A stretch of 64,000 bases of DNA from positions 1 to 64,000 of the IMG/VR virus record IMGVR_UViG_3300025122_006404. One strand, written 5' to 3'. Below the pieces are notes generated by a model that did no database searches, had not been told where the DNA came from, and was given only the letters and a program-made list of their open reading frames with translations. The stretch comes from a virus. The position numbers were made by a program, and so were the translations under genes. This document shows, piece by piece, positions 1 to 64,000 of this stretch. Every line of letters begins with the position of its first letter. Position 1 is the first letter of the stretch.

Positions 1-2
1 AG

Positions 3-2534
3 ATTATTTGTGATGCAATTGAGAGAACGCACGATATTGCGTGGGATCAGTGTGAAGAGGTGTGGTTTGATGAGGAGGCAAAGCTGCCAACATTCGATAA
101 ACCAGGAAACTCTGCATTTAGCCAGCTCGTAAAGAGAGTTAAGAGTGCACTGGTAAAAGAAGATCTTCATACAGTTCAGGAATATGTGGATAGGACTAAG
201 ATGGAGCTCGAAGACATTAAGTATCTTGGATTTGAGAACTACTTTTTAACCATGACAAAGGTGTTTGATCTTGCCTCACAAAGCACTATCATCGGTCCTG
301 GCAGGGGATCGGGTGCAGGATCTCTGGTAAATTATCTTCTTGGAATTACCACAACAGACCCAATTAAATATGGTCTCTTATGGGAGAGGTTCCTTCATCG
401 ATCTAAGGCAGGATGGCCAGATATTGATACTGACGCGGGCGATAGAGATATTCTTATTGACTCTGCTCGACAGTTATTTGGCGAAGAGTCTGTCGTCCCC
501 GTTTCAAATTTTAACACGCTCAAGATAAAGTCTCTAATTAAGGACGTATCAAAGTTTTACGGCATTGACTTCGGAGAAGTAAATGCTATGACAAACAAGC
601 TTGAGAGAGATGTCATTCACAAAGCAATGGGTGATCACGAAGAGAGGTCTACTTACGTTTTAACTCATGAGGATTGTATGAAATACTCGAGTGATTATGT
701 TGACTTTATGGAAAAATATCCTAAGCTATGCGAGCATGTACAAAATCTCTTTATGGAGTCAAGATCGATTGGAAGACACGCAGGCGGTGTTCTTATTTGT
801 CCAAACCTTGAGAAGTACATGCCTGTTATCAAGGTCCGAGGCGAGCTTCAAACTCCATGGTCAGAAGGAATGAATTTTAGACACCTTGAGCCTAACGGAT
901 TTTTAAAATTTGATTTTCTGGGTCTCACCACTCTTAAAATGGTTGAGGATTGCATTCGTCTTGTTCTGAGGAAAGAAGGAAATAGCTCTCCCACATTTTC
1001 CCATATTCAAAAGTTTTTTGATGATAATATCAATTGTCGGTATAATGATCTTAATGATCAAAATGTCTGGGAGCATGTATATCACAAGGGAAGATTTGTT
1101 CAAATATTTCAATTTACCCAGCAAGGAGCAAGGAATTTTTGCATGACTGCTAAGCCTCGGACCCTTGAAGAGCTCGCTACCATCACAGCAATCTATAGGC
1201 CCGGACCGCTAGCAGCGGGAGTGCATAGAAAGTATGTGAAAGCAAAGAAATCTGTTGAGGATGGAAACCCAATTAAATACGATCATCCGGTGATCGAGGA
1301 AATCCTAAGTGAGACCTACGGTTTCATCTCTTTTCAAGAGCAGTTCATGCTTCTTGCTCAGAAGCTTGCAAACTTTGACAAGGGAGAATCTGACAAGATG
1401 AGAAAGACGCTTGTTAAGAAATCACTTGATTCTAATGATGCAAAAGTTAAAGAGAGAATAGCTTTAAGGAAGAAGTTTGTTGATGGAGCTGTTGAGACCT
1501 CTGAGATGGATAGAGACAAGGCTGAGAAGCTGTATGAGACCATCGAGTATTTTTCCGGGTATGGCTTCAACAAGTCTCATGCAGTGTCTTACGCCATTGA
1601 TTCCTACTACTCTGCATGGCTCCACACGTACTATGAGAAAGAGTGGCTCGCGACCTGTCTTCAGACTCAAAATGGAAGTAATAAGTTTGGAAAGGTAATA
1701 AGTGAGATAAAGTCTCTTGGATATACAATTCTTCCGCCGGATATAAATACCTCTTCAGACGTCTGGGTTTACAGTGAAGAAAGAAATGGATTTGTCCCAC
1801 CTTTAACCGCAATTAAAGGACTGGGTGACGCTGCAGTGTCTGAAATCATGGAAAGACGACCTTTTTCAAATATTGATGAGATGCTTTTTACTGAGGATGG
1901 AAAATGGAGTCCCTCCAAGATGAACAAGACATGCTTTGATTCCCTGTGTAAGGTGGAAGCATTTAATTCACTTAAAGAGCTCCGGGATGGAGATATTGAT
2001 AACCACCGACAGCTTCATGAGATTATAGTTGGAAATTATGACCTCCTTAAAAAGGGTCGATATGGAATGACAAAAACTGCTTTTAAAAGGCTAGAGAAGG
2101 CTGGCGAATTCGTTCCTGCCTTTATTCCTGAAAAGACAAGAGAATCTCATGATATTCAGGACTGGAACCGATCAGATAAAATAGGGTTTAGCATAGACTT
2201 GATGTCGGGAGTAGATGAGGACTTAGCTTTTCCACCTGGGCTTATGAAAAAAATTAGAAATTCTAAAGTTCCCTCTATTGCGTCATTATCTGGAAATCAA
2301 AAAAAGATTGCCTGGTTCTGCATACAGGAGATCGAAGAAAGGCAGACAAAAAATGGAAAAGTTTTTTACCGGATGAAGGTCTGTGACAATAATCTCGAAA
2401 CTTCATGGCTGAGAGTGTGGACTAAGTTTCAATCACTGCCTAGCTTGTACACGATCTGGATAGCTGAGGTAGCTTCAACTGAATCCTGGGGGTGTTCCAC
2501 TTCTTCCTACAAGATGAAGCAGATAAACATTTGA
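3..2534 (+). CDS. dnaE: DNA polymerase III alpha subunit (C-family), 5'-truncated by window edge
   Basis: GPGRGSGAGSLV, WPDIDTD, GRHAGGV, LKFDFLGL, YRPGP, YGFNKSHA motifs; frame is open from position 3. Confidence 0.96.
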   Translation: MICDAIERTHDIAWDQCEEVWFDEEAKLPTFDKPGNSAFSQLVKRVKSALVKEDLHTVQEYVDRTKMELEDIKYLGFENYFLTMTKVFDLASQSTIIGPGRGSGAGSLVNYLLGITTTDPIKYGLLWERFLHRSKAGWPDIDTDAGDRDILIDSARQLFGEESVVPVSNFNTLKIKSLIKDVSKFYGIDFGEVNAMTNKLERDVIHKAMGDHEERSTYVLTHEDCMKYSSDYVDFMEKYPKLCEHVQNLFMESRSIGRHAGGVLICPNLEKYMPVIKVRGELQTPWSEGMNFRHLEPNGFLKFDFLGLTTLKMVEDCIRLVLRKEGNSSPTFSHIQKFFDDNINCRYNDLNDQNVWEHVYHKGRFVQIFQFTQQGARNFCMTAKPRTLEELATITAIYRPGPLAAGVHRKYVKAKKSVEDGNPIKYDHPVIEEILSETYGFISFQEQFMLLAQKLANFDKGESDKMRKTLVKKSLDSNDAKVKERIALRKKFVDGAVETSEMDRDKAEKLYETIEYFSGYGFNKSHAVSYAIDSYYSAWLHTYYEKEWLATCLQTQNGSNKFGKVISEIKSLGYTILPPDINTSSDVWVYSEERNGFVPPLTAIKGLGDAAVSEIMERRPFSNIDEMLFTEDGKWSPSKMNKTCFDSLCKVEAFNSLKELRDGDIDNHRQLHEIIVGNYDLLKKGRYGMTKTAFKRLEKAGEFVPAFIPEKTRESHDIQDWNRSDKIGFSIDLMSGVDEDLAFPPGLMKKIRNSKVPSIASLSGNQKKIAWFCIQEIEERQTKNGKVFYRMKVCDNNLETSWLRVWTKFQSLPSLYTIWIAEVASTESWGCSTSSYKMKQINI

Positions 2535-2543
2535 GTATAAAAA

Positions 2544-3074
2544 TTAAACCTTTTTTAATTTTTCTTCAGTTTCTTTGGCTAGGTTTGCTAGATCACTGCT
2601 GGATCGAATTTTTCCACCACCCACATTAAAAATGACTTTACATTCAATTTTTTCACATAGTTCAAACTCTGGGACATTTTGCGCAGAGTCCCTGTCACCA
2701 CCTTTGGTAAAATATTGCGGCTTCAGTGCTTCTATGGCACCGGTCACTGTTTGAGTTCCGTCATCCCAGCCAAGAACATAGTCAACTCCCTCAATTCCGG
2801 CAACAATCTCCATTCTTTCATTATGCGGCATAAAAGCGTAACCTTTTTTTCGATAGAGAAACCCATCTCCATTAACGATGACAACAAAAATTCCCGCATT
2901 TCCTTTTCTACTATCTTGGCACATCCGGGCTGTTTGTCGAATACACTTCAGATGTCCTACATGAAGAGGATCAAACCCTCCAGAAGTACAATATACATCA
3001 AATCCCAAAGAATCTAAAGACATTTTAAGATCGGTAACTTCTTGGTGAGAATATATTTTTTTATTTGATATCAT
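2544..3074 (-). CDS. HxGH cytidylyl/adenylyltransferase (TagD/RfaE/RibL-like)
   Basis: SGGFDPLHVGH, ERMEIV..GVDYV, KGGDR, SSS motifs. Confidence 0.88.
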   Translation of the reverse strand: MISNKKIYSHQEVTDLKMSLDSLGFDVYCTSGGFDPLHVGHLKCIRQTARMCQDSRKGNAGIFVVIVNGDGFLYRKKGYAFMPHNERMEIVAGIEGVDYVLGWDDGTQTVTGAIEALKPQYFTKGGDRDSAQNVPEFELCEKIECKVIFNVGGGKIRSSSDLANLAKETEEKLKKV

Positions 3075-3138
3075 TAAATGCTCCTATGCAAGTATCTATA
3101 GATTATTATAAAATTTGATTCTGTGTGTATAATAAACT

Positions 3139-4044
3139 ATGCTTACTTTTCCTACCCAAAATTTATTTATTGAAGGACCAGATTGTGCTGGAAAGACCAC
3201 AACGATTAGAAAAATTCATAATTTAAGCAATTATAGATGGCACATTCATGATAGATCACAAGTTTCTCGAAAGGTATTTGCAGAACTCTATGAAAGAAAA
3301 AATTCCAATATTAACTCTGATTTTCATTTTGAAATCTCCAATCTTAATAATCGATTTGTTTTTTTATTGCCACCCTTTGAAACCATTGAAGAAAGGTTTT
3401 TAAAAAGAGGAGATGACCTACATCAGGATCTCACCTCAATTAAAAATGTTTATGATGCTTTTTCGGAGGAGTGCGAAGGCCTCTTTTCCTTTCCTAATGT
3501 CATCGTATGCCGAGAAGAAAATACTGATAGTATTTCTGAGACGATATCCTGCTCTCTAACTCTCACTGAAAGATGTATGATCCAAGAGGTTTCAGATCAA
3601 GTTTTAGATTTTGTTAGATGCAAAGGAGGAGAGTCATATCCTTTGAAATTTACTCTCTATGATAATGGACAATTTGAAGAATCCAATTCAGAAATTCTTT
3701 GTCATGAATCTGAAGGAGACTATTATCGTCGAATTTTTAATTCATTTCATAAAAAAATTAATAATGAACTAGAGGGTAAAAATGAATATAGCAGGATTGA
3801 AACGCATAGATCCCGAAGATTTGTATATTCTGATCCATCATGTATCTCTTTTATTCACATGGCAGTAAGAGATAAAATTATGGATTTTCATTCAGTTATT
3901 AGATCAACTGATGTTAAAGAAATCTTTCCACACGATCTTAAGTTTCTTTACTATCTAGCCTCAACATGCTATGATAAATTTGAAAAAGATTGTGATAAGG
4001 TAAGAATGAGATTTAATTTAAATTCTGCGCATATTATTAATTGA
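3139..4044 (+). CDS. dNMP kinase fused to a minimal thymidylate-synthase-fold domain (dCMP-modifying type)
   Basis: N-terminal IEGPDCAGKTT P-loop plus HDRS; C-terminal SRR, Cys235, RSTD, Asp266 at the TS Asn177 position, SAH. Confidence 0.75.
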   Translation: MLTFPTQNLFIEGPDCAGKTTTIRKIHNLSNYRWHIHDRSQVSRKVFAELYERKNSNINSDFHFEISNLNNRFVFLLPPFETIEERFLKRGDDLHQDLTSIKNVYDAFSEECEGLFSFPNVIVCREENTDSISETISCSLTLTERCMIQEVSDQVLDFVRCKGGESYPLKFTLYDNGQFEESNSEILCHESEGDYYRRIFNSFHKKINNELEGKNEYSRIETHRSRRFVYSDPSCISFIHMAVRDKIMDFHSVIRSTDVKEIFPHDLKFLYYLASTCYDKFEKDCDKVRMRFNLNSAHIIN

Positions 4045-4092
4045 GATTTAAACTCTTTTTATTTATGGGTTAAAATATTTCTGGAGGTTATT

Positions 4093-5103
4093 TTGAAACG
4101 TGCATTAGTAACAGGAGGGTGTGGGTTCATAGGCTCTAATCTTTCTCACGAACTGGTAAAAAGAGGGTGGACAGTTGATATTATTGATGATATGTCTAAT
4201 GGGCATCTAGATCTTTTAGAAGGTCTAAAATTTCGGGCAATTCCTATAGATTTACTAGATGAATTTTATAATCAGAGGTATGCAGCGACAGGAAACACAA
4301 GAGACCCAAATGAGGTCCATGTAATTGAAGGAGATTTTGCACATCAAAATATTTGTAAAAATATTTCAGAAAAAATGTATGATGTTGTTTTTCATCAGGC
4401 AGCTGTACCGAGAGTTTCATACTCAGTTGAAAATCCTGCTCATACCACAGATGTGAATATTTCTTCAACTGTGAGGTTGTTTGAGGCCTGTCGGGGATCT
4501 GTTAACCGGATCGTCTGGGCGTCTTCTTCATCAGTGTATGGTGGAGCTGATACTCTTCCTACTGCGGAAACCACAGAAAAAAATCCAAAATCTCCCTATG
4601 CGTGGCAAAAAACTTCCATAGAAGACCTAGCGTCCCTTTTTGGATCTCTGTATGATCTTGACATTGTTTGTTTGAGATATTTTAATGTTTTTGGTCCAGG
4701 ACAATATGGCGACTCACCTTATGCAACTGCTGTTTCATCATGGTGTCATCGAACAAAAAATGCAATGCCCCTTCGATCTGACGGAGATGGATCTCAATCT
4801 AGAGATCTGTGTTACATTGATAATGTTGTTGAGGCTAATATTTTAGCAGCACTATCCGAGAGAAAATTTATGGGAGAAGCATATAATGTTGCCTGCGGAG
4901 ATAAAACAACTAATAGAGAAATTCTTGAACATTTTAAGAAAAAGTTTTCTCACACTATTGTGCAAGAAGCACCGTGGCGACCAGGAGACGTAATGCATAC
5001 ACAGGCAGATATTTCTAAAATTCAGAATGATTTAGGATATGAGGTTAAGGTAAGATTTTGGGCAGGGCTTCAAAAAACCCTGGACTGGTGGGGTCTGATT
5101 TAA
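4093..5103 (+). CDS. NAD-dependent nucleotide-sugar epimerase/dehydratase (extended SDR)
   Basis: TGGCGFIG, SSSSVYG, YAWQK (YxxxK), LRYFNVFGP. Confidence 0.93.
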   Translation: MKRALVTGGCGFIGSNLSHELVKRGWTVDIIDDMSNGHLDLLEGLKFRAIPIDLLDEFYNQRYAATGNTRDPNEVHVIEGDFAHQNICKNISEKMYDVVFHQAAVPRVSYSVENPAHTTDVNISSTVRLFEACRGSVNRIVWASSSSVYGGADTLPTAETTEKNPKSPYAWQKTSIEDLASLFGSLYDLDIVCLRYFNVFGPGQYGDSPYATAVSSWCHRTKNAMPLRSDGDGSQSRDLCYIDNVVEANILAALSERKFMGEAYNVACGDKTTNREILEHFKKKFSHTIVQEAPWRPGDVMHTQADISKIQNDLGYEVKVRFWAGLQKTLDWWGLI

Positions 5104-5104
5104 T

Positions 5105-6127
5105 ATGAAAACATATTATTCATTTGATGACATATTTTTATTTCCACGCTATTCTGATTGTACATCTCGATCTGAAATTGATTCATCCGTCACCATTGGA
5201 GATTTTAAATTAAAGGTTCCAATCATTTCATCAAATATGGATACTGTAACAGAAAGCCATATGGCATCTACCCTCTGGGAGGCAGGTGCCGTGGGAGCTC
5301 TCCATAGATTTATGGATGTTAAAGAAAATGTTTGCGAGTATGGCAGGGTCCGGGATAAAAGAGCTGACTGTTTTGTGTCTGTAGGGATTAATGAAAATAA
5401 TAAAGAAAGGTCTAGAGCTTTGTATGCAGAAGGAGCAAGGCATTTTATTATTGATGTAGCTCATGGACATTCTGAGCTTATGAAAGATCAATTGTCTTGG
5501 ATGAGAGAGGAATTTGGAGATACAATTTATATCGTGGCGGGAAATGTAGCAACTCCCGGGGGAGTCAGACATTTGCACTCGTGGGGAGCAGACTGTATAA
5601 AGGTGGGAGTTGGGGGAGGCTCTTGTTGTAAGACCCGAGTGGTGACAGGTCACGGAGTCCCTATGTTTTCTTGTCTCTTAGAGTGCTGTGAGACAGCAGA
5701 TGAAAATAACATAAAGGTCATTGCAGACGGAGGAATAAGATCCTCAGGAGATATTGTTAAATCTCTCGCCACAGGTGCCAACCTTGTTATGTTGGGAAGT
5801 TTATTAGCAGGAACCACAGAAGCTCCAGGAGAAATAACTTATACCCCAGACGGCCCGAGTAAGGATTTTAGAGGAATGGCCTCCCAATTGGCAATGGAAA
5901 ACAGATACGGCAGCACAAGAGTTAGCTTTCCCACTGCAGAAGGGGTTGCCACGAGAGTCTCGTGTAAGGGTCCTGTAAAAGATGTAATAAATCATCTCGC
6001 CCTGGGATTAAAAAGTGGGATGTCATATTGCGGAGCTCAAACCATTTCAGAAATTCCAATTAAAGCCCGATGGGGGATCCAATCATACAATGGCTTCAAA
6101 GAGGGTATCCCCCATATAATTAGATAA
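5105..6127 (+). CDS. IMP dehydrogenase / GMP reductase family (no CBS domains)
   Basis: SSNMDTVTE, DVAHGHS, GNVAT, KVGVGGGSCCKTR, IADGGI, GMAS. Confidence 0.9.
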   Translation: MKTYYSFDDIFLFPRYSDCTSRSEIDSSVTIGDFKLKVPIISSNMDTVTESHMASTLWEAGAVGALHRFMDVKENVCEYGRVRDKRADCFVSVGINENNKERSRALYAEGARHFIIDVAHGHSELMKDQLSWMREEFGDTIYIVAGNVATPGGVRHLHSWGADCIKVGVGGGSCCKTRVVTGHGVPMFSCLLECCETADENNIKVIADGGIRSSGDIVKSLATGANLVMLGSLLAGTTEAPGEITYTPDGPSKDFRGMASQLAMENRYGSTRVSFPTAEGVATRVSCKGPVKDVINHLALGLKSGMSYCGAQTISEIPIKARWGIQSYNGFKEGIPHIIR

Positions 6128-6169
6128 TATGTCCAATATATTCGAGTCTAAAAAGCATGTTAGGTCTGC

Positions 6170-6757
6170 ATGGAAGGGATCATGGTAAATCCTGAATTTA
6201 TTATTTTTACTGGTCCCATGTTTGGGTCCAAGACAACAAGATTAATTGCTGCAGTGGACAGGTTTAGATACCAAAATAAAACTATTGCTGCATTTAAACC
6301 GAGTCTAGATAATCGATATGCCATATCAAAAATTAAAACCCACTCAGGTGGTACCCTCGATGCAGAATGTGTAAATTCAGGAAATGATATTATAAAATAT
6401 ATTTCTAACCATCACTCTGACATTGATGTCATTGCAGTAGATGAGGCTTTTATGATAAAGGACGTCGCTATTTCTTTAATCGATCTCTTTAAAAGAGGAA
6501 AAACTATTATTGTTTCTTCTATTCAAATTTCATCGAGTGGAAAGATATTTGAAGAAATTCGTGATATGATGCCCTGGGCCACTAAGATAGAGATTTGTCC
6601 GGCAGTGTGTACAGTTTCCGGAAATGACGCGTATTATACTTACAGAAAATCAGAAGAGATAAGAGAAATCGAGGTAGGGGGACCCGAGCTTTATGAACCT
6701 CGATGCTTTTGTCACCATATTCATATAAATTTAAGAGATTATCATGGCCCTCATTGA
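6170..6757 (+). CDS. tdk: thymidine kinase
   Basis: GPMFGSKT P-loop, FKP..D.RY, VDEAF, EVGGPELYEPRC. Confidence 0.9.
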   Translation: MEGIMVNPEFIIFTGPMFGSKTTRLIAAVDRFRYQNKTIAAFKPSLDNRYAISKIKTHSGGTLDAECVNSGNDIIKYISNHHSDIDVIAVDEAFMIKDVAISLIDLFKRGKTIIVSSIQISSSGKIFEEIRDMMPWATKIEICPAVCTVSGNDAYYTYRKSEEIREIEVGGPELYEPRCFCHHIHINLRDYHGPH

Positions 6758-7751
6758 ATCCAATAACATTGACTGTGTGATCTACCATGCCGACTGTACG
6801 GATGGATTTGGAGCAGCTTATTCTGCTTGGAAACTTTTAGGTAATAGGGCAGAATATCACTCCTGCAAGCACGGTACAGTTCCTCCAGATATAAAGGGAA
6901 AAAATGTTGTAATTCTTGATTTTTCTTTTGACAATTCAACTACTAAAAAAATGATTGAAGAAGCTGAAGCTCTATTGATTATTGATCATCATAAGTCTGC
7001 AATGGTTGAGCTTCATGATATTTCTAATACTCAGTTTGACATGACTAAGTCAGGCGCTATTCTTGCATGGGAATTCTTTCATCCAGGGAAAGAGCCGCCG
7101 AAATTCATTCGATATATTCAAGATCGCGATCTTTGGAAGTGGGAACTTGAATACTCGAAAGAGTTCTCAGCCGCATTTGATATGGTTCCCTTTGAGTTTG
7201 AAGAGTTTGAAAAATTTGAGGATGACTCAGTCTTTGATGATGCTGTAAAAAGAGGATCTTATATTCTTGCATATTCAAAGACAGTTGTTAAAAAGGTGTG
7301 CGACAAAGCTGTATCTCGAAAATACAAAGGAATGAATGTCCTTGTTGTAAATTCATCTCACTGGATGTCAGAGATCGGCGCGAGACTAGCTCCAGACTGT
7401 GACTTTGCTATTAGCTGGTATTACGATCATGAGGACAAGATGATAAAGGTAAGTCTTAGATCCTTTCACGAAGCAGTAGACGTTTCTGAAATTGCTAAGG
7501 AATTTGGTGGCGGAGGCCATCGAAAAGCAGCAGGATTTCAATTAGCAGGAGATTTAAATGTTGATGACATTTTTGACATAGAGGAGGAAGAGATAGAGAC
7601 AATCTCAGAAAAAGCAGAGGAAATCAAAGAAGAGGTTCAAGTTCTAATTAAAAAGGCTGAAGAAGCAGGTGTCAATGTAAAAGTGGACTCCGAGGAAAAT
7701 ACAGTAGTGATTCAAGATGTTAAAATTCAAAATGAAAACTCTTCTGAGTGA
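6744..7751 (+). CDS. DHH/DHHA1 family phosphoesterase
   Basis: YHADCTDG, LDFS, IDHH, GGGGHRKAAGF. Confidence 0.9.
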   Translation: MALIESNNIDCVIYHADCTDGFGAAYSAWKLLGNRAEYHSCKHGTVPPDIKGKNVVILDFSFDNSTTKKMIEEAEALLIIDHHKSAMVELHDISNTQFDMTKSGAILAWEFFHPGKEPPKFIRYIQDRDLWKWELEYSKEFSAAFDMVPFEFEEFEKFEDDSVFDDAVKRGSYILAYSKTVVKKVCDKAVSRKYKGMNVLVVNSSHWMSEIGARLAPDCDFAISWYYDHEDKMIKVSLRSFHEAVDVSEIAKEFGGGGHRKAAGFQLAGDLNVDDIFDIEEEEIETISEKAEEIKEEVQVLIKKAEEAGVNVKVDSEENTVVIQDVKIQNENSSE

Positions 7752-7771
7752 TATCAGTTAAGGAGAAAACT

Positions 7772-8179
7772 ATGCGGCCTTCTTGGAATCACGTGTGGAT
7801 GAAGTTTGCTCATTCTATCGCCGAACGATCCTGTGATCCTCAATATAAAGTGGGAGCTATCGTAGTAACTCAGGATAACACTCAGGTTCTTGCTGTGGGA
7901 TATAACGGAGATCATGCAGGAGGACCAAATACAATTGATTCTCGCGAACCAGGCGAGTCGGGATTTATACACGCTGAGATCAATGCCTTAATAAAGTGTG
8001 ATTTTAACACCCCGAAGGAGAAAATAATGTATGTGACCCTTTCACCCTGTAAGATGTGCGCCAAGGCTATTATTAATGCAGGAATTTCTAGGGTAGTGTA
8101 TTGCGATGAATATAGGGACACTGCTGGGATCGAACTTTTAAATTCTTACAACATTAGAGTTGACAAATTTGACATGTGA
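7772..8179 (+). CDS. dCMP deaminase (ComEB-like)
   Basis: GYNG, HAEINA, SPCKMC; ATG 7772 follows AGGAG. Confidence 0.9.
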   Translation: MRPSWNHVWMKFAHSIAERSCDPQYKVGAIVVTQDNTQVLAVGYNGDHAGGPNTIDSREPGESGFIHAEINALIKCDFNTPKEKIMYVTLSPCKMCAKAIINAGISRVVYCDEYRDTAGIELLNSYNIRVDKFDM

Positions 8180-8183
8180 CGTG

Positions 8184-8190
8184 ATATTTA
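8184..8190 (+). promoter_or_regulatory. class II (putative late) motif ATATTTA
   Basis: recurrent intergenic motif about 5-25 nt upstream of starts. Confidence 0.55.
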
Positions 8191-8212
8191 TATAATAGAA
8201 ACGGCGTCTCAA

Positions 8213-8512
8213 TTGATCAAAACTTTAACCAGCGATGACATTATAAGAATTGCTCATAGAGAGAGTCAGCATCTCTCTCATGTTAGAGCTGAAGGAATTG
8301 ATCCATTCGTAGGAAAAGGAGACAATAAAAAGATAATTATAAAAAATGGATTAAAAATTCGCCATGATAACTCAGGATTAATCTATACAGTTTTAGAAGT
8401 AAAATTTATAAACAACGGGGAAAAGATAGACTGTATTTGCTTCGCTGAGAAGTCCGAAGGTAATATTATTATCATTCCACACACAGAATTTAAAAATTAT
8501 TCACGAGCGTAA
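8213..8512 (+). CDS. hypothetical protein
   Basis: ORF downstream of ATATTTA motif; N-terminal amphipathic DIIRIAHRE. Confidence 0.65.
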   Translation: MIKTLTSDDIIRIAHRESQHLSHVRAEGIDPFVGKGDNKKIIIKNGLKIRHDNSGLIYTVLEVKFINNGEKIDCICFAEKSEGNIIIIPHTEFKNYSRA

Positions 8513-8514
8513 CT

Positions 8515-9219
8515 ATGTCAACTATTACAAATAAAGAATTAAAAGAAAATATCAAAGATTCCCTCGGGCTAGGCGTGAGTGACTCATCTCCCACTTTAAA
8601 TGAAGCTTATGTCATTCAGGAAAAATCTTTCAAGCTTCCTACTGAAATGCTTAGTTCAAAAAATAAAAGAAACCACATAGAGATCTACGATCAAAATGTC
8701 AAGGATTTTAATAGAATAAGTGCTGAGCTGGATGTCGCTGATAGATCTGCTGCATCTTCTGATCACTCGGAATATCGGTCTCTTAAACTTGATGAGACCT
8801 ATAATCTAAATGGATCCTATCTTCATGAACTTTATTTTGCTAACATTAGTGATCTTCACAGCGAAATTTCAATGGATTCTCTGACGTTTATGAGACTTGA
8901 AAGAGATTTTGGGACATTTGATGATTGGCAGCAGGATTTTATTGCATGTACACTATCTTCACGCTGCGGATGGGCCATAACTGGATTTAATCTTTATCTG
9001 CAGAGATATGTGAACTGCATGGTGGATTTACACAGTTTAAACGTTCCCGTCGGCATATATCCTGTAATTGTAATGGATGCGTGGCAGCATGCCTATTATA
9101 GGGATTATCTTAAGGATGTTAAGACCTATACATATGCAATGATGAAAGAGCTAAACTGGGAAGTAATTGAAAATAGATTTAAAAAGGCAGAAAGATTGGC
9201 CAAGGCTTTGAGAGATTAA
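8515..9219 (+). CDS. Fe/Mn superoxide dismutase-like protein with N-terminal extension
   Basis: LHELYF, RDFGTFDDW, GW, MDAWQHAYYRDY (DxWEHAY variant). Confidence 0.82.
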   Translation: MSTITNKELKENIKDSLGLGVSDSSPTLNEAYVIQEKSFKLPTEMLSSKNKRNHIEIYDQNVKDFNRISAELDVADRSAASSDHSEYRSLKLDETYNLNGSYLHELYFANISDLHSEISMDSLTFMRLERDFGTFDDWQQDFIACTLSSRCGWAITGFNLYLQRYVNCMVDLHSLNVPVGIYPVIVMDAWQHAYYRDYLKDVKTYTYAMMKELNWEVIENRFKKAERLAKALRD

Positions 9220-9220
9220 T

Positions 9221-9853
9221 ATGAAAATTAGACTAGAAGATTTAAAAAAGATGATTTTTGAGGTAGCGGTCTATGATACTGAAATGTATATGACCACTGA
9301 TGCCACTCGACTTTCTCAGGATTCGGTGGACGATCAAATTGACTCTTATGTTCTTAAAGCAGAAACAGAATCTCTGCCAGAAGAGGGAGAGCCTGATGCG
9401 ACCATCACTGTTGATGTGGAGTCGTCAGATGAGTTACCGGGAGATGTAGAACTTGATGAGTCTTTAAAGAGGTGCTCACTATCCCTCTTTACCGAGCAGG
9501 ATGCTCCAGAAGCTGAGGAAGATAAGCTTTCCGGTAGCGAGGACATGGATATTGAAGAACCCGCTCAGGAAAAAAAGATTCCTAATATTGACATAGATGC
9601 ATTTACAAAAAAGGTTGCCAGATTAGCGATGAATTCAGCAGATTTACTTGACATAAAATCTGTAGTAATAAATAGAGCGATAAACTTTGTTAGAGAAAAC
9701 TATGATGAAGCCCATGTGGATGAGATGAAAGAGATTTTAGAGACGAATTTTGATTTCGATACAGGTGATGAGCCAGATTTTCCCTCTGCTCCAGCTGCAG
9801 CCGGCGCCGGAGTCGGCGGAGGCTCGATGGGAGGCGGAGGTGCTGTTGTTTAA
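9221..9853 (+). CDS. acidic hypothetical protein, putative virion-associated
   Basis: MKIRLEDLKKMIFE N-terminus, very acidic, Gly/Ala tail. Confidence 0.7.
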   Translation: MKIRLEDLKKMIFEVAVYDTEMYMTTDATRLSQDSVDDQIDSYVLKAETESLPEEGEPDATITVDVESSDELPGDVELDESLKRCSLSLFTEQDAPEAEEDKLSGSEDMDIEEPAQEKKIPNIDIDAFTKKVARLAMNSADLLDIKSVVINRAINFVRENYDEAHVDEMKEILETNFDFDTGDEPDFPSAPAAAGAGVGGGSMGGGGAVV

Positions 9854-10149
9854 TGGGAAAATCAACTAAAACTTACGTAGACTTTGAAACTAAGAAGACA
9901 ATTCACTTCAATATCACTAGAGAGACTCACTCTCAATTGAGAATTGCATGTTTTAAACAAAAGTTGTCTATGCAAGAATTATTTGAAGAAATTTCACAAA
10001 AAATAGCTTCCGAAGATGCAGGAATGTTAAAGATTATGGATGCGTTATCGTTTAAAAAGAGAAATAAAATTATTAAAGATCTTTCTGTTTCTGATGCTGA
10101 GTCACTGTATAATGTTATTCAAGAGGAAAATCCATTATCAAAATTATGA
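9853..10149 (+). CDS. ribbon-helix-helix-like small DNA-binding protein
   Basis: KTIHFNITRETHSQLRIAC..LSMQELFEE pattern. Confidence 0.55.
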   Translation: MGKSTKTYVDFETKKTIHFNITRETHSQLRIACFKQKLSMQELFEEISQKIASEDAGMLKIMDALSFKKRNKIIKDLSVSDAESLYNVIQEENPLSKL

Positions 10150-10442
10150 ACAATTTACTTGATCAAATAAGAAATTTTATGAGTTCGAGTCAGGATTTAG
10201 AAAAGATTTCTGCCCTTTCTCACTCTAGCCTTGAGGAAAGAGTGGTATCACTAGAGGAAAAATTTTCTAATCTTGCAAAAGATATCACCGATAATAGAGA
10301 ACTTCTTCTTTTTCTTTCACAGATTCAATGTGACTTAGCAGGCGAGTATCATCTCTTAACAGGAGATATGGAAAAGTCTAAAAAATCGCTATCACTTCCA
10401 CTGTTTCCAATCAGGGATGATGATGATGATTTGATTAACTAA
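10146..10442 (+). CDS. hypothetical coiled-coil protein
   Basis: ATGA-coupled ORF with heptad pattern. Confidence 0.6.
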   Translation: MNNLLDQIRNFMSSSQDLEKISALSHSSLEERVVSLEEKFSNLAKDITDNRELLLFLSQIQCDLAGEYHLLTGDMEKSKKSLSLPLFPIRDDDDDLIN

Positions 10443-10464
10443 CATCAACAATTAGGAGTAAACA

Positions 10465-10878
10465 ATGTTAGAACTATTACAGGTATGCTGGAATTTAGTA
10501 GTTGATCTTACGCATGTGGCGTGGGATCTTGTTAGTGCTATGGTAGTGTTTTTAAGTGAGTTGCTTTATCATTTGCATGTGAGCTCTCCTCGTCTTGAGG
10601 GTCTTTTAGTCGGCGTTGGGCTGGCATGGCTCCTCTCTCGACGTGATCGTCACCCGCTATTGAAAGTGTTAAGCTCTCCCCTTAAGTTAGTGCTAGATGT
10701 AGCCGACCTTGTGTGGGATCAGTGCGTAGAGGTGCTAAAGGATCTCTGGTCAGTGGCAAAATCATGGGTCCGCAGAGGACTATCTTTATGTGTTGACCTG
10801 CTTAAAAGTGTGTGGTCGAAAGGGGTAGGGGTCTTAGTAGGACTTAAAGACAGACTTTTAAAATCCAAGGGAGAATAA
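10465..10878 (+). CDS. amphipathic/membrane protein
   Basis: AGGAG RBS; hydrophobic helices with repeated vWd motifs. Confidence 0.65.
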   Translation: MLELLQVCWNLVVDLTHVAWDLVSAMVVFLSELLYHLHVSSPRLEGLLVGVGLAWLLSRRDRHPLLKVLSSPLKLVLDVADLVWDQCVEVLKDLWSVAKSWVRRGLSLCVDLLKSVWSKGVGVLVGLKDRLLKSKGE

Positions 10879-11066
10879 TGAAAAAAGGAAAGCTAGATAT
10901 ATTTTTAGAAAAGCTTATTTCTAGAAAGTTATTGGTATTTCTTTCCGCGACTGGATTGATGGTATGGGATGGCCTTTCCTCAGAGACATGGGGAATGATA
11001 GCCATCGTATATATCGGATCTCAGGCTGCTGTGGATGCAATGAAAGTCTACCGACATGGGTCATAG
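10878..11066 (+). CDS. small two-TM protein, holin-like
   Basis: SRKLLVFL.. and WGMIAIVYIGSQAAVD hydrophobic segments. Confidence 0.55.
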   Translation: MKKGKLDIFLEKLISRKLLVFLSATGLMVWDGLSSETWGMIAIVYIGSQAAVDAMKVYRHGS

Positions 11067-11068
11067 TC

Positions 11069-11470
11069 ATGAATCGGGCAGCTGCTACATATTTTTTTAA
11101 AAGAGTAAAAGCTTGGATTAAAAAACATTGGCAGCTGCTCGTTGGCATTGCAATTCCTATTATTCTTTATGTGGTTACCCGTCGTCCGGTTGATCTATCT
11201 AAAATTGTAAAAAGAACGCGTGAAGATTACGAAAAAGAAATAGATGCTCTCTCTAAAAATTATGAAAGAGAAATTGAGCAACGAGAAGAAGCCCAGAAGA
11301 GAGCTATCCAGGTTATGAGAGAGATAGAAGAAAAATATAGAGAAGATAAGAAAGATCTGGATAGTAAAAAAAGAAAAGAAATTCAGGAGATTCTCAACAA
11401 GTATCAGGATGATCCAGATGCAATTACACAACAAATTTCTGAACTTACTGGGTTTAAGGTGAAAGCATGA
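11069..11470 (+). CDS. N-terminal TM plus coiled-coil protein (i-spanin-like topology)
   Basis: WQLLVGIAIPIILYVV followed by charged coiled coil; start moved to ATG 11069. Confidence 0.55.
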   Translation: MNRAAATYFFKRVKAWIKKHWQLLVGIAIPIILYVVTRRPVDLSKIVKRTREDYEKEIDALSKNYEREIEQREEAQKRAIQVMREIEEKYREDKKDLDSKKRKEIQEILNKYQDDPDAITQQISELTGFKVKA

Positions 11471-11922
11471 GAAATATAGTATCTTATTTTATACTAGCTA
11501 GTTTTTTTACAGTGATTGCTATCTTTCCTCGAACAGCCCACGGAGAAGAGTTGATTACAACACTTGATGAGGGAGAACCCGCACCTTTTGCAGGAACACT
11601 CTTTAACACAGAAGCAGCAGCTAGAATTCTATCGGAGCTTAAATTTACCGAGGAAATGTGTAACCTAGAAATAGAAAGGGAAGTAAGCCTAAACAGCGCT
11701 GAAATGCAACTTCAGGTTGACACCCTGTCAGCCAGACTAGAAAGCTGTGAAGCACGATATGAAGATATTTTAGTTATTAAAAATAATCATATTAATTTTT
11801 TAAGTGATGAACTCGCTGTCTCTCACAGACCTCGAGCAGAGATATGGTTAGCAGCCGGTGTTGTAGCGGGCATCGCCGTTACAATGGGATCAGCATGGGC
11901 TATGGGGCAGATGAATAATTAA
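11467..11922 (+). CDS. signal-peptide protein with coiled coil and C-terminal TM
   Basis: signal peptide ..TAHG, GEPAPFAGTL, C-terminal WLAAGVVAGIAV. Confidence 0.65.
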   Translation: MRNIVSYFILASFFTVIAIFPRTAHGEELITTLDEGEPAPFAGTLFNTEAAARILSELKFTEEMCNLEIEREVSLNSAEMQLQVDTLSARLESCEARYEDILVIKNNHINFLSDELAVSHRPRAEIWLAAGVVAGIAVTMGSAWAMGQMNN

Positions 11923-11965
11923 CTTAGTTTCTCTTTTTATATGTTTAAAAAGACAATCCGAATAT

Positions 11966-11973
11966 TATTTATA
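11966..11973 (+). promoter_or_regulatory. class II motif TATTTATA
   Basis: 5 nt upstream of ATG 11979. Confidence 0.5.
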
Positions 11974-11978
11974 ATGTT

Positions 11979-13868
11979 ATGCAAATTATCGTTAAGAAAA
12001 AAGCACTGCAAGAGTTAATTTTAAAGCTTGTATCTAGACCTAATAGTAAAAAGATTTTAGAAATAGTTGATGCTCATTCAACTAATATTGCAGAAATACC
12101 TGCCAAAGCCGATGAAACTCCAATAGAGCCCACGCCTCAGATGGCACAGCAACTTTCAACAGATGTTCCTCCGGTGGATGATTCTGAATATTTGCCGCCT
12201 AACAGTGTAGATTTATCAAAAGCTGCATCAGCAATTGCAAAAGAAGTTCCTTCCGGACAGATTGAATTTTTCTATAGAATGTTACACAAAATTCTGGATA
12301 AAGCGGTAGAGAAGCATCAGTTTATAAAGTATACGGGAGCAAGTCTCAATGAAAATGATGAACCCAATGTGGAACCCGATCTGAAGCAAAGGAGATCTCC
12401 AGCTTCATATGAACACTACTATGAGAACTATATAGATGATATTATTAGTGAGATCATTAAGGGAAAGTATTATAAGCTTGGAGACACTCAGAGAGTAGCT
12501 ACTGCAGATGAGGTGTATGAAGTCATCGAAAATTCAAGGCAAAGCTTTAAAGTTAATAAGCTAATTAAGGATGCTATAGCAGCTACGGGACATAATGAAC
12601 ATACCATTATTCTTGATGTAGGTCGTCGACTTGTTCATGGGAAGGTGGTGAAACCAACAGACACATCAGTTTCACTTGAGATTACATCTGAAATGGCATC
12701 AAATATTATTATTGATAAGCTTTTTGATGAATCAGAAGAAAATATAGAGAAATTTACAAAACTGGTCCAGGCAGAAATTGAAAAAATAAAAAATGTTGAT
12801 ATTCATACTTTTTCTATTACTGGTCTGGGAAAATTTTCAATTCCTGGAGAAAAATTTGCTGATGAGCTTGAACAATCTCGCAAGGATAAAGTCAAGGTGC
12901 ACACGATTCAACAAAGTGTTCCAGATGAAGAAGAAGATGAGATTGAGTTTGATATTGAGTCAGCTCTTTTTGACAAACCCGTCGAAGAGATAACAGACGA
13001 GGATCTTGAAATCTTAAGACCCGTCATATTTGTTGAGATTGCTCGGGATCCCGAATTGCGACGTGAGATGATTTCAGTTCTTGCACAATCTGATGCCTCT
13101 GGAGGACTTGCAGGAGAGCTCGGAAGAAATTTGCAACGCAGGCTTTTAGAGTTAATTTACGTGGAGTATAGCGGAGAGGACATATCTCAGGTGATGAAAC
13201 GACCTGCTGCTGTTAATTCCATCCGAAATGTTTACTATGACTTTATGAAAAGACTGGGAGAATATCCTCCTCCTGCAGGAAGAACAATGCCTGTGGTGGT
13301 TGATCCTGAAAAAGCAGGGACAGTGGGTAAAATGGGATCTCTAATACATAAAAATCTCCTGAGCCTATTAATGACTAAGGATGGAAAGAACACTATTCAA
13401 AAGATAAATAATATTTTTACCAAGTCGGGCCTTTCACCAGTGGCCTTAAACAAGCTTGATTCAAACTTTAAGGAAATTTCAGCTCTTCCTCAAAATTCAT
13501 CGGAAAAATTACTGACACAGGGCTATATGTCAGCTATCTTAGACGATATCTACGCAGATGATTCTGCCGTTTCAATTGTTACTACATGGCATGAAATGGA
13601 GGGAGGAGATCCTCACAGTTCAGAAAATTCCCGTCACGGAGAAATAATAAGAGACTTAAGCCAGAATATTTCTACCATTGATAACGCAGATTTGCAACGA
13701 ATCGTTGCTAAAGCCGCTAAAAATGCTATAAGCAGAAAGAAAAAAGTGGATAAGATCGAACTAGCGAGAAAGTCAAATGAGGAAAAAGACGTCTCTGATG
13801 AAGATATTGCTTATGCTTTTGAAAAGGCCATGGCAGCCTCAAAGAAAAAAGCCGGGATTTCATCATGA
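11979..13868 (+). CDS. large hypothetical protein, putative virion-associated
   Basis: 629-aa ORF; ALQELILKLV..KILE N-terminus. Confidence 0.75.
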   Translation: MQIIVKKKALQELILKLVSRPNSKKILEIVDAHSTNIAEIPAKADETPIEPTPQMAQQLSTDVPPVDDSEYLPPNSVDLSKAASAIAKEVPSGQIEFFYRMLHKILDKAVEKHQFIKYTGASLNENDEPNVEPDLKQRRSPASYEHYYENYIDDIISEIIKGKYYKLGDTQRVATADEVYEVIENSRQSFKVNKLIKDAIAATGHNEHTIILDVGRRLVHGKVVKPTDTSVSLEITSEMASNIIIDKLFDESEENIEKFTKLVQAEIEKIKNVDIHTFSITGLGKFSIPGEKFADELEQSRKDKVKVHTIQQSVPDEEEDEIEFDIESALFDKPVEEITDEDLEILRPVIFVEIARDPELRREMISVLAQSDASGGLAGELGRNLQRRLLELIYVEYSGEDISQVMKRPAAVNSIRNVYYDFMKRLGEYPPPAGRTMPVVVDPEKAGTVGKMGSLIHKNLLSLLMTKDGKNTIQKINNIFTKSGLSPVALNKLDSNFKEISALPQNSSEKLLTQGYMSAILDDIYADDSAVSIVTTWHEMEGGDPHSSENSRHGEIIRDLSQNISTIDNADLQRIVAKAAKNAISRKKKVDKIELARKSNEEKDVSDEDIAYAFEKAMAASKKKAGISS

Positions 13869-14293
13869 TACTAAGAGATCGATGTCTATTAGCAAAGTTT
13901 GATCGAAGTGAGTCCGATCAGGAAAGAGTCCGAGATAGTACTTTACCCCACGGTCTCACTAACCTGACGGAGTCTATTGATCAAGATCTTCCCATATCAG
14001 TTCAAAAACCTACTTGGTCACTTCTCGAAAATCCTAACAGGATTTTTCGAAATTTTAAATTTGATAACATTAAAAGCCTGGAAGACTTTACAATGGAGTT
14101 AATAAGCTATCAGGAAAGTGTGGGTCATCACGCTAAAATTATAATAGAGAATTTAAATATCGGTATTGAGACGCATACCCATAATTTAAATGAAGTAACT
14201 GAGCTTGATTTAGAGCTTGCTAAGTTTTGTGATCTTCTTTACGAGGATGTAAAGCACTATTATTCACGAGATGAAGAGGACCAATCCTTATGA
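13865..14293 (+). CDS. pterin-4a-carbinolamine dehydratase-like protein
   Basis: W..L..P.RI.R.FKF, GHHAKI, THTH..N.VTELD..LAK. Confidence 0.78.
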   Translation: MILRDRCLLAKFDRSESDQERVRDSTLPHGLTNLTESIDQDLPISVQKPTWSLLENPNRIFRNFKFDNIKSLEDFTMELISYQESVGHHAKIIIENLNIGIETHTHNLNEVTELDLELAKFCDLLYEDVKHYYSRDEEDQSL

Positions 14294-14694
14294 AAGACAG
14301 TTCTATTTATATGAGTGACTCCATTGCAGATAAAGTTGATACTCGTCAATTTTATGAATCTCCAGATTTATCCGATAAAATTATAAGTGTAATCGCGTGT
14401 AGTATTGAAACGACGAGTGACAGATATTTAATCGACTTAATCTCATTTGAAAAAACAACAGATAAAGTTGAGTCCACTATAACTCTGACGTTTGATTCAG
14501 AAGCTACTCTTCTAGCTGATTTAATGAATCCTAAAAATATTCTTCAGGCAACGTTGCTGCATGGTGACAGGGAGATGCTTAATATTTCAGGAGATAAAAT
14601 TTCTGAAATTAAGAATCTTAAAGGTCTCTCGATTGGAATAAATCTCTATAGGGTGGAACTAACAATGCTATTACTAAAGGAATCAAATAATTAA
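14290..14694 (+). CDS. hypothetical protein
   Basis: ATGA-coupled ORF. Confidence 0.6.
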   Translation: MKDSSIYMSDSIADKVDTRQFYESPDLSDKIISVIACSIETTSDRYLIDLISFEKTTDKVESTITLTFDSEATLLADLMNPKNILQATLLHGDREMLNISGDKISEIKNLKGLSIGINLYRVELTMLLLKESNN

Positions 14695-14710
14695 TAAGGA
14701 GGGTGATATA

Positions 14711-14896
14711 ATGGCAAAATTAAATTTTGATAAATTTATAGAAGATATTTGTAATCGTGAAAAGTCAAATCAGGAAAACTTAAAAAAGATGACTGAAGAG
14801 AAAGAAGAGCTTCCTCAAAGAAGGTACAATAGACTTTATCGAGAAGCGTGGCAAAATTCGATTAGATTTGTCTCTAGAGATGGTAAGAAAAAGTGA
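14711..14896 (+). CDS. hypothetical protein
   Basis: AGGAGG RBS. Confidence 0.6.
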   Translation: MAKLNFDKFIEDICNREKSNQENLKKMTEEKEELPQRRYNRLYREAWQNSIRFVSRDGKKK

Positions 14897-15516
14897 AAGC
14901 AATAAAGGCAAATACTGCTACTGAGCTTGAAAGTTTTTTAAGAGTCTTAGCTGAAGAAAGTGTTAAGAAATCTAAAAGGACACTAGAGTCTGTAGATCCA
15001 GAGCAGAAATACTTTGTTGATAAAATTCAACAAGATTCACAAATATTTCTGGAGGATGAAGCAGAGGAAGTCAGTGTCAATGTGGACATTCCCGATGTAT
15101 CGTCTGAAACTGAGTCAGATATCTCCTTTATTAATCTTAGGGATGAACTTAACACCATAAGGAGTGGTAGATCTTTAAGGGATAAGGAGACTCGGCAACA
15201 GCTAGAGAAATATTTCAATGATCTAGATGTAAATGAAAAAGAGACTCTAATTGTTTTTCTTAAGTCAATTGCAGGAATTATGACAGACGTCCTTTCCAGT
15301 CAAAATGCTCCAGACCCAAGTGATCCTCCCACCTCTGTTAAAATGAGTAAGAAGGGAGAACCCACATCGCCTTCCCCCAGCTCTGGCAAAGCCGACCCCA
15401 GACCTCCTAAAAAATCTCAAAGGGAGCCAGCTGACATGCCGCCAGTTCAAGTGGGGTCGCCCCAGGTCACCGAGTCTTTAAGAAAAAAAGTTAGAGAATT
15501 AATGCGATCTTATTAG
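14893..15516 (+). CDS. hypothetical protein, putative virion-associated
   Basis: FLRVLAEE N-terminus, Pro-rich linker, C-terminal VTESLRKKVRELM. Confidence 0.7.
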   Translation: MKAIKANTATELESFLRVLAEESVKKSKRTLESVDPEQKYFVDKIQQDSQIFLEDEAEEVSVNVDIPDVSSETESDISFINLRDELNTIRSGRSLRDKETRQQLEKYFNDLDVNEKETLIVFLKSIAGIMTDVLSSQNAPDPSDPPTSVKMSKKGEPTSPSPSSGKADPRPPKKSQREPADMPPVQVGSPQVTESLRKKVRELMRSY

Positions 15517-15553
15517 TTTTCATTTTTAAAATTTTTGTTATAATTTTAGTGAT

Positions 15554-15766
15554 ATGATTAAAAGAATAATAAAGCTTCCTGCAGGCGGCGAACTTGAAAT
15601 TGAGTATGAAGATGAGTTTCTCTTAAAGATAAGGGAAGGTCTTAATCTCAATAGCATAGATGAGATAACAGACTCACACATTAGAGAGTTTATCTATCGT
15701 GCCGGGATAACAGCTGTAGAAAAAGCAGAAAAAGAAATGGCCGAAGAAGAAGAAAGTCAATTTTAG
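15554..15766 (+). CDS. hypothetical protein
   Basis: ORF after TATAAT at 15539. Confidence 0.6.
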   Translation: MIKRIIKLPAGGELEIEYEDEFLLKIREGLNLNSIDEITDSHIREFIYRAGITAVEKAEKEMAEEEESQF

Positions 15767-15790
15767 ATAATAATTATATTGAGGTGAATA

Positions 15791-16099
15791 ATGTCTCAAA
15801 ATGATTTATTAAGACTTGCTATCCGACAATCAATCAAGGAAGCTCTTGAAAAGCCTGTGAGAAAGTTTATGACACTCGAAGGCACGGAGGTGGAATACGG
15901 ATCCCAATCTCACGTAGACGAGTATGAGCAGACGATAAACGAACTAGTGAATATTAGAAAACAACTAAAAAGATCTGATAGAAAAGAACAAGATAGAATA
16001 ACTCGATGCTTAGAAAGTTTAAGACATCTCAGAAAAAAAGCATATAAGCTAGGATTGAGTTCCGGATTGATTCAGGAAACTGATGATCAGGAAAAATGA
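15791..16099 (+). CDS. hypothetical protein
   Basis: GAGGTG RBS; LLRLAIRQSIKEALE motif. Confidence 0.65.
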   Translation: MSQNDLLRLAIRQSIKEALEKPVRKFMTLEGTEVEYGSQSHVDEYEQTINELVNIRKQLKRSDRKEQDRITRCLESLRHLRKKAYKLGLSSGLIQETDDQEK

Positions 16100-17111
16100 C
16101 ATTCTGAGAAGATATGTTCAGATTATTTTACACGAAGGTGGATTAAAATCATCAAAGACAGCCGGAGTTAAATTAGATCCAGCAGCTGTCAAAAAGACTG
16201 TTGAAATTTATGAGGATATTTTCAGACAGTGGAATGATTATCTTGAATCAAAAGGTTTTCTTCCCGTCGAGCTCGTTGGTCCAACTGGATCAACCTATTA
16301 TTATCAGAAAGATGCCATAGAAAATCCTGAAATATCGTATGGAGACACTGATTATCTCGTTACACTTAGTGCGACAGAGGCAGAAAAATCTGCTGTGCAA
16401 TCTGAATCAGATAGAAAAAAATTCAACAGGGATCTTCTAAAGAAGTATGAGAGCTTACTTGTAAAATTTCTTAGAGAAAAAAGACCAATTTTAGTTGATG
16501 TTGAGGAGACCACAAGATCTGTTCCCTGGATGTTGATTCTTAAAGTACCCGAAGTGGGACATGTTCAGGTGGATACAGTTATAACTTTTCCCGATAATGT
16601 TGACTGGATGCGAGGGAGATATACTCCCGAAAGAGGAAAAAAGGGATATACCATCGGACTTATTTACACGACCCTGGGCAATCTTTTGACTCTCGAGGCG
16701 GGAACCTCTGGTGTGATATCAAAGACGAAGGATGGAAAAAGGGTTTCTCGAATTGGAAAGGGTGTAGAGTCGAATTTAGTGTCAAGGGATCCAAGAAATT
16801 TTTTAATGCACATTGCACACTATCTCGGAGAAGATGATGTTAAAATTGACAAGTCACTCATTGATCATCCCGGGGTTGATCCTAACAATATTAAAATTTC
16901 GGATCTGGCAGCCGGAATAAAAGGCTTAATAAAAACGCTGTATCCCACAAACTATAGGGAGCTCTTAAAGGACTTTATTGATGATTATGCTACTCGACTA
17001 GAGGCTACAATTCAAAAAAAGCTTGCCAGAGGAATGCCTGAAGAAAAAGTTCCGATGCTGAGAGATCTAAATAGCGAAGTAATTAGCATTGTTTCTAGCA
17101 TTTTTATGTAA
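16083..17111 (+). CDS. Pol-beta superfamily nucleotidyltransferase with N-terminal LRxxV..LxE leader
   Basis: GPTGS..YGDTDYLV..HVQVD (hG[S]..DxD..D); leader ILRRYVQIILHEGG. Confidence 0.65.
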   Translation: MIRKNDILRRYVQIILHEGGLKSSKTAGVKLDPAAVKKTVEIYEDIFRQWNDYLESKGFLPVELVGPTGSTYYYQKDAIENPEISYGDTDYLVTLSATEAEKSAVQSESDRKKFNRDLLKKYESLLVKFLREKRPILVDVEETTRSVPWMLILKVPEVGHVQVDTVITFPDNVDWMRGRYTPERGKKGYTIGLIYTTLGNLLTLEAGTSGVISKTKDGKRVSRIGKGVESNLVSRDPRNFLMHIAHYLGEDDVKIDKSLIDHPGVDPNNIKISDLAAGIKGLIKTLYPTNYRELLKDFIDDYATRLEATIQKKLARGMPEEKVPMLRDLNSEVISIVSSIFM

Positions 17112-17134
17112 TTTTATCAAAATTGTGGTAAAAT
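17106..17134 (+). promoter_or_regulatory. class I promoter ATGTAA-N17-TAAAAT (TGG extended -10)
   Basis: conserved motif and spacing, upstream of helicase RBS. Confidence 0.65.
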
Positions 17135-17151
17135 TAAAAAGGAGATGTTAG

Positions 17152-18762
17152 ATGGAATATTCTCAATTTTTTCCTTATTCTGAGATAAGGGAAGCTCAAA
17201 AGGATGCAATTGAGTTCTGTCTCGATGCTTTTCTTAATAAGAAAAAGAGATTTGTCATCATTGAGGCAGGAACCGGCGTGGGAAAAAGCGCAATAGGATA
17301 TACCATATCCAAGTGTCTTTATGAGAAAATGAATGCTGAAGAGCTTTATGCCCAGGGATCGTGGTATGTGACAACACAAAAAATCTTACAGGATCAGTAT
17401 GTAAGAGATTACTCTCAGCTCGGAATGAAATCTATTAAAAGTTCTTCCAATTATCAGTGTAAATTTAAAAAGAAAAATACGTGTGCCGACAGTCTCAAGG
17501 AGCTACGAGCTGAGGAAAAAGGAACTAGATTCTGGAATGCATGTATGATTAACTGTATGTATCGAAAGGAAAAAGAAAAATTTCTCGGATCGCCGGATAG
17601 TGTGACAAATTTCTCTTATCTTTTAACAGAGGCAACGTATTCTAAAAAGATAGGCCCTAGAAATCTTCTAATAATTGATGAAGCACACAATGCAGAAACG
17701 GAATTAAGCAAGTTTATTGAAATAACTGTCACCGAGAGATTTTCAAAGTCGCTACTCAAGATTTCCATTCCAGATCTTAAAACCCAATATCAGTCTCATC
17801 GATGGCTTCGAGACGTATATTATCCAAAGCTCTCCTCATATAAGAAACATGTCTCTGAGCTACTAGAAAAGCATCACGGACTTAAGTCAAAGATAGCTGA
17901 ATTCGTGTCTTTGGCTCGTCAGCTTGAGCTTTTAGACGGTCACTATGAAAAAATTAAAAGATTTTTAAGTATCTATGACAAAGAGAACTGGGTGTGTGAT
18001 ATTGTGGACAAGCACGGGAAAAAGAGTAGGAGAATTCAATTTAAACCAATTGACGTATCCCCTTATTCTGAGCAAATTCTTTTTAGACTTGGAAAAAATA
18101 TTCTTATGATGTCTGCCACAATCCTCGATAAGGAGGCATTCTGTGAATCCCTGGGAATTTCTAGAAATGAGGCAGAGTTTATCTCTCTTCTTTCACCCTT
18201 TCCTCATAAGAATCGACCAATTATTGCCGCGTCAGTGGGAAGAATGTCAGCTTCAGAAATTGATAAGACACTTCCCAAGCTTTGTGTTGCTGTTAAGGAA
18301 ATACTAAAACAACATAAAAATGAGAAAGGAATTATTCACTGTCACACCTTTAAAATTGCCAACTACCTTAAGCAAAATATTAGATCATCTAGATTGTTGG
18401 TTCATAATAGTGAAAATCGGGATAAAGTTTTAAAAGAGCACATAAGCTCTGAGAAACCGACTGTCCTTTTATCTCCTTCGATGACTGAGGGTGTGGATCT
18501 TGTGGGTGATACTAGTCGATTTCAAATCATCTGTAAGGTGCCATATCCCTATTTGGGAGATAAGCTTGTTAAGAAAAGAATGAATAAGTGGGAGTGGTGG
18601 TATCCTTTAAAGACGGCAAAAACAATTGTTCAAGCTGCAGGAAGAAGTGTGAGAAACATGGACGACTATGCTGTAACTTATATTTTAGATTCAGACTGGA
18701 GAAGATTTTATGGTAGAAATAGAAGATTTTTTTCAGATGATTTTAAAAAGTCTATTATTTAG
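17152..18762 (+). CDS. DinG/XPD-like SF2 helicase
   Basis: AGTGVGKS, LQDQY, four-Cys cluster, IDEAH, MSAT, EGVD, KVPYP, QAAGRSVR. Confidence 0.92.
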   Translation: MEYSQFFPYSEIREAQKDAIEFCLDAFLNKKKRFVIIEAGTGVGKSAIGYTISKCLYEKMNAEELYAQGSWYVTTQKILQDQYVRDYSQLGMKSIKSSSNYQCKFKKKNTCADSLKELRAEEKGTRFWNACMINCMYRKEKEKFLGSPDSVTNFSYLLTEATYSKKIGPRNLLIIDEAHNAETELSKFIEITVTERFSKSLLKISIPDLKTQYQSHRWLRDVYYPKLSSYKKHVSELLEKHHGLKSKIAEFVSLARQLELLDGHYEKIKRFLSIYDKENWVCDIVDKHGKKSRRIQFKPIDVSPYSEQILFRLGKNILMMSATILDKEAFCESLGISRNEAEFISLLSPFPHKNRPIIAASVGRMSASEIDKTLPKLCVAVKEILKQHKNEKGIIHCHTFKIANYLKQNIRSSRLLVHNSENRDKVLKEHISSEKPTVLLSPSMTEGVDLVGDTSRFQIICKVPYPYLGDKLVKKRMNKWEWWYPLKTAKTIVQAAGRSVRNMDDYAVTYILDSDWRRFYGRNRRFFSDDFKKSII

Positions 18763-18767
18763 GGGAT

Positions 18768-19403
18768 TTGATGGCATTTTTCTTTACGAGCGATCTTCAT
18801 TTCGGACACAGAAACATCATTGACTTTTGTAATCGACCGTTCAATTCAGCAGATGAGATGAACAGAGAGATGATTAAACGGTGGAATGATAAGGTTTCAA
18901 ACAATGATACTGTTATTGTTGTGGGAGATGTGTTTTTATGCTCTACACGAGAGGGAGAGGAGCATGTTAGACAACTTAATGGAAAGAAAATTTTAATCAA
19001 GGGTAATCATGATAGAAGCACTAGTGTGATGAAAGAGTGCGGATTTGATGAGGTTCACAAGCAGATGGACTTTTATCTGCCAGACGGTCGGAAGTCTCTC
19101 GTTAAGCATTATCCGGTTCCTAATTGTTTTCTTAAGGGATACGATGTTATGATTCACGGCCACATCCATCTCGCCCCTAAAGTAAGAGGGAAGCACATTA
19201 ATGTGAGCACAGACATGTGGAATTTTTCACCAATTAGTCTGTTTGAAATTCAGGATCTCTCTTTGGAAACGCCTACTCCGGATTCCTGTGAATTCAAAAT
19301 TAATGAAAATAGAATTCAAATTTCAGGAGAGTTTCACATCGATGATTTTTCTGAGATAATAGATAAAGTCTATTCAGAGGCTTATTCGTTGAGAAAATCA
19401 TAA
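18768..19403 (+). CDS. calcineurin-like metallophosphoesterase
   Basis: SDLHFGH, GD, GNHD, HYP, HGHIH. Confidence 0.9.
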   Translation: MMAFFFTSDLHFGHRNIIDFCNRPFNSADEMNREMIKRWNDKVSNNDTVIVVGDVFLCSTREGEEHVRQLNGKKILIKGNHDRSTSVMKECGFDEVHKQMDFYLPDGRKSLVKHYPVPNCFLKGYDVMIHGHIHLAPKVRGKHINVSTDMWNFSPISLFEIQDLSLETPTPDSCEFKINENRIQISGEFHIDDFSEIIDKVYSEAYSLRKS

Positions 19404-19410
19404 ATATTTA
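19404..19410 (+). promoter_or_regulatory. class II motif ATATTTA
   Basis: 14 nt upstream of ATG 19425. Confidence 0.55.
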
Positions 19411-19424
19411 TATTGGAGAGCTAA

Positions 19425-20234
19425 ATGAAGCTAGGACTTTACGGAGGAGGGTTTAAACCCTTCCATGCGGGACATTTTTCGAAGCTAAAGCTTGCGCTAG
19501 AGAGCAATGATAGGGTTTTTTTATTTTTTGGAATTCAGAAACAAGGGTATAGCAAGATCACAGGAAAAAAGACAGCTACAAAATTTAGACCTTTTGGTTC
19601 GGATCGAGGCGCTCGGAGATACAATGAACAAATGCAGGAAGCAATTTTTGCAATTTACGAAGAGGTCCTAGAGGAAAACTTTCCAGATAAGCTTGATGCA
19701 ATTGCTATTCGAGGCACTTCACCGATGGCAGAAGTAAATCGAGTTTTAGATATGTTTGCTAATACTTTGATAAATGGAGAAGAGATCTCGTATAAGGGTG
19801 TAAATCTGATGAACGTTGATGAAATAAATGTTTATGGCGGGGATGAAGACATCAAAAACCAGGTTATTGGATCAATCAAGAGACGAGAGATGGGTGATAA
19901 CCCAGTGGGGAAAAAGCTCGCAAGTCTTATGGATGCCCCATCAGATCCAAAAATATCCTTTAATAGCGGATATCATCCTTCCACTCCCATCGAGAAGACT
20001 GAAATTCACGGAGATCATATAAGAAACTATTTAGCAATAGGCCAAGAGGAAAAGGTAAAAGATAATCTTCCCAATATCACCGGAGATCCTAAGTTTGACG
20101 ATCAGGTAAAGGAAAGAATTATTACGGCACTAAAGGCTGAATATTCAATTCCTGAATATCAGCCAAAAACTCAGGATGAAGAGCTGGAAGAGATCTATCT
20201 TCGCGCGCTAATTAAAGGAATGATTAGAGGCTGA
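19425..20234 (+). CDS. HxGH nucleotidyltransferase-like protein
   Basis: LYGGGFKPFHAGH, YGGDED, IHGDHIR; C-terminal EIYLRALIKGMI. Confidence 0.75.
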   Translation: MKLGLYGGGFKPFHAGHFSKLKLALESNDRVFLFFGIQKQGYSKITGKKTATKFRPFGSDRGARRYNEQMQEAIFAIYEEVLEENFPDKLDAIAIRGTSPMAEVNRVLDMFANTLINGEEISYKGVNLMNVDEINVYGGDEDIKNQVIGSIKRREMGDNPVGKKLASLMDAPSDPKISFNSGYHPSTPIEKTEIHGDHIRNYLAIGQEEKVKDNLPNITGDPKFDDQVKERIITALKAEYSIPEYQPKTQDEELEEIYLRALIKGMIRG

Positions 20235-20235
20235 T

Positions 20236-23200
20236 ATGGCGATTTTAATTTCACCCTTCATGATCGAGCAGGTCTCTTCGGACAAGAAACAGGCGTCTTC
20301 TACTGTGGATGAGCTGCCAGGCCATATTTGGAATTTTTATGAGGATTTTAATCTCCCGCTATCTGATCTTTATGAGCTCATTGATGCCATCGATAACGGA
20401 GAACTAAAAGACATTTCAGAAAAAATGGACGGACAAAATATCACCTTCAGCGTAAAATATGATGATCGAGCTGAACCCACACTTCTATTCTTTAATAAGG
20501 GAGCCACCTATAGAAATGTTATTCAGAATAAAGGAAAAAACAAAGAAGGGATTTCTTCTCATCCTTATCCTGAAAGTGTGAAAAGCGCTTTTCTTAAAGC
20601 TTACGATGCGTTAAGCTTAGCAGCTGTCCCTCCCCAGAAAAAAACGATGTGGGATGACCTTTTCTTGAATGGAAGGGTGCTTATTGAGACCGCACTATTG
20701 ACTCCTGAGAATCCCAATACAATTTTTTATGATAAACCTGAGATTAAATTTATCCAGGCTGCTGCAGTTGGACCCGACGCAGTTGTCAATGAGGATCTCT
20801 ATAGAGAATTTATCTCGTATGCAAGTGATATAGCTAATGAAAGCTTTGAGATGGGTCCCACTCCGATTTTAAATCTTTCACGAGCGCTTGAAAATACAAA
20901 GAAATATGCGAAGGCAATTAAAAATTCTTTTTCTGAGCTGGTGTCCGACTATGGCTTAAATGAGAAAAATACCATGGGAGACTTAGCTGAAGCAATGGTT
21001 CGAGAGAGATTACCTGAAAACATTCCTGAGTCTATGAAAGGTCCTGCTGCTCGGAGAATTGTGACCGGTCGAGCATCTGGAGCCAGTGCGCGTCAATTTG
21101 CTGCAGCAGGAGGAGACTGGGATGAATTCAAGGAAATTTTGGATAGAAGAGTAACGTTTCTGGCTGAATCAATTATTCCACTTGAGAAAATTATTCAGAG
21201 AGTGGGCGATCTTGCTTTTAGAAATCTTGAATTTACATTAAAAGCTAGTGGAATTCACTTCGAGGGAGAGGCTCATGACCCCGTTAAATTTATTGGTGAA
21301 ATTAGAAGTGCTTTTCAATCCGGACATGTTATTGCAGATCCCAAAGAAATGGATAAGATTAGAGTTGCTCTGGATAGAATTGGAGAGGATGAGAATCTAT
21401 ATAAAAATACAGAGGGAATCGTATTTTCTTGGAAGGGCGAGACAAAAAAGCTCACCGGCCTTTTCACTCCCATTAATAAACTTAGAGGATTTTTTGCTTA
21501 TGGCGGAGCAAAAATAAAGGATTCAGACAGCGAGACAGAAATGAGAGAGTGGGTGAAAACAAAGCTAAGAAGTGTCATTTTTCACGATTCCGTTTATCCC
21601 CTTCTAAGTGAAAGTGGAATTGCCTTTGGTACCCGCAAGCTTACTCGAGATGAGGTAAATAGAACCCTAGATAAGAATAGGTCCGATTCTTTCTATTCTC
21701 AAATATTGGCTCCATTGGGACTCGAAATAGAGGCACTTGGCAGTGCTGGTGATCCTGATCATCAGATCGTGGGTGATATAGATGTTATGACTCCGACAGA
21801 TGAAACTCCTTCTATGTTACGTGCAAAAATAGAAAAAATTGTTGGACCAGAAAATGTTAAACAGTTTCCCCAGCACGTAACTGTCAACTTTATTATTCCT
21901 GAGACTGAAGATCCCATTGCAATAGACATTGTTCCTACACAATATCCAGATGCCACCCGATATGCCATGAAAGGCGGCACCGTAGGTGGCGTCAAAGCTT
22001 CCTATCGTAACCTTCTTTTTGGACTAACAGCAAAGATTCTCGGAGAAAATGAATCTACATCTGACCTCGAGGTGAAATATACCTATCCACTTAAAGGAGG
22101 ATTAAGAAAAAGAACTCGCAGAAGAGACGCTAATCTTAAGAAAAATCAGTGGGAGACAGATGAGATTAACTGGAATCCCAGTGAGTACATTCCACAATTG
22201 ATGGGAGTGTTACCAGACGAGATAATCTCACAAACAAATCCCTCGGGATTTGATAAGGCTGATGTCGATACATTTGAAGAGCTAGTTGGATATCTTAAAA
22301 GGTCGGGAAGGCAAGATGTTCTCTCTAGGTTTGAAGAGTATATCGACAGATATCTACGACAGCATCCAGAAACAGCTCAGAAAGCAATTGACATTCTTTA
22401 TGACAAGGAAGAAAAAGGAGAAGAAAAAATGGCTACTATTACTGAAGATTCCCTAAGATCACTAATTAGAAAGGCTTTATCGGAGGACCTTGTATATCAC
22501 TCCTATAGGTTTGGAGACCTTGCTATAGATGATGATTCTCTTTCTCCGGGATCTATTACAAGTCTTGCAGATCTATTTGAAAAATTTAAGGATGAAGGAT
22601 TTAAAAAACAGGCCTCACTGGTCAAAATCTTAAACGAAGAGCTTACAGCAATTGTAAACTTTCCAGATAAGTACAAGTCAGCCTGGGAGACTGTGGGTGA
22701 ACACATGCTCTCCAGCTTAAATTTTATTCAGCAGACGGATATTGAGGGCGGTCCTAAAGTTGCAACCTTTTATGATGTTATAAGTCCGAGCGGAGTTCAT
22801 TTTTCTGTTAAGACTTCGCTAAAAAACCCGGGCGGCACCAGTGGAAATACTGCGACGTCCTCCTCTAATTTAAAACTTTCTCAGATGAAATATGTTTTGA
22901 ATAATCCCAGTTTAAAATTTGGTGTAATCGGATGTTTCAAAACAAAAGATAAGAAAAGCATCGTGTGGGAAGCAACTCCTTCTTTAAGTGGGGGAGAAAT
23001 TGAAATGCCCGAAGACCTTAACTCTCCTGATCAAATGATAGAAAGGCAATCGGTCATTTATAAGGTGAAGGGTAATGACGTTGAGGTAAGCTTTATTGGA
23101 ACATATAGAGGAGGAGATATTAGGCTGGAAGGCTCTGCAGCAATTAAGATCTTTGGCCAGTGGGAAAATTTATGGATAATCAATCTCATGCCGGTGGAGG

Positions 23201-23379
23201 AAACAGATGTCGAAATAGAAGAGCTCAGGCTGGCTTTGTTGCGATATGTAGGAGGGGCCTCAGATGATTCTCTTAAAAATATTTTAACAGCAATGGATGC
23301 TGCGGGAATAGAGATAGGAATAGAGATAAAAGGGTCACCTATTTCCGAGCATATTTCTTCTTCTGATAAAAATGAGTGA
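20236..23379 (+). CDS. three-domain protein: RNA-ligase-like adenylation domain, Pol-beta-type nucleotidyltransferase, possible PD-(D/E)xK domain
   Basis: SEKMDGQN, TEGIVF, KKLTG; LGSAG..GDIDV..IAIDI; FYDVIS..FSVKTS; domains separated by LxE-type motifs. Confidence 0.65.
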   Translation: MAILISPFMIEQVSSDKKQASSTVDELPGHIWNFYEDFNLPLSDLYELIDAIDNGELKDISEKMDGQNITFSVKYDDRAEPTLLFFNKGATYRNVIQNKGKNKEGISSHPYPESVKSAFLKAYDALSLAAVPPQKKTMWDDLFLNGRVLIETALLTPENPNTIFYDKPEIKFIQAAAVGPDAVVNEDLYREFISYASDIANESFEMGPTPILNLSRALENTKKYAKAIKNSFSELVSDYGLNEKNTMGDLAEAMVRERLPENIPESMKGPAARRIVTGRASGASARQFAAAGGDWDEFKEILDRRVTFLAESIIPLEKIIQRVGDLAFRNLEFTLKASGIHFEGEAHDPVKFIGEIRSAFQSGHVIADPKEMDKIRVALDRIGEDENLYKNTEGIVFSWKGETKKLTGLFTPINKLRGFFAYGGAKIKDSDSETEMREWVKTKLRSVIFHDSVYPLLSESGIAFGTRKLTRDEVNRTLDKNRSDSFYSQILAPLGLEIEALGSAGDPDHQIVGDIDVMTPTDETPSMLRAKIEKIVGPENVKQFPQHVTVNFIIPETEDPIAIDIVPTQYPDATRYAMKGGTVGGVKASYRNLLFGLTAKILGENESTSDLEVKYTYPLKGGLRKRTRRRDANLKKNQWETDEINWNPSEYIPQLMGVLPDEIISQTNPSGFDKADVDTFEELVGYLKRSGRQDVLSRFEEYIDRYLRQHPETAQKAIDILYDKEEKGEEKMATITEDSLRSLIRKALSEDLVYHSYRFGDLAIDDDSLSPGSITSLADLFEKFKDEGFKKQASLVKILNEELTAIVNFPDKYKSAWETVGEHMLSSLNFIQQTDIEGGPKVATFYDVISPSGVHFSVKTSLKNPGGTSGNTATSSSNLKLSQMKYVLNNPSLKFGVIGCFKTKDKKSIVWEATPSLSGGEIEMPEDLNSPDQMIERQSVIYKVKGNDVEVSFIGTYRGGDIRLEGSAAIKIFGQWENLWIINLMPVEETDVEIEELRLALLRYVGGASDDSLKNILTAMDAAGIEIGIEIKGSPISEHISSSDKNE

Positions 23380-23641
23380 TATTCCCAAGGTAATTTTAGA
23401 GCAAGTTAGCTTTGTTTCGTCATATGCTGAAAAGTGTGATGACTGGGTTACAATCAAAAAGGAAATTATGAGAGGAATTCCCTCTCATCTGAGAAAAAAC
23501 TTTTCTACCAGGGATCCCAAGAGTAAAGAGCAGTGGCTAAATGAATTTGAAAAGAAGTTAATTGAGTACTATAAAGATCTCACCGGGGTTGATCTTATTC
23601 TTCGATCCCTCGAAGAAAGAAGAAATAATGACATTTTATAG
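23372..23641 (+). CDS. hypothetical protein
   Basis: coupled ORF, 89 aa. Confidence 0.65.
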   Translation: MSDIPKVILEQVSFVSSYAEKCDDWVTIKKEIMRGIPSHLRKNFSTRDPKSKEQWLNEFEKKLIEYYKDLTGVDLILRSLEERRNNDIL

Positions 23642-23669
23642 CCGACTTAGTAAACGAATTTAAATTTTA

Positions 23670-23698
23670 ATATAAAATTTTAAAAATTGTTATAAAAT
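23670..23698 (+). promoter_or_regulatory. class I-like promoter ATATAA-N17-TAAAAT
   Basis: variant -35 with identical spacing; very AT-rich context. Confidence 0.4.
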
Positions 23699-23714
23699 AA
23701 TTTAGGAGAGAACA

Positions 23715-24077
23715 ATGAGTTCGGATAGTGATAATAGTAAGTGGATTCCTGAAATAATGTATGAGGAAACTGCAGAGGGAGACTCTTCCACCATACCTTT
23801 TGTTATGGTGCCGGAAGGGAAGCTTATGCCTAATGTTCTGTTTATTTTCGAAAGTCGAGAAACTGGGGAATTTGAACCAGGCTCGGAAGGAGAAGAAGTT
23901 CCAGTTCTTGAATGGAACCTGCATCAATATGCAGATATGGAGGTCTTGAGAAAAAATTTAAACTGGATTGAATATGATAATGTTAGATTTGCCCTAGGGC
24001 TCGAGCCGATAGAAAAAGCAGCAGCGCTAGGAAAACAAATTAGCGAAACAATTAGAAATACGGTTGAAAAAAAGTGA
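23715..24077 (+). CDS. hypothetical protein
   Basis: AGGAG RBS, 120 aa. Confidence 0.7.
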   Translation: MSSDSDNSKWIPEIMYEETAEGDSSTIPFVMVPEGKLMPNVLFIFESRETGEFEPGSEGEEVPVLEWNLHQYADMEVLRKNLNWIEYDNVRFALGLEPIEKAAALGKQISETIRNTVEKK

Positions 24078-24838
24078 TAGATTATCTCGACCGAGAGATG
24101 ATGAGAAATGCACTCATCAGAATGCAAATTTTTCATAAAGAAATGAACGATCTTCATAAAAAATTTGAAATAAGTTTCTTAGAAAATCTGGGGCGAAGAA
24201 ACAATATTATGTCTCAATCTCAGGAAAACTTTATTGCTCACGAGATTGCTAAATCTTTTGAAGGTGTAGTTTGTGATGGAAGAACTGGGAAAGCGGACAT
24301 TAGAATTGAATCTTTAGACGCTGAGCTTGAATGTAAACTTACTACTAGAAACAGATCAGGTCAGATTAGTTTACAGACTGATTATGAGACTTTGAAATCA
24401 AAAGGCAGCTTAGATTACATTTATGTCATAGCGTCGGATGATTTTAATTCCTTTGCAGCTCTCCATTTTAAAGGTTTGACTTGCGATGACTTCCGAGTTC
24501 CCTCTCTGGGTGCTAGAGGGAAGTCACAAATGATTAAATCAAAGGCAATGCTAAAATGCAAGGCACTGATGGGGGAAGTGATAAATAATAACGAAATTGA
24601 GCTGGACAAGCTTTCAGCAAGATATTCTCAAACTTTAAAGGAGTCTGACGTCCGTCTTGGGGAAATTGGTAATCGACTCAAAGAATCAGCTAGGAAAAAA
24701 GAGTCTGCAATGTTACAGAGAATGATGACTCAAGAAAGTCAGAGATTTGATAAGAAAATAAAAAATATTTTAAAAAAAATTGATTACTGGAAAATTTCCA
24801 CGACCAGGTTTAGCATTGATCTTGAAAAGATATCTTAA
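24074..24838 (+). CDS. PD-(D/E)xK nuclease-like protein with C-terminal coiled coil
   Basis: E..,KADIRI..ELECKLT motif. Confidence 0.55.
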   Translation: MIDYLDREMMRNALIRMQIFHKEMNDLHKKFEISFLENLGRRNNIMSQSQENFIAHEIAKSFEGVVCDGRTGKADIRIESLDAELECKLTTRNRSGQISLQTDYETLKSKGSLDYIYVIASDDFNSFAALHFKGLTCDDFRVPSLGARGKSQMIKSKAMLKCKALMGEVINNNEIELDKLSARYSQTLKESDVRLGEIGNRLKESARKKESAMLQRMMTQESQRFDKKIKNILKKIDYWKISTTRFSIDLEKIS

Positions 24839-24874
24839 AGCTATTAATATCAAAGCATTTTACTTCTTTGCCAT

Positions 24875-24881
24875 ATATTTA
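24875..24881 (+). promoter_or_regulatory. class II motif ATATTTA
   Basis: upstream of AGGAG and ATG 24905. Confidence 0.55.
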
Positions 24882-24904
24882 ATAAGGAATAGGAGATCAT
24901 ACTA

Positions 24905-25576
24905 ATGAATTTTGATGCTAATCGGCTAGCTAAGCTTGCTGGACTTTCTACCGACCAATCAAAAAGAGTTTTATCTGAGGGCCAGCTTCAGGAACTTGGA
25001 AATCAGCGTAAAAGAGATGAGCAGGGTGACCAAGATGAAGGCGGTCATGATCTTGCAGAGTTAAAAGATATTGAATGGCTCGGTGAAGAAGATGACGATG
25101 ACTGGGGCAGCGATGAGGATGAGTATAAACGCCGCGACGGACATCGCACCGGTGATGTCGAAGGTCATTACAAGGACTACGAGCTGGGAGAGAATGAGGA
25201 CGAAGAGCTCTCTGGGACCACATCCAGCAAAGATGATCTGTCAAAAACTCACCGAGATGGAGAGGGTGAGTTAGCCGATCCCGAGTTAGATTATGATGAG
25301 GATGAACTCGTCGATGAGAATAGTGTGATCGAGATAGATGAGAACATGCTTAAAAGAGAAATTTTAAGAATGAAAGCTAAAAGAAAGAAAAATCTTCAGG
25401 AAAATAATTTTAGAAAGATGATTCGAAGCGAAATCCAGCAAGTTATTAAGTCTCTATCAGAATCTGATTCAGACCTATACACTGATTCCTCCTGGCTGTA
25501 TGGTGATAATAAGCCAACACTAAGCAAAAAGGGTCAGATAATTAGAGGAATTCCTGGAATTGGCTTTAAGAGGTAA
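24905..25576 (+). CDS. highly acidic protein, putative head scaffold/internal protein
   Basis: RLAKLAGL..VLSE, DENMLKREI, LQENNFRKMIRSEI..LSES. Confidence 0.7.
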   Translation: MNFDANRLAKLAGLSTDQSKRVLSEGQLQELGNQRKRDEQGDQDEGGHDLAELKDIEWLGEEDDDDWGSDEDEYKRRDGHRTGDVEGHYKDYELGENEDEELSGTTSSKDDLSKTHRDGEGELADPELDYDEDELVDENSVIEIDENMLKREILRMKAKRKKNLQENNFRKMIRSEIQQVIKSLSESDSDLYTDSSWLYGDNKPTLSKKGQIIRGIPGIGFKR

Positions 25577-25599
25577 TCTTCTAAATATTCAACAGAGAT

Positions 25600-25782
25600 A
25601 TGAAACTTCACCAAACTGTTATTGAAAAGTTAGTGACCGTTTTCGAAAAATACGGCGGTCATAGAGAAGAGATAAAATTAAAAGAAGCTTTGAATGAATT
25701 AAGCTTTACTGTATATGCACAGCAATCTACAGGAAATGATATTTTAGTTCTTACCGAAGACATGGAAAAACATAGAACATAG
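25600..25782 (+). CDS. hypothetical protein
   Basis: short ORF on dominant strand. Confidence 0.5.
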   Translation: MKLHQTVIEKLVTVFEKYGGHREEIKLKEALNELSFTVYAQQSTGNDILVLTEDMEKHRT

Positions 25783-25872
25783 AGAAATATTTTTATTTGA
25801 ATCTTAGAAGTCATTAACTTGACTTCTTTTTTTTTGTAAAAATAGGAGTGTTATCTTTATGATGTTAAAGAG

Positions 25873-26292
25873 ATGAGATACAGTGTCGGTCAGGTAATAT
25901 ATCTTTTATTAAATAGTGAAAGAAAGGTAGTGCCTGCTCAAATTATTGAACAAATTGTACGTAAGACTCTAGAGGGAGAGAGTATTTCCTATCTAGTAGA
26001 ATTCCCAGACAATAAAAGATCGAAAGCTCACTTAGAAAAACTAGACGCACAAATTTTTACATCTTCCGATGAAATTAAAAATAAAATGATTAAAAATGCT
26101 AAAGAAATGATTGAGTCAATCATCGGAGAAGCAGAAGCTACAGCGAATCAAAGTTTTGATGTTTTATCTTCAGAGGTCCCCGTTGAAGACGAACCACCCC
26201 CTGCAGTGGAAAATATTGATTCTCATTCGCCTATAAAGGTCGACCTCGGCGATGGTTTTACTGGAAATTTTAACTTTACAGAAAGTTCTTAA
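25873..26292 (+). CDS. hypothetical protein, N-terminal KOW/SH3-like
   Basis: MRYSVGQVIY start. Confidence 0.65.
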   Translation: MRYSVGQVIYLLLNSERKVVPAQIIEQIVRKTLEGESISYLVEFPDNKRSKAHLEKLDAQIFTSSDEIKNKMIKNAKEMIESIIGEAEATANQSFDVLSSEVPVEDEPPPAVENIDSHSPIKVDLGDGFTGNFNFTESS

Positions 26293-26303
26293 CAGGAGAA
26301 AGA

Positions 26304-26489
26304 ATGGAAAAAACTTTAACAGAGAATGAATTAAAAAAGCTTAGAGAAGCTCACATATTAGAGAAGGATGAAATTGCATTTCAATCTGGGGATCTCTTCG
26401 TGGCCGAAAATGTTTGTACCCGAAAGCGAAGGATAATAGAGGTGAATAAGATTCTGGGTGAATCAGGAAGAAAAATCTTAAAGGGATAA
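26304..26489 (+). CDS. hypothetical protein
   Basis: AGGAG RBS. Confidence 0.6.
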   Translation: MEKTLTENELKKLREAHILEKDEIAFQSGDLFVAENVCTRKRRIIEVNKILGESGRKILKG

Positions 26490-26490
26490 A

Positions 26491-28164
26491 ATGAATAGCA
26501 CTTATAAATTAATTGAATTTGATTCTGTAGCTAGAGAGCTCCTTCTTGAAGGAGTTAATATTCTCTCAAATGCGGTAAAAGTTACAATGGGTCCCCGGGG
26601 AAGGAACGTGATCATTGAGAACCCTGGAGACTATCCTGTTTTAACAAAAGACGGGGTAACTGTTGCCCGAGCCATCAATTTAAGAAATCAATTTTTAAAT
26701 CTAGGTGCACAGATGGTGAAGCAAGCTGCTTCCCGTACTTCTGATGTGGCTGGGGACGGCACCACCACAGCCACAGTTCTATCTCAAGCAATATTTTTAG
26801 AAGGGGTCAAGATGATAGCTGCCGGATATCCGGCAGCTGACATTAGAAAAGGAATAAATTTTGCAACGGAGAAAGCAATTAAAAATCTTAAATTACTTGC
26901 CATTCCCGTAACAGAAGATGAAGAGGTGAAACAGGTGGGAACTATCTCTGCTAATGGTGAAGAAGAGATAGGAGAGTTACTTTTAGAAGCTTTGAATGCA
27001 GTGGGACGAGACGGTGTGATAACAGTAGAAGAAGCAAAAGGGTTTAATACTTCATTAGACATAATCGAAGGTATGCAGCTTGAAAGAGGGTATCTTTCGC
27101 CTTATTTTGTTACAAATCAAGAAAGGATGACATGTGACCTTGAAAAGCCTCTAATCTTGATGTGCAGCAAAAAGCTTGATAATTTAAAGGAAGTCATGCC
27201 CATTCTTGAAAAAGTTTTAAATACACAAAGAAGCCTGCTTATTATTTCTGATGATGTCGATGGTGATGCAATGCAAGGGCTGGTTGTAAATAAAATGAGA
27301 GGCGCTCTTAGAGTTTGTGCAATTAGGTCGCCAGGCTTTGGAGAGAATCGAATTAATATGATGAAAGACGTTGCAGTCCTGACAGGATGTAAAAAAATAA
27401 TCTCAGACGCCTCAGGAGAGACACTTAGTGATATCGGGATCGAAGATCTAGGTACATGCAAGAAAGCTATTATAGGAAAGATGGGAACCTTGATCATGGG
27501 AGGCGCGGGATCGTCAGAAAACATAGCGAATAGAATTAAGGAAATTAAAGAACAATTAGAGAATGATCTTCTTGAAGAAGATGAGTCGGGTTATTTAAAG
27601 ATGAGACTCGCTAAGCTGGCCGGAGGGGTGGCAGTTTTACGTGTGGGAGGATCCACGGAGGCTGAAATGGGAGAAAGAAAGGACCGGGTGGAAGATGCTC
27701 TTAATGCAACACAGGCAGCCATTGAGGAAGGAATTGTTCCTGGAGGTGGAGTGGCTTTAGTAAGAAGTGTTAAAGACTTAAAACCTCCCAAGGATCACAA
27801 GGATGACGGATTCGGTGCCGGAGTGGATATTATAAAAAAAGCCTGCCTTTCTCCGTTGAGACAGATCGTAAGAAATTCAGGGGGCACCCCTGATGTTGTG
27901 CTTGAAAAAATTCGAAACGGAGGAGAGGAATACGGATACAATGCTCAGGAGGATTGCTACGGAGACATGTTTAAGATGGGAATAATAGATCCTCTCAAAG
28001 TGGTACGGAGCGCCCTAGAAAATGCTGCATCTTCTGCGTCAATGTTACTGACCATAGGATGTGCCATGATCGAAGAAAGAGAGTCCGAATCTTTAGACAG
28101 TGGACTTTTTAACAAAAGTCGTGGACGAAAAGAATATTTAAATATAGATGATCCCTACTCCTGA
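26491..28164 (+). CDS. groEL: chaperonin GroEL (no GGM tail)
   Basis: TMGPRGRNV, TKDGVTVA, AGDGTTTAT, GIVPGGG, GIIDPLKV. Confidence 0.97.
   Translation: MNSTYKLIEFDSVARELLLEGVNILSNAVKVTMGPRGRNVIIENPGDYPVLTKDGVTVARAINLRNQFLNLGAQMVKQAASRTSDVAGDGTTTATVLSQAIFLEGVKMIAAGYPAADIRKGINFATEKAIKNLKLLAIPVTEDEEVKQVGTISANGEEEIGELLLEALNAVGRDGVITVEEAKGFNTSLDIIEGMQLERGYLSPYFVTNQERMTCDLEKPLILMCSKKLDNLKEVMPILEKVLNTQRSLLIISDDVDGDAMQGLVVNKMRGALRVCAIRSPGFGENRINMMKDVAVLTGCKKIISDASGETLSDIGIEDLGTCKKAIIGKMGTLIMGGAGSSENIANRIKEIKEQLENDLLEEDESGYLKMRLAKLAGGVAVLRVGGSTEAEMGERKDRVEDALNATQAAIEEGIVPGGGVALVRSVKDLKPPKDHKDDGFGAGVDIIKKACLSPLRQIVRNSGGTPDVVLEKIRNGGEEYGYNAQEDCYGDMFKMGIIDPLKVVRSALENAASSASMLLTIGCAMIEERESESLDSGLFNKSRGRKEYLNIDDPYS
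28134..28140 (+). promoter_or_regulatory. class II motif ATATTTA
   Basis: 7 nt upstream of ATG 28148, inside groEL 3' end. Confidence 0.5.
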
Positions 28165-28549
28165 AAAAAACTTTAGAAGCTCTATTCAATCTATTCTTGA
28201 ACAATCGGAACCTGAGTCTGAGTTTAGACTAGACAGAGAGCTAGTAAATGTTACATGTCAGCTGAATCTTGATGATCGTGTACATGTTCCCGACTTGCTG
28301 ACACGAATAAGGGTTCTACCCACAGTCTCTGTTGTAGGACAAACAGAGAAAGTGATAAGGTCTTCAGCTGCTGGCGGCAAAGCGAGCCTTGATATTTATA
28401 TTAAATTTTTACCTGCTCCCGGAAATACCCTTAAGAATCTTCGTGCAATGGCACGATTGGTGAAGTCATTGCCGGGAGTTAATATTGTAAAAATCATAGC
28501 TGTCGGGGGAAAAAGGGTGATGTATCAAGGGAAGCCCTTAGTAATTTAA
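28148..28549 (+). CDS. hypothetical protein (ACT/ferredoxin-like pattern) with N-terminal FRxxI..ILE leader
   Basis: NFRSSIQSILEQ; LVKSLPGVNIV. Confidence 0.65.
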   Translation: MIPTPEKNFRSSIQSILEQSEPESEFRLDRELVNVTCQLNLDDRVHVPDLLTRIRVLPTVSVVGQTEKVIRSSAAGGKASLDIYIKFLPAPGNTLKNLRAMARLVKSLPGVNIVKIIAVGGKRVMYQGKPLVI

Positions 28550-28831
28550 ATGTCACATGAGCTAAACGCTTTCATTAGAGAGTGCCTTATAGAGTCAAAA
28601 AAAATTAAAAGACCTCATAAAAAAACTGCACGAATTATTTGTGCATTTCCCGGTAATCTTAGACACATCCTCAATTGGCTCCAGCTTAACAAGGCTTGCA
28701 AATCAATTGGTGAAATTAAAAAGGCAGGCAATATTTATTATGTCACAGTTAGAGTTTCATCCACTTCCGGTAGACAGAAAGTTAAAGATCTCGTAAAGAG
28801 CAGATTTGGTAATATCGGGAGGGTTGAATAA
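28550..28831 (+). CDS. hypothetical protein with LxxFIRE..LIE leader
   Basis: MSHELNAFIRECLIES. Confidence 0.6.
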   Translation: MSHELNAFIRECLIESKKIKRPHKKTARIICAFPGNLRHILNWLQLNKACKSIGEIKKAGNIYYVTVRVSSTSGRQKVKDLVKSRFGNIGRVE

Positions 28832-29166
28832 TGCCAAACGGAACAACAGAAGACTGGGTAGGAAAGCTGCAAGATGCGCTAACAGAGCTAAAGATATCTT
28901 CAGTAAACGTTGAGGCCAAGTTAGATCAAATTCAAATTGCATTTCAGAAAATTGAAAGCAACATGGAGGATATGCAGTCGGCTTCTTCTGATCAGGAAAC
29001 TCGATTGCAGCTTTTAGAAGCTCACTGTGGGAGAATTCCAGATCGATTAAATGAGGATCTTGCTCTACTTAAGGCACAGGTTTCAACATATCAAAAATTT
29101 TTATGGGTAGTGACAATAGGGCTTACTGGTGTGATAATAAACATATTTTTTAGACATCTTATATAA
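28831..29166 (+). CDS. coiled-coil protein with C-terminal TM (XhlA-like topology)
   Basis: heptads followed by FLWVVTIGLTGVIINIFF. Confidence 0.6.
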   Translation: MPNGTTEDWVGKLQDALTELKISSVNVEAKLDQIQIAFQKIESNMEDMQSASSDQETRLQLLEAHCGRIPDRLNEDLALLKAQVSTYQKFLWVVTIGLTGVIINIFFRHLI

Positions 29167-29172
29167 AATTTC

Positions 29173-29201
29173 ATGTAAATACCTTTTAGATGTGGTATAA
29201 T
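29173..29201 (+). promoter_or_regulatory. class I promoter ATGTAA-N17-TATAAT (TGG extended -10)
   Basis: conserved motif heading the sigma-factor operon. Confidence 0.7.
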
Positions 29202-29223
29202 AGATACAATCTAGAGAAATACT

Positions 29224-29415
29224 TTGTTTTCTAATGATGATGTCGTCAGAATGCCCACCGAAGGTTTAATAGAGTATTCTCGGTATCTATTAAAAAAAAT
29301 TGAAAAACTTAAAAAGAAAAATTCAAATACAAAACAAGCTGAAATTGAGTTTTGCTATATTCACAGACGGATCGAAAAAAGATTGAAAAAGGTCAACGAT
29401 CCCCTTTCCCATTAG
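29224..29415 (+). CDS. hypothetical protein
   Basis: short ORF after promoter. Confidence 0.5.
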   Translation: MFSNDDVVRMPTEGLIEYSRYLLKKIEKLKKKNSNTKQAEIEFCYIHRRIEKRLKKVNDPLSH

Positions 29416-29451
29416 ACAATAGTGTCTATATTTTCATGTTAGGAAAATTTT

Positions 29452-30222
29452 ATGTCAACAACAATTGATTCTTACTTTAAAGATGTTTCTAGAACTCGTC
29501 TTCTCACTAGGGAGGAAGAGGTTCTACTTTCTCAACGGATAGAAAAAGGGGACAAAAGTGCCCGGGACATAATGATAGAATCTAATCTTAGGCTGGCAAT
29601 CAGCATTGCTAAGAAATACTCTCGTGGTGGTGGAAATCTACCCGATCTAATTCAGGAATCTAACATTGGATTAATGAAGGCGGTAGATAGATATGACTGG
29701 AGAAGAGGATTTAAATTTAGCACCTATGCCAGCTGGTGGATTAGACAGTCCGTTACTAGGCACTTGTGTACACACGGGAGCACTGTGCGAATCCCTTCAC
29801 ACACCTCGGGTTTAATTTATAAAATTTCTCGAGTTACCCGAGAATATTCTCAGGAATTTGGACAAAATCCTACATCTTCTGAACTGGCCGATTTGCTCAA
29901 TGTCTCTGAATCATTGATAAAAGTGAGCCTTGAGTCCATGACCTTAAGAAATATGCTATCGATTGACGCATCGATCAATAATGATAGTGATAATCGCAGG
30001 TTTGCCGAAGTTCTTGCTGATCCCAATTCAATTGATCCCAATAAGATTATGGATCGACAAAAAATTATGGATGCAATTTGTGAGTGTCTTGGGCAGCTTT
30101 CAGAAAGAGAAGAGAAAATTTTAAGACTTCGGTTTGGAATCGTCCAGGACCTTCTTACATTAGATGATTTAGAAATTTCTGAATCAGAAACTAACAAAAT
30201 TAAACTACAGGAGAGAAAGTAG
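29452..30222 (+). CDS. sigma70-family factor (regions 1.2, 2, 3, 4.1; region 4.2 absent)
   Basis: LLTREEE, ESNLRL, DLIQE..GLMKAV, FKFSTYASWWIRQ, LSEREEKILRLRFG, then ends without TRERVRQ helix. Confidence 0.93.
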   Translation: MSTTIDSYFKDVSRTRLLTREEEVLLSQRIEKGDKSARDIMIESNLRLAISIAKKYSRGGGNLPDLIQESNIGLMKAVDRYDWRRGFKFSTYASWWIRQSVTRHLCTHGSTVRIPSHTSGLIYKISRVTREYSQEFGQNPTSSELADLLNVSESLIKVSLESMTLRNMLSIDASINNDSDNRRFAEVLADPNSIDPNKIMDRQKIMDAICECLGQLSEREEKILRLRFGIVQDLLTLDDLEISESETNKIKLQERK

Positions 30223-30223
30223 A

Positions 30224-30517
30224 ATGGCAATGCCTAAAGGATATAAAATTGCAGGGGGATACGCGACCGTTGGAAGTGACATTGGAGGAATGGGGTATAG
30301 AGAGATTTCTGAAAAAATGACTGAGAATGGATTTAAAATGAATCACTCTACTGCTAGAAATATATTTTTGTCTGCTATGAGAAAGTTTGCAGCTGAAGTT
30401 TGTAAAATTTATAGTATCTCCCCGACTCGGGAAAATCTTGATATGATTTCAGCTGATCCTAGATTTCAATCTGGAATATTTGAAATAATGAGCCTGAATG
30501 ATAAGACTGGTGATTAA
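30224..30517 (+). CDS. HTH protein resembling sigma region 4.2
   Basis: MGYREISEKM..MNHSTARNIFLSAMRKF; AGGAG upstream. Confidence 0.7.
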   Translation: MAMPKGYKIAGGYATVGSDIGGMGYREISEKMTENGFKMNHSTARNIFLSAMRKFAAEVCKIYSISPTRENLDMISADPRFQSGIFEIMSLNDKTGD

Positions 30518-30606
30518 AAAGGCTGGAGTGAAGATCCTGATAGGGAGTGGTGGAGAAGAGTCTATATTGCAGTTATTCAAAAACCACTCATTGATCTGGA
30601 CAGCTG

Positions 30607-30897
30607 ATGAACGATTTTTTTAAAAAACTTTCTTTCACACGTCGTTATACAGAGATTCTGGAAGCTTGTGAGTGGGACGAGGAAAGGGTTAAAGCTCTGT
30701 TTTTAACCACAGTGTCTTTAGTTGAAAAACTTAAAAAGGAAGATCAGCTTGTTTCTTCTTACTCAGATTTTGAAAAACTTTTGAAGAGTAAACTAGAGGG
30801 AAACGATCGAAATGGAGAAATAAATATATTATTGGAGATATTAAAAGACGATCTTCAAAATTTAGATTTATTTGGAGAATACAAAGATGACAATTAG
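30607..30897 (+). CDS. hypothetical protein
   Basis: 96-aa ORF. Confidence 0.6.
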   Translation: MNDFFKKLSFTRRYTEILEACEWDEERVKALFLTTVSLVEKLKKEDQLVSSYSDFEKLLKSKLEGNDRNGEINILLEILKDDLQNLDLFGEYKDDN

Positions 30898-31210
30898 CTG
30901 GGATTTTTTTACAGGAAGAAGAAGGATTGACGTTAAAAAGTGGGTGACAGAAAATAATGTTACAAGCTATGAGAAGCTCGTTAGATCTTTAAAGAAGATA
31001 GATGTGGTTCCTCCGCCACCCGGACACTCAGATATTTCGAATATGGGCTTTACAGAAACTCTCCGAGACCCTTCAGAAGAAGGGAAGAGTGGTAAGCCAG
31101 GGTTGAAAAGACCCACTCAGAAAAAATCTTCTAAAAACTCTCCAAAGAGAAAAAGCACCACGAGATCGACGCCAAGTAGAGCAAGAAAAAAATCAGGGAA
31201 AAAGAAGTGA
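30887..31210 (+). CDS. hypothetical protein with Lys-rich C-terminal tail
   Basis: GGAG RBS before ATG 30887; basic tail. Confidence 0.6.
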   Translation: MTISWDFFTGRRRIDVKKWVTENNVTSYEKLVRSLKKIDVVPPPPGHSDISNMGFTETLRDPSEEGKSGKPGLKRPTQKKSSKNSPKRKSTTRSTPSRARKKSGKKK

Positions 31211-31416
31211 TATCTAATATGAGTAGATTAAGATTGGGATCTGGAGATGTTGTAGTGAACAACAGGCTAGATTCAAGAAATATAGGGGTTCTTATTGAAA
31301 AATGCGATCTCCATGAGGATTACTGGAAGGTTCTCTGTGAGGGAGATATTGTCGTGTGGTTCAATCCTAATCTTCAGCGAATCCAGGATAAGGCTAGTGA
31401 ATCCCAAAGAGCCTAA
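31207..31416 (+). CDS. small KOW/SH3-like GD family protein
   Basis: GSGDVVV..IGVLIE..WKVL. Confidence 0.6.
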   Translation: MISNMSRLRLGSGDVVVNNRLDSRNIGVLIEKCDLHEDYWKVLCEGDIVVWFNPNLQRIQDKASESQRA

Positions 31417-31648
31417 GCAATTAACTAACACTTCTTGGTATGATGAATCTGAGCAAACTGTAGTTTTTGCTGTGGATCGGGTTACAGTTGCACTAGATGT
31501 TGAAGAGTTTTTGGACTTTTATAATATGATCCAGGATACTAAAGAAGCTCTAGTCCTTGAGGCATCTTTAGAAATCGGAGCAGTTCAAGAGGACGATGAG
31601 ACTCGGTATCAATTTATTCCTACTCCCGATATTGACGACTATAACTAG
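31397..31648 (+). CDS. hypothetical protein
   Basis: GTG start in overlap junction with upstream gene. Confidence 0.55.
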   Translation: MNPKEPKQLTNTSWYDESEQTVVFAVDRVTVALDVEEFLDFYNMIQDTKEALVLEASLEIGAVQEDDETRYQFIPTPDIDDYN

Positions 31649-31656
31649 AAAGATAA

Positions 31657-32181
31657 ATGACTATTAGAAAAATACTTTTATGGCCTGACGCGGGTCTATG
31701 TAGATCATCAGCAAAAGTTTCTTCATTAGAAAAAGATGATAAAGTTTTAATTGATGATATGATAGAAACAATGCAAAGCCTGGGAGCTCTGGGAATCTCT
31801 GCTCCTCAATTTGGTATTTCAAAAAAAATATCTGTCATTGATCTTCCCAAGATTGATAAACGATTTGATGATGTTTTAGTTCTTATCAATCCATCTCTTC
31901 GAGATGGATTTGGAGAGAGAGTTTTTGAAGAAGGCTGCCTCTCGGTTCCCACTGTATGTGTTCCCACTTTAAGAGCGGAGATTGCTGTAATTGAATATGA
32001 GGATGTCGAGGGAGAAAAGCACGAATTAAACGCTACAGGTTTGCTCGCAGCAGTTGTTCAACACGAAATCGATCATCTACAGGGAGATGTTATTGTGGAA
32101 AAGCTTAGCAAGGATGATCGAAAGAAGATTATGAATCGAATGGAAAGTTTTAAAAAAGATGAAAGCTTTGTTAGTACATGA
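31657..32181 (+). CDS. def: peptide deformylase
   Basis: GISAPQFG, EGCLSVP, QHEIDH. Confidence 0.95.
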   Translation: MTIRKILLWPDAGLCRSSAKVSSLEKDDKVLIDDMIETMQSLGALGISAPQFGISKKISVIDLPKIDKRFDDVLVLINPSLRDGFGERVFEEGCLSVPTVCVPTLRAEIAVIEYEDVEGEKHELNATGLLAAVVQHEIDHLQGDVIVEKLSKDDRKKIMNRMESFKKDESFVST

Positions 32182-33388
32182 GATCCTAGAGGAGATTCGC
32201 TTAGCTCGAGGTCCAAAGTTAAAATCTAAGATTCTCTTGGAGCATAAAGAGAATGAAATTCTGCGGAGAATCTTAAGATATGCCGGAGATCCTTATTTGA
32301 CTTTTAATATTGTAAAGGTACCCTCTATTAAAAAGAGATATCCTGCTCAAGATGAGAATCTCCGATGGAACTCCTTTTTTGAAATGGCTGATCTGTGCCA
32401 GAAAAGAGAGTATACAGGAAACTATGCAATTGAAATGATACAAGGCTCGTTTTGTGTTGCTGTTGAGGAGGAAGAAAAATGGATGAGAAAGATTCTTAAA
32501 AAGCATCTTAACATTGGAGCTTCAACAAAAACTATCAATAAGGTTTTTCCGGGATTAATTCCGACTTTTGACGTCTCGCTGGCACAGAAATTTGAGGAGA
32601 AAAGAGTTGTTGAAAAGAGAGTTGCAGTTGAACCTAAGCTTGATGGAATCCGATGTTTTACGGTTGTTGAAAATGGTAATGCTTTAATGTATGCTCGTTC
32701 TGGAAAGCTTATTACAAACTTTGATAACACGATCGGAGAAGAGATATCTAAATTAGGCGACGGCTGCTATGATGGAGAGATCATGGGAAAAGATTTTATA
32801 GAGCTGATGCGCCAAGCATATCGCAAAGAGGATGTAAATACTGACGGGACGTATCTTGCTTTGTTTGACTATCTTCCCATCCGAGAGTGGAAAGAGAGGC
32901 AAGCAAAGTTAAGCTGTGAACAGCGCTATAGCATTCTTGTCAAAAGGGTTCCTAAAATATCAAAGCATCTACGAGTAGTTCAACGATTATCTACAGCATC
33001 TAGCTATCAAGAGATTAAAAAGCTACATGATAAATTTGTCTTAGAAGGGTATGAGGGTGTTATGATCAAAGATCTTGACTCTCCGTATATATTTGGACGA
33101 GGATATGAAGTTATGAAGCTTAAGGCATTTTTTGATTCTGATTGCGAAGTAGTGAGAATTGAAGAAGGAACGGGAAAGTATGGAGGGATGTGTGGCAGCA
33201 TCGTGGTTGATTTTAACAGCGTCCAGGTAGGAATAGGCAGCGGGCTGTCTGATGAACAACGTAAAGCAATCTGGGATCACCCAGAGGCCTATATTGGGCG
33301 TACCGTGGAAGTGAGATATCAGGAGATCACCCCAGACGGGAGCTTAAGATTTCCAACGTTCGTATGCTGGAGAAATGATAAAGATTAG
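32159..33388 (+). CDS. ATP-dependent DNA ligase
   Basis: EPKLDGIRC, DGEI, FD, YEGVMIK, MKLK, GSGLSD, SLRFP. Confidence 0.95.
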   Translation: MKALLVHEILEEIRLARGPKLKSKILLEHKENEILRRILRYAGDPYLTFNIVKVPSIKKRYPAQDENLRWNSFFEMADLCQKREYTGNYAIEMIQGSFCVAVEEEEKWMRKILKKHLNIGASTKTINKVFPGLIPTFDVSLAQKFEEKRVVEKRVAVEPKLDGIRCFTVVENGNALMYARSGKLITNFDNTIGEEISKLGDGCYDGEIMGKDFIELMRQAYRKEDVNTDGTYLALFDYLPIREWKERQAKLSCEQRYSILVKRVPKISKHLRVVQRLSTASSYQEIKKLHDKFVLEGYEGVMIKDLDSPYIFGRGYEVMKLKAFFDSDCEVVRIEEGTGKYGGMCGSIVVDFNSVQVGIGSGLSDEQRKAIWDHPEAYIGRTVEVRYQEITPDGSLRFPTFVCWRNDKD

Positions 33389-33480
33389 TAATAAAATTCT
33401 ATTCTAGAATTTAAATTATATTTTTATCCCATAGATATGATTTACCCATAACTAATAACAATACAGGAGTAATAAAAATA

Positions 33481-33963
33481 ATGGAAAAGAGATTAATCAC
33501 AATTGAAGGATACAGCAAGCTAGTTGAGGATCTAGATCACTATCTAACTGTAGTAAGACCCCAGGTCGTTAAAGATATCGAAGATGCCCTGTCTTTTGGA
33601 GATTTGAGAGAAAATGCTGAATATTCCTTCGCCAAAGAGCGCCAGGCCCAAATAGAAGATAAGATTATAAAGCTTTCAGAAATCATTAAAAATTCTAAAG
33701 CTATAGATATTAAAAATCTATCTAATGATAATATCGTTTCATTTGGATCAAGAGTTAGAATTTTAAATCTGGAAACAGACGTAGAAAAAGTCTATCAGCT
33801 TGTAGGAAAATCAGAATTTGATGCCAAGAAGGGAAAAATAAGCTACATGTCTCCCGTGGGAAAAGAGCTTATGGGAAAATCTCCCGGAGATGATATTGAA
33901 GTCACTGTTCCTGCGGGAGATCAAATTTGGGAAATATTGGAAATAGTTTCTGAGCCACTGTAG
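33481..33963 (+). CDS. greA: transcription elongation factor GreA
   Basis: GDLRENAEY, ISYMSPVGKELMG. Confidence 0.95.
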   Translation: MEKRLITIEGYSKLVEDLDHYLTVVRPQVVKDIEDALSFGDLRENAEYSFAKERQAQIEDKIIKLSEIIKNSKAIDIKNLSNDNIVSFGSRVRILNLETDVEKVYQLVGKSEFDAKKGKISYMSPVGKELMGKSPGDDIEVTVPAGDQIWEILEIVSEPL

Positions 33964-34025
33964 CTCAATGGCAGAGCTCCGCTCTTGTAAAGCGGGGGTT
34001 AAGGGTTCAAATCCCTTCGGTGGCT
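33954..34025 (+). tRNA. tRNA-Thr(TGT), no encoded CCA
   Basis: GCCACTG/CGGTGGC acceptor, CCGCT-CTTGTAA-AGCGG anticodon arm, TTCAAAT T-loop. Confidence 0.92.
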
Positions 34026-34102
34026 CCGCCCTTTATTAAAAAAATTATACTATTGTATACGATATCATTAAAATGATATAATCTATGAAGAGGATTTAAA
34101 AC

Positions 34103-34285
34103 ATGGAAGAAAAACTATTAAACGATTTAATAAAGCTGCGAGAATTTGTTATCTCACGTTACGATAAGCTAGATGGCAGAACCGAATCAAGTGCCATGAT
34201 GAAGCAAGATGAAGTTGCTTTCGATTTCGAGACAATAGTCCGCAGCATTGACGATCTTTTAAAGAATGATGTTAAATTTGAATAG
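34103..34285 (+). CDS. hypothetical protein
   Basis: GAGG RBS after TTGTAT-N18-TATAAT. Confidence 0.6.
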   Translation: MEEKLLNDLIKLREFVISRYDKLDGRTESSAMMKQDEVAFDFETIVRSIDDLLKNDVKFE

Positions 34286-34311
34286 TTGAAATTATAAAAA
34301 ATTAATTCCTC

Positions 34312-34318
34312 ATATTTA
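34312..34318 (+). promoter_or_regulatory. class II motif ATATTTA
   Basis: 4 nt upstream of ATG 34323. Confidence 0.45.
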
Positions 34319-34322
34319 TTAA

Positions 34323-35201
34323 ATGAGGATGTCTAAACTATTTAAAATATGGGGAATGTCCTTCCTGTTTTTCGGGGGGTGTTCCCCTGACTATTCAATC
34401 AATGACCAGCAAGAAACTAGAGTCGTTGTCGACTCCTTTGTTCAAGCCGAAGAGATAGAAGATCTCGATGTACTGGTGGTAGTGGATACTTCTGGTTCAA
34501 TGCTAGATGATGCAGATGAGGTGGGATCGGGTCTTGAGATATTTAGGTCTGATATTGAGGGGTTGACCTCCACCTATAGAATCGCTTTTATAACAACAGA
34601 CGCCGATCGATTGGGATACACAGGATACTATGACACCTCGTCATCATCAATTGATTTAATGCTAGCACCGGGTCTTCTACCCTCTGTCTCTGGAGAAGCA
34701 GGTTTCGAATCTACTTATGTTTTTATTTCCAGCGACGAGGGAATAGAGTTTAAAAGAGACGAAGCGGATTTTCTTTTATTTTTAATATCAGATGAAGATG
34801 AACAAAGCAGTATTTCTTCTGCTATATTTAAAGACTGGTTACAGAATGAGTTTTCCGAAGTCAACCATGACGTGGTTTCCATCACCTCCCTCGAAGATAG
34901 TGAGTGCTCCTGGGAGATAGGATTTAAATATATTGAATTATCTGCTCTTTACAATAAGGATGCTATTGATATATGTGCTGAAGGCTGGGAAGTTTGGTTA
35001 GCAGAAAGCTCTTTTCTCACTCAGATGATTAGAGAAATTCAACTTACTGAAATCCCTATTTTAGAATCAGTGGTGGTCTATGTGGATCAGCAGATTACTT
35101 ATGCATGGACGTACAGCGAGCCTAGTAATTCAATATATTTAGACGTGATTCCTGACTATGGATCGGTGGTTGAAGCAGGTTACAAGGTTTATATGGATTA
35201 A
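34323..35201 (+). CDS. lipoprotein with vWA (MIDAS) domain
   Basis: lipobox-like FGG-C; LVVVDTSGSM; ISDEDE. Confidence 0.8.
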   Translation: MRMSKLFKIWGMSFLFFGGCSPDYSINDQQETRVVVDSFVQAEEIEDLDVLVVVDTSGSMLDDADEVGSGLEIFRSDIEGLTSTYRIAFITTDADRLGYTGYYDTSSSSIDLMLAPGLLPSVSGEAGFESTYVFISSDEGIEFKRDEADFLLFLISDEDEQSSISSAIFKDWLQNEFSEVNHDVVSITSLEDSECSWEIGFKYIELSALYNKDAIDICAEGWEVWLAESSFLTQMIREIQLTEIPILESVVVYVDQQITYAWTYSEPSNSIYLDVIPDYGSVVEAGYKVYMD

Positions 35202-35251
35202 ATGTCGATATAAGCCTATTTTTAAAATAATTAGATATAGAGGGGTGATTT

Positions 35252-35470
35252 GTGAAACCAGGCGATTTAGTAACTTTAAAAGAAAACATTGAGCGCTTAG
35301 ATAAAAGTGAAATTTTATTAAATAATGACCTGGGTATAGTAATAAATTCCAGTGATCGCAGGTGTAAAGTATTAATAAGGGGCACAGTTTGGGGATTTAA
35401 AAGTGATATGCTTTTAAAGCTAGATGAATATGACAAAGGTCAAGCACATGCCCAAGATGAGCCCAACTAA
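35252..35470 (+). CDS. MKxGDLV family small KOW/SH3-like protein
   Basis: MKPGDLVTLK..LGIVI. Confidence 0.7.
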   Translation: MKPGDLVTLKENIERLDKSEILLNNDLGIVINSSDRRCKVLIRGTVWGFKSDMLLKLDEYDKGQAHAQDEPN

Positions 35471-35656
35471 TAATGACAACATTAAAGCAATTCCATGCTG
35501 CCGGGATTGCTTAGTAAGGTGGCTTTTTTCAATTCTAAGCATCTCATAGTCAGAATATAATCTTTCTTGAGCTATCTTAACTTGTTCTTCAAGATGTTCT
35601 AGCTCTTTTTCTTTCATTTGTATTAATCGAGGGTGAGAGATAAGATTGTCGTCCAC
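35420..35656 (-). CDS. coiled-coil protein with C-terminal TM
   Basis: AGGA RBS; heptads and hydrophobic tail. Confidence 0.55.
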   Translation of the reverse strand: MDDNLISHPRLIQMKEKELEHLEEQVKIAQERLYSDYEMLRIEKSHLTKQSRQHGIALMLSLLVGLILGMCLTFVIFI

Positions 35657-35664
35657 TTTAATTC

Positions 35665-36327
35665 CTATAGAAGAGACTCTATTTCTTCAACAATAACACT
35701 TTCATTCCAGCCGGGAAGATAAAATTCTGTGATCATATCTCGATTAATAATAAAAAATGTCGGCCAACTACTTACCTGCCACCCAGACTCCCCGTCCGGA
35801 TCAATTAGAGATCTATTTCCAATTAAAACGGGGGATGAAGTCATTCCGTACTGAGAAGACCAAGAGTAGATATCTGATATACCTGGTTCGGAGCCAGTTT
35901 GATCGTCTATGAGGATGGTTATGTATACAAAATTTTGATCCTCATACGTGTCTTGTATAATTTGAGAATTAGGTGCTATCATTTTACATACAGGGCACCA
36001 CATCGTTGAAAAGTCTAAAACAATTACCTTTCCCATATGATCGTAAAGAGAAAATTCATTTCCATTTTGATCAATGAGATTAAACTCGCAGGGATGATCT
36101 TGGAGATCATAGGAGCAATTGGACCACGTGACTAGAGGGTTTTCTCCTGAAGAATCTGGAGTCCCGCTATCCAAAAACTTGTGAGGATAAATTTCTATAT
36201 TTAAATCTCTCCCACTGGGAGAAATTTCAGTCTTAACGGGTTCATCATCTCTTTCCGTAGATGTGTCATTAGAATGTAATAGACACGAGCAGAGAAAAAA
36301 GAACAAAGTGGTAAATCCAATATTCAT
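35665..36327 (-). CDS. TlpA/redoxin-like lipoprotein
   Basis: LCS-C lipobox; LDFSTMWCPVC; WPTF. Confidence 0.85.
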   Translation of the reverse strand: MNIGFTTLFFFLCSCLLHSNDTSTERDDEPVKTEISPSGRDLNIEIYPHKFLDSGTPDSSGENPLVTWSNCSYDLQDHPCEFNLIDQNGNEFSLYDHMGKVIVLDFSTMWCPVCKMIAPNSQIIQDTYEDQNFVYITILIDDQTGSEPGISDIYSWSSQYGMTSSPVLIGNRSLIDPDGESGWQVSSWPTFFIINRDMITEFYLPGWNESVIVEEIESLL

Positions 36328-36379
36328 TTTTATAAAAGTTATTAATTTTATCTTATCAATTTCCTATAATTAATATAGG

Positions 36380-37156
36380 ATGCTTAAATTTAAAAATAAA
36401 TTTCTACTTAGGCTGTCGGTTATAGGGTTTTTATTTTGTATCTGCTGCTATAGTTTTAGCTCTTACTCACCCCAATCGGAATCCAGAGAACTTTCTACTG
36501 CTACGATGGGACCCGAGCTCATTAAAAGCTCAAATGATATTCCCAGGTCTCTTAGGAGATCTTTGCGTTTATCTGTGGTTAAAGTCAAGTCCGTTCTTAT
36601 TCCTACAGGTCCTGATACAGATCTTCTCTATCGATATGGAAGCGGATCTTACATGATTTTTGAAGATAGGCACTTTGTTATCACAGCTGCTCATGTTCTT
36701 CGCGATGCGGGAGTTGTCATCGTAGCAGGTTTTTCTGAAGAGGTCCTCGCAACTCCCGTTTATATCGATTTTGAATCAGATGTGGCTGTGCTATTGATTC
36801 CCCGAATGGATTCTCGGTCTCCAGTAGCATTTAATCCCATTAAATTTCCCAGAAGTCGAAATATTGCAGGAGAAAATATCGTATATGCAGGATATCCTAA
36901 TTCTCATGATGAACCCTTAGTTTTATCTGGTATTATCGCAGGATATGAGAATGATAGATTAATTCTTCAATCGTATGCGTGGATGGGATCTTCAGGGTCA
37001 TGTATATTTGATCATCGAGGAAGAATCGTTGGAATTGTGTCCGGCATAGAGATAGGATCATCTAACCATTTTCCTCCTCAGCTAATTGAAAGCATGATTT
37101 GGGCATCTCCGGCGTGGAATTTAAGTAAATCTCGAATGAGAGAAATTCTAAATTGA
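36380..37156 (+). CDS. exported trypsin-like serine protease
   Basis: TAAHV, DVAVL, GSSGS; N-terminal signal peptide. Confidence 0.88.
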   Translation: MLKFKNKFLLRLSVIGFLFCICCYSFSSYSPQSESRELSTATMGPELIKSSNDIPRSLRRSLRLSVVKVKSVLIPTGPDTDLLYRYGSGSYMIFEDRHFVITAAHVLRDAGVVIVAGFSEEVLATPVYIDFESDVAVLLIPRMDSRSPVAFNPIKFPRSRNIAGENIVYAGYPNSHDEPLVLSGIIAGYENDRLILQSYAWMGSSGSCIFDHRGRIVGIVSGIEIGSSNHFPPQLIESMIWASPAWNLSKSRMREILN

Positions 37157-37160
37157 TTTG

Positions 37161-37189
37161 ATGTAAATTGTATTTCTCTATGATATAAT
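37161..37189 (+). promoter_or_regulatory. class I promoter ATGTAA-N17-TATAAT
   Basis: conserved motif and spacing. Confidence 0.7.
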
Positions 37190-37583
37190 GTTACATATAT
37201 CGGAGAAGAAATGTCTAGTGTATTACCTGGCTCGTGAAAGAGCCTTAAATAACGGTAGAGTTTATCATATTGCAGCAATTTTGCGAAGAGGAAAGCATAT
37301 TGTTAAAATTGGAGTAAACTCAAGCAAAACTCATCCTCAATTTGGAAGAGTGTATCCTGATGGATCATGCGCTTATCACATGCATGCTGAAATGGACGCG
37401 CTACGTTTTGCCCAGCCCGGAGATACTCTAGAAGTTATGAGATTTCGTAAGTCAGATAATGAATATGCTATTGCGAAGCCTTGTGAGTTTTGCATGAAAC
37501 ATATTATAGAAGCTGGAATTAAAAAGGTTAAATATACTAACGATCTAGGTGAATGGGAAACAATGAGAGTTTTTCCCGCGTAG
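37188..37583 (+). CDS. zinc-dependent cytidine/dCMP deaminase-fold protein (start may be GTG 37218)
   Basis: HAEMDA, AKPCEFC. Confidence 0.82.
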   Translation: MLHISEKKCLVYYLARERALNNGRVYHIAAILRRGKHIVKIGVNSSKTHPQFGRVYPDGSCAYHMHAEMDALRFAQPGDTLEVMRFRKSDNEYAIAKPCEFCMKHIIEAGIKKVKYTNDLGEWETMRVFPA

Positions 37584-37595
37584 GAATAGTTTTTT

Positions 37596-38183
37596 TTACT
37601 GATTCAGAGTTTCTTGAATCAGTGTGTCAATCCAGGTGGAGCTAAATCCTTGTAATCTAGTGTGTAGTACCATCTCATCAGTAATAAAAAAGAAAGTCGG
37701 CCATGCTGTTAATGGCCATCCATTTGTTCCGCTTACATCAATTAAATCACGTGAGCCAGCGAGGACTGGAGAGGTAATCCCATAGGTGTCACACCAATAG
37801 GTGATATCTGCTGCAGTGGGAGGGTCTCCCGTAGAATTTTCAATTAATACAGTGATATAGGTAATTTCTTCTGCATATTGATCTTGGACTTGCTGGACTT
37901 CTGCAGCTGCACTGTTGCAAGGTCCACACCACATCGTAGAGAGATCGAGAACAATAACACCACCATAATAATCATAAAGAGAAATATCCATCAACAGCTG
38001 ATTGCTTAGGGTAAAATTACAGGGATGATCTCCAGTATTTTGTGAGCAGGATTCCCACGACGCCCAGGGATAAGGATCAGCTACGGGAGTATTGCTGGTA
38101 TCGCCAGATGTCAGACTAGGCTTGCATCCCCCGAGTCCCATTATCATTAGTAGTCCCCAGTTTATCAAATTATTTTTTAACAT
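37596..38183 (-). CDS. TlpA/redoxin-like lipoprotein
   Basis: LGG-C lipobox; DLSTMWCGPC; WPTF. Confidence 0.85.
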   Translation of the reverse strand: MLKNNLINWGLLMIMGLGGCKPSLTSGDTSNTPVADPYPWASWESCSQNTGDHPCNFTLSNQLLMDISLYDYYGGVIVLDLSTMWCGPCNSAAAEVQQVQDQYAEEITYITVLIENSTGDPPTAADITYWCDTYGITSPVLAGSRDLIDVSGTNGWPLTAWPTFFFITDEMVLHTRLQGFSSTWIDTLIQETLNQ

Positions 38184-38208
38184 CTTAATTTCTAGTGCTC
38201 CTTATTTC

Positions 38209-38964
38209 TTACCGAACTATCCCAAATACATCATCAACCCAGCCGAAAACTATTTCCTCATTCCACCCAAGTAGACCGTTATGGACGGTTAGAGTCTCAT
38301 CTACCACCACAATTGTTGGCCACGCAGAAATTGGATAACCATCTTCGGCAGTAAGATCGATAATGCTTCTATCTCCAGCCAAGACAGGGGAAGTGGTCAT
38401 GCCATACCTAGAAACCCAATCCTGAATTTCTGATGGCGTCGGCGGCGTTCCCCACGATGGTCCATCTACTAATACCGTTACCCATAAGAAATCGTAGCCT
38501 AAAGCTGTGTAGGTATCTTGATGAATCTGAGCGTCTCCGGCGATACTGTTGCAGACTCCGCACCAGATTGTAGAAAAATCGACAACCATAACAGTGCCAT
38601 AGTTGTCATAGAGTGACCAATCATTTCCATTTTGATCTTGGAATGTAAAGTCGCAAGCTTTTTCCCCGGGTTTTCCGCTACATTCAGTCCACGTAATGGG
38701 AGATGGATCTGTGTCCTCGACTGCAGAGTCACTATCACTGTCGGAAGTATCCGTGTTCGTGATATGAGTATCTTTAATGACAGAATCATCATCGACGACG
38801 GAATCATCATCGACTGTGTCTTCTTCTATGACTGTGTCGTTCGAAGTTTTATCATTTATGCCTGTTGAAGTCTCCCCAGGCGTCGCGCAGCTTATGAGAT
38901 TAGCTGTTGTGAAATTGGCCCACGCAAGTGCGGCCAAAAATATAAGTGATTTGTGTTTTAACAT
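38209..38964 (-). CDS. TlpA/redoxin-like lipoprotein with Asp/Thr-rich linker
   Basis: LIS-C; DFSTIWCGVC; WPTI. Confidence 0.85.
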   Translation of the reverse strand: MLKHKSLIFLAALAWANFTTANLISCATPGETSTGINDKTSNDTVIEEDTVDDDSVVDDDSVIKDTHITNTDTSDSDSDSAVEDTDPSPITWTECSGKPGEKACDFTFQDQNGNDWSLYDNYGTVMVVDFSTIWCGVCNSIAGDAQIHQDTYTALGYDFLWVTVLVDGPSWGTPPTPSEIQDWVSRYGMTTSPVLAGDRSIIDLTAEDGYPISAWPTIVVVDETLTVHNGLLGWNEEIVFGWVDDVFGIVR

Positions 38965-38967
38965 GTT

Positions 38968-40581
38968 TTATTCTCCAGTGTCACAGTCCGCCCAAGCTGC
39001 ATATTGTATATCAATTGAACTTTCATCTGCAGGCGCTACAGTAAATGAAACAGAATTGGCTGCGGTGTCATATGTCCAATCTGCTGAAAGTAAACCATCA
39101 ACACTCACTATGATAGTGTCTTCAATGGGATAATCTGATAAAGGAAAAGAGAGCATCGACATTGAGTCTCTAGCTAATGTGTCCATAGTGACACTCCAAT
39201 CTGCAGCGCAGATTGACATAAACGTTCCGCCCAGATCAGCCACGACGTCATAATATCCATCGCCGAACTGGGCGCTGCCATTTGACGTGCATCCAGAAGG
39301 ATAATCACCAGCGACCGCATGTGCCACAACAAGCTCGTGAGAGCTTTTCAATGATTGAAGGTGCGTAGAATAATCAGAAGGAGTCATTCCAGCTGATCCT
39401 CCTCCGTAGGCTGAAGTATTGGTAGAGGCATCAGGTTCGTCGGAAACATATACCACCACTAAGCGAGCCGATGCTCTAAAAAATCCCGTTGCTGATCCCG
39501 GAGCTGCATCTCCACCAGTAGCTGTGGATTCATATGAATACCACAATCCTTTTTCAATTGGTGCTCCGTGGTATCCAATCGCATCGACCTGGTTGCTAAA
39601 TTCTGCTACTGGATCAGGAGTAGCGGGAGTGATTATGTTTCCTACAAAACTGGCATCATCTGTGGTTATTAGAGCTACTTGATAATCTACTCCAGCACCT
39701 ACAAAGACGGACATAAAATCTCCGAAATTATTTTTTAGATTAGTCTGATTAGAAGACATAGACCCAGAGTTATCAACAACAAAAAGAATGTCTACTATTG
39801 CTTCTCCATCTTGTGTAAAATTATCTATCACCCAATACTCATAAGCTCCTAGTGCGCTGTGATCTGACATAACAACGGGGTTAAGCGGATCGCTAGATAC
39901 TATTTCAACATATGCATCGTCTGATAATAAGTCTAGCGGGGTGTAGTAAATTGTAAGGCTTAAAGAATCACTGGGGGCAATAATCCACGGTAACGGTCCA
40001 TTTTCAATTTCGTATTGAATCATTGAAAAGTCAACAGGGACTGTAACATAATATCTGATGTCATTTATTTCCAAATTAGCATTGCCAATATTTGAGATAG
40101 TAATATCAAATGAGTCATCACATCCAAGATAAACTGTTCCTAAGTCATGCGCGGCAGGATCTACTTCAATCACAGGAGCGTCACCTTTTCCAGATAGATT
40201 GACTGTAACAATTTCCTCGTCTGGATCGTCTGATAAAATTGAAATCGAATTTATATTTGATTCGTAGGTAATTGGGTCATAGGAAACTATAAGATCTGTA
40301 GATTTTCCCGGCTCTATTTCATTTGAAATTATATTTGTTATGGAATAAACTGACGTTGATAGATTAAATTTGATTGCATTAATATTGAGAACTTCATTCC
40401 CTGCGTTTGAGATCGTAATTGTTTCAAGAGATAGTTCGTATCCTGCATTTAATGATCCGAAATCAACTGTAGTTGGATTTACATCTATGTCAGGCTCACG
40501 GTCTACTTTTGGATGAAGTGCATAATCTGAGCAACTAAATAGAGAAAGAAGAATAACAAGTGACTGAATTAAACGAAACAT
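38968..40581 (-). CDS. lipoprotein with two Ig-like (ASH/choice-of-anchor D type) repeats and a vWA domain
   Basis: LFS-C; two 'VxPxxxDxG..ITISNxGNxxLxI' repeats; ILFVVDNSGSM; VSDEPD. Confidence 0.82.
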   Translation of the reverse strand: MFRLIQSLVILLSLFSCSDYALHPKVDREPDIDVNPTTVDFGSLNAGYELSLETITISNAGNEVLNINAIKFNLSTSVYSITNIISNEIEPGKSTDLIVSYDPITYESNINSISILSDDPDEEIVTVNLSGKGDAPVIEVDPAAHDLGTVYLGCDDSFDITISNIGNANLEINDIRYYVTVPVDFSMIQYEIENGPLPWIIAPSDSLSLTIYYTPLDLLSDDAYVEIVSSDPLNPVVMSDHSALGAYEYWVIDNFTQDGEAIVDILFVVDNSGSMSSNQTNLKNNFGDFMSVFVGAGVDYQVALITTDDASFVGNIITPATPDPVAEFSNQVDAIGYHGAPIEKGLWYSYESTATGGDAAPGSATGFFRASARLVVVYVSDEPDASTNTSAYGGGSAGMTPSDYSTHLQSLKSSHELVVAHAVAGDYPSGCTSNGSAQFGDGYYDVVADLGGTFMSICAADWSVTMDTLARDSMSMLSFPLSDYPIEDTIIVSVDGLLSADWTYDTAANSVSFTVAPADESSIDIQYAAWADCDTGE

Positions 40582-40620
40582 GTCATTAATATATATGTGC
40601 TCATGCAAGGTATGCCGATC

Positions 40621-40649
40621 ATGTAAATCCTTTTCTTTTGAGATATAAT
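40621..40649 (+). promoter_or_regulatory. class I promoter ATGTAA-N17-TATAAT
   Basis: conserved motif upstream of tilS. Confidence 0.7.
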
Positions 40650-40678
40650 AAGGATAGAAACTATCGGGATGGTTTAAA

Positions 40679-41284
40679 GTGATTCATCTGTTTGGAAAGA
40701 TTCCTACAAAGGTTCATGTAGCGTGCTCAGGAGGCCCGGACTCCATGGCTGTTCTTGATTTTCTTTTAAATGGTCGAAAGTCTATTACTGTAGTGCATTT
40801 TGATCATGGAACAGAGCATGCAAATGTGGCGAGACAATTTATTACTGACTATTGCAGGTTCAAAAAAATTCCCATCGTAGTGAAAGAAATTCAGAGATCA
40901 AAAAGTAAAGAGGAATCTCCCGAGGAATATTGGAGAAATGAGAGATATCGATTTTTTAGAGGGATAAGCTCTCCTATTGTTACCGGTCATAATTTAGATG
41001 ACGCTGTAGAGTGGTGGATAATGACTGCGATGCACGGACAGCCACGACTGATTCCCTACCGGCATGGAAATGTCATTAGGCCTTTTTTGCTTGCTGAAAA
41101 GTCAGAATTGCTTGAGTGGGTGGAAAGAAAAAATATTCCCTATGTGCTAGATCCTTCTAATAAGTCAGATAAATTTTCTCGCTCTATTGTAAGAGAACAT
41201 ATAATGCCACATGCACTTAAGGTAAATCCTGGAATTAGGAAAGTGGTCAAACGTCTTTTAAAAGAGAGCACTACTTCATTTTGA
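40679..41284 (+). CDS. tilS: tRNA(Ile)-lysidine synthetase, catalytic domain only
   Basis: VACSGGPDS PP-loop, RNERY, TGHNLDD, IRPFL, DPSN..R..VR. Confidence 0.88.
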   Translation: MIHLFGKIPTKVHVACSGGPDSMAVLDFLLNGRKSITVVHFDHGTEHANVARQFITDYCRFKKIPIVVKEIQRSKSKEESPEEYWRNERYRFFRGISSPIVTGHNLDDAVEWWIMTAMHGQPRLIPYRHGNVIRPFLLAEKSELLEWVERKNIPYVLDPSNKSDKFSRSIVREHIMPHALKVNPGIRKVVKRLLKESTTSF

Positions 41285-41312
41285 TGTAGCTTTCAAAAAA
41301 AAATGGTATAAT
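41284..41312 (+). promoter_or_regulatory. class I promoter ATGTAG-N17-TATAAT
   Basis: conserved motif, TGG extended -10. Confidence 0.65.
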
Positions 41313-41328
41313 AATAAAAGGAGATAAA

Positions 41329-42036
41329 ATGATATATTCTATAGCTATAGCAAGTTTGTTGATGGGATGCCAGGATAAATCCCATTCCCTATTAGTTTTC
41401 GAAACCGCTGACAGGCTAAATACTTCTCATGGCGTGGCTGGCAGTATTGGTTCAAAGGATAGAGAAGAGACTGTTGCCATAGAGCCAACTGAGTTTTGGG
41501 TCAGTAGTGACAACAGCAGAGAAGATACCATGTTTGTTGCTACTCACTTTATACGATCATCTAGGATGATTTTCTCTGAAATGATCGCCGTAATCGACGA
41601 TTCCGACCGAATCGACGTCGATGACCAGGGACCCATCTTTTGGCAGAAGATCTTTGATTCAGAGCTTTCTTGTCTTGCGGATTCCCAGCTTAGGATTTTT
41701 GATATCTCTGAACAAAAGATCAATGATCCTGAGGTTATGACATTTTATACGCCCGAGGTAATCCCACCTCCTCCAGCTACTATTTCAGGGATGACAGCCC
41801 CCATAAGTGATTGGGATTTTTACCTGTTTGTGTGTCGAGATTGTGGGGATGAGAGAGAAGAGACTATTGCTCATGAAGTGTCACATTACTGGTTTAATGT
41901 ATGTGATCATAATCTTCCATATGACGTCGAATCATTTGCCAATAAAATTGAAAAGGCCTACGTTGAATCAATCGGCAAGGAATATAAAAGCGTCAGGCCA
42001 GATCTAAACGCTGTGATTCCTATTCACAGGTTCTGA
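41329..42036 (+). CDS. lipoprotein with HExxH zinc metallopeptidase motif
   Basis: LMG-C lipobox; TIAHEVSHYW..E..A. Confidence 0.72.
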   Translation: MIYSIAIASLLMGCQDKSHSLLVFETADRLNTSHGVAGSIGSKDREETVAIEPTEFWVSSDNSREDTMFVATHFIRSSRMIFSEMIAVIDDSDRIDVDDQGPIFWQKIFDSELSCLADSQLRIFDISEQKINDPEVMTFYTPEVIPPPPATISGMTAPISDWDFYLFVCRDCGDEREETIAHEVSHYWFNVCDHNLPYDVESFANKIEKAYVESIGKEYKSVRPDLNAVIPIHRF

Positions 42037-42575
42037 ACCAGGCCTTCGTCGTTCCAGCCCCCATTTTCAAGAATAGGGTGCATTAGATGTCCACGACGGT
42101 TTATGTGCAGCCACCCCAGTGCATGACCGATTTCGTGTTCTAGAATTCTTTCCCTGAGATTTTCTTTAAGCTCAATCCTCACCCGCACAATCTCGCCTGT
42201 TTCGCGATCAAATCTTATAAATGTGGTGGCGTGATTCGAAGGATTAAAATTCTCTTGACTAATTAAAGAGATCACAATAGATCCGTACGCGGAGCCAACA
42301 ATACATCCGTTACCGTGGCCAGCTTCAACAATATTACCAAAGGTGTATCCTCTGGTTTTCCACCATTCAACTGCTGCTGCCACTTCTGCACGTGCAGCAG
42401 GAGATCCTTCGCAAATTTGAATGTCAGGAGGAAATTTCCAGCTTCCTAGCTTTTCTATCTCCCCGCCTCTAAGTCGAACATCGACATATGGATCCTCAAT
42501 TAGAACAGGAGTTGATCCAGATAAAACGGGGGATAGAATAATTAAAAATAACAAGCGTTTAAAAAAGTTCGTCAT
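42024..42575 (-). CDS. exported matrixin-like metalloprotease
   Basis: HEIGHALGWLH..LMHP (HExxHxxGxxH plus Met-turn); signal peptide from ATG 42575. Confidence 0.85.
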   Translation of the reverse strand: MTNFFKRLLFLIILSPVLSGSTPVLIEDPYVDVRLRGGEIEKLGSWKFPPDIQICEGSPAARAEVAAAVEWWKTRGYTFGNIVEAGHGNGCIVGSAYGSIVISLISQENFNPSNHATTFIRFDRETGEIVRVRIELKENLRERILEHEIGHALGWLHINRRGHLMHPILENGGWNDEGLVQNL

Positions 42576-42642
42576 ATAATAAACTATTTCATTGCAGGCT
42601 TTTAAGCATGTACAGTCTTGTGGGAGAAGAGTAGAATTAAAC

Positions 42643-42885
42643 ATGAAAAGTAAAAATTCATCTAAAATTGCACTTAAAATGCTTAAAAAAGAGGTTGATA
42701 AAATAACTACGGGAGTTTTTAAGATAGAGCAGACTTCGGATGACGGGGGTCCCCTCTTTGAGGTGAGGACTGATAAGAGAAAATCCAAGAGAATGAGGCA
42801 GAAGCTCCCCTTGGTTTACATGGGCAGCCGGATTGTAGTGACACAAGTAGCAAGAGAGACGCTAATTCACAGTGCTAGTAGATAG
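42643..42885 (+). CDS. hypothetical protein
   Basis: ATG just after ATGTAC-N18-TAGAAT. Confidence 0.55.
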   Translation: MKSKNSSKIALKMLKKEVDKITTGVFKIEQTSDDGGPLFEVRTDKRKSKRMRQKLPLVYMGSRIVVTQVARETLIHSASR

Positions 42886-43060
42886 TTATCAAAAAATTTA
42901 TATTCGGTCAGCCAAGGATTGGATTCTCGTCTCGGGAACTATTTTTGGAGGATTTTTATCTTTTTCTAGCAGTTTCTGGCTAGGGATAGGTTTCTGTGTA
43001 TCTATTGCATTGATGGGAGCACTAGGATACTTTCTCTCGTGGCTCAAAGATGGTTTATAG
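42872..43060 (+). CDS. small two-TM membrane protein
   Basis: two hydrophobic segments; 14-nt overlap with upstream gene. Confidence 0.55.
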   Translation: MLVDSYQKIYIRSAKDWILVSGTIFGGFLSFSSSFWLGIGFCVSIALMGALGYFLSWLKDGL

Positions 43061-43069
43061 GGAAGTGAT

Positions 43070-43366
43070 GTGAGCTCCATCGACGAGATAATTCAACAGA
43101 TAGAAAAATTACAAAATCTAGCTCTAATGAGGCTCAAGACCAGATGCGAACAGCTTATTAAATCTTCTCAGGAAAGCCTGGATAAAATTGAAAATTTGGG
43201 ATTAATGGGATACTATAGTGTAAATCATGATTGCTATAGATATGCCTGTGATGTTCATAGAATATCAAATGAATTAGGAAACATGAGAGCTATAAAGGAA
43301 AATATTATTAAGATCAAGAATACAGTGACACTAGTGGAGGTTGTTGAAGATCTTGAGGAAGAATAG
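43070..43366 (+). CDS. hypothetical protein
   Basis: 98-aa ORF. Confidence 0.6.
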   Translation: MSSIDEIIQQIEKLQNLALMRLKTRCEQLIKSSQESLDKIENLGLMGYYSVNHDCYRYACDVHRISNELGNMRAIKENIIKIKNTVTLVEVVEDLEEE

Positions 43367-43415
43367 GATTAATATTAAACTTTTTCATAGATATATAGAT
43401 AATAGTTAAGACTTC

Positions 43416-43703
43416 ATGGCATCAAAACAAATTGGTAAAGTTGGTCCCGATCTACAGGAAGAAAAGTCTGTATCTTTTAGGCGAAAAGAAGACGGATTTT
43501 TTGAAAAAATCGAGCTAATTGCCGTACGAGACTTAAAGATTGGCAAGATAATTCGTTCATCTAAGATCGTAGCAGAGGAAGATTACGAGCTCATTTCTGA
43601 TTCTTCCGAAGATTTTGATGAGACGATGTCTTATGAGGACATCGATGGAAAGACAGTGACCTTAAAATTTAAAAGACTTGAAAATACAGACAATGAGAAA
43701 TGA
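43416..43703 (+). CDS. hypothetical protein
   Basis: 95-aa ORF. Confidence 0.6.
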   Translation: MASKQIGKVGPDLQEEKSVSFRRKEDGFFEKIELIAVRDLKIGKIIRSSKIVAEEDYELISDSSEDFDETMSYEDIDGKTVTLKFKRLENTDNEK

Positions 43704-43899
43704 TAAAGATAACGTGATTGATTTTTTATCTTTCCTGAGAAAAACGTCTAGATCTAAAAAGACAGATAATGCTAATGAAAATGAGGTATCCTTTAAGCCA
43801 GCAGGAATAAGCTTGCCAGAAAAAATTCTGATCAGTCTCTGTTTCATGTCTCTGTTTGGAATAGTGTTATTTGCTATTGTGGCAATTTTTCTCCCATAG
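43693..43899 (+). CDS. small membrane protein
   Basis: DNVIDF motif, C-terminal TM. Confidence 0.55.
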   Translation: MRNDKDNVIDFLSFLRKTSRSKKTDNANENEVSFKPAGISLPEKILISLCFMSLFGIVLFAIVAIFLP

Positions 43900-43909
43900 C
43901 TCTGCATTC

Positions 43910-43938
43910 GTGTAAATCGCTTACTTCTGTGATATAAT
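43910..43938 (+). promoter_or_regulatory. class I promoter GTGTAA-N17-TATAAT
   Basis: directly upstream of tRNA cluster. Confidence 0.7.
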
Positions 43939-43951
43939 TTTACTATGATTT

Positions 43952-44028
43952 CGGCTTCTAGCTCAATCGGTCAGAGCAACGGTCTCATAAACCGTAGGTT
44001 CTGGGTTCAAGTCCCAGGGAGCCGACCA
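43952..44028 (+). tRNA. tRNA with CAT anticodon (Ile2 or elongator Met; not initiator)
   Basis: CGGCTTC/GGAGCCG acceptor, ACGGT-CTCATAA-ACCGT, ACCA end. Confidence 0.92.
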
Positions 44029-44039
44029 ATTTTTAGTGG

Positions 44040-44114
44040 GGGACCTTAGCTCATCGGGTAGAGCACTGGACTTTTAATCCAGCGGGCAGGGTTCGAGTCC
44101 CTGAGGTCCCACCA
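44040..44114 (+). tRNA. tRNA-Lys(TTT)
   Basis: GGGACCT/AGGTCCC, CTGGA-CTTTTAA-TCCAG, ACCA. Confidence 0.93.
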
Positions 44115-44128
44115 TCTTTAGAATCTAT

Positions 44129-44329
44129 TTGAGTAGGAGAAATATACAAATGGAGATAAGCTATACCATTATGGTTTATAATAAGAAAACACAGAAATAT
44201 ACAGAAATAGTTCCCTCTTTCTTAGGAAAAAGTCGAGAAGATGCTGAGCAAAGATTTAAGAGAGAGAGGAACTGGAAGCCTATTTCGAGTGATGAGGTGC
44301 TATTTGTAAAGGGTCCGGTGTGTAGATGA
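44129..44329 (+). CDS. hypothetical protein
   Basis: ORF between tRNAs; start uncertain. Confidence 0.5.
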   Translation: MSRRNIQMEISYTIMVYNKKTQKYTEIVPSFLGKSREDAEQRFKRERNWKPISSDEVLFVKGPVCR

Positions 44330-44334
44330 TATAG

Positions 44335-44417
44335 GGCCGGGTGGTGGAATCGGTAGACACGACAGACTCAAAATCTGTTACCCATTGGGTGTGAGGGTTC
44401 GAGTCCCTCTCTGGCCA
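44335..44417 (+). tRNA. tRNA-Leu(CAA), long variable arm, no encoded CCA
   Basis: GGCCGGG/TCTGGCC, ACAGA-CTCAAAA-TCTGT, TTCGAGT. Confidence 0.9.
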
Positions 44418-44449
44418 CTCTTTAACTAGACTTTTCACGAGAGTAATAA

Positions 44450-44704
44450 ATGAATGATATCTTAGCTAAAAATGTGGGAGTCCAGCTTTTAATGATGCAG
44501 GATTATAAAAAGGCGGCGAAATACTTATTCGATATGATTAAAAATAATATTCTTTGTGAGAATAAAGACATCAAGAATTATCTGATCTCTCTAATGGAGG
44601 TAATTTCATCGCATGACGATCAGTATGCTCAAGATATGGTTCTTCACTTTACGGATGTGTTAGTTCCAGAATTAAAAAAGGAGGTAAAAAGTGAAAAACA
44701 GTGA
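44450..44704 (+). CDS. hypothetical protein
   Basis: 84-aa ORF. Confidence 0.6.
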   Translation: MNDILAKNVGVQLLMMQDYKKAAKYLFDMIKNNILCENKDIKNYLISLMEVISSHDDQYAQDMVLHFTDVLVPELKKEVKSEKQ

Positions 44705-45104
44705 ATGGAGTCAGACATCTATGCTCACAACTATTGTTAATCCAACTGTGCAAGGGTATGAGATTAAGATTAAAAGTCCTGAGGTGACATTTCTAGGGGT
44801 AAAGGATCAGCCTGACTTTGCTGATTTATATCTTACTTTTTATCCGGAAGAAAAGGTGATAGAGCTTAAGTCTTTTAAAAAATATCTTCATCAATTTAGA
44901 AATAAAATTATTTCCTATGAGAGATTAATTAATGTAATCTATGATGATGTGATGAGAACATACAAGCCTAATCGATTAAGAATTGTAATGACGTGCAATC
45001 CAAGAGGCGGAATTAGTTCTCGATTGACTATCGATTCTGACTGGGAAATTCGCGGAGGAAAAGAAGCCTATCGAGACTGGACTGGCCAATCTGACGAGTG
45101 GTAA
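44691..45104 (+). CDS. QueF-family T-fold protein lacking the catalytic Cys
   Basis: PEVTFLGVKDQPDF, ELKSFKKY, FRN..SYE, PRGGI. Confidence 0.82.
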   Translation: MKNSEWSQTSMLTTIVNPTVQGYEIKIKSPEVTFLGVKDQPDFADLYLTFYPEEKVIELKSFKKYLHQFRNKIISYERLINVIYDDVMRTYKPNRLRIVMTCNPRGGISSRLTIDSDWEIRGGKEAYRDWTGQSDEW

Positions 45105-45201
45105 TGCTGCTAGGGTACAAGTAATTCAGATACTAATTAACAATGCTTTAAATGCTGAAATTGATAGGAGAATTAGATCTGTAATTTCAAGCAGGTTCAA
45201 G

Positions 45202-45423
45202 ATGGATAACAAACATCTTGAACCTTCATTTATTCACTACGATCCCGTTTGGGGAAAAGGGCAGAATGGAAACAAGTCTTTAAAATCAATAAGGGTGAAG
45301 AGGTTTAAGCAGGAAAGAGGATACGCGGTTATAGATGAAAAATATTCATCATCATTTAAAGTGATGCTTCCAGAGATTATTAAATTTTTTGAGACATGGG
45401 GAGCTACAAGAACTCGATTTTAA
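45202..45423 (+). CDS. hypothetical protein (frame open further upstream without a canonical start)
   Basis: 73-aa ORF. Confidence 0.5.
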   Translation: MDNKHLEPSFIHYDPVWGKGQNGNKSLKSIRVKRFKQERGYAVIDEKYSSSFKVMLPEIIKFFETWGATRTRF

Positions 45424-45437
45424 TAGTTGAAAATGAG

Positions 45438-45444
45438 ATATTTA
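45438..45444 (+). promoter_or_regulatory. class II motif ATATTTA
   Basis: upstream of AAGGAG and ATG 45467. Confidence 0.5.
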
Positions 45445-45466
45445 TGATTAGAATAAGGAGTTAATC

Positions 45467-45718
45467 ATGAAGTCTATTGCAATTTTCAATAGTGGGGATG
45501 AGTGGTACAGTTCGAGTGAGATAAGTCTTGTATTTTGGGAAGATGATCTGACATTTGATCAATTTACAGAGAGATATAATGATGGAGACTATTTAGATGC
45601 AGCGAGAGATGATATTGCTCGAGGCAGGGCTACGTCAGTTCAGCTGTGTGAAATAGTTAGATTTTATGAAAAATTTATTCTTGGAGTAAATAGTGTAAAC
45701 TTAAAATCTTCCAAGTAA
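45467..45718 (+). CDS. hypothetical protein
   Basis: AAGGAG RBS. Confidence 0.65.
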   Translation: MKSIAIFNSGDEWYSSSEISLVFWEDDLTFDQFTERYNDGDYLDAARDDIARGRATSVQLCEIVRFYEKFILGVNSVNLKSSK

Positions 45719-45721
45719 ATT
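45693..45721 (+). promoter_or_regulatory. class I promoter GTGTAA-N17-TAAATT
   Basis: 8 nt upstream of tRNA-Arg. Confidence 0.55.
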
Positions 45722-45729
45722 ATTACTAA

Positions 45730-45806
<77 letters not shown>

Positions 45807-45827
45807 TTCTGCAGGATACGATACAAT

Positions 45828-46043
45828 ATGATTCAAAAAATTTTATTAAAACTACTTTTTAAAACTCACGAGGTTAGACTCGGTTCACTGATGTGCGGCG
45901 ATATAGTTTTACATCAAGGGGAACTATGGAGAATTATTAATCCAATGAAGGGAGGAAAGCTTGCTGCAAAGGTGGGAGACGACCATGTTTCTGCTTGCCT
46001 TGGGGTGGGAATGTATAGGACAGTTTTAGGACTAAGATTTTAG
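45828..46043 (+). CDS. hypothetical protein (GD-type small beta protein)
   Basis: CGDIVLHQG; start moved out of tRNA. Confidence 0.55.
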   Translation: MIQKILLKLLFKTHEVRLGSLMCGDIVLHQGELWRIINPMKGGKLAAKVGDDHVSACLGVGMYRTVLGLRF

Positions 46044-46049
46044 GTTGAT

Positions 46050-46706
46050 ATGAAAGATTATTATTCAATTTTAGGTGTGGATGAAACTGCCTCAATGAGT
46101 CAAATTAAAAAGGCTTACCGTAAACTTGCTCAAAAATATCATCCAGATAAAAATCCAGGAAACTCCGAAGCAGAAGTAAAGTTTAAGGAAATAAGTGAGG
46201 CGTATGATACTTTATCCAATAAATCTAATAAGGAGAGATATGATGGCATGAGAAATGGATCAGCTTTCGGAGACGATTTTGGTTTCAATGATTTATTTGA
46301 GAGTATATTTGGGCTAGGAGATATCTTCGGGAGTGGCGGACACAGGAGGCAAACTCGTCAACCTCAACAAGAGAGAGTTATCAGATTTGATATCCCGCTG
46401 AGTGAGCTGCAATCAGAAAGAAAAATCAACAAGTCTTTTCAAGTGCAATATCAGGAAACGTGTTCATCTTGTGAAGGCTGCGGCGGCAGTGATATCCAGA
46501 AATGCCCGGCGTGTGGTGGATCGGGAAAAATTATTCAGTTTCATAAACAAGGTCCTCTGACATTTCAATCTTCGATTGCGTGCTCACACTGCCGAGGTGC
46601 GGGAAAAATTATTCACACGCCCTGTGGGCTTTGCCAAGGGGCAGGGATTATTCTTAAAACTGCAGAGTACGATGTGACAATTAGCTGTCACAAGAAAAAT
46701 AAATAA
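46050..46706 (+). CDS. dnaJ: DnaJ-like co-chaperone (J domain plus Zn finger, C-terminal domain truncated)
   Basis: HPD, G/F region, four CxxCxGxG repeats. Confidence 0.88.
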   Translation: MKDYYSILGVDETASMSQIKKAYRKLAQKYHPDKNPGNSEAEVKFKEISEAYDTLSNKSNKERYDGMRNGSAFGDDFGFNDLFESIFGLGDIFGSGGHRRQTRQPQQERVIRFDIPLSELQSERKINKSFQVQYQETCSSCEGCGGSDIQKCPACGGSGKIIQFHKQGPLTFQSSIACSHCRGAGKIIHTPCGLCQGAGIILKTAEYDVTISCHKKNK

Positions 46707-46803
46707 AGCTGTTATTTTGATATCTAAATCAGAATAGTGATTAAATACATCTGAGACAGCTAGTATATTATTATACGATAAGATCATCTAAGGAGAATAA
46801 ATT

Positions 46804-47001
46804 TTGGGATCAAAAAGTCATCGTCAAAATCAGCACGTTAATCGCTTAATGAGAAAAATTGAAAAATTTAAAAAAAAGAATTGGAATATTGAAGGTTTGC
46901 AAAAAGAATTATCTTATGCAACCGGAGAGAAGGAAAGACCTGAATTTAAAACCGGCAGAGATGCTGATCCCCGATTAAAGCGTAAATATTTTAATGATTA
47001 G
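46804..47001 (+). CDS. basic hypothetical protein
   Basis: AAGGAG RBS, TTG start. Confidence 0.6.
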   Translation: MGSKSHRQNQHVNRLMRKIEKFKKKNWNIEGLQKELSYATGEKERPEFKTGRDADPRLKRKYFND

Positions 47002-47005
47002 GAGA

Positions 47006-47081
47006 TGGGGTGTAGTTCAATTGGCAGAACGTCGGACTGTTAATCCGGAAGTTGGAGGTTCGAGTCCTCCCGCCCCAGCCA
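47006..47081 (+). tRNA. tRNA-Asn(GTT)
   Basis: TGGGGTG/CGCCCCA, TCGGA-CTGTTAA-TCCGG, GCCA. Confidence 0.93.
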
Positions 47082-47096
47082 CTAATAGAGGAAGTG

Positions 47097-47330
47097 ATGT
47101 CGCAATTTAAATTTCAAGATGGGGAGCTGGTAAAGATAAGACAATGGGATGAAGATAAAAATGATGAGAAACCAGAAAAGCCGGTAGGCGTAATAGTTTC
47201 AAAAAGTTCCACGTCGCTATATGATATATGGAATCCCGGTAGATCGGTTATTCAGAATACTTATAGAATTCTATTGAACGGATCTTTAGTTAGCAAAGAC
47301 GAAGAAGAGATTCAGAAAGTATCACCATGA
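47097..47330 (+). CDS. small KOW/SH3-like GD family protein
   Basis: FQDGELVKIR..VGVIV..YRIL. Confidence 0.65.
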   Translation: MSQFKFQDGELVKIRQWDEDKNDEKPEKPVGVIVSKSSTSLYDIWNPGRSVIQNTYRILLNGSLVSKDEEEIQKVSP

Positions 47331-47533
47331 AAATAGGAGATTTAATTAAAGTAAAATTTCACTATGACGCTACTTTGAGTGTGGGTGATCTCGGGGTTAT
47401 TATTGAAAAAAATATTATTGCTTTTGATGAAGAAAACCCCAAAGAGACAACTACCCCGGTATACAGGATTTTGTGTGGAGGAACAGACGAGCTCTGTTAT
47501 CCTGAAGATCTTGAAATAATTTCTACACTATAA
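47327..47533 (+). CDS. MKxGDLV family small protein
   Basis: MKIGDLIKVK..LGVII..YRIL..DLEIIS. Confidence 0.72.
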   Translation: MKIGDLIKVKFHYDATLSVGDLGVIIEKNIIAFDEENPKETTTPVYRILCGGTDELCYPEDLEIISTL

Positions 47534-47634
47534 TAATTTTTAACATATAGATTTATAGATATAATGTTTTATCACGGCACACCTTGCACGATGATTAAAA
47601 TGTTACGTTAGTTAAGATATTTTGTGAGTTTGTA

Positions 47635-47835
47635 ATGAAATTTAAAGATTTTCTTTTAAGATATAAAATAGCTGATAATCAAAAAACAGAAATAGAAATA
47701 GAAAAACATACCGATGATATGGAAATTTCTTTCTTAGAGATGAAAGATCGATATGATTTAACGACCGAAGAAGTAGAGATTGCTTTAAAGCCATATAGAA
47801 ATCGATATCAAGAAAAAAAGACACGAGGAAGATAA
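47635..47835 (+). CDS. hypothetical protein
   Basis: 66-aa ORF. Confidence 0.5.
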   Translation: MKFKDFLLRYKIADNQKTEIEIEKHTDDMEISFLEMKDRYDLTTEEVEIALKPYRNRYQEKKTRGR

Positions 47836-47837
47836 TA

Positions 47838-49370
47838 ATGCTATCTTGCTATAGTGAAATATTGTCGCCAGACGCTTCGTATTTTTTAGAAGCTCTTTTT
47901 TCGTGTTTTCAAGACGATCTTAAATCTCTGCTAGAAGCCAGACAAGAAAGGCAGAAAGAATATGATCTTGGTAAGCTTCCAGATTTTCTTGAAGAGACTG
48001 CCAGCATTAGAGATGATAGTGTTTGGAAAGTCTCTGAAATCCCTCACGAGCTCTTAAATAGAAGAGTAGAAATAACTGGTCCAACTGATAGAAAAATGGT
48101 GATAAATGCTCTTAATTCGGGAGCAAATGTTTTTATGGCAGATTTTGAAGATTCTCTTTCTCCTACTTGGAAAAACATCATAGAAGGTCAAAAAAATCTT
48201 AAAGATGCTGTTAACAGAACAATAGCATATGATCATCCTACTAAAGGAACCTATACACTAGACGATCAAACGTCTGTGTTGTTCGTTCGCCCTCGAGGCT
48301 TACACTTAAAAGAGAAAAATTTTGAAATTAATGATAGTTCGATTTCTGCTTCGCTTTTTGATTTTGGAATATTCATGTATCATAATGCAAATGAATTAGT
48401 GCAGCAGGGAACAGCTCCGTATTTTTATTTACCAAAGATTGAACACTACTTAGAAGCTAGATGGTGGAATAATGTTTTTAACTGGGCACAGGACTATCTA
48501 TCTATTCCAAGAGGTACGATTAGAGCAACAGTCTTAATCGAAACTTTGCCTGCAGCTTTTCAAATGGATGAAATTCTGTATGAGTTAAAAGACCATTCCG
48601 CCGGATTGAACTGCGGCAGGTGGGACTATATTTTTAGTTTTATTAAAACTATTAGAAATCATCCTGATAAAATTTTGCCTAACAGATCACAGGTTACGAT
48701 GATGTCTCATTGTATGAAGTCCTATAGAGATCTTCTCATACACACGTGTCACAAAAGAGGAATCCATGCCATGGGAGGGATGGCAGCACAAATACCAATT
48801 AGAGACAATCCAGAAGAAAATGAAAAAGCTTTACAAGCTGTGAGAGAAGACAAGATCAGAGAAGTGCTTGCAGGCCATGATGGAACATGGGTAGCTCATC
48901 CAGGATTGATTCAGGTCGCCAAAGAAGTGTTTGATGAAATGATGCCTCATTCTAATCAGATTGAATTTTTAACACCCAAAGTAAAAATTCAGAGCTCGGA
49001 CTTGCTAAAGACTCCTCAAGGAGAAATCACAGAAGAAGGTCTTCGAAATAACATTAATATCGGGATCAGATATGTTGAATCGTGGCTTCGGGGAAATGGA
49101 TGTGTTCCGCTTTATAATCTAATGGAAGATGCTGCCACAGCCGAAATTTCTAGAACTCAAGTGTGGCAGTGGATAAGACATGGTAAATTTACAGAGAAGG
49201 AATTTAAAAAAATATTAAGTGATGAGGTAAATAATATTAGAGTTCAAGTGGGAAATGTTGAGTTTATCAATGGGAGATTTGCTGAAGCAGTATCTCTATT
49301 TGAAAAGTTATCAGTAGGTGAAGAGTTAGAGAATTTCTTAACTCTAGCAGCATATAAAAACATTGCATAG
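47838..49370 (+). CDS. aceB: malate synthase A
   Basis: [52 protein letters not shown]. Confidence 0.97.
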
Positions 49371-49378
49371 GATTTAAA

Positions 49379-50623
49379 ATGATTAATGATAAAAGTGAAA
49401 GATGGAAAGGAACGAAAAGGGAGTGGACCCAAAGCGATGTGGATCGACTAAGGGGTAGTTTAAAAATAGAGTATTCTCTAGCACGACATGGTGCAGAAAA
49501 ATTGTGGAATTTATTACATAGTGACGATCCAGTGGCTGCACTGGGTGCATTAACTGGCAATCAAGCTGTTCAGCAAGCAAGAGCCGGCTTAAAAGCTGTT
49601 TACTTGTCTGGTTGGCAAGTTGCTGCCGATGCTAATCTTTCGGGACACATGTATCCAGATCAAAGTCTATATCCGGCCAATAGTGTTCCTCATGTTGTAA
49701 AGAGAATAAATCAAGCTCTTCAAAGAGCTGACCAAGTTGAGAGTGTGGAAGGAAAGATTACTCGAGACTGGATGATTCCTATCGTGGCAGATGCAGAAGC
49801 TGGATTTGGGGGTCCTTTGAACGCTTATGAGCTAATGAAAGGAATGATTGAGTCCGGTGCAGCCGGAGTTCACCTTGAAGATCAGCTCTCTTCAGAGAAA
49901 AAATGTGGCCATCTTGGAGGAAAAGTCTTAATTCCAACACAGCAATTTATAGTTACTCTTAAAGCTGCCAGGCTTGCTGCTGATGTCATGGGAGTACCTA
50001 CAATTTTAATTGCTCGGACAGATGCTAACAGCGCTAAGATGATGACTTCTGATATAGATCCCTATGACCATCCATTTATGACTGGAGAACGGACTCCAGA
50101 AGGATTCTATAGGATTACAGGAGGCATAGAATGTGCCATAGCTAGAGGATTAGCGTATGCACCCTATGCAGATCTATTGTGGTGTGAAACATCAACTCCT
50201 GATCTCGATGAAGCTCAAAGATTTGCTGATGCTATTCACGAGAAACATCCGGGAAAGCTACTTGCGTATAATTGTTCTCCGTCATTTAACTGGAGAAAGA
50301 ATCTAGATGATGACACAATTGGCAAATTTCGACACGAACTAAACCGGATGGGGTATAAGTTTCAATTTGTTACGCTAGCAGGCTTTCATTCTCTCAACTA
50401 CAGCATGTTTGATCTAGCTAGTGAATATGAGAAAAAAGGAATGACAGCTTACGTGTCTCTTCAACAGAGAGAATTCGGCGCCGAGGACAGAGGATATACA
50501 GCTACCCGTCACCAGAGAGAGGTGGGAACCGGGTACTTTGATAGCGTGAGTGGAGTGCTAAGTAAAGGGAAATCTTCTACTCTCGCACTCAGTGAGTCTA
50601 CAGAGAGCGATCAATTTGAATAA
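49379..50623 (+). CDS. aceA: isocitrate lyase
   Basis: [49 protein letters not shown]. Confidence 0.97.
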
Positions 50624-50650
50624 TCATAAAGATTATGTAGATATGATGAG

Positions 50651-50657
50651 ATATTTA
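50651..50657 (+). promoter_or_regulatory. class II motif ATATTTA
   Basis: 10 nt upstream of ATG 50668. Confidence 0.55.
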
Positions 50658-50667
50658 TATCTGAGAA

Positions 50668-51549
50668 ATGAAGATCAAGATACGCCATCTAAGACAGATA
50701 ATTTCTGAGGAACTGGAGTCCAGAGAGAAAGAGGCTCAGGAAGAAGTGAACCTTCCAGTCAGTGAATTTAGCCCTCCTGAAAAAACATTCTATATCTACG
50801 TGGTTGATAAAGATGATGCTCTTTATGAGAGATTTTCTTCTCTATTTAAGGCAGATCTATTTGGACATGGATTTTTTATTAAAGGTTCCAATCTGATTGT
50901 CATCGACGGAGGAATAAAAGATGAGCCATGGTTTACTCGTGATCACATGAAGGCAATTGAGGCACACGAGGCAGCACACGGGATTGCGGGTCATGATCAG
51001 TATGGGATTCTAGAGCATGAAATTGAAGCTGATGAAATTGCAATTGAGCTTTTAAATGATAAAGGATACTCTAGAGCTGCGGAGCTTTTGGCTGCGAGAT
51101 TAGAAGACATGAGAGAGGAAGAGCCGACTCCTTTGCAGGAATCGATAGTTTTTAAAAATTTTAACATTCGATTACCCACTCAGAAAATCCAGTGTCTCGG
51201 AAAATCTATTGTTGTTGAAATTGCTCGAACACCTGAAACCAGGAAAGATGGACTAATGAATAGAATGCAATTAGAAGAAAATAGCGGGATGCTTTTTGTT
51301 TTTCCCACGACAGACAGGCAATCCTTTTGGATGGAAAACACCTATATTCCTCTCTCCATAGCATTCCTCAATGAAAACGGAAGGATCCTTAATATTGAGA
51401 ACATGAAGCCTTTTGACAAGGTAAATAAATGCTCACGCGGTGCAGCAAAGTTTGCTCTTGAAATGAATCAAGGGTGGTTTAAAAGAAACGGCGTGACGTC
51501 AGGTGACGTGATTGAAGAAATTTTAAATCTAGCTGAAGGAGTTAGGTGA
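50668..51549 (+). CDS. HExxH peptidase-like domain fused to DUF192 domain, with N-terminal LRQIISEE leader
   Basis: AHEAAH..EIEAD; VEIA.TP..R..GLM.R, GMLFVF, FWMENTYIPLSIAF, ALEMN. Confidence 0.8.
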   Translation: MKIKIRHLRQIISEELESREKEAQEEVNLPVSEFSPPEKTFYIYVVDKDDALYERFSSLFKADLFGHGFFIKGSNLIVIDGGIKDEPWFTRDHMKAIEAHEAAHGIAGHDQYGILEHEIEADEIAIELLNDKGYSRAAELLAARLEDMREEEPTPLQESIVFKNFNIRLPTQKIQCLGKSIVVEIARTPETRKDGLMNRMQLEENSGMLFVFPTTDRQSFWMENTYIPLSIAFLNENGRILNIENMKPFDKVNKCSRGAAKFALEMNQGWFKRNGVTSGDVIEEILNLAEGVR

Positions 51550-51821
51550 TGCTATTTTTTTTAATTGGGTGCGCCACCACATTAAGATTTCCGGTAAATT
51601 CTTTGCCTCCGGAGCCGTGCCTGGTGCAGGTTTTTATCGTGGAACAGTGGGATGACGAAGATCCAACATACACATGGAATCTCAGGTCTTCCCAGTGTCC
51701 ACATAAGCAATATCCTGTCTCTTACTGGAGAAAAGGAAGGTGGGAAACCAGTGAGTGGGGGATTTTTTGGAACTCCGGTGAGTGGATTGTTCCGCTTAGA
51801 AGGAACGGCATCCGGAGATGA
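51546..51821 (+). CDS. small lipoprotein with WxxGxW repeats
   Basis: LIG-C; YWRKGRW, FWNSGEW. Confidence 0.6.
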   Translation: MMLFFLIGCATTLRFPVNSLPPEPCLVQVFIVEQWDDEDPTYTWNLRSSQCPHKQYPVSYWRKGRWETSEWGIFWNSGEWIVPLRRNGIRR

Positions 51822-52156
51822 TAAAAATCTTTGAGGCGCTGAAATTTAAAATAAACAGCTCCCTGATGAAAAAAATCCTCCTCCATCCACAAAATTCCAA
51901 AAATACTCATGTATTTCTAAAAAATATCAAGGACCAGTCTGATGGCGATTTGGTATCTTTTCTTGACGAGCTTGAATTAAGAATAGAAATGTGGTTAAGG
52001 TTTTTAGGGGTTAAAAAAAATCATCTTGATGCCAATATAAAAAATCTCGATCACATAATTGATCATGTGAATTCATCTCGAGATCTCTCAGATCATGAAA
52101 AGAAAAGGGTCATCGATTTCATCAGCGTTGTCTCCGAAAAAATAAAAAATCTTTAA
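51818..52156 (+). CDS. hypothetical protein
   Basis: ATGA-coupled ORF. Confidence 0.6.
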   Translation: MIKIFEALKFKINSSLMKKILLHPQNSKNTHVFLKNIKDQSDGDLVSFLDELELRIEMWLRFLGVKKNHLDANIKNLDHIIDHVNSSRDLSDHEKKRVIDFISVVSEKIKNL

Positions 52157-52393
52157 AATCCCATGTTGTCATAATCAATCTAGCTAGATGTTTTAAAATA
52201 AACATAGGATTATATGAAAGTACATCTTCCGAGATTTCCTGGTCTTGCTTTTGTTTCTTTGTTGCTAGCAATTTGTCTCTGGGTATATGTCGTAATGGAA
52301 AAAGAAAAGATAAAAACACAAGAGCGAGATAGCTTTTCCTCTTCATCCCAGCAAAGAGATAGGTAAGCTGGATTAATTTATTATATTGAAGGT

Positions 52394-52400
52394 ATATTTA
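52394..52400 (+). promoter_or_regulatory. class II motif ATATTTA
   Basis: upstream of GAGGT and ATG 52416. Confidence 0.55.
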
Positions 52401-52415
52401 TACTTGAGGTAAGAG

Positions 52416-52730
52416 ATGAAGCTCACTGAGTCTCAGATTAGAAGAATCGTCCAGCAAGAGATAAAAAGAATTTTTGAACTGGAACGCTATGTTGGTAAGA
52501 CAGTCGATGAGATTGTTAAGTCTCCCTCACCTCCCCAGGCTTTTCCGGGTGTCGTAGGTGCACCTGTTGCAGAGAAAAGACCCTGCACCACCATTAACGC
52601 TGAGATCTCGAGCACGGAAGCACAGATTGCAGCTCTGACGAGCTCTAACGCGGATCAAGCTAAAAAACCTGCCCTACAACAAGCTCTCGATGATCTTAAA
52701 AGCGAACAGCAAACCTGTTCGGGCGACTAG
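52416..52730 (+). CDS. hypothetical protein with MKLTESQIRRIVQQEI leader
   Basis: clearest copy of the LRxxIxE motif. Confidence 0.7.
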   Translation: MKLTESQIRRIVQQEIKRIFELERYVGKTVDEIVKSPSPPQAFPGVVGAPVAEKRPCTTINAEISSTEAQIAALTSSNADQAKKPALQQALDDLKSEQQTCSGD

Positions 52731-52755
52731 ATAATTTTACGAGAAAGAGCATTTC

Positions 52756-53001
52756 ATGATATTTATGAATAGCATGGATCTTAGCATGTTAAAATTCAAA
52801 CCAGGTGATTTACTTAGGGTGAAATTTTCGATGGGTCAGATTGAATCCTGTTTGACTCCCTCTATTCTAGTGCTTGAGATCCGAGATAGATTAGACTTGC
52901 TAGCTCACGTAAGTGTTCCCCACTACGTGATTTTTGACAAAGGCGGTGTAAGTGAAATAAGTGCCAGCATCTCTCACAGTCTAATGGAAAAAATTGTCTA
53001 A
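52756..53001 (+). CDS. GDL family small KOW/SH3-like protein
   Basis: KFKPGDLLRVK; start uncertain. Confidence 0.6.
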   Translation: MIFMNSMDLSMLKFKPGDLLRVKFSMGQIESCLTPSILVLEIRDRLDLLAHVSVPHYVIFDKGGVSEISASISHSLMEKIV

Positions 53002-53337
53002 ATGATGTATTGGCTTTTAGTATTTTTGAGCGCCTGTTCTCTCAAGCTAAATATTGCAGGTAAGAATTTTATCGCTAGTGAGAGTCTCTGCATTGACGGA
53101 GCGATGGTAAATATCGATGCAGCGGGATGTGAGTCTCTTTACTTTGGTGTTATTCCTCGAGATAACACCGTAAAAATTCGGTGCACATATTCTCCTAAAG
53201 AGAATTACTGGACGCAGTCCAGTTTTTATGCCACACCAAAAGATGCACAGACTTTAAATTTTTGGACCCTGATCTGTATTGATCCTCTCGTAAATCTATA
53301 TGCGGTCTCACCGCCTATTAGATTAAAAAATGAGTAG
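53002..53337 (+). CDS. small lipoprotein
   Basis: LSA-C lipobox, four further Cys. Confidence 0.65.
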   Translation: MMYWLLVFLSACSLKLNIAGKNFIASESLCIDGAMVNIDAAGCESLYFGVIPRDNTVKIRCTYSPKENYWTQSSFYATPKDAQTLNFWTLICIDPLVNLYAVSPPIRLKNE

Positions 53338-53404
53338 CTCGGTGATATAGTATTAAGGTCGTCTTTCTATTTTATAGAGAAGGTATAATTCTTAGGAGAA
53401 TAAA

Positions 53405-53632
53405 ATGACTGAACATAAATTTATCGGGTGGCTGCAGAAATATCTTGATCACAATTATGATAAAGTGCTCAATGAAAGGCAAGTCAACCTAATTAGAAGA
53501 ACTTTACTCACAGTCCGTGAGACTGATACTGATGATATCTTGGATAAAAAACCGATTGATCGTGCGATTGAAGGGCTCGAAGAAGAGTACGAAGATGAAA
53601 TTGAACTTTATGAGACTTTCGGCGGGGACTAG
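53405..53632 (+). CDS. hypothetical protein
   Basis: AGGAG RBS after TATAAT. Confidence 0.65.
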   Translation: MTEHKFIGWLQKYLDHNYDKVLNERQVNLIRRTLLTVRETDTDDILDKKPIDRAIEGLEEEYEDEIELYETFGGD

Positions 53633-53715
53633 CAGGATCGAGTTCTCAGACAATGACTATAAGCAATATAACTTTATAGATCCTAAATATTACTATAACG
53701 GAATACTAAAGATTC

Positions 53716-54570
53716 GTGAACTCTAATTTTTCATCATTGCGTCAATTTGTGAGCGAGGTTCTAAGAGAATCTAAGTATTCTGGAATGTCGATAGAGGATA
53801 TTCTCTCCTATTTTGAGGGTTTTGGAAACAATACATGGATATTTTTTGACACAGAGACAACCGGATTGCCAAAAACTGTACATACAGGACAGATAACAGA
53901 GATAGCAGCAGTTGCTATAAATCCTAAAAACTGGAACGACGAGGCTGAGGTCCTGGGCAAGTTTAATGAGAAGATAGTATTAAACCCCCAGACGATTGCA
54001 ACCATCGAGAAACAGAAAACAGATGCAGAAAAAAAATCAAGGTCGAGTCGGGAGTGGACCATAGAAAAAGCTCTCGATGTCACAAGATATCATGAGTGGG
54101 ATAGAGACTATAAAGACGAACAGGAAGTAATCAAAGGATTTATAGAGTTTGTTCAGTCATTTCCAGGTCCAGTTCTTGTCGCACAAAATGCTTCATTCGA
54201 TATGAAGTGGATTTTTGCAAGATCACAAATGGAAATGAACAGGTATCCCATAATAGATACAATGAGAATTATGCAGCTCTTTCTCATACCACTTCTTAGA
54301 ACCCTTAGAGATCCACCTTACGATGATTCTGAGGCTGCTGAATTTTTATCAAAAATTAAGCGAGGGAGAAGGTATAGTGCATCTCAAGGAGTAGTGGCCG
54401 GTGCGTATGGTATATCCACTGATGACTGGCACAGCGCGCTAGCAGACGTTAAAATGTTAATGAGCATGCTAGAGCATGTTGTCAAGACCCTGCGTGGGGG
54501 AAGAGATATCGATATAAGCAAGCAACATGGCAGTGCTGCATCCTATTTTTCCCGGCAGAAGAAAAGATAA
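53716..54570 (+). CDS. DEDDh 3'-5' exonuclease (DnaQ-like) with LRQFVSEVLRE leader
   Basis: FFDTETTG, AQNASFD, IDT, WHSALADV. Confidence 0.88.
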   Translation: MNSNFSSLRQFVSEVLRESKYSGMSIEDILSYFEGFGNNTWIFFDTETTGLPKTVHTGQITEIAAVAINPKNWNDEAEVLGKFNEKIVLNPQTIATIEKQKTDAEKKSRSSREWTIEKALDVTRYHEWDRDYKDEQEVIKGFIEFVQSFPGPVLVAQNASFDMKWIFARSQMEMNRYPIIDTMRIMQLFLIPLLRTLRDPPYDDSEAAEFLSKIKRGRRYSASQGVVAGAYGISTDDWHSALADVKMLMSMLEHVVKTLRGGRDIDISKQHGSAASYFSRQKKR

Positions 54571-54593
54571 ACAATAATATCTGAGGAGACTTT

Positions 54594-54788
54594 ATGAAAA
54601 AATTTGTAGACTCATGCCACCACCTGATAGATTCTCTTTTTTTGGGATCATATAGATTGATGTGGTGGGGGGTGTTTGGTTTGATCTGGATGGATGGAAT
54701 CATATGTGGGATCTGGCTTCTTCCTTTAATTTTAGAAGCTTTCGGTGTTACTCCTGATCCCGCTTATTTTCCACTACCTCCCTTGTAA
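54594..54788 (+). CDS. small membrane protein
   Basis: GAGGAG RBS, hydrophobic core. Confidence 0.55.
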   Translation: MKKFVDSCHHLIDSLFLGSYRLMWWGVFGLIWMDGIICGIWLLPLILEAFGVTPDPAYFPLPPL

Positions 54789-54811
54789 AATTTAAAATAA
54801 GGAGATAAAAT
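54783..54811 (+). promoter_or_regulatory. class I promoter TTGTAA-N17-TAAAAT
   Basis: conserved motif and spacing. Confidence 0.6.
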
Positions 54812-54835
54812 AAGTAAAAAGGAAATATAGATGGC

Positions 54836-55639
54836 ATGTCGTATTTAGGATTAGTTAGAAGTATTTGTAGAGATTACTTGCCTCAAGTAACAGCCGCTCC
54901 TGCTATTTTAGAAATTGGCGTAGATAAAGGACAATCTATGCTTCCCATTGTTCAAAATGTGGCGTACAAATTTGATAATTTTGTATGTATGGGTATTGAT
55001 ATTTTAATACAGCTTGATCTAGTAGAGCAGATTAGTCAATTTGAAAATGTCTCTATCTATGGGCTAGATGATTTAACAGGTCGTGATGTCATCTTGATTC
55101 AAGAAAATAGCTTATCGTGGCTCTCCCGTCATGTAAGTGTGGCTACTTCGAATTCACCATATGCAACGAAGTTTGATTTAGTTTTTATAGATGGTGATCA
55201 CAATTATCACACAGTTTTAAATGAGTTGAAGCTAGTTCAGAATTTTCTTAAACCTACGTCACTTATCATTTGCGATGATTATGGTGGGCGATGGTCTGAA
55301 AAAGATCTTTTTTATTCTGAAAGAGAAGAATATAAATCAGTTGACATAGCTACACCGAGACAAGAAAGTGAAAAACAGGGAGTTAAGCCCGCCATAGATG
55401 ATTTTATCGCTTCTTCACTGTGGGAAGGGAAGTCTTATAATGACATGGCGGCAATTATACTTTATCGCGAAGATGTCTGGCAGCCCATCCACCGCATCTC
55501 ACCACCCGGAACGCTATTGCGAGACTGCAAATTTAAAGTTGAGCGGCTGGAGAGATCGAATCACTCAATGCCAGACTCCCCGGTTTTAAGGAATACTAGG
55601 TCTTTTCCATCTCCAGTTGTAAAATTTAAAAGCCTATAG
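54836..55639 (+). CDS. class I SAM-dependent methyltransferase (Methyltransf_24-like)
   Basis: ILEIGVDKG, FDLVFIDGDH, ICDDY, GVK.AID.F. Confidence 0.85.
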   Translation: MSYLGLVRSICRDYLPQVTAAPAILEIGVDKGQSMLPIVQNVAYKFDNFVCMGIDILIQLDLVEQISQFENVSIYGLDDLTGRDVILIQENSLSWLSRHVSVATSNSPYATKFDLVFIDGDHNYHTVLNELKLVQNFLKPTSLIICDDYGGRWSEKDLFYSEREEYKSVDIATPRQESEKQGVKPAIDDFIASSLWEGKSYNDMAAIILYREDVWQPIHRISPPGTLLRDCKFKVERLERSNHSMPDSPVLRNTRSFPSPVVKFKSL

Positions 55640-55645
55640 TAAAAT
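55617..55645 (+). promoter_or_regulatory. class I promoter TTGTAA-N17-TAAAAT
   Basis: shares TTGTAAAATTTAAAA with the 54783 copy. Confidence 0.6.
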
Positions 55646-55655
55646 TTAAATAGGA

Positions 55656-55859
55656 ATGGAAGACTTTGAAATCGGACAGCGTATTTGGTGCGTAACTGTC
55701 AACGGTAAGATCATTAAAGGAAAAATCCTCGATTTCTATCCTAATGATGACCAGGGTCCAGCTGTGAGCTTGATTGATGAAAGTACCGGATCTTTCCGAG
55801 TAGTTCTATTAGAGACATGTTCACTAACTCGAATTTCTAAGTCGAGAAAGAAAAAATAA
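55656..55859 (+). CDS. small KOW/SH3-like protein
   Basis: FEIGQRIWC..KGKIL. Confidence 0.6.
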   Translation: MEDFEIGQRIWCVTVNGKIIKGKILDFYPNDDQGPAVSLIDESTGSFRVVLLETCSLTRISKSRKKK

Positions 55860-55860
55860 A

Positions 55861-56430
55861 ATGAATCATATATGGAAATTTGATGAATGGAAAGATCTTG
55901 AGCTTCATTCTGTTAAAGATAAGATTTTAAATATAAGTGCTAATTCACTGAGGCTCGGTGATCTTACAGTTAGAGACCTCTGCTTATTGGCATCCTCTAA
56001 TAAAACTCCCGTTGGTCTTTACGTTTTTTCTGACACCCGTGAGGTTCTTTATGCTGGAAAAACCCATGGAAGGTCTCTCCATGAAAGGATGATAAGTCAT
56101 ATTGATCACAGAGATCCTATTGCTGGATCTCCACATCTTGCTCGGTTAGCACAGTCATTAGTTAAATTAGGAGATGCTCTTTCGGGGTCGGAAGCTGTTG
56201 AAAGAATTCTTGATATGAAAACAATATGGCTGCCTATTCCTTCCAGTGTGTGCTCTCATGGGAATCATAAAAAATTTATTGCAATGGTTGAAAGACGTTT
56301 ATTGTGGCACGGATGTCTTGATCCTAAATACAATTCTCCTCGAGTAAAAAGAAACGATACATTTTCTATTAAAGGAAGGAGATATGATCTGACTCCAGAG
56401 ACAGCTTTAGGATCTGTATCTTTAATTTAA
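55861..56430 (+). CDS. GIY-YIG nuclease family protein
   Basis: GLYVF..LYAGKT..SLHERM..H, ERRL, PKYN. Confidence 0.75.
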   Translation: MNHIWKFDEWKDLELHSVKDKILNISANSLRLGDLTVRDLCLLASSNKTPVGLYVFSDTREVLYAGKTHGRSLHERMISHIDHRDPIAGSPHLARLAQSLVKLGDALSGSEAVERILDMKTIWLPIPSSVCSHGNHKKFIAMVERRLLWHGCLDPKYNSPRVKRNDTFSIKGRRYDLTPETALGSVSLI

Positions 56431-56618
56431 AATCAGAAGTTTCTTTAAAGACAGGAGATCTCGTTTCTCTTACTAATAACGAAGTGATAGGATTGGTAGT
56501 CTATAAACATCCTACAAAGGAAGTTGCCCAAATACTCTGGTCTAATTTGAATTCTACTTGGGAACCTTGTAAAAAGGTTAAACTGATAGCAAGACTTAAA
56601 GCAGATGTATCGACTTAA
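56430..56618 (+). pseudogene. GDLV family reading frame with no ATG/GTG/TTG upstream of the motif
   Basis: LKTGDLVSL..IGLVV..QILWSN..TWEP; in-frame TGA at 56385. Confidence 0.5.
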
Positions 56619-56621
56619 TTC

Positions 56622-56650
56622 ATGTAAATTTTAAGAAATTGAGATAAAAT
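56622..56650 (+). promoter_or_regulatory. class I promoter ATGTAA-N17-TAAAAT
   Basis: 6 nt upstream of ATG 56657. Confidence 0.65.
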
Positions 56651-56656
56651 TAAATC

Positions 56657-56902
56657 ATGGATAATTGCTTTATTGGAGATCTTGTCGAGTTTATTCACTA
56701 TGCAGATTTTTGGGATGCATCAATGATTGAATGTGAATCACCGCCAAGTGATCCAAATGCATTGATTACAGTAGGAAAAAATGAAAAAGGTGTTGTAACC
56801 CAGTCATTCGGGGATGATTTCTATGAGGTGTTTACCCGAGGAAAAAGAATCCTCGTTAAGGGTGAAGAGATTCAAGTTTTAGCTGGCAGCAGTGAGGTAT
56901 AA
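56657..56902 (+). CDS. GDLV family small protein
   Basis: FIGDLVEF..KGVVT..YEVF..EIQVL. Confidence 0.7.
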   Translation: MDNCFIGDLVEFIHYADFWDASMIECESPPSDPNALITVGKNEKGVVTQSFGDDFYEVFTRGKRILVKGEEIQVLAGSSEV

Positions 56903-56905
56903 ATA

Positions 56906-57208
56906 ATGCCCAGGTATAAAGCAGGAGATATTGTACTTTATGAGACTTTTGCTGGAATCAATATTCATGCAAAAGTAATCAGAAAAACGAAAGATAACGA
57001 ACCGGGTCATCCAGGATTTGATTTCAAGCTAACAGAGAGATCGGATGCAGAAATGCTCAAAAGAGCTAGTGTACCGGTTGATCTTGATAACTTTAAGGAA
57101 GAGATTAGTTTTGGGTACGACTGGAAAATAAAAAAAGTAATTGAGAGGGCTCCGAGAAAAAACTCTAAAGGAAAAAGGCGTAGAATAGTTAGGAATTCTA
57201 AAAAGTGA
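56906..57208 (+). CDS. GD family small protein with basic tail
   Basis: YKAGDIVLY; GAGGT RBS. Confidence 0.68.
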   Translation: MPRYKAGDIVLYETFAGINIHAKVIRKTKDNEPGHPGFDFKLTERSDAEMLKRASVPVDLDNFKEEISFGYDWKIKKVIERAPRKNSKGKRRRIVRNSKK

Positions 57209-57402
57209 GAATTAGAATCGGAGATCTTGTAATCCATGTTAACGGAAGAATATGCTTGGTGATTGAGATAGATGAATATAATAACAGCGCCAGCTTTTTA
57301 TCTTCGGGCGGAGAGATTAGTGAAATATCTCTAGGCTTAGCAGAAGTATCTTTTAGAATCCTTGAGCCGAAACCTTATGTTCCCATAGAGTGCTTCAATT
57401 AG
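57205..57402 (+). CDS. GDLV family small protein
   Basis: IRIGDLVIH..CLVIE. Confidence 0.65.
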   Translation: MRIRIGDLVIHVNGRICLVIEIDEYNNSASFLSSGGEISEISLGLAEVSFRILEPKPYVPIECFN

Positions 57403-57490
57403 GGATGTTACCGGGATCTAGAAGAAGTTTTTTATTTTATATTGAATAAATTAGCCCTCTCATGCTTATAATATATTAGGAGTTAATAAA

Positions 57491-57841
57491 ATGATTATTA
57501 CGTTTATGCTAGCATCGCTTCTTGGATGCACTGCTCATGCTCATGTGTCGGGACCCCCGCCATCTGTTGCTACCTCAACTGTTAGCGTGTCAAGCAGTTG
57601 GACATGGGTACCGGGTCACTGGACCTATTTGAAGGTCGGATCCCGATCTCATACTGTCTACCGTCAACACAAATGGATTTCAGGCTACTGGACTCACGCG
57701 CAGCGAGGAAAGTCTTATAGAACTCGAGATCAAGGCCCACCGCCACCGAGAGCCCATGCTGGAGCTCGATGGATCCCGGGACACTGGCAAGGCCACGGAC
57801 ATCACCGACGCTGGGTAGACGGTCGATGGGTCCGGCGCTAG
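57491..57841 (+). CDS. lipoprotein with YXWGXW-type (WxxGxW) repeats
   Basis: LLG-C; WVPGHW, WISGYW, WIPGHW, WVDGRW. Confidence 0.8.
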   Translation: MIITFMLASLLGCTAHAHVSGPPPSVATSTVSVSSSWTWVPGHWTYLKVGSRSHTVYRQHKWISGYWTHAQRGKSYRTRDQGPPPPRAHAGARWIPGHWQGHGHHRRWVDGRWVRR

Positions 57842-57880
57842 TATTCTTTAATATTTTCTAGGAAATTAGAGGAGAATCGC

Positions 57881-58072
57881 ATAGATATCCTTGTGAAAAA
57901 TAAGGACGACAAGTGCTATGTGGTGGACGAGAAGGAAAATATAATAAATGTTTTTTTCCAAAAAGAAGACTTAATCAATTATTTAGCTGAGATTAAGCTA
58001 GAATATTCGGAAAAATATAGAGCCTTTATTAGAATAGATCCTTCTGCCAAGCGGGAAAAAATATCTAAATAA
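57881..58072 (+). CDS. hypothetical protein (ATA start after GAGGAG, or GTG 57893)
   Basis: open frame filling the intergenic gap. Confidence 0.5.
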   Translation: MDILVKNKDDKCYVVDEKENIINVFFQKEDLINYLAEIKLEYSEKYRAFIRIDPSAKREKISK

Positions 58073-58114
58073 AAAATATACAGTCACATTTTTTAATTTA
58101 GGATAACTAACTTC

Positions 58115-58142
58115 AGGGAGATGCTTGTCATCTCTCTTTTTT
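58115..58142 (+). terminator. intrinsic terminator-like hairpin
   Basis: AGGGAGATG-cttgt-CATCTCTCT followed by T-run. Confidence 0.6.
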
Positions 58143-58156
58143 ACTTTGGAGAATAT

Positions 58157-58375
58157 ATGAAAAATATCGGAATATCAGTATTGCTACTCATTGGAATTAT
58201 TGATAGCGTTGAAGAAGATTTTGCAGTAACAGAGATAACCATGAGCGGTGAAGAAATTTTAACAGTTGAACTACCTCTTATCTTTTTTCCGTGTGAGATA
58301 AAAGAGGGAGACCTGTTTCATTTCGAATACTCAGACGGTGTATCTGAGATAAGGTGCGGTGAACCTGACGCTTAG
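58157..58375 (+). CDS. DUF3006-like small protein
   Basis: GIIDSVEEDFAVTE..LP...P..IKEGD; GGAG RBS before ATG 58157. Confidence 0.6.
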   Translation: MKNIGISVLLLIGIIDSVEEDFAVTEITMSGEEILTVELPLIFFPCEIKEGDLFHFEYSDGVSEIRCGEPDA

Positions 58376-58414
58376 GCTGATCTGAATCACTAAATCATAA
58401 GAGTTAACTTAACT

Positions 58415-58442
58415 GAGACACACTCTGGTGTCTCTATTTTTT
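58415..58442 (+). terminator. intrinsic terminator-like hairpin
   Basis: GAGACAC-actctg-GTGTCTC followed by TATTTTTT. Confidence 0.6.
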
Positions 58443-58459
58443 ACATAAGGAGAAGAAAA

Positions 58460-58549
58460 ATGATGAGTATAATGGGAGCATCTATGTTTGCCTCACTCTG
58501 GCTTTTAGCTGGAGGCGCAATGATCGTCGTCACTCTACACGATGAATAG
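58460..58549 (+). CDS. 29-aa single-TM peptide
   Basis: TAAGGAG RBS; hydrophobic sequence. Confidence 0.5.
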   Translation: MMSIMGASMFASLWLLAGGAMIVVTLHDE

Positions 58550-58559
58550 ATAATAAACG

Positions 58560-58588
58560 ATGTAGATAACAAGCCTGTGTGGTATAAT
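58560..58588 (+). promoter_or_regulatory. class I promoter ATGTAG-N17-TATAAT
   Basis: heads the dense MKxGDLV array. Confidence 0.7.
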
Positions 58589-58623
58589 GATAGAGTTCCA
58601 CACGCTACAAGGAAATCATCATA

Positions 58624-58920
58624 GTGAAAGTCGGAGATCTGGTGTGGTATAATGTAGGAGGATCACAAGAAATGGGAATAATCCTACAGAGAAAAATGAT
58701 GAAACTAGACGAATCTTTCGGGCTTCAGGATATGGTCCTTATTCTATGGAGCAAAGCTGGGAAAAAAGAGAGTCTAGATCCTCGGGGTCTTAGGCCGCGG
58801 ACCTACGATGAGAATGGTCGACGATGGTCTCACTACTCTAAAGATAGGTCGATCTCCTGGGTGCGAGCCAAAACTTCAAGCGGATCTAGCATGTTTAAGG
58901 TGATCAGTGAAAGTCGGTGA
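58624..58920 (+). CDS. MKxGDLV family protein
   Basis: MKVGDLVWY..MGIIL..ILWS..FKVISESR. Confidence 0.75.
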   Translation: MKVGDLVWYNVGGSQEMGIILQRKMMKLDESFGLQDMVLILWSKAGKKESLDPRGLRPRTYDENGRRWSHYSKDRSISWVRAKTSSGSSMFKVISESR

Positions 58921-59107
58921 CCTGGTTTATATTTGTCCCGGTGATTCCACCATCGGAGTGTTTCTAGGCCCAGATGAAGATTATTTCTCGTATGAGCCCG
59001 AATCGAACGGGACGGTGCATCCTCTTAACCGATCTGAGGTATTTTTCGATAAAATCATTTGTTCTGTCCCAACGTTTCAACTTGAAGCAATCAATGAAAA
59101 TAGGTGA
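58907..59107 (+). CDS. MKxGDLV family protein
   Basis: MKVGDLVYI..IGVFL..LEAINENR. Confidence 0.75.
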   Translation: MKVGDLVYICPGDSTIGVFLGPDEDYFSYEPESNGTVHPLNRSEVFFDKIICSVPTFQLEAINENR

Positions 59108-59291
59108 TTTAGTCACAGTTAAAGATAAAGATAGCCACGGAATAATTGTCGGAAGATTTCAAGCTTCACCTGGCCTATCACGTGGGTATCTAGTGCTTAT
59201 TGAAGAAGAGATTGAGGAACGTTATAAATATGAGCTCTCAGTGAGGAAAGACTATGCAACCCGGAGACCTAGTAAGGTTTATGAAAAGTAA
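59094..59291 (+). CDS. MKxGDLV family protein
   Basis: MKIGDLVTVK..HGIIV..YLVL; start at ATG 59094. Confidence 0.72.
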   Translation: MKIGDLVTVKDKDSHGIIVGRFQASPGLSRGYLVLIEEEIEERYKYELSVRKDYATRRPSKVYEK

Positions 59292-59436
59292 TATGAAGGA
59301 CCCAGAGTGGAGAATTGGAATACTTATTGAATACCAGAAGTGGGAAAAAATTGCTAGAATTTTATACGAGGGAAAAGTAATATCAATGAGGCCAGACCTT
59401 GTACAAGTTTATAAAAGAGGTAATAATTTAAAATGA
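59254..59436 (+). CDS. MKxGDLV family protein
   Basis: MQPGDLVRF..IGILIEYQKWEKIARILYEG. Confidence 0.72.
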   Translation: MQPGDLVRFMKSNMKDPEWRIGILIEYQKWEKIARILYEGKVISMRPDLVQVYKRGNNLK

Positions 59437-59663
59437 ATCAAATTATGGATTGGAATGGTCGCTGTCACAGGTGCGGAGCTGAAACAGTTTTTCACACGAT
59501 GTCTATATTTGACTGTGCACTTGTTTGCAAGAAGTGTTTTGACAGTGAAAGTAAGCATCCCAAGTATCTGCCAACTTCAACAAAAAAGCCTTCATCTACT
59601 TCGAGAGAAACCCCAGAGGTTTCTGGATCACTAGAGGAGTCAGCGGATGAAGTGGGAAGTTAA
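59433..59663 (+). CDS. small zinc-finger protein
   Basis: CHRC..CKKC. Confidence 0.65.
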   Translation: MNQIMDWNGRCHRCGAETVFHTMSIFDCALVCKKCFDSESKHPKYLPTSTKKPSSTSRETPEVSGSLEESADEVGS

Positions 59664-59814
59664 AAAATTTAAAAACGGATGGGGAATCTTTCTAATGAAA
59701 GAGTTCTGTAAGACCGACGAACCAGTATGTTATGGGCTTAGCCTAAACAAGAAATCAGCTAAGAAAGCTGTTGAAAGATTAAACAATCCAATGTACGTTG
59801 AAGATCTATCATGA
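59647..59814 (+). CDS. hypothetical protein (55 aa)
   Basis: GAGGAG RBS; MKWEVKKF.. Confidence 0.55.
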   Translation: MKWEVKKFKNGWGIFLMKEFCKTDEPVCYGLSLNKKSAKKAVERLNNPMYVEDLS

Positions 59815-59897
59815 AAAAGAGAATAATTGAAGCAGGACTTTTTATGACTTTGATGATTTTGTGTACAGCCCTGGTATTTGTTCTAGCTGGAATGTAA
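59811..59897 (+). CDS. 28-aa single-TM peptide
   Basis: ATGA-coupled, hydrophobic. Confidence 0.45.
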   Translation: MKKRIIEAGLFMTLMILCTALVFVLAGM

Positions 59898-60092
59898 GTG
59901 AAAGTTGGAGACTTGGTACACTGGCTTGATTCTGTTGAGCTAGAAAAGGGATTAGGGATGGTGATAAAAATTGTGAGGAAACCCAAGATCACAGACTGCG
60001 GATTCTATAGCGAATATCATATTCTTTCTGATGAGCCCGATATAAGGGCGTTTTTAGATTATGAATTAAAGGCACTAAGTGAAGCTAGTTAG
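59898..60092 (+). CDS. MKxGDLV family protein
   Basis: MKVGDLVHW..LGMVI..YHIL..ELKALSEAS. Confidence 0.75.
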   Translation: MKVGDLVHWLDSVELEKGLGMVIKIVRKPKITDCGFYSEYHILSDEPDIRAFLDYELKALSEAS

Positions 60093-60384
60093 AGACCGAA
60101 TTCCTCAAATAATTGAAGAAGGAGGAGGGTCGTGTGAATATCACGTTGCTGATTCTGATGAGTTTAAACAAAGACTATCTGACAAGATGAGGGAAGAGCT
60201 TAATGAGTTTATCGTTGATCCTTGTGTGGAAGAGGCAGCCGACATGCTTGAAGTCTTATTTGCGTTAACAGAGACTATCGACGTGGACTTCGAAGATGTT
60301 TTAGAAGTTGCACATAATAAGTTTGAAAAGCGAGGAGGCTTTAAAAACAGGATAGTCTTGGAGAAAGTAAATGAGATTGAGTAA
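60079..60384 (+). CDS. MazG-like/PRA-PH nucleoside triphosphate pyrophosphohydrolase
   Basis: KLVRDRIPQII, EELNE..EEAADMLE, K..KRGGF. Confidence 0.85.
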   Translation: MKLVRDRIPQIIEEGGGSCEYHVADSDEFKQRLSDKMREELNEFIVDPCVEEAADMLEVLFALTETIDVDFEDVLEVAHNKFEKRGGFKNRIVLEKVNEIE

Positions 60385-60547
60385 TCTAATCTTAGGATTA
60401 TTTTTTGGATGTAATTCTGGGCTTTACCCATTAAACAATAGCTGTCCAGGCGGAAATGATTGTTGGTGTGAATGGGATACAGGGCATCAATATTATCCAC
60501 TGTTAGATGAATTTGGTAATATTATGTGTGACACGGGGGAAGAATGA
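60371..60547 (+). CDS. small Cys-rich putative lipoprotein (58 aa)
   Basis: MRLSNLILGLFFG-C; 14-nt overlap with upstream gene. Confidence 0.5.
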   Translation: MRLSNLILGLFFGCNSGLYPLNNSCPGGNDCWCEWDTGHQYYPLLDEFGNIMCDTGEE

Positions 60548-60714
60548 AAGTTGGTGATTTGGTACAGAACGAGGAATTCGTCGGAATAGTCTTAAAGGCT
60601 GGAATAAACATGTGGGGTGAAGAGGTGATTCCGTCTGGCGTGCAAGTTTTGTGGAACGACGGCGAGATAGAAGTTGATTGGGAAGATGAGCTGGAGGTAA
60701 TTGGTGAAATCTAA
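60544..60714 (+). CDS. MKxGDLV family protein (56 aa, not in ORF track)
   Basis: MKVGDLVQN..VGIVL..VQVLWNDG..DELEVIGEI. Confidence 0.75.
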   Translation: MKVGDLVQNEEFVGIVLKAGINMWGEEVIPSGVQVLWNDGEIEVDWEDELEVIGEI

Positions 60715-60988
60715 GGAGTGGTATCTTTATGTTGTTGAGTGCAGCGATGGAACATTCTACACCGGAGTGACTACTGATATTCCTCGCAGGGTAAATGAGC
60801 ATAACACAAGCGCAAGAGGAGCAAAGTACACTCGCAGTCGTCGACCGGTGAGAACGGTGTACTGGCGTAAGATGGAAGATAAGTCCTCAGCACAGACGGA
60901 AGAGTCCAAGTTTAAAAGACTAAGTCGAAAACAAAAGCAGGAAATAATTTCAAGTCACCTTTTGGAGAAGATAGGTGAACATAGGTGA
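60704..60988 (+). CDS. GIY-YIG nuclease (UPF0213/YhbQ-like)
   Basis: WYLYVVECSDGTFYTGVT, RR..EHN, GAKYTR.RRPV. Confidence 0.9.
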   Translation: MKSKEWYLYVVECSDGTFYTGVTTDIPRRVNEHNTSARGAKYTRSRRPVRTVYWRKMEDKSSAQTEESKFKRLSRKQKQEIISSHLLEKIGEHR

Positions 60989-61181
60989 TCTGGTGAAAAT
61001 TGTTCCAAATAAGCCTCGGCATTATTACTCAAGCCAACATCAGGCTGGTTCAGAATTAGAAATTGTCGGAATTCTAGTGAGCTTTGAGAAAAAGGAAAAA
61101 GATGGCGGTTGGGTAATTATGACCGGTAGCAGCTTAGAGACATACATTTCTACTTGGTGGAGCTGCGAGGTTATATCATGA
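60975..61181 (+). CDS. MKxGDLV family protein
   Basis: MNIGDLVKI..VGILV..CEVIS. Confidence 0.75.
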   Translation: MNIGDLVKIVPNKPRHYYSSQHQAGSELEIVGILVSFEKKEKDGGWVIMTGSSLETYISTWWSCEVIS

Positions 61182-61321
61182 ATTACATAGTGAATTACGC
61201 TGTTGGTAGCATGTTATGTGCATATATTTTTGGATTTATAACAGGCTGCTTAGTAGAAACTTATTATAGAGACTCAATGAATTTACAGAAAAAAGCTAAC
61301 AAAAACAATGAAAGCCGGTGA
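61178..61321 (+). CDS. 47-aa membrane peptide
   Basis: ATGA-coupled; ends NESR in the 14-nt junction. Confidence 0.5.
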   Translation: MNYIVNYAVGSMLCAYIFGFITGCLVETYYRDSMNLQKKANKNNESR

Positions 61322-61490
61322 GATGGTGAGATTCCGCACTAAGTCAAAATCATTTTTTTCTAGATATGAGACCTGGGAAATGGGGTTGCTAATTGAATAT
61401 CACAATTGGGAAAAGATCGCTATGATACTCTACAGGGGAAAAATATTTAGAGTTAGAGAATCAGATACCCAGAGATTAGAGGAAAAGTAA
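61308..61490 (+). CDS. MKxGDLV family protein (close paralog of 59254)
   Basis: MKAGEMVRF..MGLLIEYHNWEKIAMILYRG. Confidence 0.72.
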   Translation: MKAGEMVRFRTKSKSFFSRYETWEMGLLIEYHNWEKIAMILYRGKIFRVRESDTQRLEEK

Positions 61491-61493
61491 AAG

Positions 61494-62339
61494 ATGATAT
61501 CTTGGGAAAAAAAATTTCTTTTTATCCACCCCCAAAAAACAGGTGGAACTTCTATTAAAGATATATTAAAAAAATATGAAGAGAGAGGGATGTTTGATAC
61601 CTATGCGAGTGAATATTTTGATGGCTTAGAAGAAAATAATTGGAGAACTCATGAGGAATTTATTAAAAATTTTAGACAGACATTGCATCCTGGATTTCAA
61701 GAACATCTAGGCAACACGCGCCGCCCAAAATTTAAAACTAATAATTTTTATCACCTTAGTTATGAACAGTATAAGTCTCTGATCCCCTTGGAACTTTTAA
61801 ACGGGTTATGTAAATTTGCCACTATTAGAAATCCATTTGATAGAATGATTTCTTTATACTTGTTCGACAATAACAACGAGTTCAATAGAGATGATTTTGT
61901 TAATAATATAAAGGAAAAACAGCATCAGCTGTTCAACGCCTGGAATCCCCAAGTCTATCATATACAGAATATAGTTCTTTCCCCCGCCGCAGACCCTCTT
62001 CCACCGGAAGAGATTCCTGGCTGGTATAGCAAGGCATCCAATGTCAAAAGAATATCTGTGGGAGGTGGTGTTGATTTTTGTTTAAAATTTGAAAGGGAGC
62101 TCCGGGATCCCATTATAATAAACAACTTATGTAACTTCTTAGGGGTTGAGTCTAAGACTCTCCGTCATTTAAATAAAAATACAGGTACCCATCGAAAACA
62201 CTATTCACATTACTATGATTCGGAATTAAGGACTCTTGTGGAGGATGCTTACTGCCTCGATCTTGAAATACTCAATTATGATTTTGAAGAAGATAGAAAA
62301 TATTTTTCACTTTCATCTCCCACGAGCTCTGAAGAGTAA
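61494..62339 (+). CDS. sulfotransferase family 2 protein
   Basis: FLFIHPQKTGGTSI, IRNPFDRMISLY, HYSHYYD. Confidence 0.85.
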   Translation: MISWEKKFLFIHPQKTGGTSIKDILKKYEERGMFDTYASEYFDGLEENNWRTHEEFIKNFRQTLHPGFQEHLGNTRRPKFKTNNFYHLSYEQYKSLIPLELLNGLCKFATIRNPFDRMISLYLFDNNNEFNRDDFVNNIKEKQHQLFNAWNPQVYHIQNIVLSPAADPLPPEEIPGWYSKASNVKRISVGGGVDFCLKFERELRDPIIINNLCNFLGVESKTLRHLNKNTGTHRKHYSHYYDSELRTLVEDAYCLDLEILNYDFEEDRKYFSLSSPTSSEE

Positions 62340-62404
62340 GGAATAATTAGCTGTGCGCATTATTCAGCCTGGATCATTTTTGGTATAATGGTAGAGGCTA
62401 TAAA

Positions 62405-62623
62405 GTGAATAAGAAAGAAGCAGTAAATCATCCTGAGCACTATAATCAGGGGAAGATTGAGATAATTGATGCCATCGAGGATTGGGATCTTAATTTCTGT
62501 GAGGGAAATGTAATTAAATACGTGGCTCGACATCGTCATAAGGGAGTTCCCCTTGAAGATCTTAAAAAGGCAAGATGGTATCTTGATCGATTGATTTCGA
62601 GCTGGGAAAAAATAAAGGAATAA
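62405..62623 (+). CDS. DUF3310 family protein
   Basis: VNHPEHYNQGKIE, GNVIKY..R, EDLKKARWYL. Confidence 0.88.
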   Translation: MNKKEAVNHPEHYNQGKIEIIDAIEDWDLNFCEGNVIKYVARHRHKGVPLEDLKKARWYLDRLISSWEKIKE

Positions 62624-62629
62624 AGAAAA

Positions 62630-63685
62630 ATGGGTGGATCTGACTCGATAGTCTTTAATCAGCAAAAATCATTAATTGATATTTTTTTGGAACACGATAT
62701 TTTTCGTGTAGAAAATATTAAAAAAATTGCATGGCTCGGCCTTTCAGATTTTAATAATGAGACTCTGCAACATTACAGTAAACTATTTCCTGAGGCAGAA
62801 ATGAATCTCTTCGATATAGATTTAGGCAACTGGGATATTAACAAGTCATGGGATAATATTAGATCCTTTGACCTGGTGGTGTGTCATAGAGTAACTCCCT
62901 ATGTAGATGACATGGATAACTTTGTAGAGGAATTAAAAAAGTGTATTCAGTATAATAAAAATGTTATTTGTGATTTCACCTTGTATGCAAAATATTTGGG
63001 TGACTTTAAAGACGTTCACCCCCATTGGGAGAAAGGCTCGGGTCGGGCTGCCCCAGGACTAGAGGGAAATAAATTTGATTTTAGAAATATTTTTAATTTT
63101 AGATTATTTCACAATGTCGAGAGTTCAAATCCGCACAATATTCATGTTATTCCGCTTAAAGAGGGAGAGTACCTAAGCTTCCCATATCCCTCTGTACCCG
63201 ATGCATTTACAGAAAAAAACCTGATCGAAGAAGGTATTATTCCCGATTTTCATGTTTCTCTCCTCAATTTAATAAAAGCGGATGTTTTGACATATGCTCT
63301 GTGGGCTTCAACCAAAACAAAGATATCTCAGAAGAACATTTTTAGGAAGATGATTTCGGCTTCCTATGGATATGACCTGTCTGTTCGAGAAATTCCCCGC
63401 GATTCTCATTTTTTCGAAAATCCCAAAAGTGAGAATGAAGATGAAAACAAGATGAAAACCAATAAAGAAAAATATGATGATCTTATGCTTCGATTTGCGA
63501 AAGAGATGCATGAGGTTGGAGTTACAGAGGGGATGAAGAAGATTGTAGAGGCCCAACTTAATAGAATGCCCAATTCTGTTCAGAGCAGCGCAGACGAGAC
63601 GACTCGCAAATTCACCTATATTCATGACGGTTACATGATTCAAGCCGAGCAAAAAGTTACTTTGACGGTAAAGAAGTGCAAGTAG
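62630..63685 (+). CDS. methyltransferase-like N-terminal domain plus unrelated C-terminal domain
   Basis: IAWLG..FDID..WDIN..FDLVVC; possible internal start at 63452. Confidence 0.55.
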   Translation: MGGSDSIVFNQQKSLIDIFLEHDIFRVENIKKIAWLGLSDFNNETLQHYSKLFPEAEMNLFDIDLGNWDINKSWDNIRSFDLVVCHRVTPYVDDMDNFVEELKKCIQYNKNVICDFTLYAKYLGDFKDVHPHWEKGSGRAAPGLEGNKFDFRNIFNFRLFHNVESSNPHNIHVIPLKEGEYLSFPYPSVPDAFTEKNLIEEGIIPDFHVSLLNLIKADVLTYALWASTKTKISQKNIFRKMISASYGYDLSVREIPRDSHFFENPKSENEDENKMKTNKEKYDDLMLRFAKEMHEVGVTEGMKKIVEAQLNRMPNSVQSSADETTRKFTYIHDGYMIQAEQKVTLTVKKCK

Positions 63686-63903
63686 GTGATTTGGTTATTC
63701 CGTGGGCAAGTTATCCACCAGCCTTCCCGTCTTTTTCAGATATCACAAGAAGTGATATCGGTATAGTAACCCAGCTGACAAGGATCGACGGCGATGCCAT
63801 CGCCTGGGTTTTCTGGAATGACGGAAAGCATGAGTGGTCACCCAGAAAAGATATTGCAGTAATAAGCGATAGAGAAGAAGATTGGTTCAAACGAAAGCCA
63901 TAA
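63676..63903 (+). CDS. MKxGDLV family protein
   Basis: MQVGDLVIP..IGIVT..VFWNDG..DIAVIS. Confidence 0.75.
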   Translation: MQVGDLVIPWASYPPAFPSFSDITRSDIGIVTQLTRIDGDAIAWVFWNDGKHEWSPRKDIAVISDREEDWFKRKP

Positions 63904-63924
63904 TTATAATACGGAGACGTTAAC

Positions 63925-64000
63925 ATGAAAAAGGGAGACAGGGTGAAGATAAGAACATGTATGTCTAATTCTGGTGATTTTTCGATGTCTGGAAATGTGA
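63925..64000 (+). CDS. MKxGD family protein, truncated by window end
   Basis: GGAG RBS; MKKGDRVKIR. Confidence 0.6.
   Translation, partial: MKKGDRVKIRTCMSNSGDFSMSGNV

Follow-up and report, generated by a model that had tools for sequence, protein, structure and literature searches.

The phage sigma factor described here is really devoid of region 4.2, and the -10-reading regions 2 and 3 as well as both helices of region 4.1 are retained. It is encoded within a 64,000-nt stretch of DNA (the window) from an 87.7-kb, ~50% complete record of an uncultured marine phage. Together with the gene for a 97-aa protein with a predicted helix-turn-helix (HTH), designated HTH-97, the sigma gene forms a conserved two-gene arrangement. 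By sequence comparison, the clearly recognisable homologue of region 4.2 is not the product of this adjoining gene, but a small cysteine-rich protein encoded far away in the genomes of relatives (the mini protein). The candidates for a detachable -35 module are now two instead of one, and the sigma factor probably works with trans-acting partners.

The initial annotation had described a sigma factor with regions 1.2 to 3 and 4.1 that ends without the HTH of region 4.2, and this description was borne out by Pfam searches and an AF2 model. In the 256-aa protein, Sigma70_r1_2 (E 3.2e-11, 43.4 bits), Sigma70_r2 (E 5.3e-19, 68.2 bits, cut-off 24; a search of the phage's own genome agreed), and Sigma70_r3 (E 7e-10, 39.3 bits) were found above cut-off. 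Sigma70_r4 was restricted to residues 212-232, which align with profile positions 1-18 of 50 only, and its 22.8 bits stayed below the cut-off of 24.1. On PHROG 351 the sigma factor covers profile positions 477-698 of 928. Beyond residue 228 the AF2 model (mean pLDDT 84) contains a low-confidence loop and one short helix and no HTH, and neither Pfam nor AF2 revealed a complete region 4 including the 4.2 HTH. The features of the locus are listed in Table 1.

Table 1. Features of the sigma locus, with positions in the window
Feature	Position	Strand	Basis and remarks
Class I promoter	29174..29201	+	Pattern match; 3' end 23 nt short of ORF 29224
63-aa ORF, first of the operon	29224..29415	+	Conserved upstream neighbour of sigma
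Truncated RpoD-like sigma factor, 256 aa	29452..30222	+	Pfam, PHROG 351, AF2; ends after region 4.1
Region 4.1 stub of sigma	30037..30135	+	Helices 196-214 and 218-228 (AF2); terminates in LRLRFG
Acidic C-terminal tail of sigma, in place of region 4.2	30136..30219	+	pLDDT 56-72
Shine-Dalgarno AGGAG of the 97-aa ORF	30209..30213	+	Within the 3' end of the sigma gene; read directly
HTH-97, 97-aa HTH-like candidate partner protein	30224..30517	+	ORF, AF2
Predicted HTH of HTH-97, residues 25-62	30296..30409	+	AF2, conservation
96-aa ORF, conserved downstream neighbour	30607..30897	+	ORF list
112-aa ORF with basic lysine/serine-rich tail, conserved downstream neighbour	30872..31210	+	ORF list

Relatives of the sigma factor end at the same place: in 65 of 65 distinct relatives the protein stops 12-40 aa past the LRFG motif. 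The tail has a length of 6-36 aa (median 25) in 96 distinct relatives and differs between them in sequence and length, and its first 14 residues are net negative in 99% of these proteins. Within region 4.1, residues L216, R219, E220, R225, R227, F228, and G229 are invariant in 40 family members. This invariance, F228 and G229 included, persists even though the helices normally packed against these residues are absent.

The sigma gene ends with a TAG at positions 30220-30222 and, after a single base (A, 30223), the ATG of HTH-97 follows at 30224, exactly as the initial annotation had placed this ORF and its own ribosome binding site. A GGAG-like site precedes the HTH-97 start in most relatives. 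The adjacent junctions (64 distinct ones) comprise 25 overlaps, 25 cases with 0-5 nt between the genes, and 14 with 7-38 nt; each of the three frame relations and each of the three stop codons is represented. Four loci carry an extra gene between sigma and HTH-97 (L032, L033, L056, L057). The inserted gene encodes ~155 aa in L032 and L056, both of which were examined, and the same 160/168-aa frame lies upstream of HTH-97 in L033 and L057.

The two genes co-occur in both search directions. When loci were collected via HTH-97, a truncated sigma factor was encoded directly upstream in 76 of 80 and one gene further up in the other 4. Conversely, among 80 loci collected via sigma, HTH-97 was found downstream of 67/69 truncated and of 0/11 full-length sigma factors, counts in which the cases are phylogenetically non-independent. 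With one promoter upstream of the operon and no + strand terminator-like site within 28800-31700, the pair is also predicted to be co-transcribed. Homologues of the neighbouring ORFs recur across loci L002-L081: the 63-aa ORF upstream of sigma in 71 of these 80 loci (jackhmmer), the 96-aa ORF at the equivalent position in 53, and the 112-aa ORF downstream in 70. None of the three has a family in Pfam or PHROG. The sigma gene is hence embedded in a broader syntenic gene block, and adjacency alone is therefore less specific than it appears. Covariation between sigma and HTH-97 columns was uninformative, being dominated by clade-specific columns (100 distinct pairs, Neff 76) with no enrichment of the sigma C-terminus.

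A near-length search (53-170 aa) placed HTH-97 in a family of 147 protein clusters, with lengths of 63-102 aa among the 120 matches listed. The AF2 model (pLDDT 79; residues 1-18 below 50) has helices at residues 25-34, 41-62, 69-76, and 79-93, and a turn of six residues connects the first two. The N-terminus is basic, is conserved as far as a GYAT motif, and was net positive in 95% of 64 scorable cases. The most conserved block, K38-N46, is polar in character and runs from the turn into the beginning of the second HTH helix; G36, K38, M39, N40, H41, S42, T43, A44, R45, and N46 are invariant or nearly so in 119 members. Given this confident helical core and the polar conserved block, the model of HTH-97 looks like that of a DNA reader.

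The initial annotation had proposed that this gene encodes region 4.2 and had seen in it a match to the spacing of the missing HTH, with a different recognition helix. The HTH-like character and the invariant polar start of the recognition helix stand; the homology does not, as no statistical match was obtained. In hhalign, the probability was 2.5% against 44 full-length RpoD-like sigma factors and 0.2% against the mini protein. Pfam Sigma70_r4_2 was matched by 2 of 119 HTH-97 members (E 0.16), and the HTH-97 of the window itself matched neither Sigma70_r4 nor Sigma70_r4_2. A lead from the Atlas (rank 22, score 0.87) was a viral cluster (71 aa) in which 19% of the members carry Sigma70_r4. A PDB sequence search with the HTH-97 profile returned chance-level rows only and no sigma factor, and PHROG holds no family for HTH-97. 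The recurring fold matches were HTH domains of the LuxR/GerE/NarL type (Z 3.3-3.7, rmsd 1.8-2.8, 46-49 residues), of which only the C-terminal part was covered in each case. The best Z of any fold match was 4.5, which is weak since a Z below 8 may mean merely a common arrangement, and no sigma chain was among the matches listed. With Foldseek, nothing was found in PDB and BFVD at E <= 0.001; the best BFVD row was an uncharacterised 72-aa phage protein (E 0.013). HTH-97 accordingly has an HTH-like fold, weakly similar to LuxR/GerE, and its homology to region 4.2 is undetectable.

A contact between the two proteins was predicted when the pair alone was modelled, yet weakly: the complex of HTH-97 with sigma residues 150-256 scored 0.41 compared to 0.01 for the best control, a weak pass. 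At least 55% of the contacts agreed between runs, with a partner pLDDT of at least 61. In the calibration, 58 of 80 solved complexes attained the mark, as did 2 of 110 mismatched pairs; at scores <=0.60, only 7 of the 80 solved complexes passed, plus both mismatches that passed.

The promoter of the operon carries a TGTAAA box (ATGTAA with the A at 29173), a 17-nt spacer ending in TGG, and TATAAT at 29196-29201. The pattern TGTAAA-N14-18-TAWAAT occurs at 9 sites in the window compared to 0.32 expected, a count reached by 0 of 100 shuffles, so that the proposed class I promoters, a canonical -10 with a novel box at -35 and one copy heading the operon, are real as a motif. Many relatives have a comparable [AG]TGTAA-N17-19-TATAAT site upstream of their sigma operon. 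In 71 related loci, 46 promoter sites were counted, mostly just upstream of the sigma operon, versus 6-25 in 20 shuffles. The canonical TTGACA-N16-18-TATAAT is not enriched within 28800-31700 (9 sites vs. 8.4 expected). Class I promoters also carry the TG extension of an extended -10 (TGnTATAAT).

Our best explanation, a tentative one that we rate somewhat below an even chance, is that a sigma factor without region 4.2 is completed in trans, with HTH-97 on the stub supplying the contact to a TG(T/C)AA box. The analysis establishes that the sigma factor is truncated and linked to HTH-97 in a conserved manner, and it also establishes the folds, the promoter motif, and a third gene homologous to region 4.2; all binding steps, the protein that reads each box, and the order of events are inferences. 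The sigma core would read the -10 element with regions 2 and 3 and keep its 4.1 helices, with no HTH of its own for the -35 element. HTH-97, made from the same transcript with its start overlapping or almost touching the sigma stop, would dock on the C-terminal stub of sigma, its basic N-terminus facing the acidic tail of sigma and its HTH core of three helices resting on those of region 4.1. Once docked, it would contact the TG(T/C)AA box at -35 of class I promoters. As these promoters have an extended -10, the host holoenzyme could fire them basally; it would act first, on the promoter of the sigma operon as well, and the phage pair would reinforce class I promoters afterwards. The mini protein of complete relatives, as the true homologue of the missing piece, is probably a second module, alternative or additional, for the same 4.1 stub.

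Several observations speak against completion by HTH-97. Its homology to region 4.2 is undetectable and its fold matches are weak, the mini protein is by far the better candidate for the missing piece (hhalign 97.6%), and the wider conserved gene block lowers the specificity of the adjacency. The sigma operon is itself transcribed from the TGTAA promoter, which thus cannot depend on the operon products alone, and a similar site, TGTAAAT-N17-TATCAT, was seen by eye before the mini gene in some relatives. The distance from the box to the -10 element is 17 nt here and 19 nt in the relative G001. In a divergent clade (clade B), TGTAA promoters number 3 in 109 kb, none above chance, and the signal of a GTGCAA variant is marginal (19 sites vs. 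7-16 in shuffles). Moreover, two loci (L140, L150) encode a truncated sigma factor that ends right after region 4.1, with no HTH-97 nearby.

It is possible, if rather unlikely in our estimate, that the sigma factor has its actual second half, and its -35 reader, in the distant mini protein. HTH-97 would then be an accessory of the same machinery, such as a regulator or a protein that stabilises the exposed 4.1 stub or helps in its assembly. The mini protein, found in complete relatives, comprises 83-108 aa with four conserved cysteines followed by a region 4.2 HTH. In 5 of 5 long relatives it matched Sigma70_r4 above cut-off (31-40 bits, mostly positions 16-50). Against full-length sigma factors, hhalign gave a probability of 97.6% (E 3.4e-12), with 46% identity over 35 columns, which coincide exactly with region 4.2. 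On PHROG 351 it occupies positions 693-727 and so abuts the sigma factor, which ends at 698. The mini gene is present in 4/4 pair-bearing records that are at least 90% complete (G001, G002, G015, G016) and, in the reverse search, HTH-97 was found in 4/4 records of 59-99% completeness in which the mini gene had been found; 250 loci with mini protein relatives were counted in IMG/VR. On the other hand, the mini gene was not found in the present ~50% complete record, nor in nine further relatives, all of them fragments: five closer ones, 37-52% complete, and G011, G013, G014, and G017, 67-87% complete. In long relatives it lies 100-180 kb from the sigma gene, with no coupling. Owing to its own four-cysteine N-terminal part, the mini protein might function by itself or target the host polymerase instead, and the strict coupling and strong conservation of HTH-97 would be left unexplained.

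We consider it unlikely that the sigma factor works alone at extended -10 promoters without any -35 contact, HTH-97 being an independent regulator or having another function and merely sharing the operon. E. coli sigma70 can start transcription from extended -10 promoters even when region 4.2 is missing. TGnTATAAT without a TGTAA box is found in many intergenic regions of the present record, e.g., before ORFs 3139, 41329, and 58624, and the TG extension of the class I promoters would fit as well, as would the two HTH-97-less loci and the broad syntenic block. Against this stand the near-perfect pairing with truncated and not with full-length sigma factors (again, phylogenetically non-independent cases), half of the adjacent junctions overlapping or nearly touching, the invariant 4.1 stub, and the weakly passed complex prediction.

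A sequencing or assembly frameshift, or recoding that bridges the split to yield a single fused protein, would be suggested by two ORFs in different frames separated by one base, but we give it next to no credence, and readthrough is likewise rejected: the junction is identical, with 0 differences and no indel, in contigs from three other studies (X2 record 1, covering 29100-30539; X5 record 15; X6 record 22), the junctions of relatives vary in distance, frame, and stop codon, and some relatives have other genes inserted. In addition, the start of HTH-97 is conserved as a start: M1, M3, P4, and G6 are invariant in 30 diverse members, and in 119 members M3, P4, and G6 are invariant and M1 is nearly so. 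No fused sigma/HTH-97 protein was found among longer proteins with a single-protein query (35 candidates), with a 119-row alignment query (8000 candidates scored), or in the best 150 sigma representatives (best E 0.021), the latter two absences being weak evidence. The two-gene split is thus kept in related phages and in independent contigs.

Returning to completion in trans, the two candidate modules raise the idea, which we regard as quite improbable, that the sigma factor is a hub with exchangeable -35 readers, whose 4.1 stub would dock either HTH-97 or the mini protein and thereby switch promoter classes. If true, promoter classes would be switched in infection by swapping a ~10-kDa module and not a whole sigma factor. 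The four cysteines might confer a metal or redox response on one of the modules.

Domain 4 of sigma factors is usually seen as a single unit that combines holding on to the beta flap with reading of the -35 element. Uncultured phages of a very large clade from the sea and from lakes, with contigs of up to 340 kb, appear to split these jobs: the flap-side helices stay on the sigma factor, and the DNA-reading helices would come from small separate proteins, if supplied at all. Should this be confirmed, nature would offer an example of modular -35 recognition, useful for understanding the timing of phage gene expression, and synthetic biology would gain a compact, orthogonal transcription switch made of two or three parts. 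In vitro tests are feasible, as the parts are small and look soluble and the promoters have been defined.

Neither the locus nor HTH-97 had a blastn or tblastn match in 50,697 phage records, among which the best match of the sigma factor had 43% identity, and HTH-97 relatives were absent from 185,579 prokaryote species represented by one genome each. In the literature searched, supplementary tables excepted, neither a sigma factor cut inside domain 4 nor the sigma factor of this phage family was described. By fold, the nearest recurring matches of HTH-97 are RcsB (5o8y), DosR (1zlk), GerE (1fse), and NarL (1je8), with rmsd 1.8-2.5 over 46-49 residues. The four-helix HTH fold class of LuxR/GerE/NarL is one shared with sigma domain 4. 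However, the Z values of 3.4-3.7 are low, no sequence family matches, the turn of HTH-97 is longer, and its recognition helix has 22 residues.

The T4 proteins AsiA and MotA provide a functional parallel, in which region 4 is removed from -35 reading, a separate phage protein reads a box near -30/-35, and -10 reading is kept. T4 thereby remodels the host sigma70, whereas the phage described here encodes a sigma factor built without region 4.2. AsiA is treated in PMC7824862. The precedents named in the initial annotation, SigO-RsoA and T4 gp55/gp33, are comparable, and the list can be extended by SPO1 gp33/gp34 and Tn916 Sig7-Sig8.

In the T4 late system, composed of gp55 and gp33 (plus the gp45 clamp), gp55 is a sigma factor without the -35-reading domain, and the small HTH-fold protein gp33 replaces domain 4 on the beta flap, according to two sources (PMC7824862; 10.1101/2024.09.12.612765). 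The likeness lies in a phage sigma factor that lacks the -35 domain and a separate small HTH-fold protein. However, gp55 is minimal and region-2-like, whereas the sigma factor here has almost its full length and the -35 position is occupied by a conserved box. T4 gp33 is not known to read DNA, and it depends on the sliding clamp. No sequence or fold match of gp33 to HTH-97 was found in PHROG, among the fold matches listed, or by Foldseek against PDB and BFVD.

A preprint lists SPO1 gp34 with gp33 among the early examples of phage sigma factors made of two proteins (bioRxiv 10.64898/2026.10.01.756105). In a 2026 report, SPO1 Gp33 is described as an inhibitor of the host sigma-A holoenzyme and not a sigma subunit, bridging beta, beta', and region 4 of sigma-A (PMC13401047). 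A phage sigma factor may thus be associated with a small protein that is not its missing half.

The closest bacterial counterparts are the two-subunit sigma factors SigO-RsoA (YvrI-YvrHa) of B. subtilis and Sig7-Sig8 of Tn916, in each of which, according to the same preprint, two small proteins encoded side by side are both required and share promoter recognition; Sig7-Sig8 moreover drives its own promoter in a positive loop (bioRxiv 10.64898/2026.10.01.756105). Both pairs are group-4-like and are divided between region 2 and region 4. In contrast, the sigma factor described here is group-1/2-like, extends from region 1.2 to region 4.1, and is cut inside domain 4, and the piece it lacks is homologous to the product of a third gene and not to that of its neighbour.

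The sigma factor encoded in the window, a 256-aa RpoD-like protein, matched the Pfam profiles of Sigma70 regions 1.2, 2 and 3 above their cut-offs. Region 4 was matched at profile positions 1-18 of 50 only (residues 212-232; 22.8 bits, cut-off 24.1), and the AlphaFold2 model (40 relatives, mean pLDDT 84) showed helices at residues 196-214 and 218-228, a low-confidence loop and a short helix (244-255); nothing past residue 228 forms a helix-turn-helix (HTH). The protein therefore stops after region 4.1, as the initial annotation had stated, and its account of a 97-aa ORF (HTH-97) starting one nucleotide past the sigma stop codon behind its own AGGAG proved accurate. The source record (IMG/VR; 87,671 bases, G+C about 38%) is an estimated ~50% complete.

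Features of the window and contigs of other studies that span the sigma/HTH-97 junction
Feature	Position	Strand	Basis or remark
DNA polymerase III alpha-type replicase	60-2534		Pfam
IMPDH/GMP-reductase-family enzyme	5105-6127		Pfam
Helicase	17152-18762		Pfam; TGTAA-type promoter upstream
GroEL-like chaperonin	26491-28164		By eye
63-aa ORF	29224-29415	+	ORF call; heads sigma operon; TGTAA-type promoter upstream; no Pfam or PHROG family
Sigma, 256-aa ORF	29452-30222	+	ORF call; TAG at 30220-30222
AGGAG	30209-30213	+	Precedes HTH-97 start
HTH-97, 97-aa ORF	30224-30517	+	ATG at 30224, one base past sigma TAG
96-aa ORF	30607-30897		Conserved neighbour; no Pfam or PHROG family
112-aa ORF	30872-31210		Conserved neighbour; no Pfam or PHROG family
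Peptide deformylase	31657-32181		By eye
DNA ligase	32159-33388		By eye
Two AhpC/TSA-family proteins	37596-38964		Pfam
PP-loop ATPase	40679-41284		Pfam; TGTAA-type promoter upstream
DnaJ with zinc-finger domain	46050-46706		Pfam
Methyltransferase	54836		TGTAA-type promoter upstream
X2 record 1	29100-30539		Contig spanning junction, identical
X5 record 15	29925-30391		Contig spanning junction, identical
X6 record 22	30112-30360		Contig spanning junction, identical

HTH-97 was modelled (AlphaFold2, 119 relatives, mean pLDDT 79) with a disordered start (residues 1-18) and helices at 25-34, 41-62, 69-76 and 79-93. Its best-conserved block, K38-N46, is polar and runs from the turn into the beginning of the long second helix, as would be expected for a base-reading helix. 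Such HTH-like helices agree with the initial annotation, which had taken HTH-97 for the missing region 4.2, but homology to that region was not recovered: comparison with 44 full-length RpoD-like sigmas gave a probability of 2.5% (hhalign), and Pfam offered no HTH family, with Sigma70_r4_2 matches (E 0.16) from 2 of the 119 members. PHROGs gave no match, a PDB sequence search returned chance-level rows only, and Foldseek with the model (PDB, BFVD) found nothing at E <= 0.001. The best Z of an exhaustive structure aligner was 4.5; LuxR/GerE/NarL-type HTH domains recurred at Z 3.3-3.7 (rmsd 1.8-2.8 over 46-49 residues), possibly reflecting at such Z a merely common arrangement. A single lead came from an Atlas search: a viral cluster of 71 aa, at rank 22 with a score of 0.87, in which 19% of the members carry Sigma70_r4.

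The complex predicted for sigma residues 150-256 and HTH-97 scored 0.41 against 0.01 for the best control. This is a weak pass. In the calibration of the tool, 58 of 80 solved complexes attained the mark, as did 2 of 110 mismatched pairs, and at scores up to 0.60 just 7 of the 80 solved complexes pass, as do both passing mismatches. At least 55% of the contacts agreed between runs, with a partner pLDDT of at least 61. Sigma tails are acidic (negative net charge across their first 14 residues in 99% of 96), and 95% of the 64 HTH-97 N-termini that could be scored are basic; covariation analysis was uninformative. We tentatively favour the reading of HTH-97 as a sigma-bound subunit that contacts the TGTAA box of the class I promoters. 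Sigma binding or box reading is what we infer for either this protein or the one described next, whereas the truncation, the gene linkage, the promoter class, and the presence and homology of the gene for the latter protein are established by the data.

Judged by sequence, the region-4.2 homologue is the product of a third gene, here called the mini protein. A separate small Sigma70_r4 ORF was present in all five long relatives searched (L163-L167, relatives G001-G005), 100-180 kb from the sigma operon, with Pfam matches of 31-40 bits, above the cut-off, mostly at profile positions 16-50. In these proteins (83-108 aa) four invariant cysteines stand ahead of a sequence that is unmistakably a region-4.2-type HTH. 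Their alignment to full-length sigmas (hhalign probability 97.6%, E 3.4e-12, 46% identity over 35 columns) is exactly region 4.2, and they are unrelated to HTH-97 (probability 0.2%). On PHROG 351 the window sigma covers positions 477-698 and the mini protein 693-727; thus, the two abut on the profile. The mini gene was found in all four pair-bearing records at least 90% complete (G001, G002, G015 and, with a weaker match, G016) and in G003, G004, G005 and G012 (75-82%). It was not found in the fragments G011, G013, G014 and G017 (67-87%), in five closer relatives of the window (fragments, 37-52%) or in the window's own record (a fragment, about 50%). Of the records reached through the mini gene, all four of 59-99% completeness contained HTH-97, which was absent from one 38% fragment. 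The gene is widespread across this phage group, with 250 confirmed loci in IMG/VR. In L163 its neighbour on the opposite strand encodes a protein whose N-terminus looks, by eye, glycine-rich and FtsZ/tubulin-like. That the mini protein is the real complement of sigma, with HTH-97 an accessory, is a somewhat less likely reading than HTH-97 as a subunit, and the two are mutually compatible.

The promoter class in the initial annotation, a canonical -10 with a non-canonical -35 box and one copy heading the sigma operon, was borne out. TGTAAA-N14-18-TAWAAT occurred at 9 sites in the window against 0.32 expected; the ATGTAA box lies 17 nt from TATAAT, the canonical -35 position, and most sites have an extended -10 TG. 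The whole record holds 12 TGTAA-type sites, most on the + strand and 7-30 nt before gene starts, and TGnTATAAT without the box occurs in other intergenic regions. A further promoter, GTGTAA-N17-TGGTATAAT, sits past the window end at 65273-65306, 27 nt upstream of the small ORF at 65333. The 71 distinct related loci had 46 pattern sites, mostly just 5' of the sigma operon, against 6-25 in 20 shuffles. In G001, a 293-kb complete relative, 12 TGTAAAAA...TGGTATAAT sites were found; by eye, the box of most stands 19 nt from the -10, not 17. In the divergent clade B, no TGTAA sites above chance level were found and a GTGCAA signal was marginal only. TGTAAAT-N17-TATCAT was seen by eye before some mini genes.

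Since the sigma operon is itself under a box-bearing promoter, that promoter cannot rely on the operon's products alone; the host holoenzyme might start it via the extended -10. A sigma that works alone on extended -10 promoters, HTH-97 being independent, is unlikely; the sigma probably needs some trans-acting partner, and HTH-97 as the box-contacting subunit is our preferred candidate. The k-mer TATTTAT, about 5-fold enriched in upstream regions of G001, is a candidate for another, perhaps late, promoter element separate from the TGTAA/TATAAT class. It was observed 23-41 nt ahead of the starts of several genes of very large size (667-2350 aa; L261-L275), e.g. those at 132759, 168636, 183880 and 192370.

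The split arrangement is genuine and old. Three other studies yielded contigs that cross the junction with no difference or indel, and the genes are separate in the 80 IMG/VR loci (L002-L081) fetched with HTH-97 as query, as the initial annotation had wished to see checked. In 76 of these an ORF of 239-295 aa with a sigma match (E <= 8e-57) ends beside the HTH-97 start. In the other four an extra gene intervenes, about 155 aa long in L032 (2515-2979) and L056 (2510-2980), with a 257-aa sigma just 5' of it; L033 and L057 have the same 160/168-aa frame upstream of HTH-97. A 70-aa ORF, hydrophobic and coiled-coil by eye, takes the between-gene place in clade B (e.g. L143, 1122-1334). The 64 distinct adjacent junctions (25 overlaps, 25 gaps of 0-5 nt, 14 of 7-38 nt) include every one of the three frame relations and of the three stop codons. 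In each of 65 distinct sigmas a variable tail carries the protein 12-40 residues past LRFG. A near-length search (53-170 aa) gave 147 HTH-97 relatives at E <= 0.01, of 63-102 aa among the 120 matches listed; its start is conserved, with M1, M3, P4 and G6 unchanged across 30 diverse members and the last three of these across the full 119. Sigma and HTH-97 belong to a wider conserved block: the 63-aa ORF has a homologue at the corresponding place in 71 of the 80 loci, the 96-aa ORF in 53 and the 112-aa ORF, whose product carries a long, basic tail rich in Lys and Ser, in 70.

In the reverse set, the best 80 of 572 confirmed loci fetched with the sigma alignment, HTH-97 lay downstream of 67 of 69 truncated sigmas, at -13 to +39 nt or, where a small gene intervenes, 185-706 nt, and accompanied none of the 11 full-length sigmas with a normal region 4.2. 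L140 and L150 carry truncated sigmas ending right after region 4.1 without HTH-97 nearby. Theirs (L140, 2474-3160) is another kind of phage sigma, 228 aa long and stopping two residues past the region 4.1 motif; the 75-aa ORF that comes next looks unrelated. These linkage counts are phylogenetically non-independent, and one ancient event may lie behind them. An artefactual split is scarcely credible. No fused form of the two proteins was recovered among longer proteins, whether searched with HTH-97 alone (35 candidates) or with the 119-row alignment (8000 candidates scored), or among the 150 best sigma representatives (best E 0.021), although a negative from the two large searches weighs little. 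HTH-97 was absent from the cultured-phage and prokaryote collections searched (50,697 phage records; one genome for each of 185,579 prokaryote species). Candidate tRNA genes, with T-arm-like GGTTCGA(A/G)TCC motifs, were seen in intergenic sequence at about 34000-34100 and 44000-47100 of the window.

The accessible text of the literature searched, including papers on two-protein sigmas and jumbo phages, held no description of a sigma cut inside domain 4, and a split sigma in Francisella appears there as speculation only (10.1101/2024.09.12.612765). Known two-protein systems comprise SPO1 gp33/gp34, T4 gp55/gp33, SigO-RsoA and Tn916 Sig7-Sig8 (bioRxiv 10.64898/2026.10.01.756105). SPO1 Gp33 is described as an inhibitor of the host sigma-A holoenzyme (PMC13401047), which cautions against taking any small partner linked with a phage sigma for its missing half. 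Jumbo phages are reported to have minimal and RpoD-like sigmas as well as gp33 (PMC7824862), and Pol III alpha has been linked to one marine jumbo-phage group (PMC9123017).
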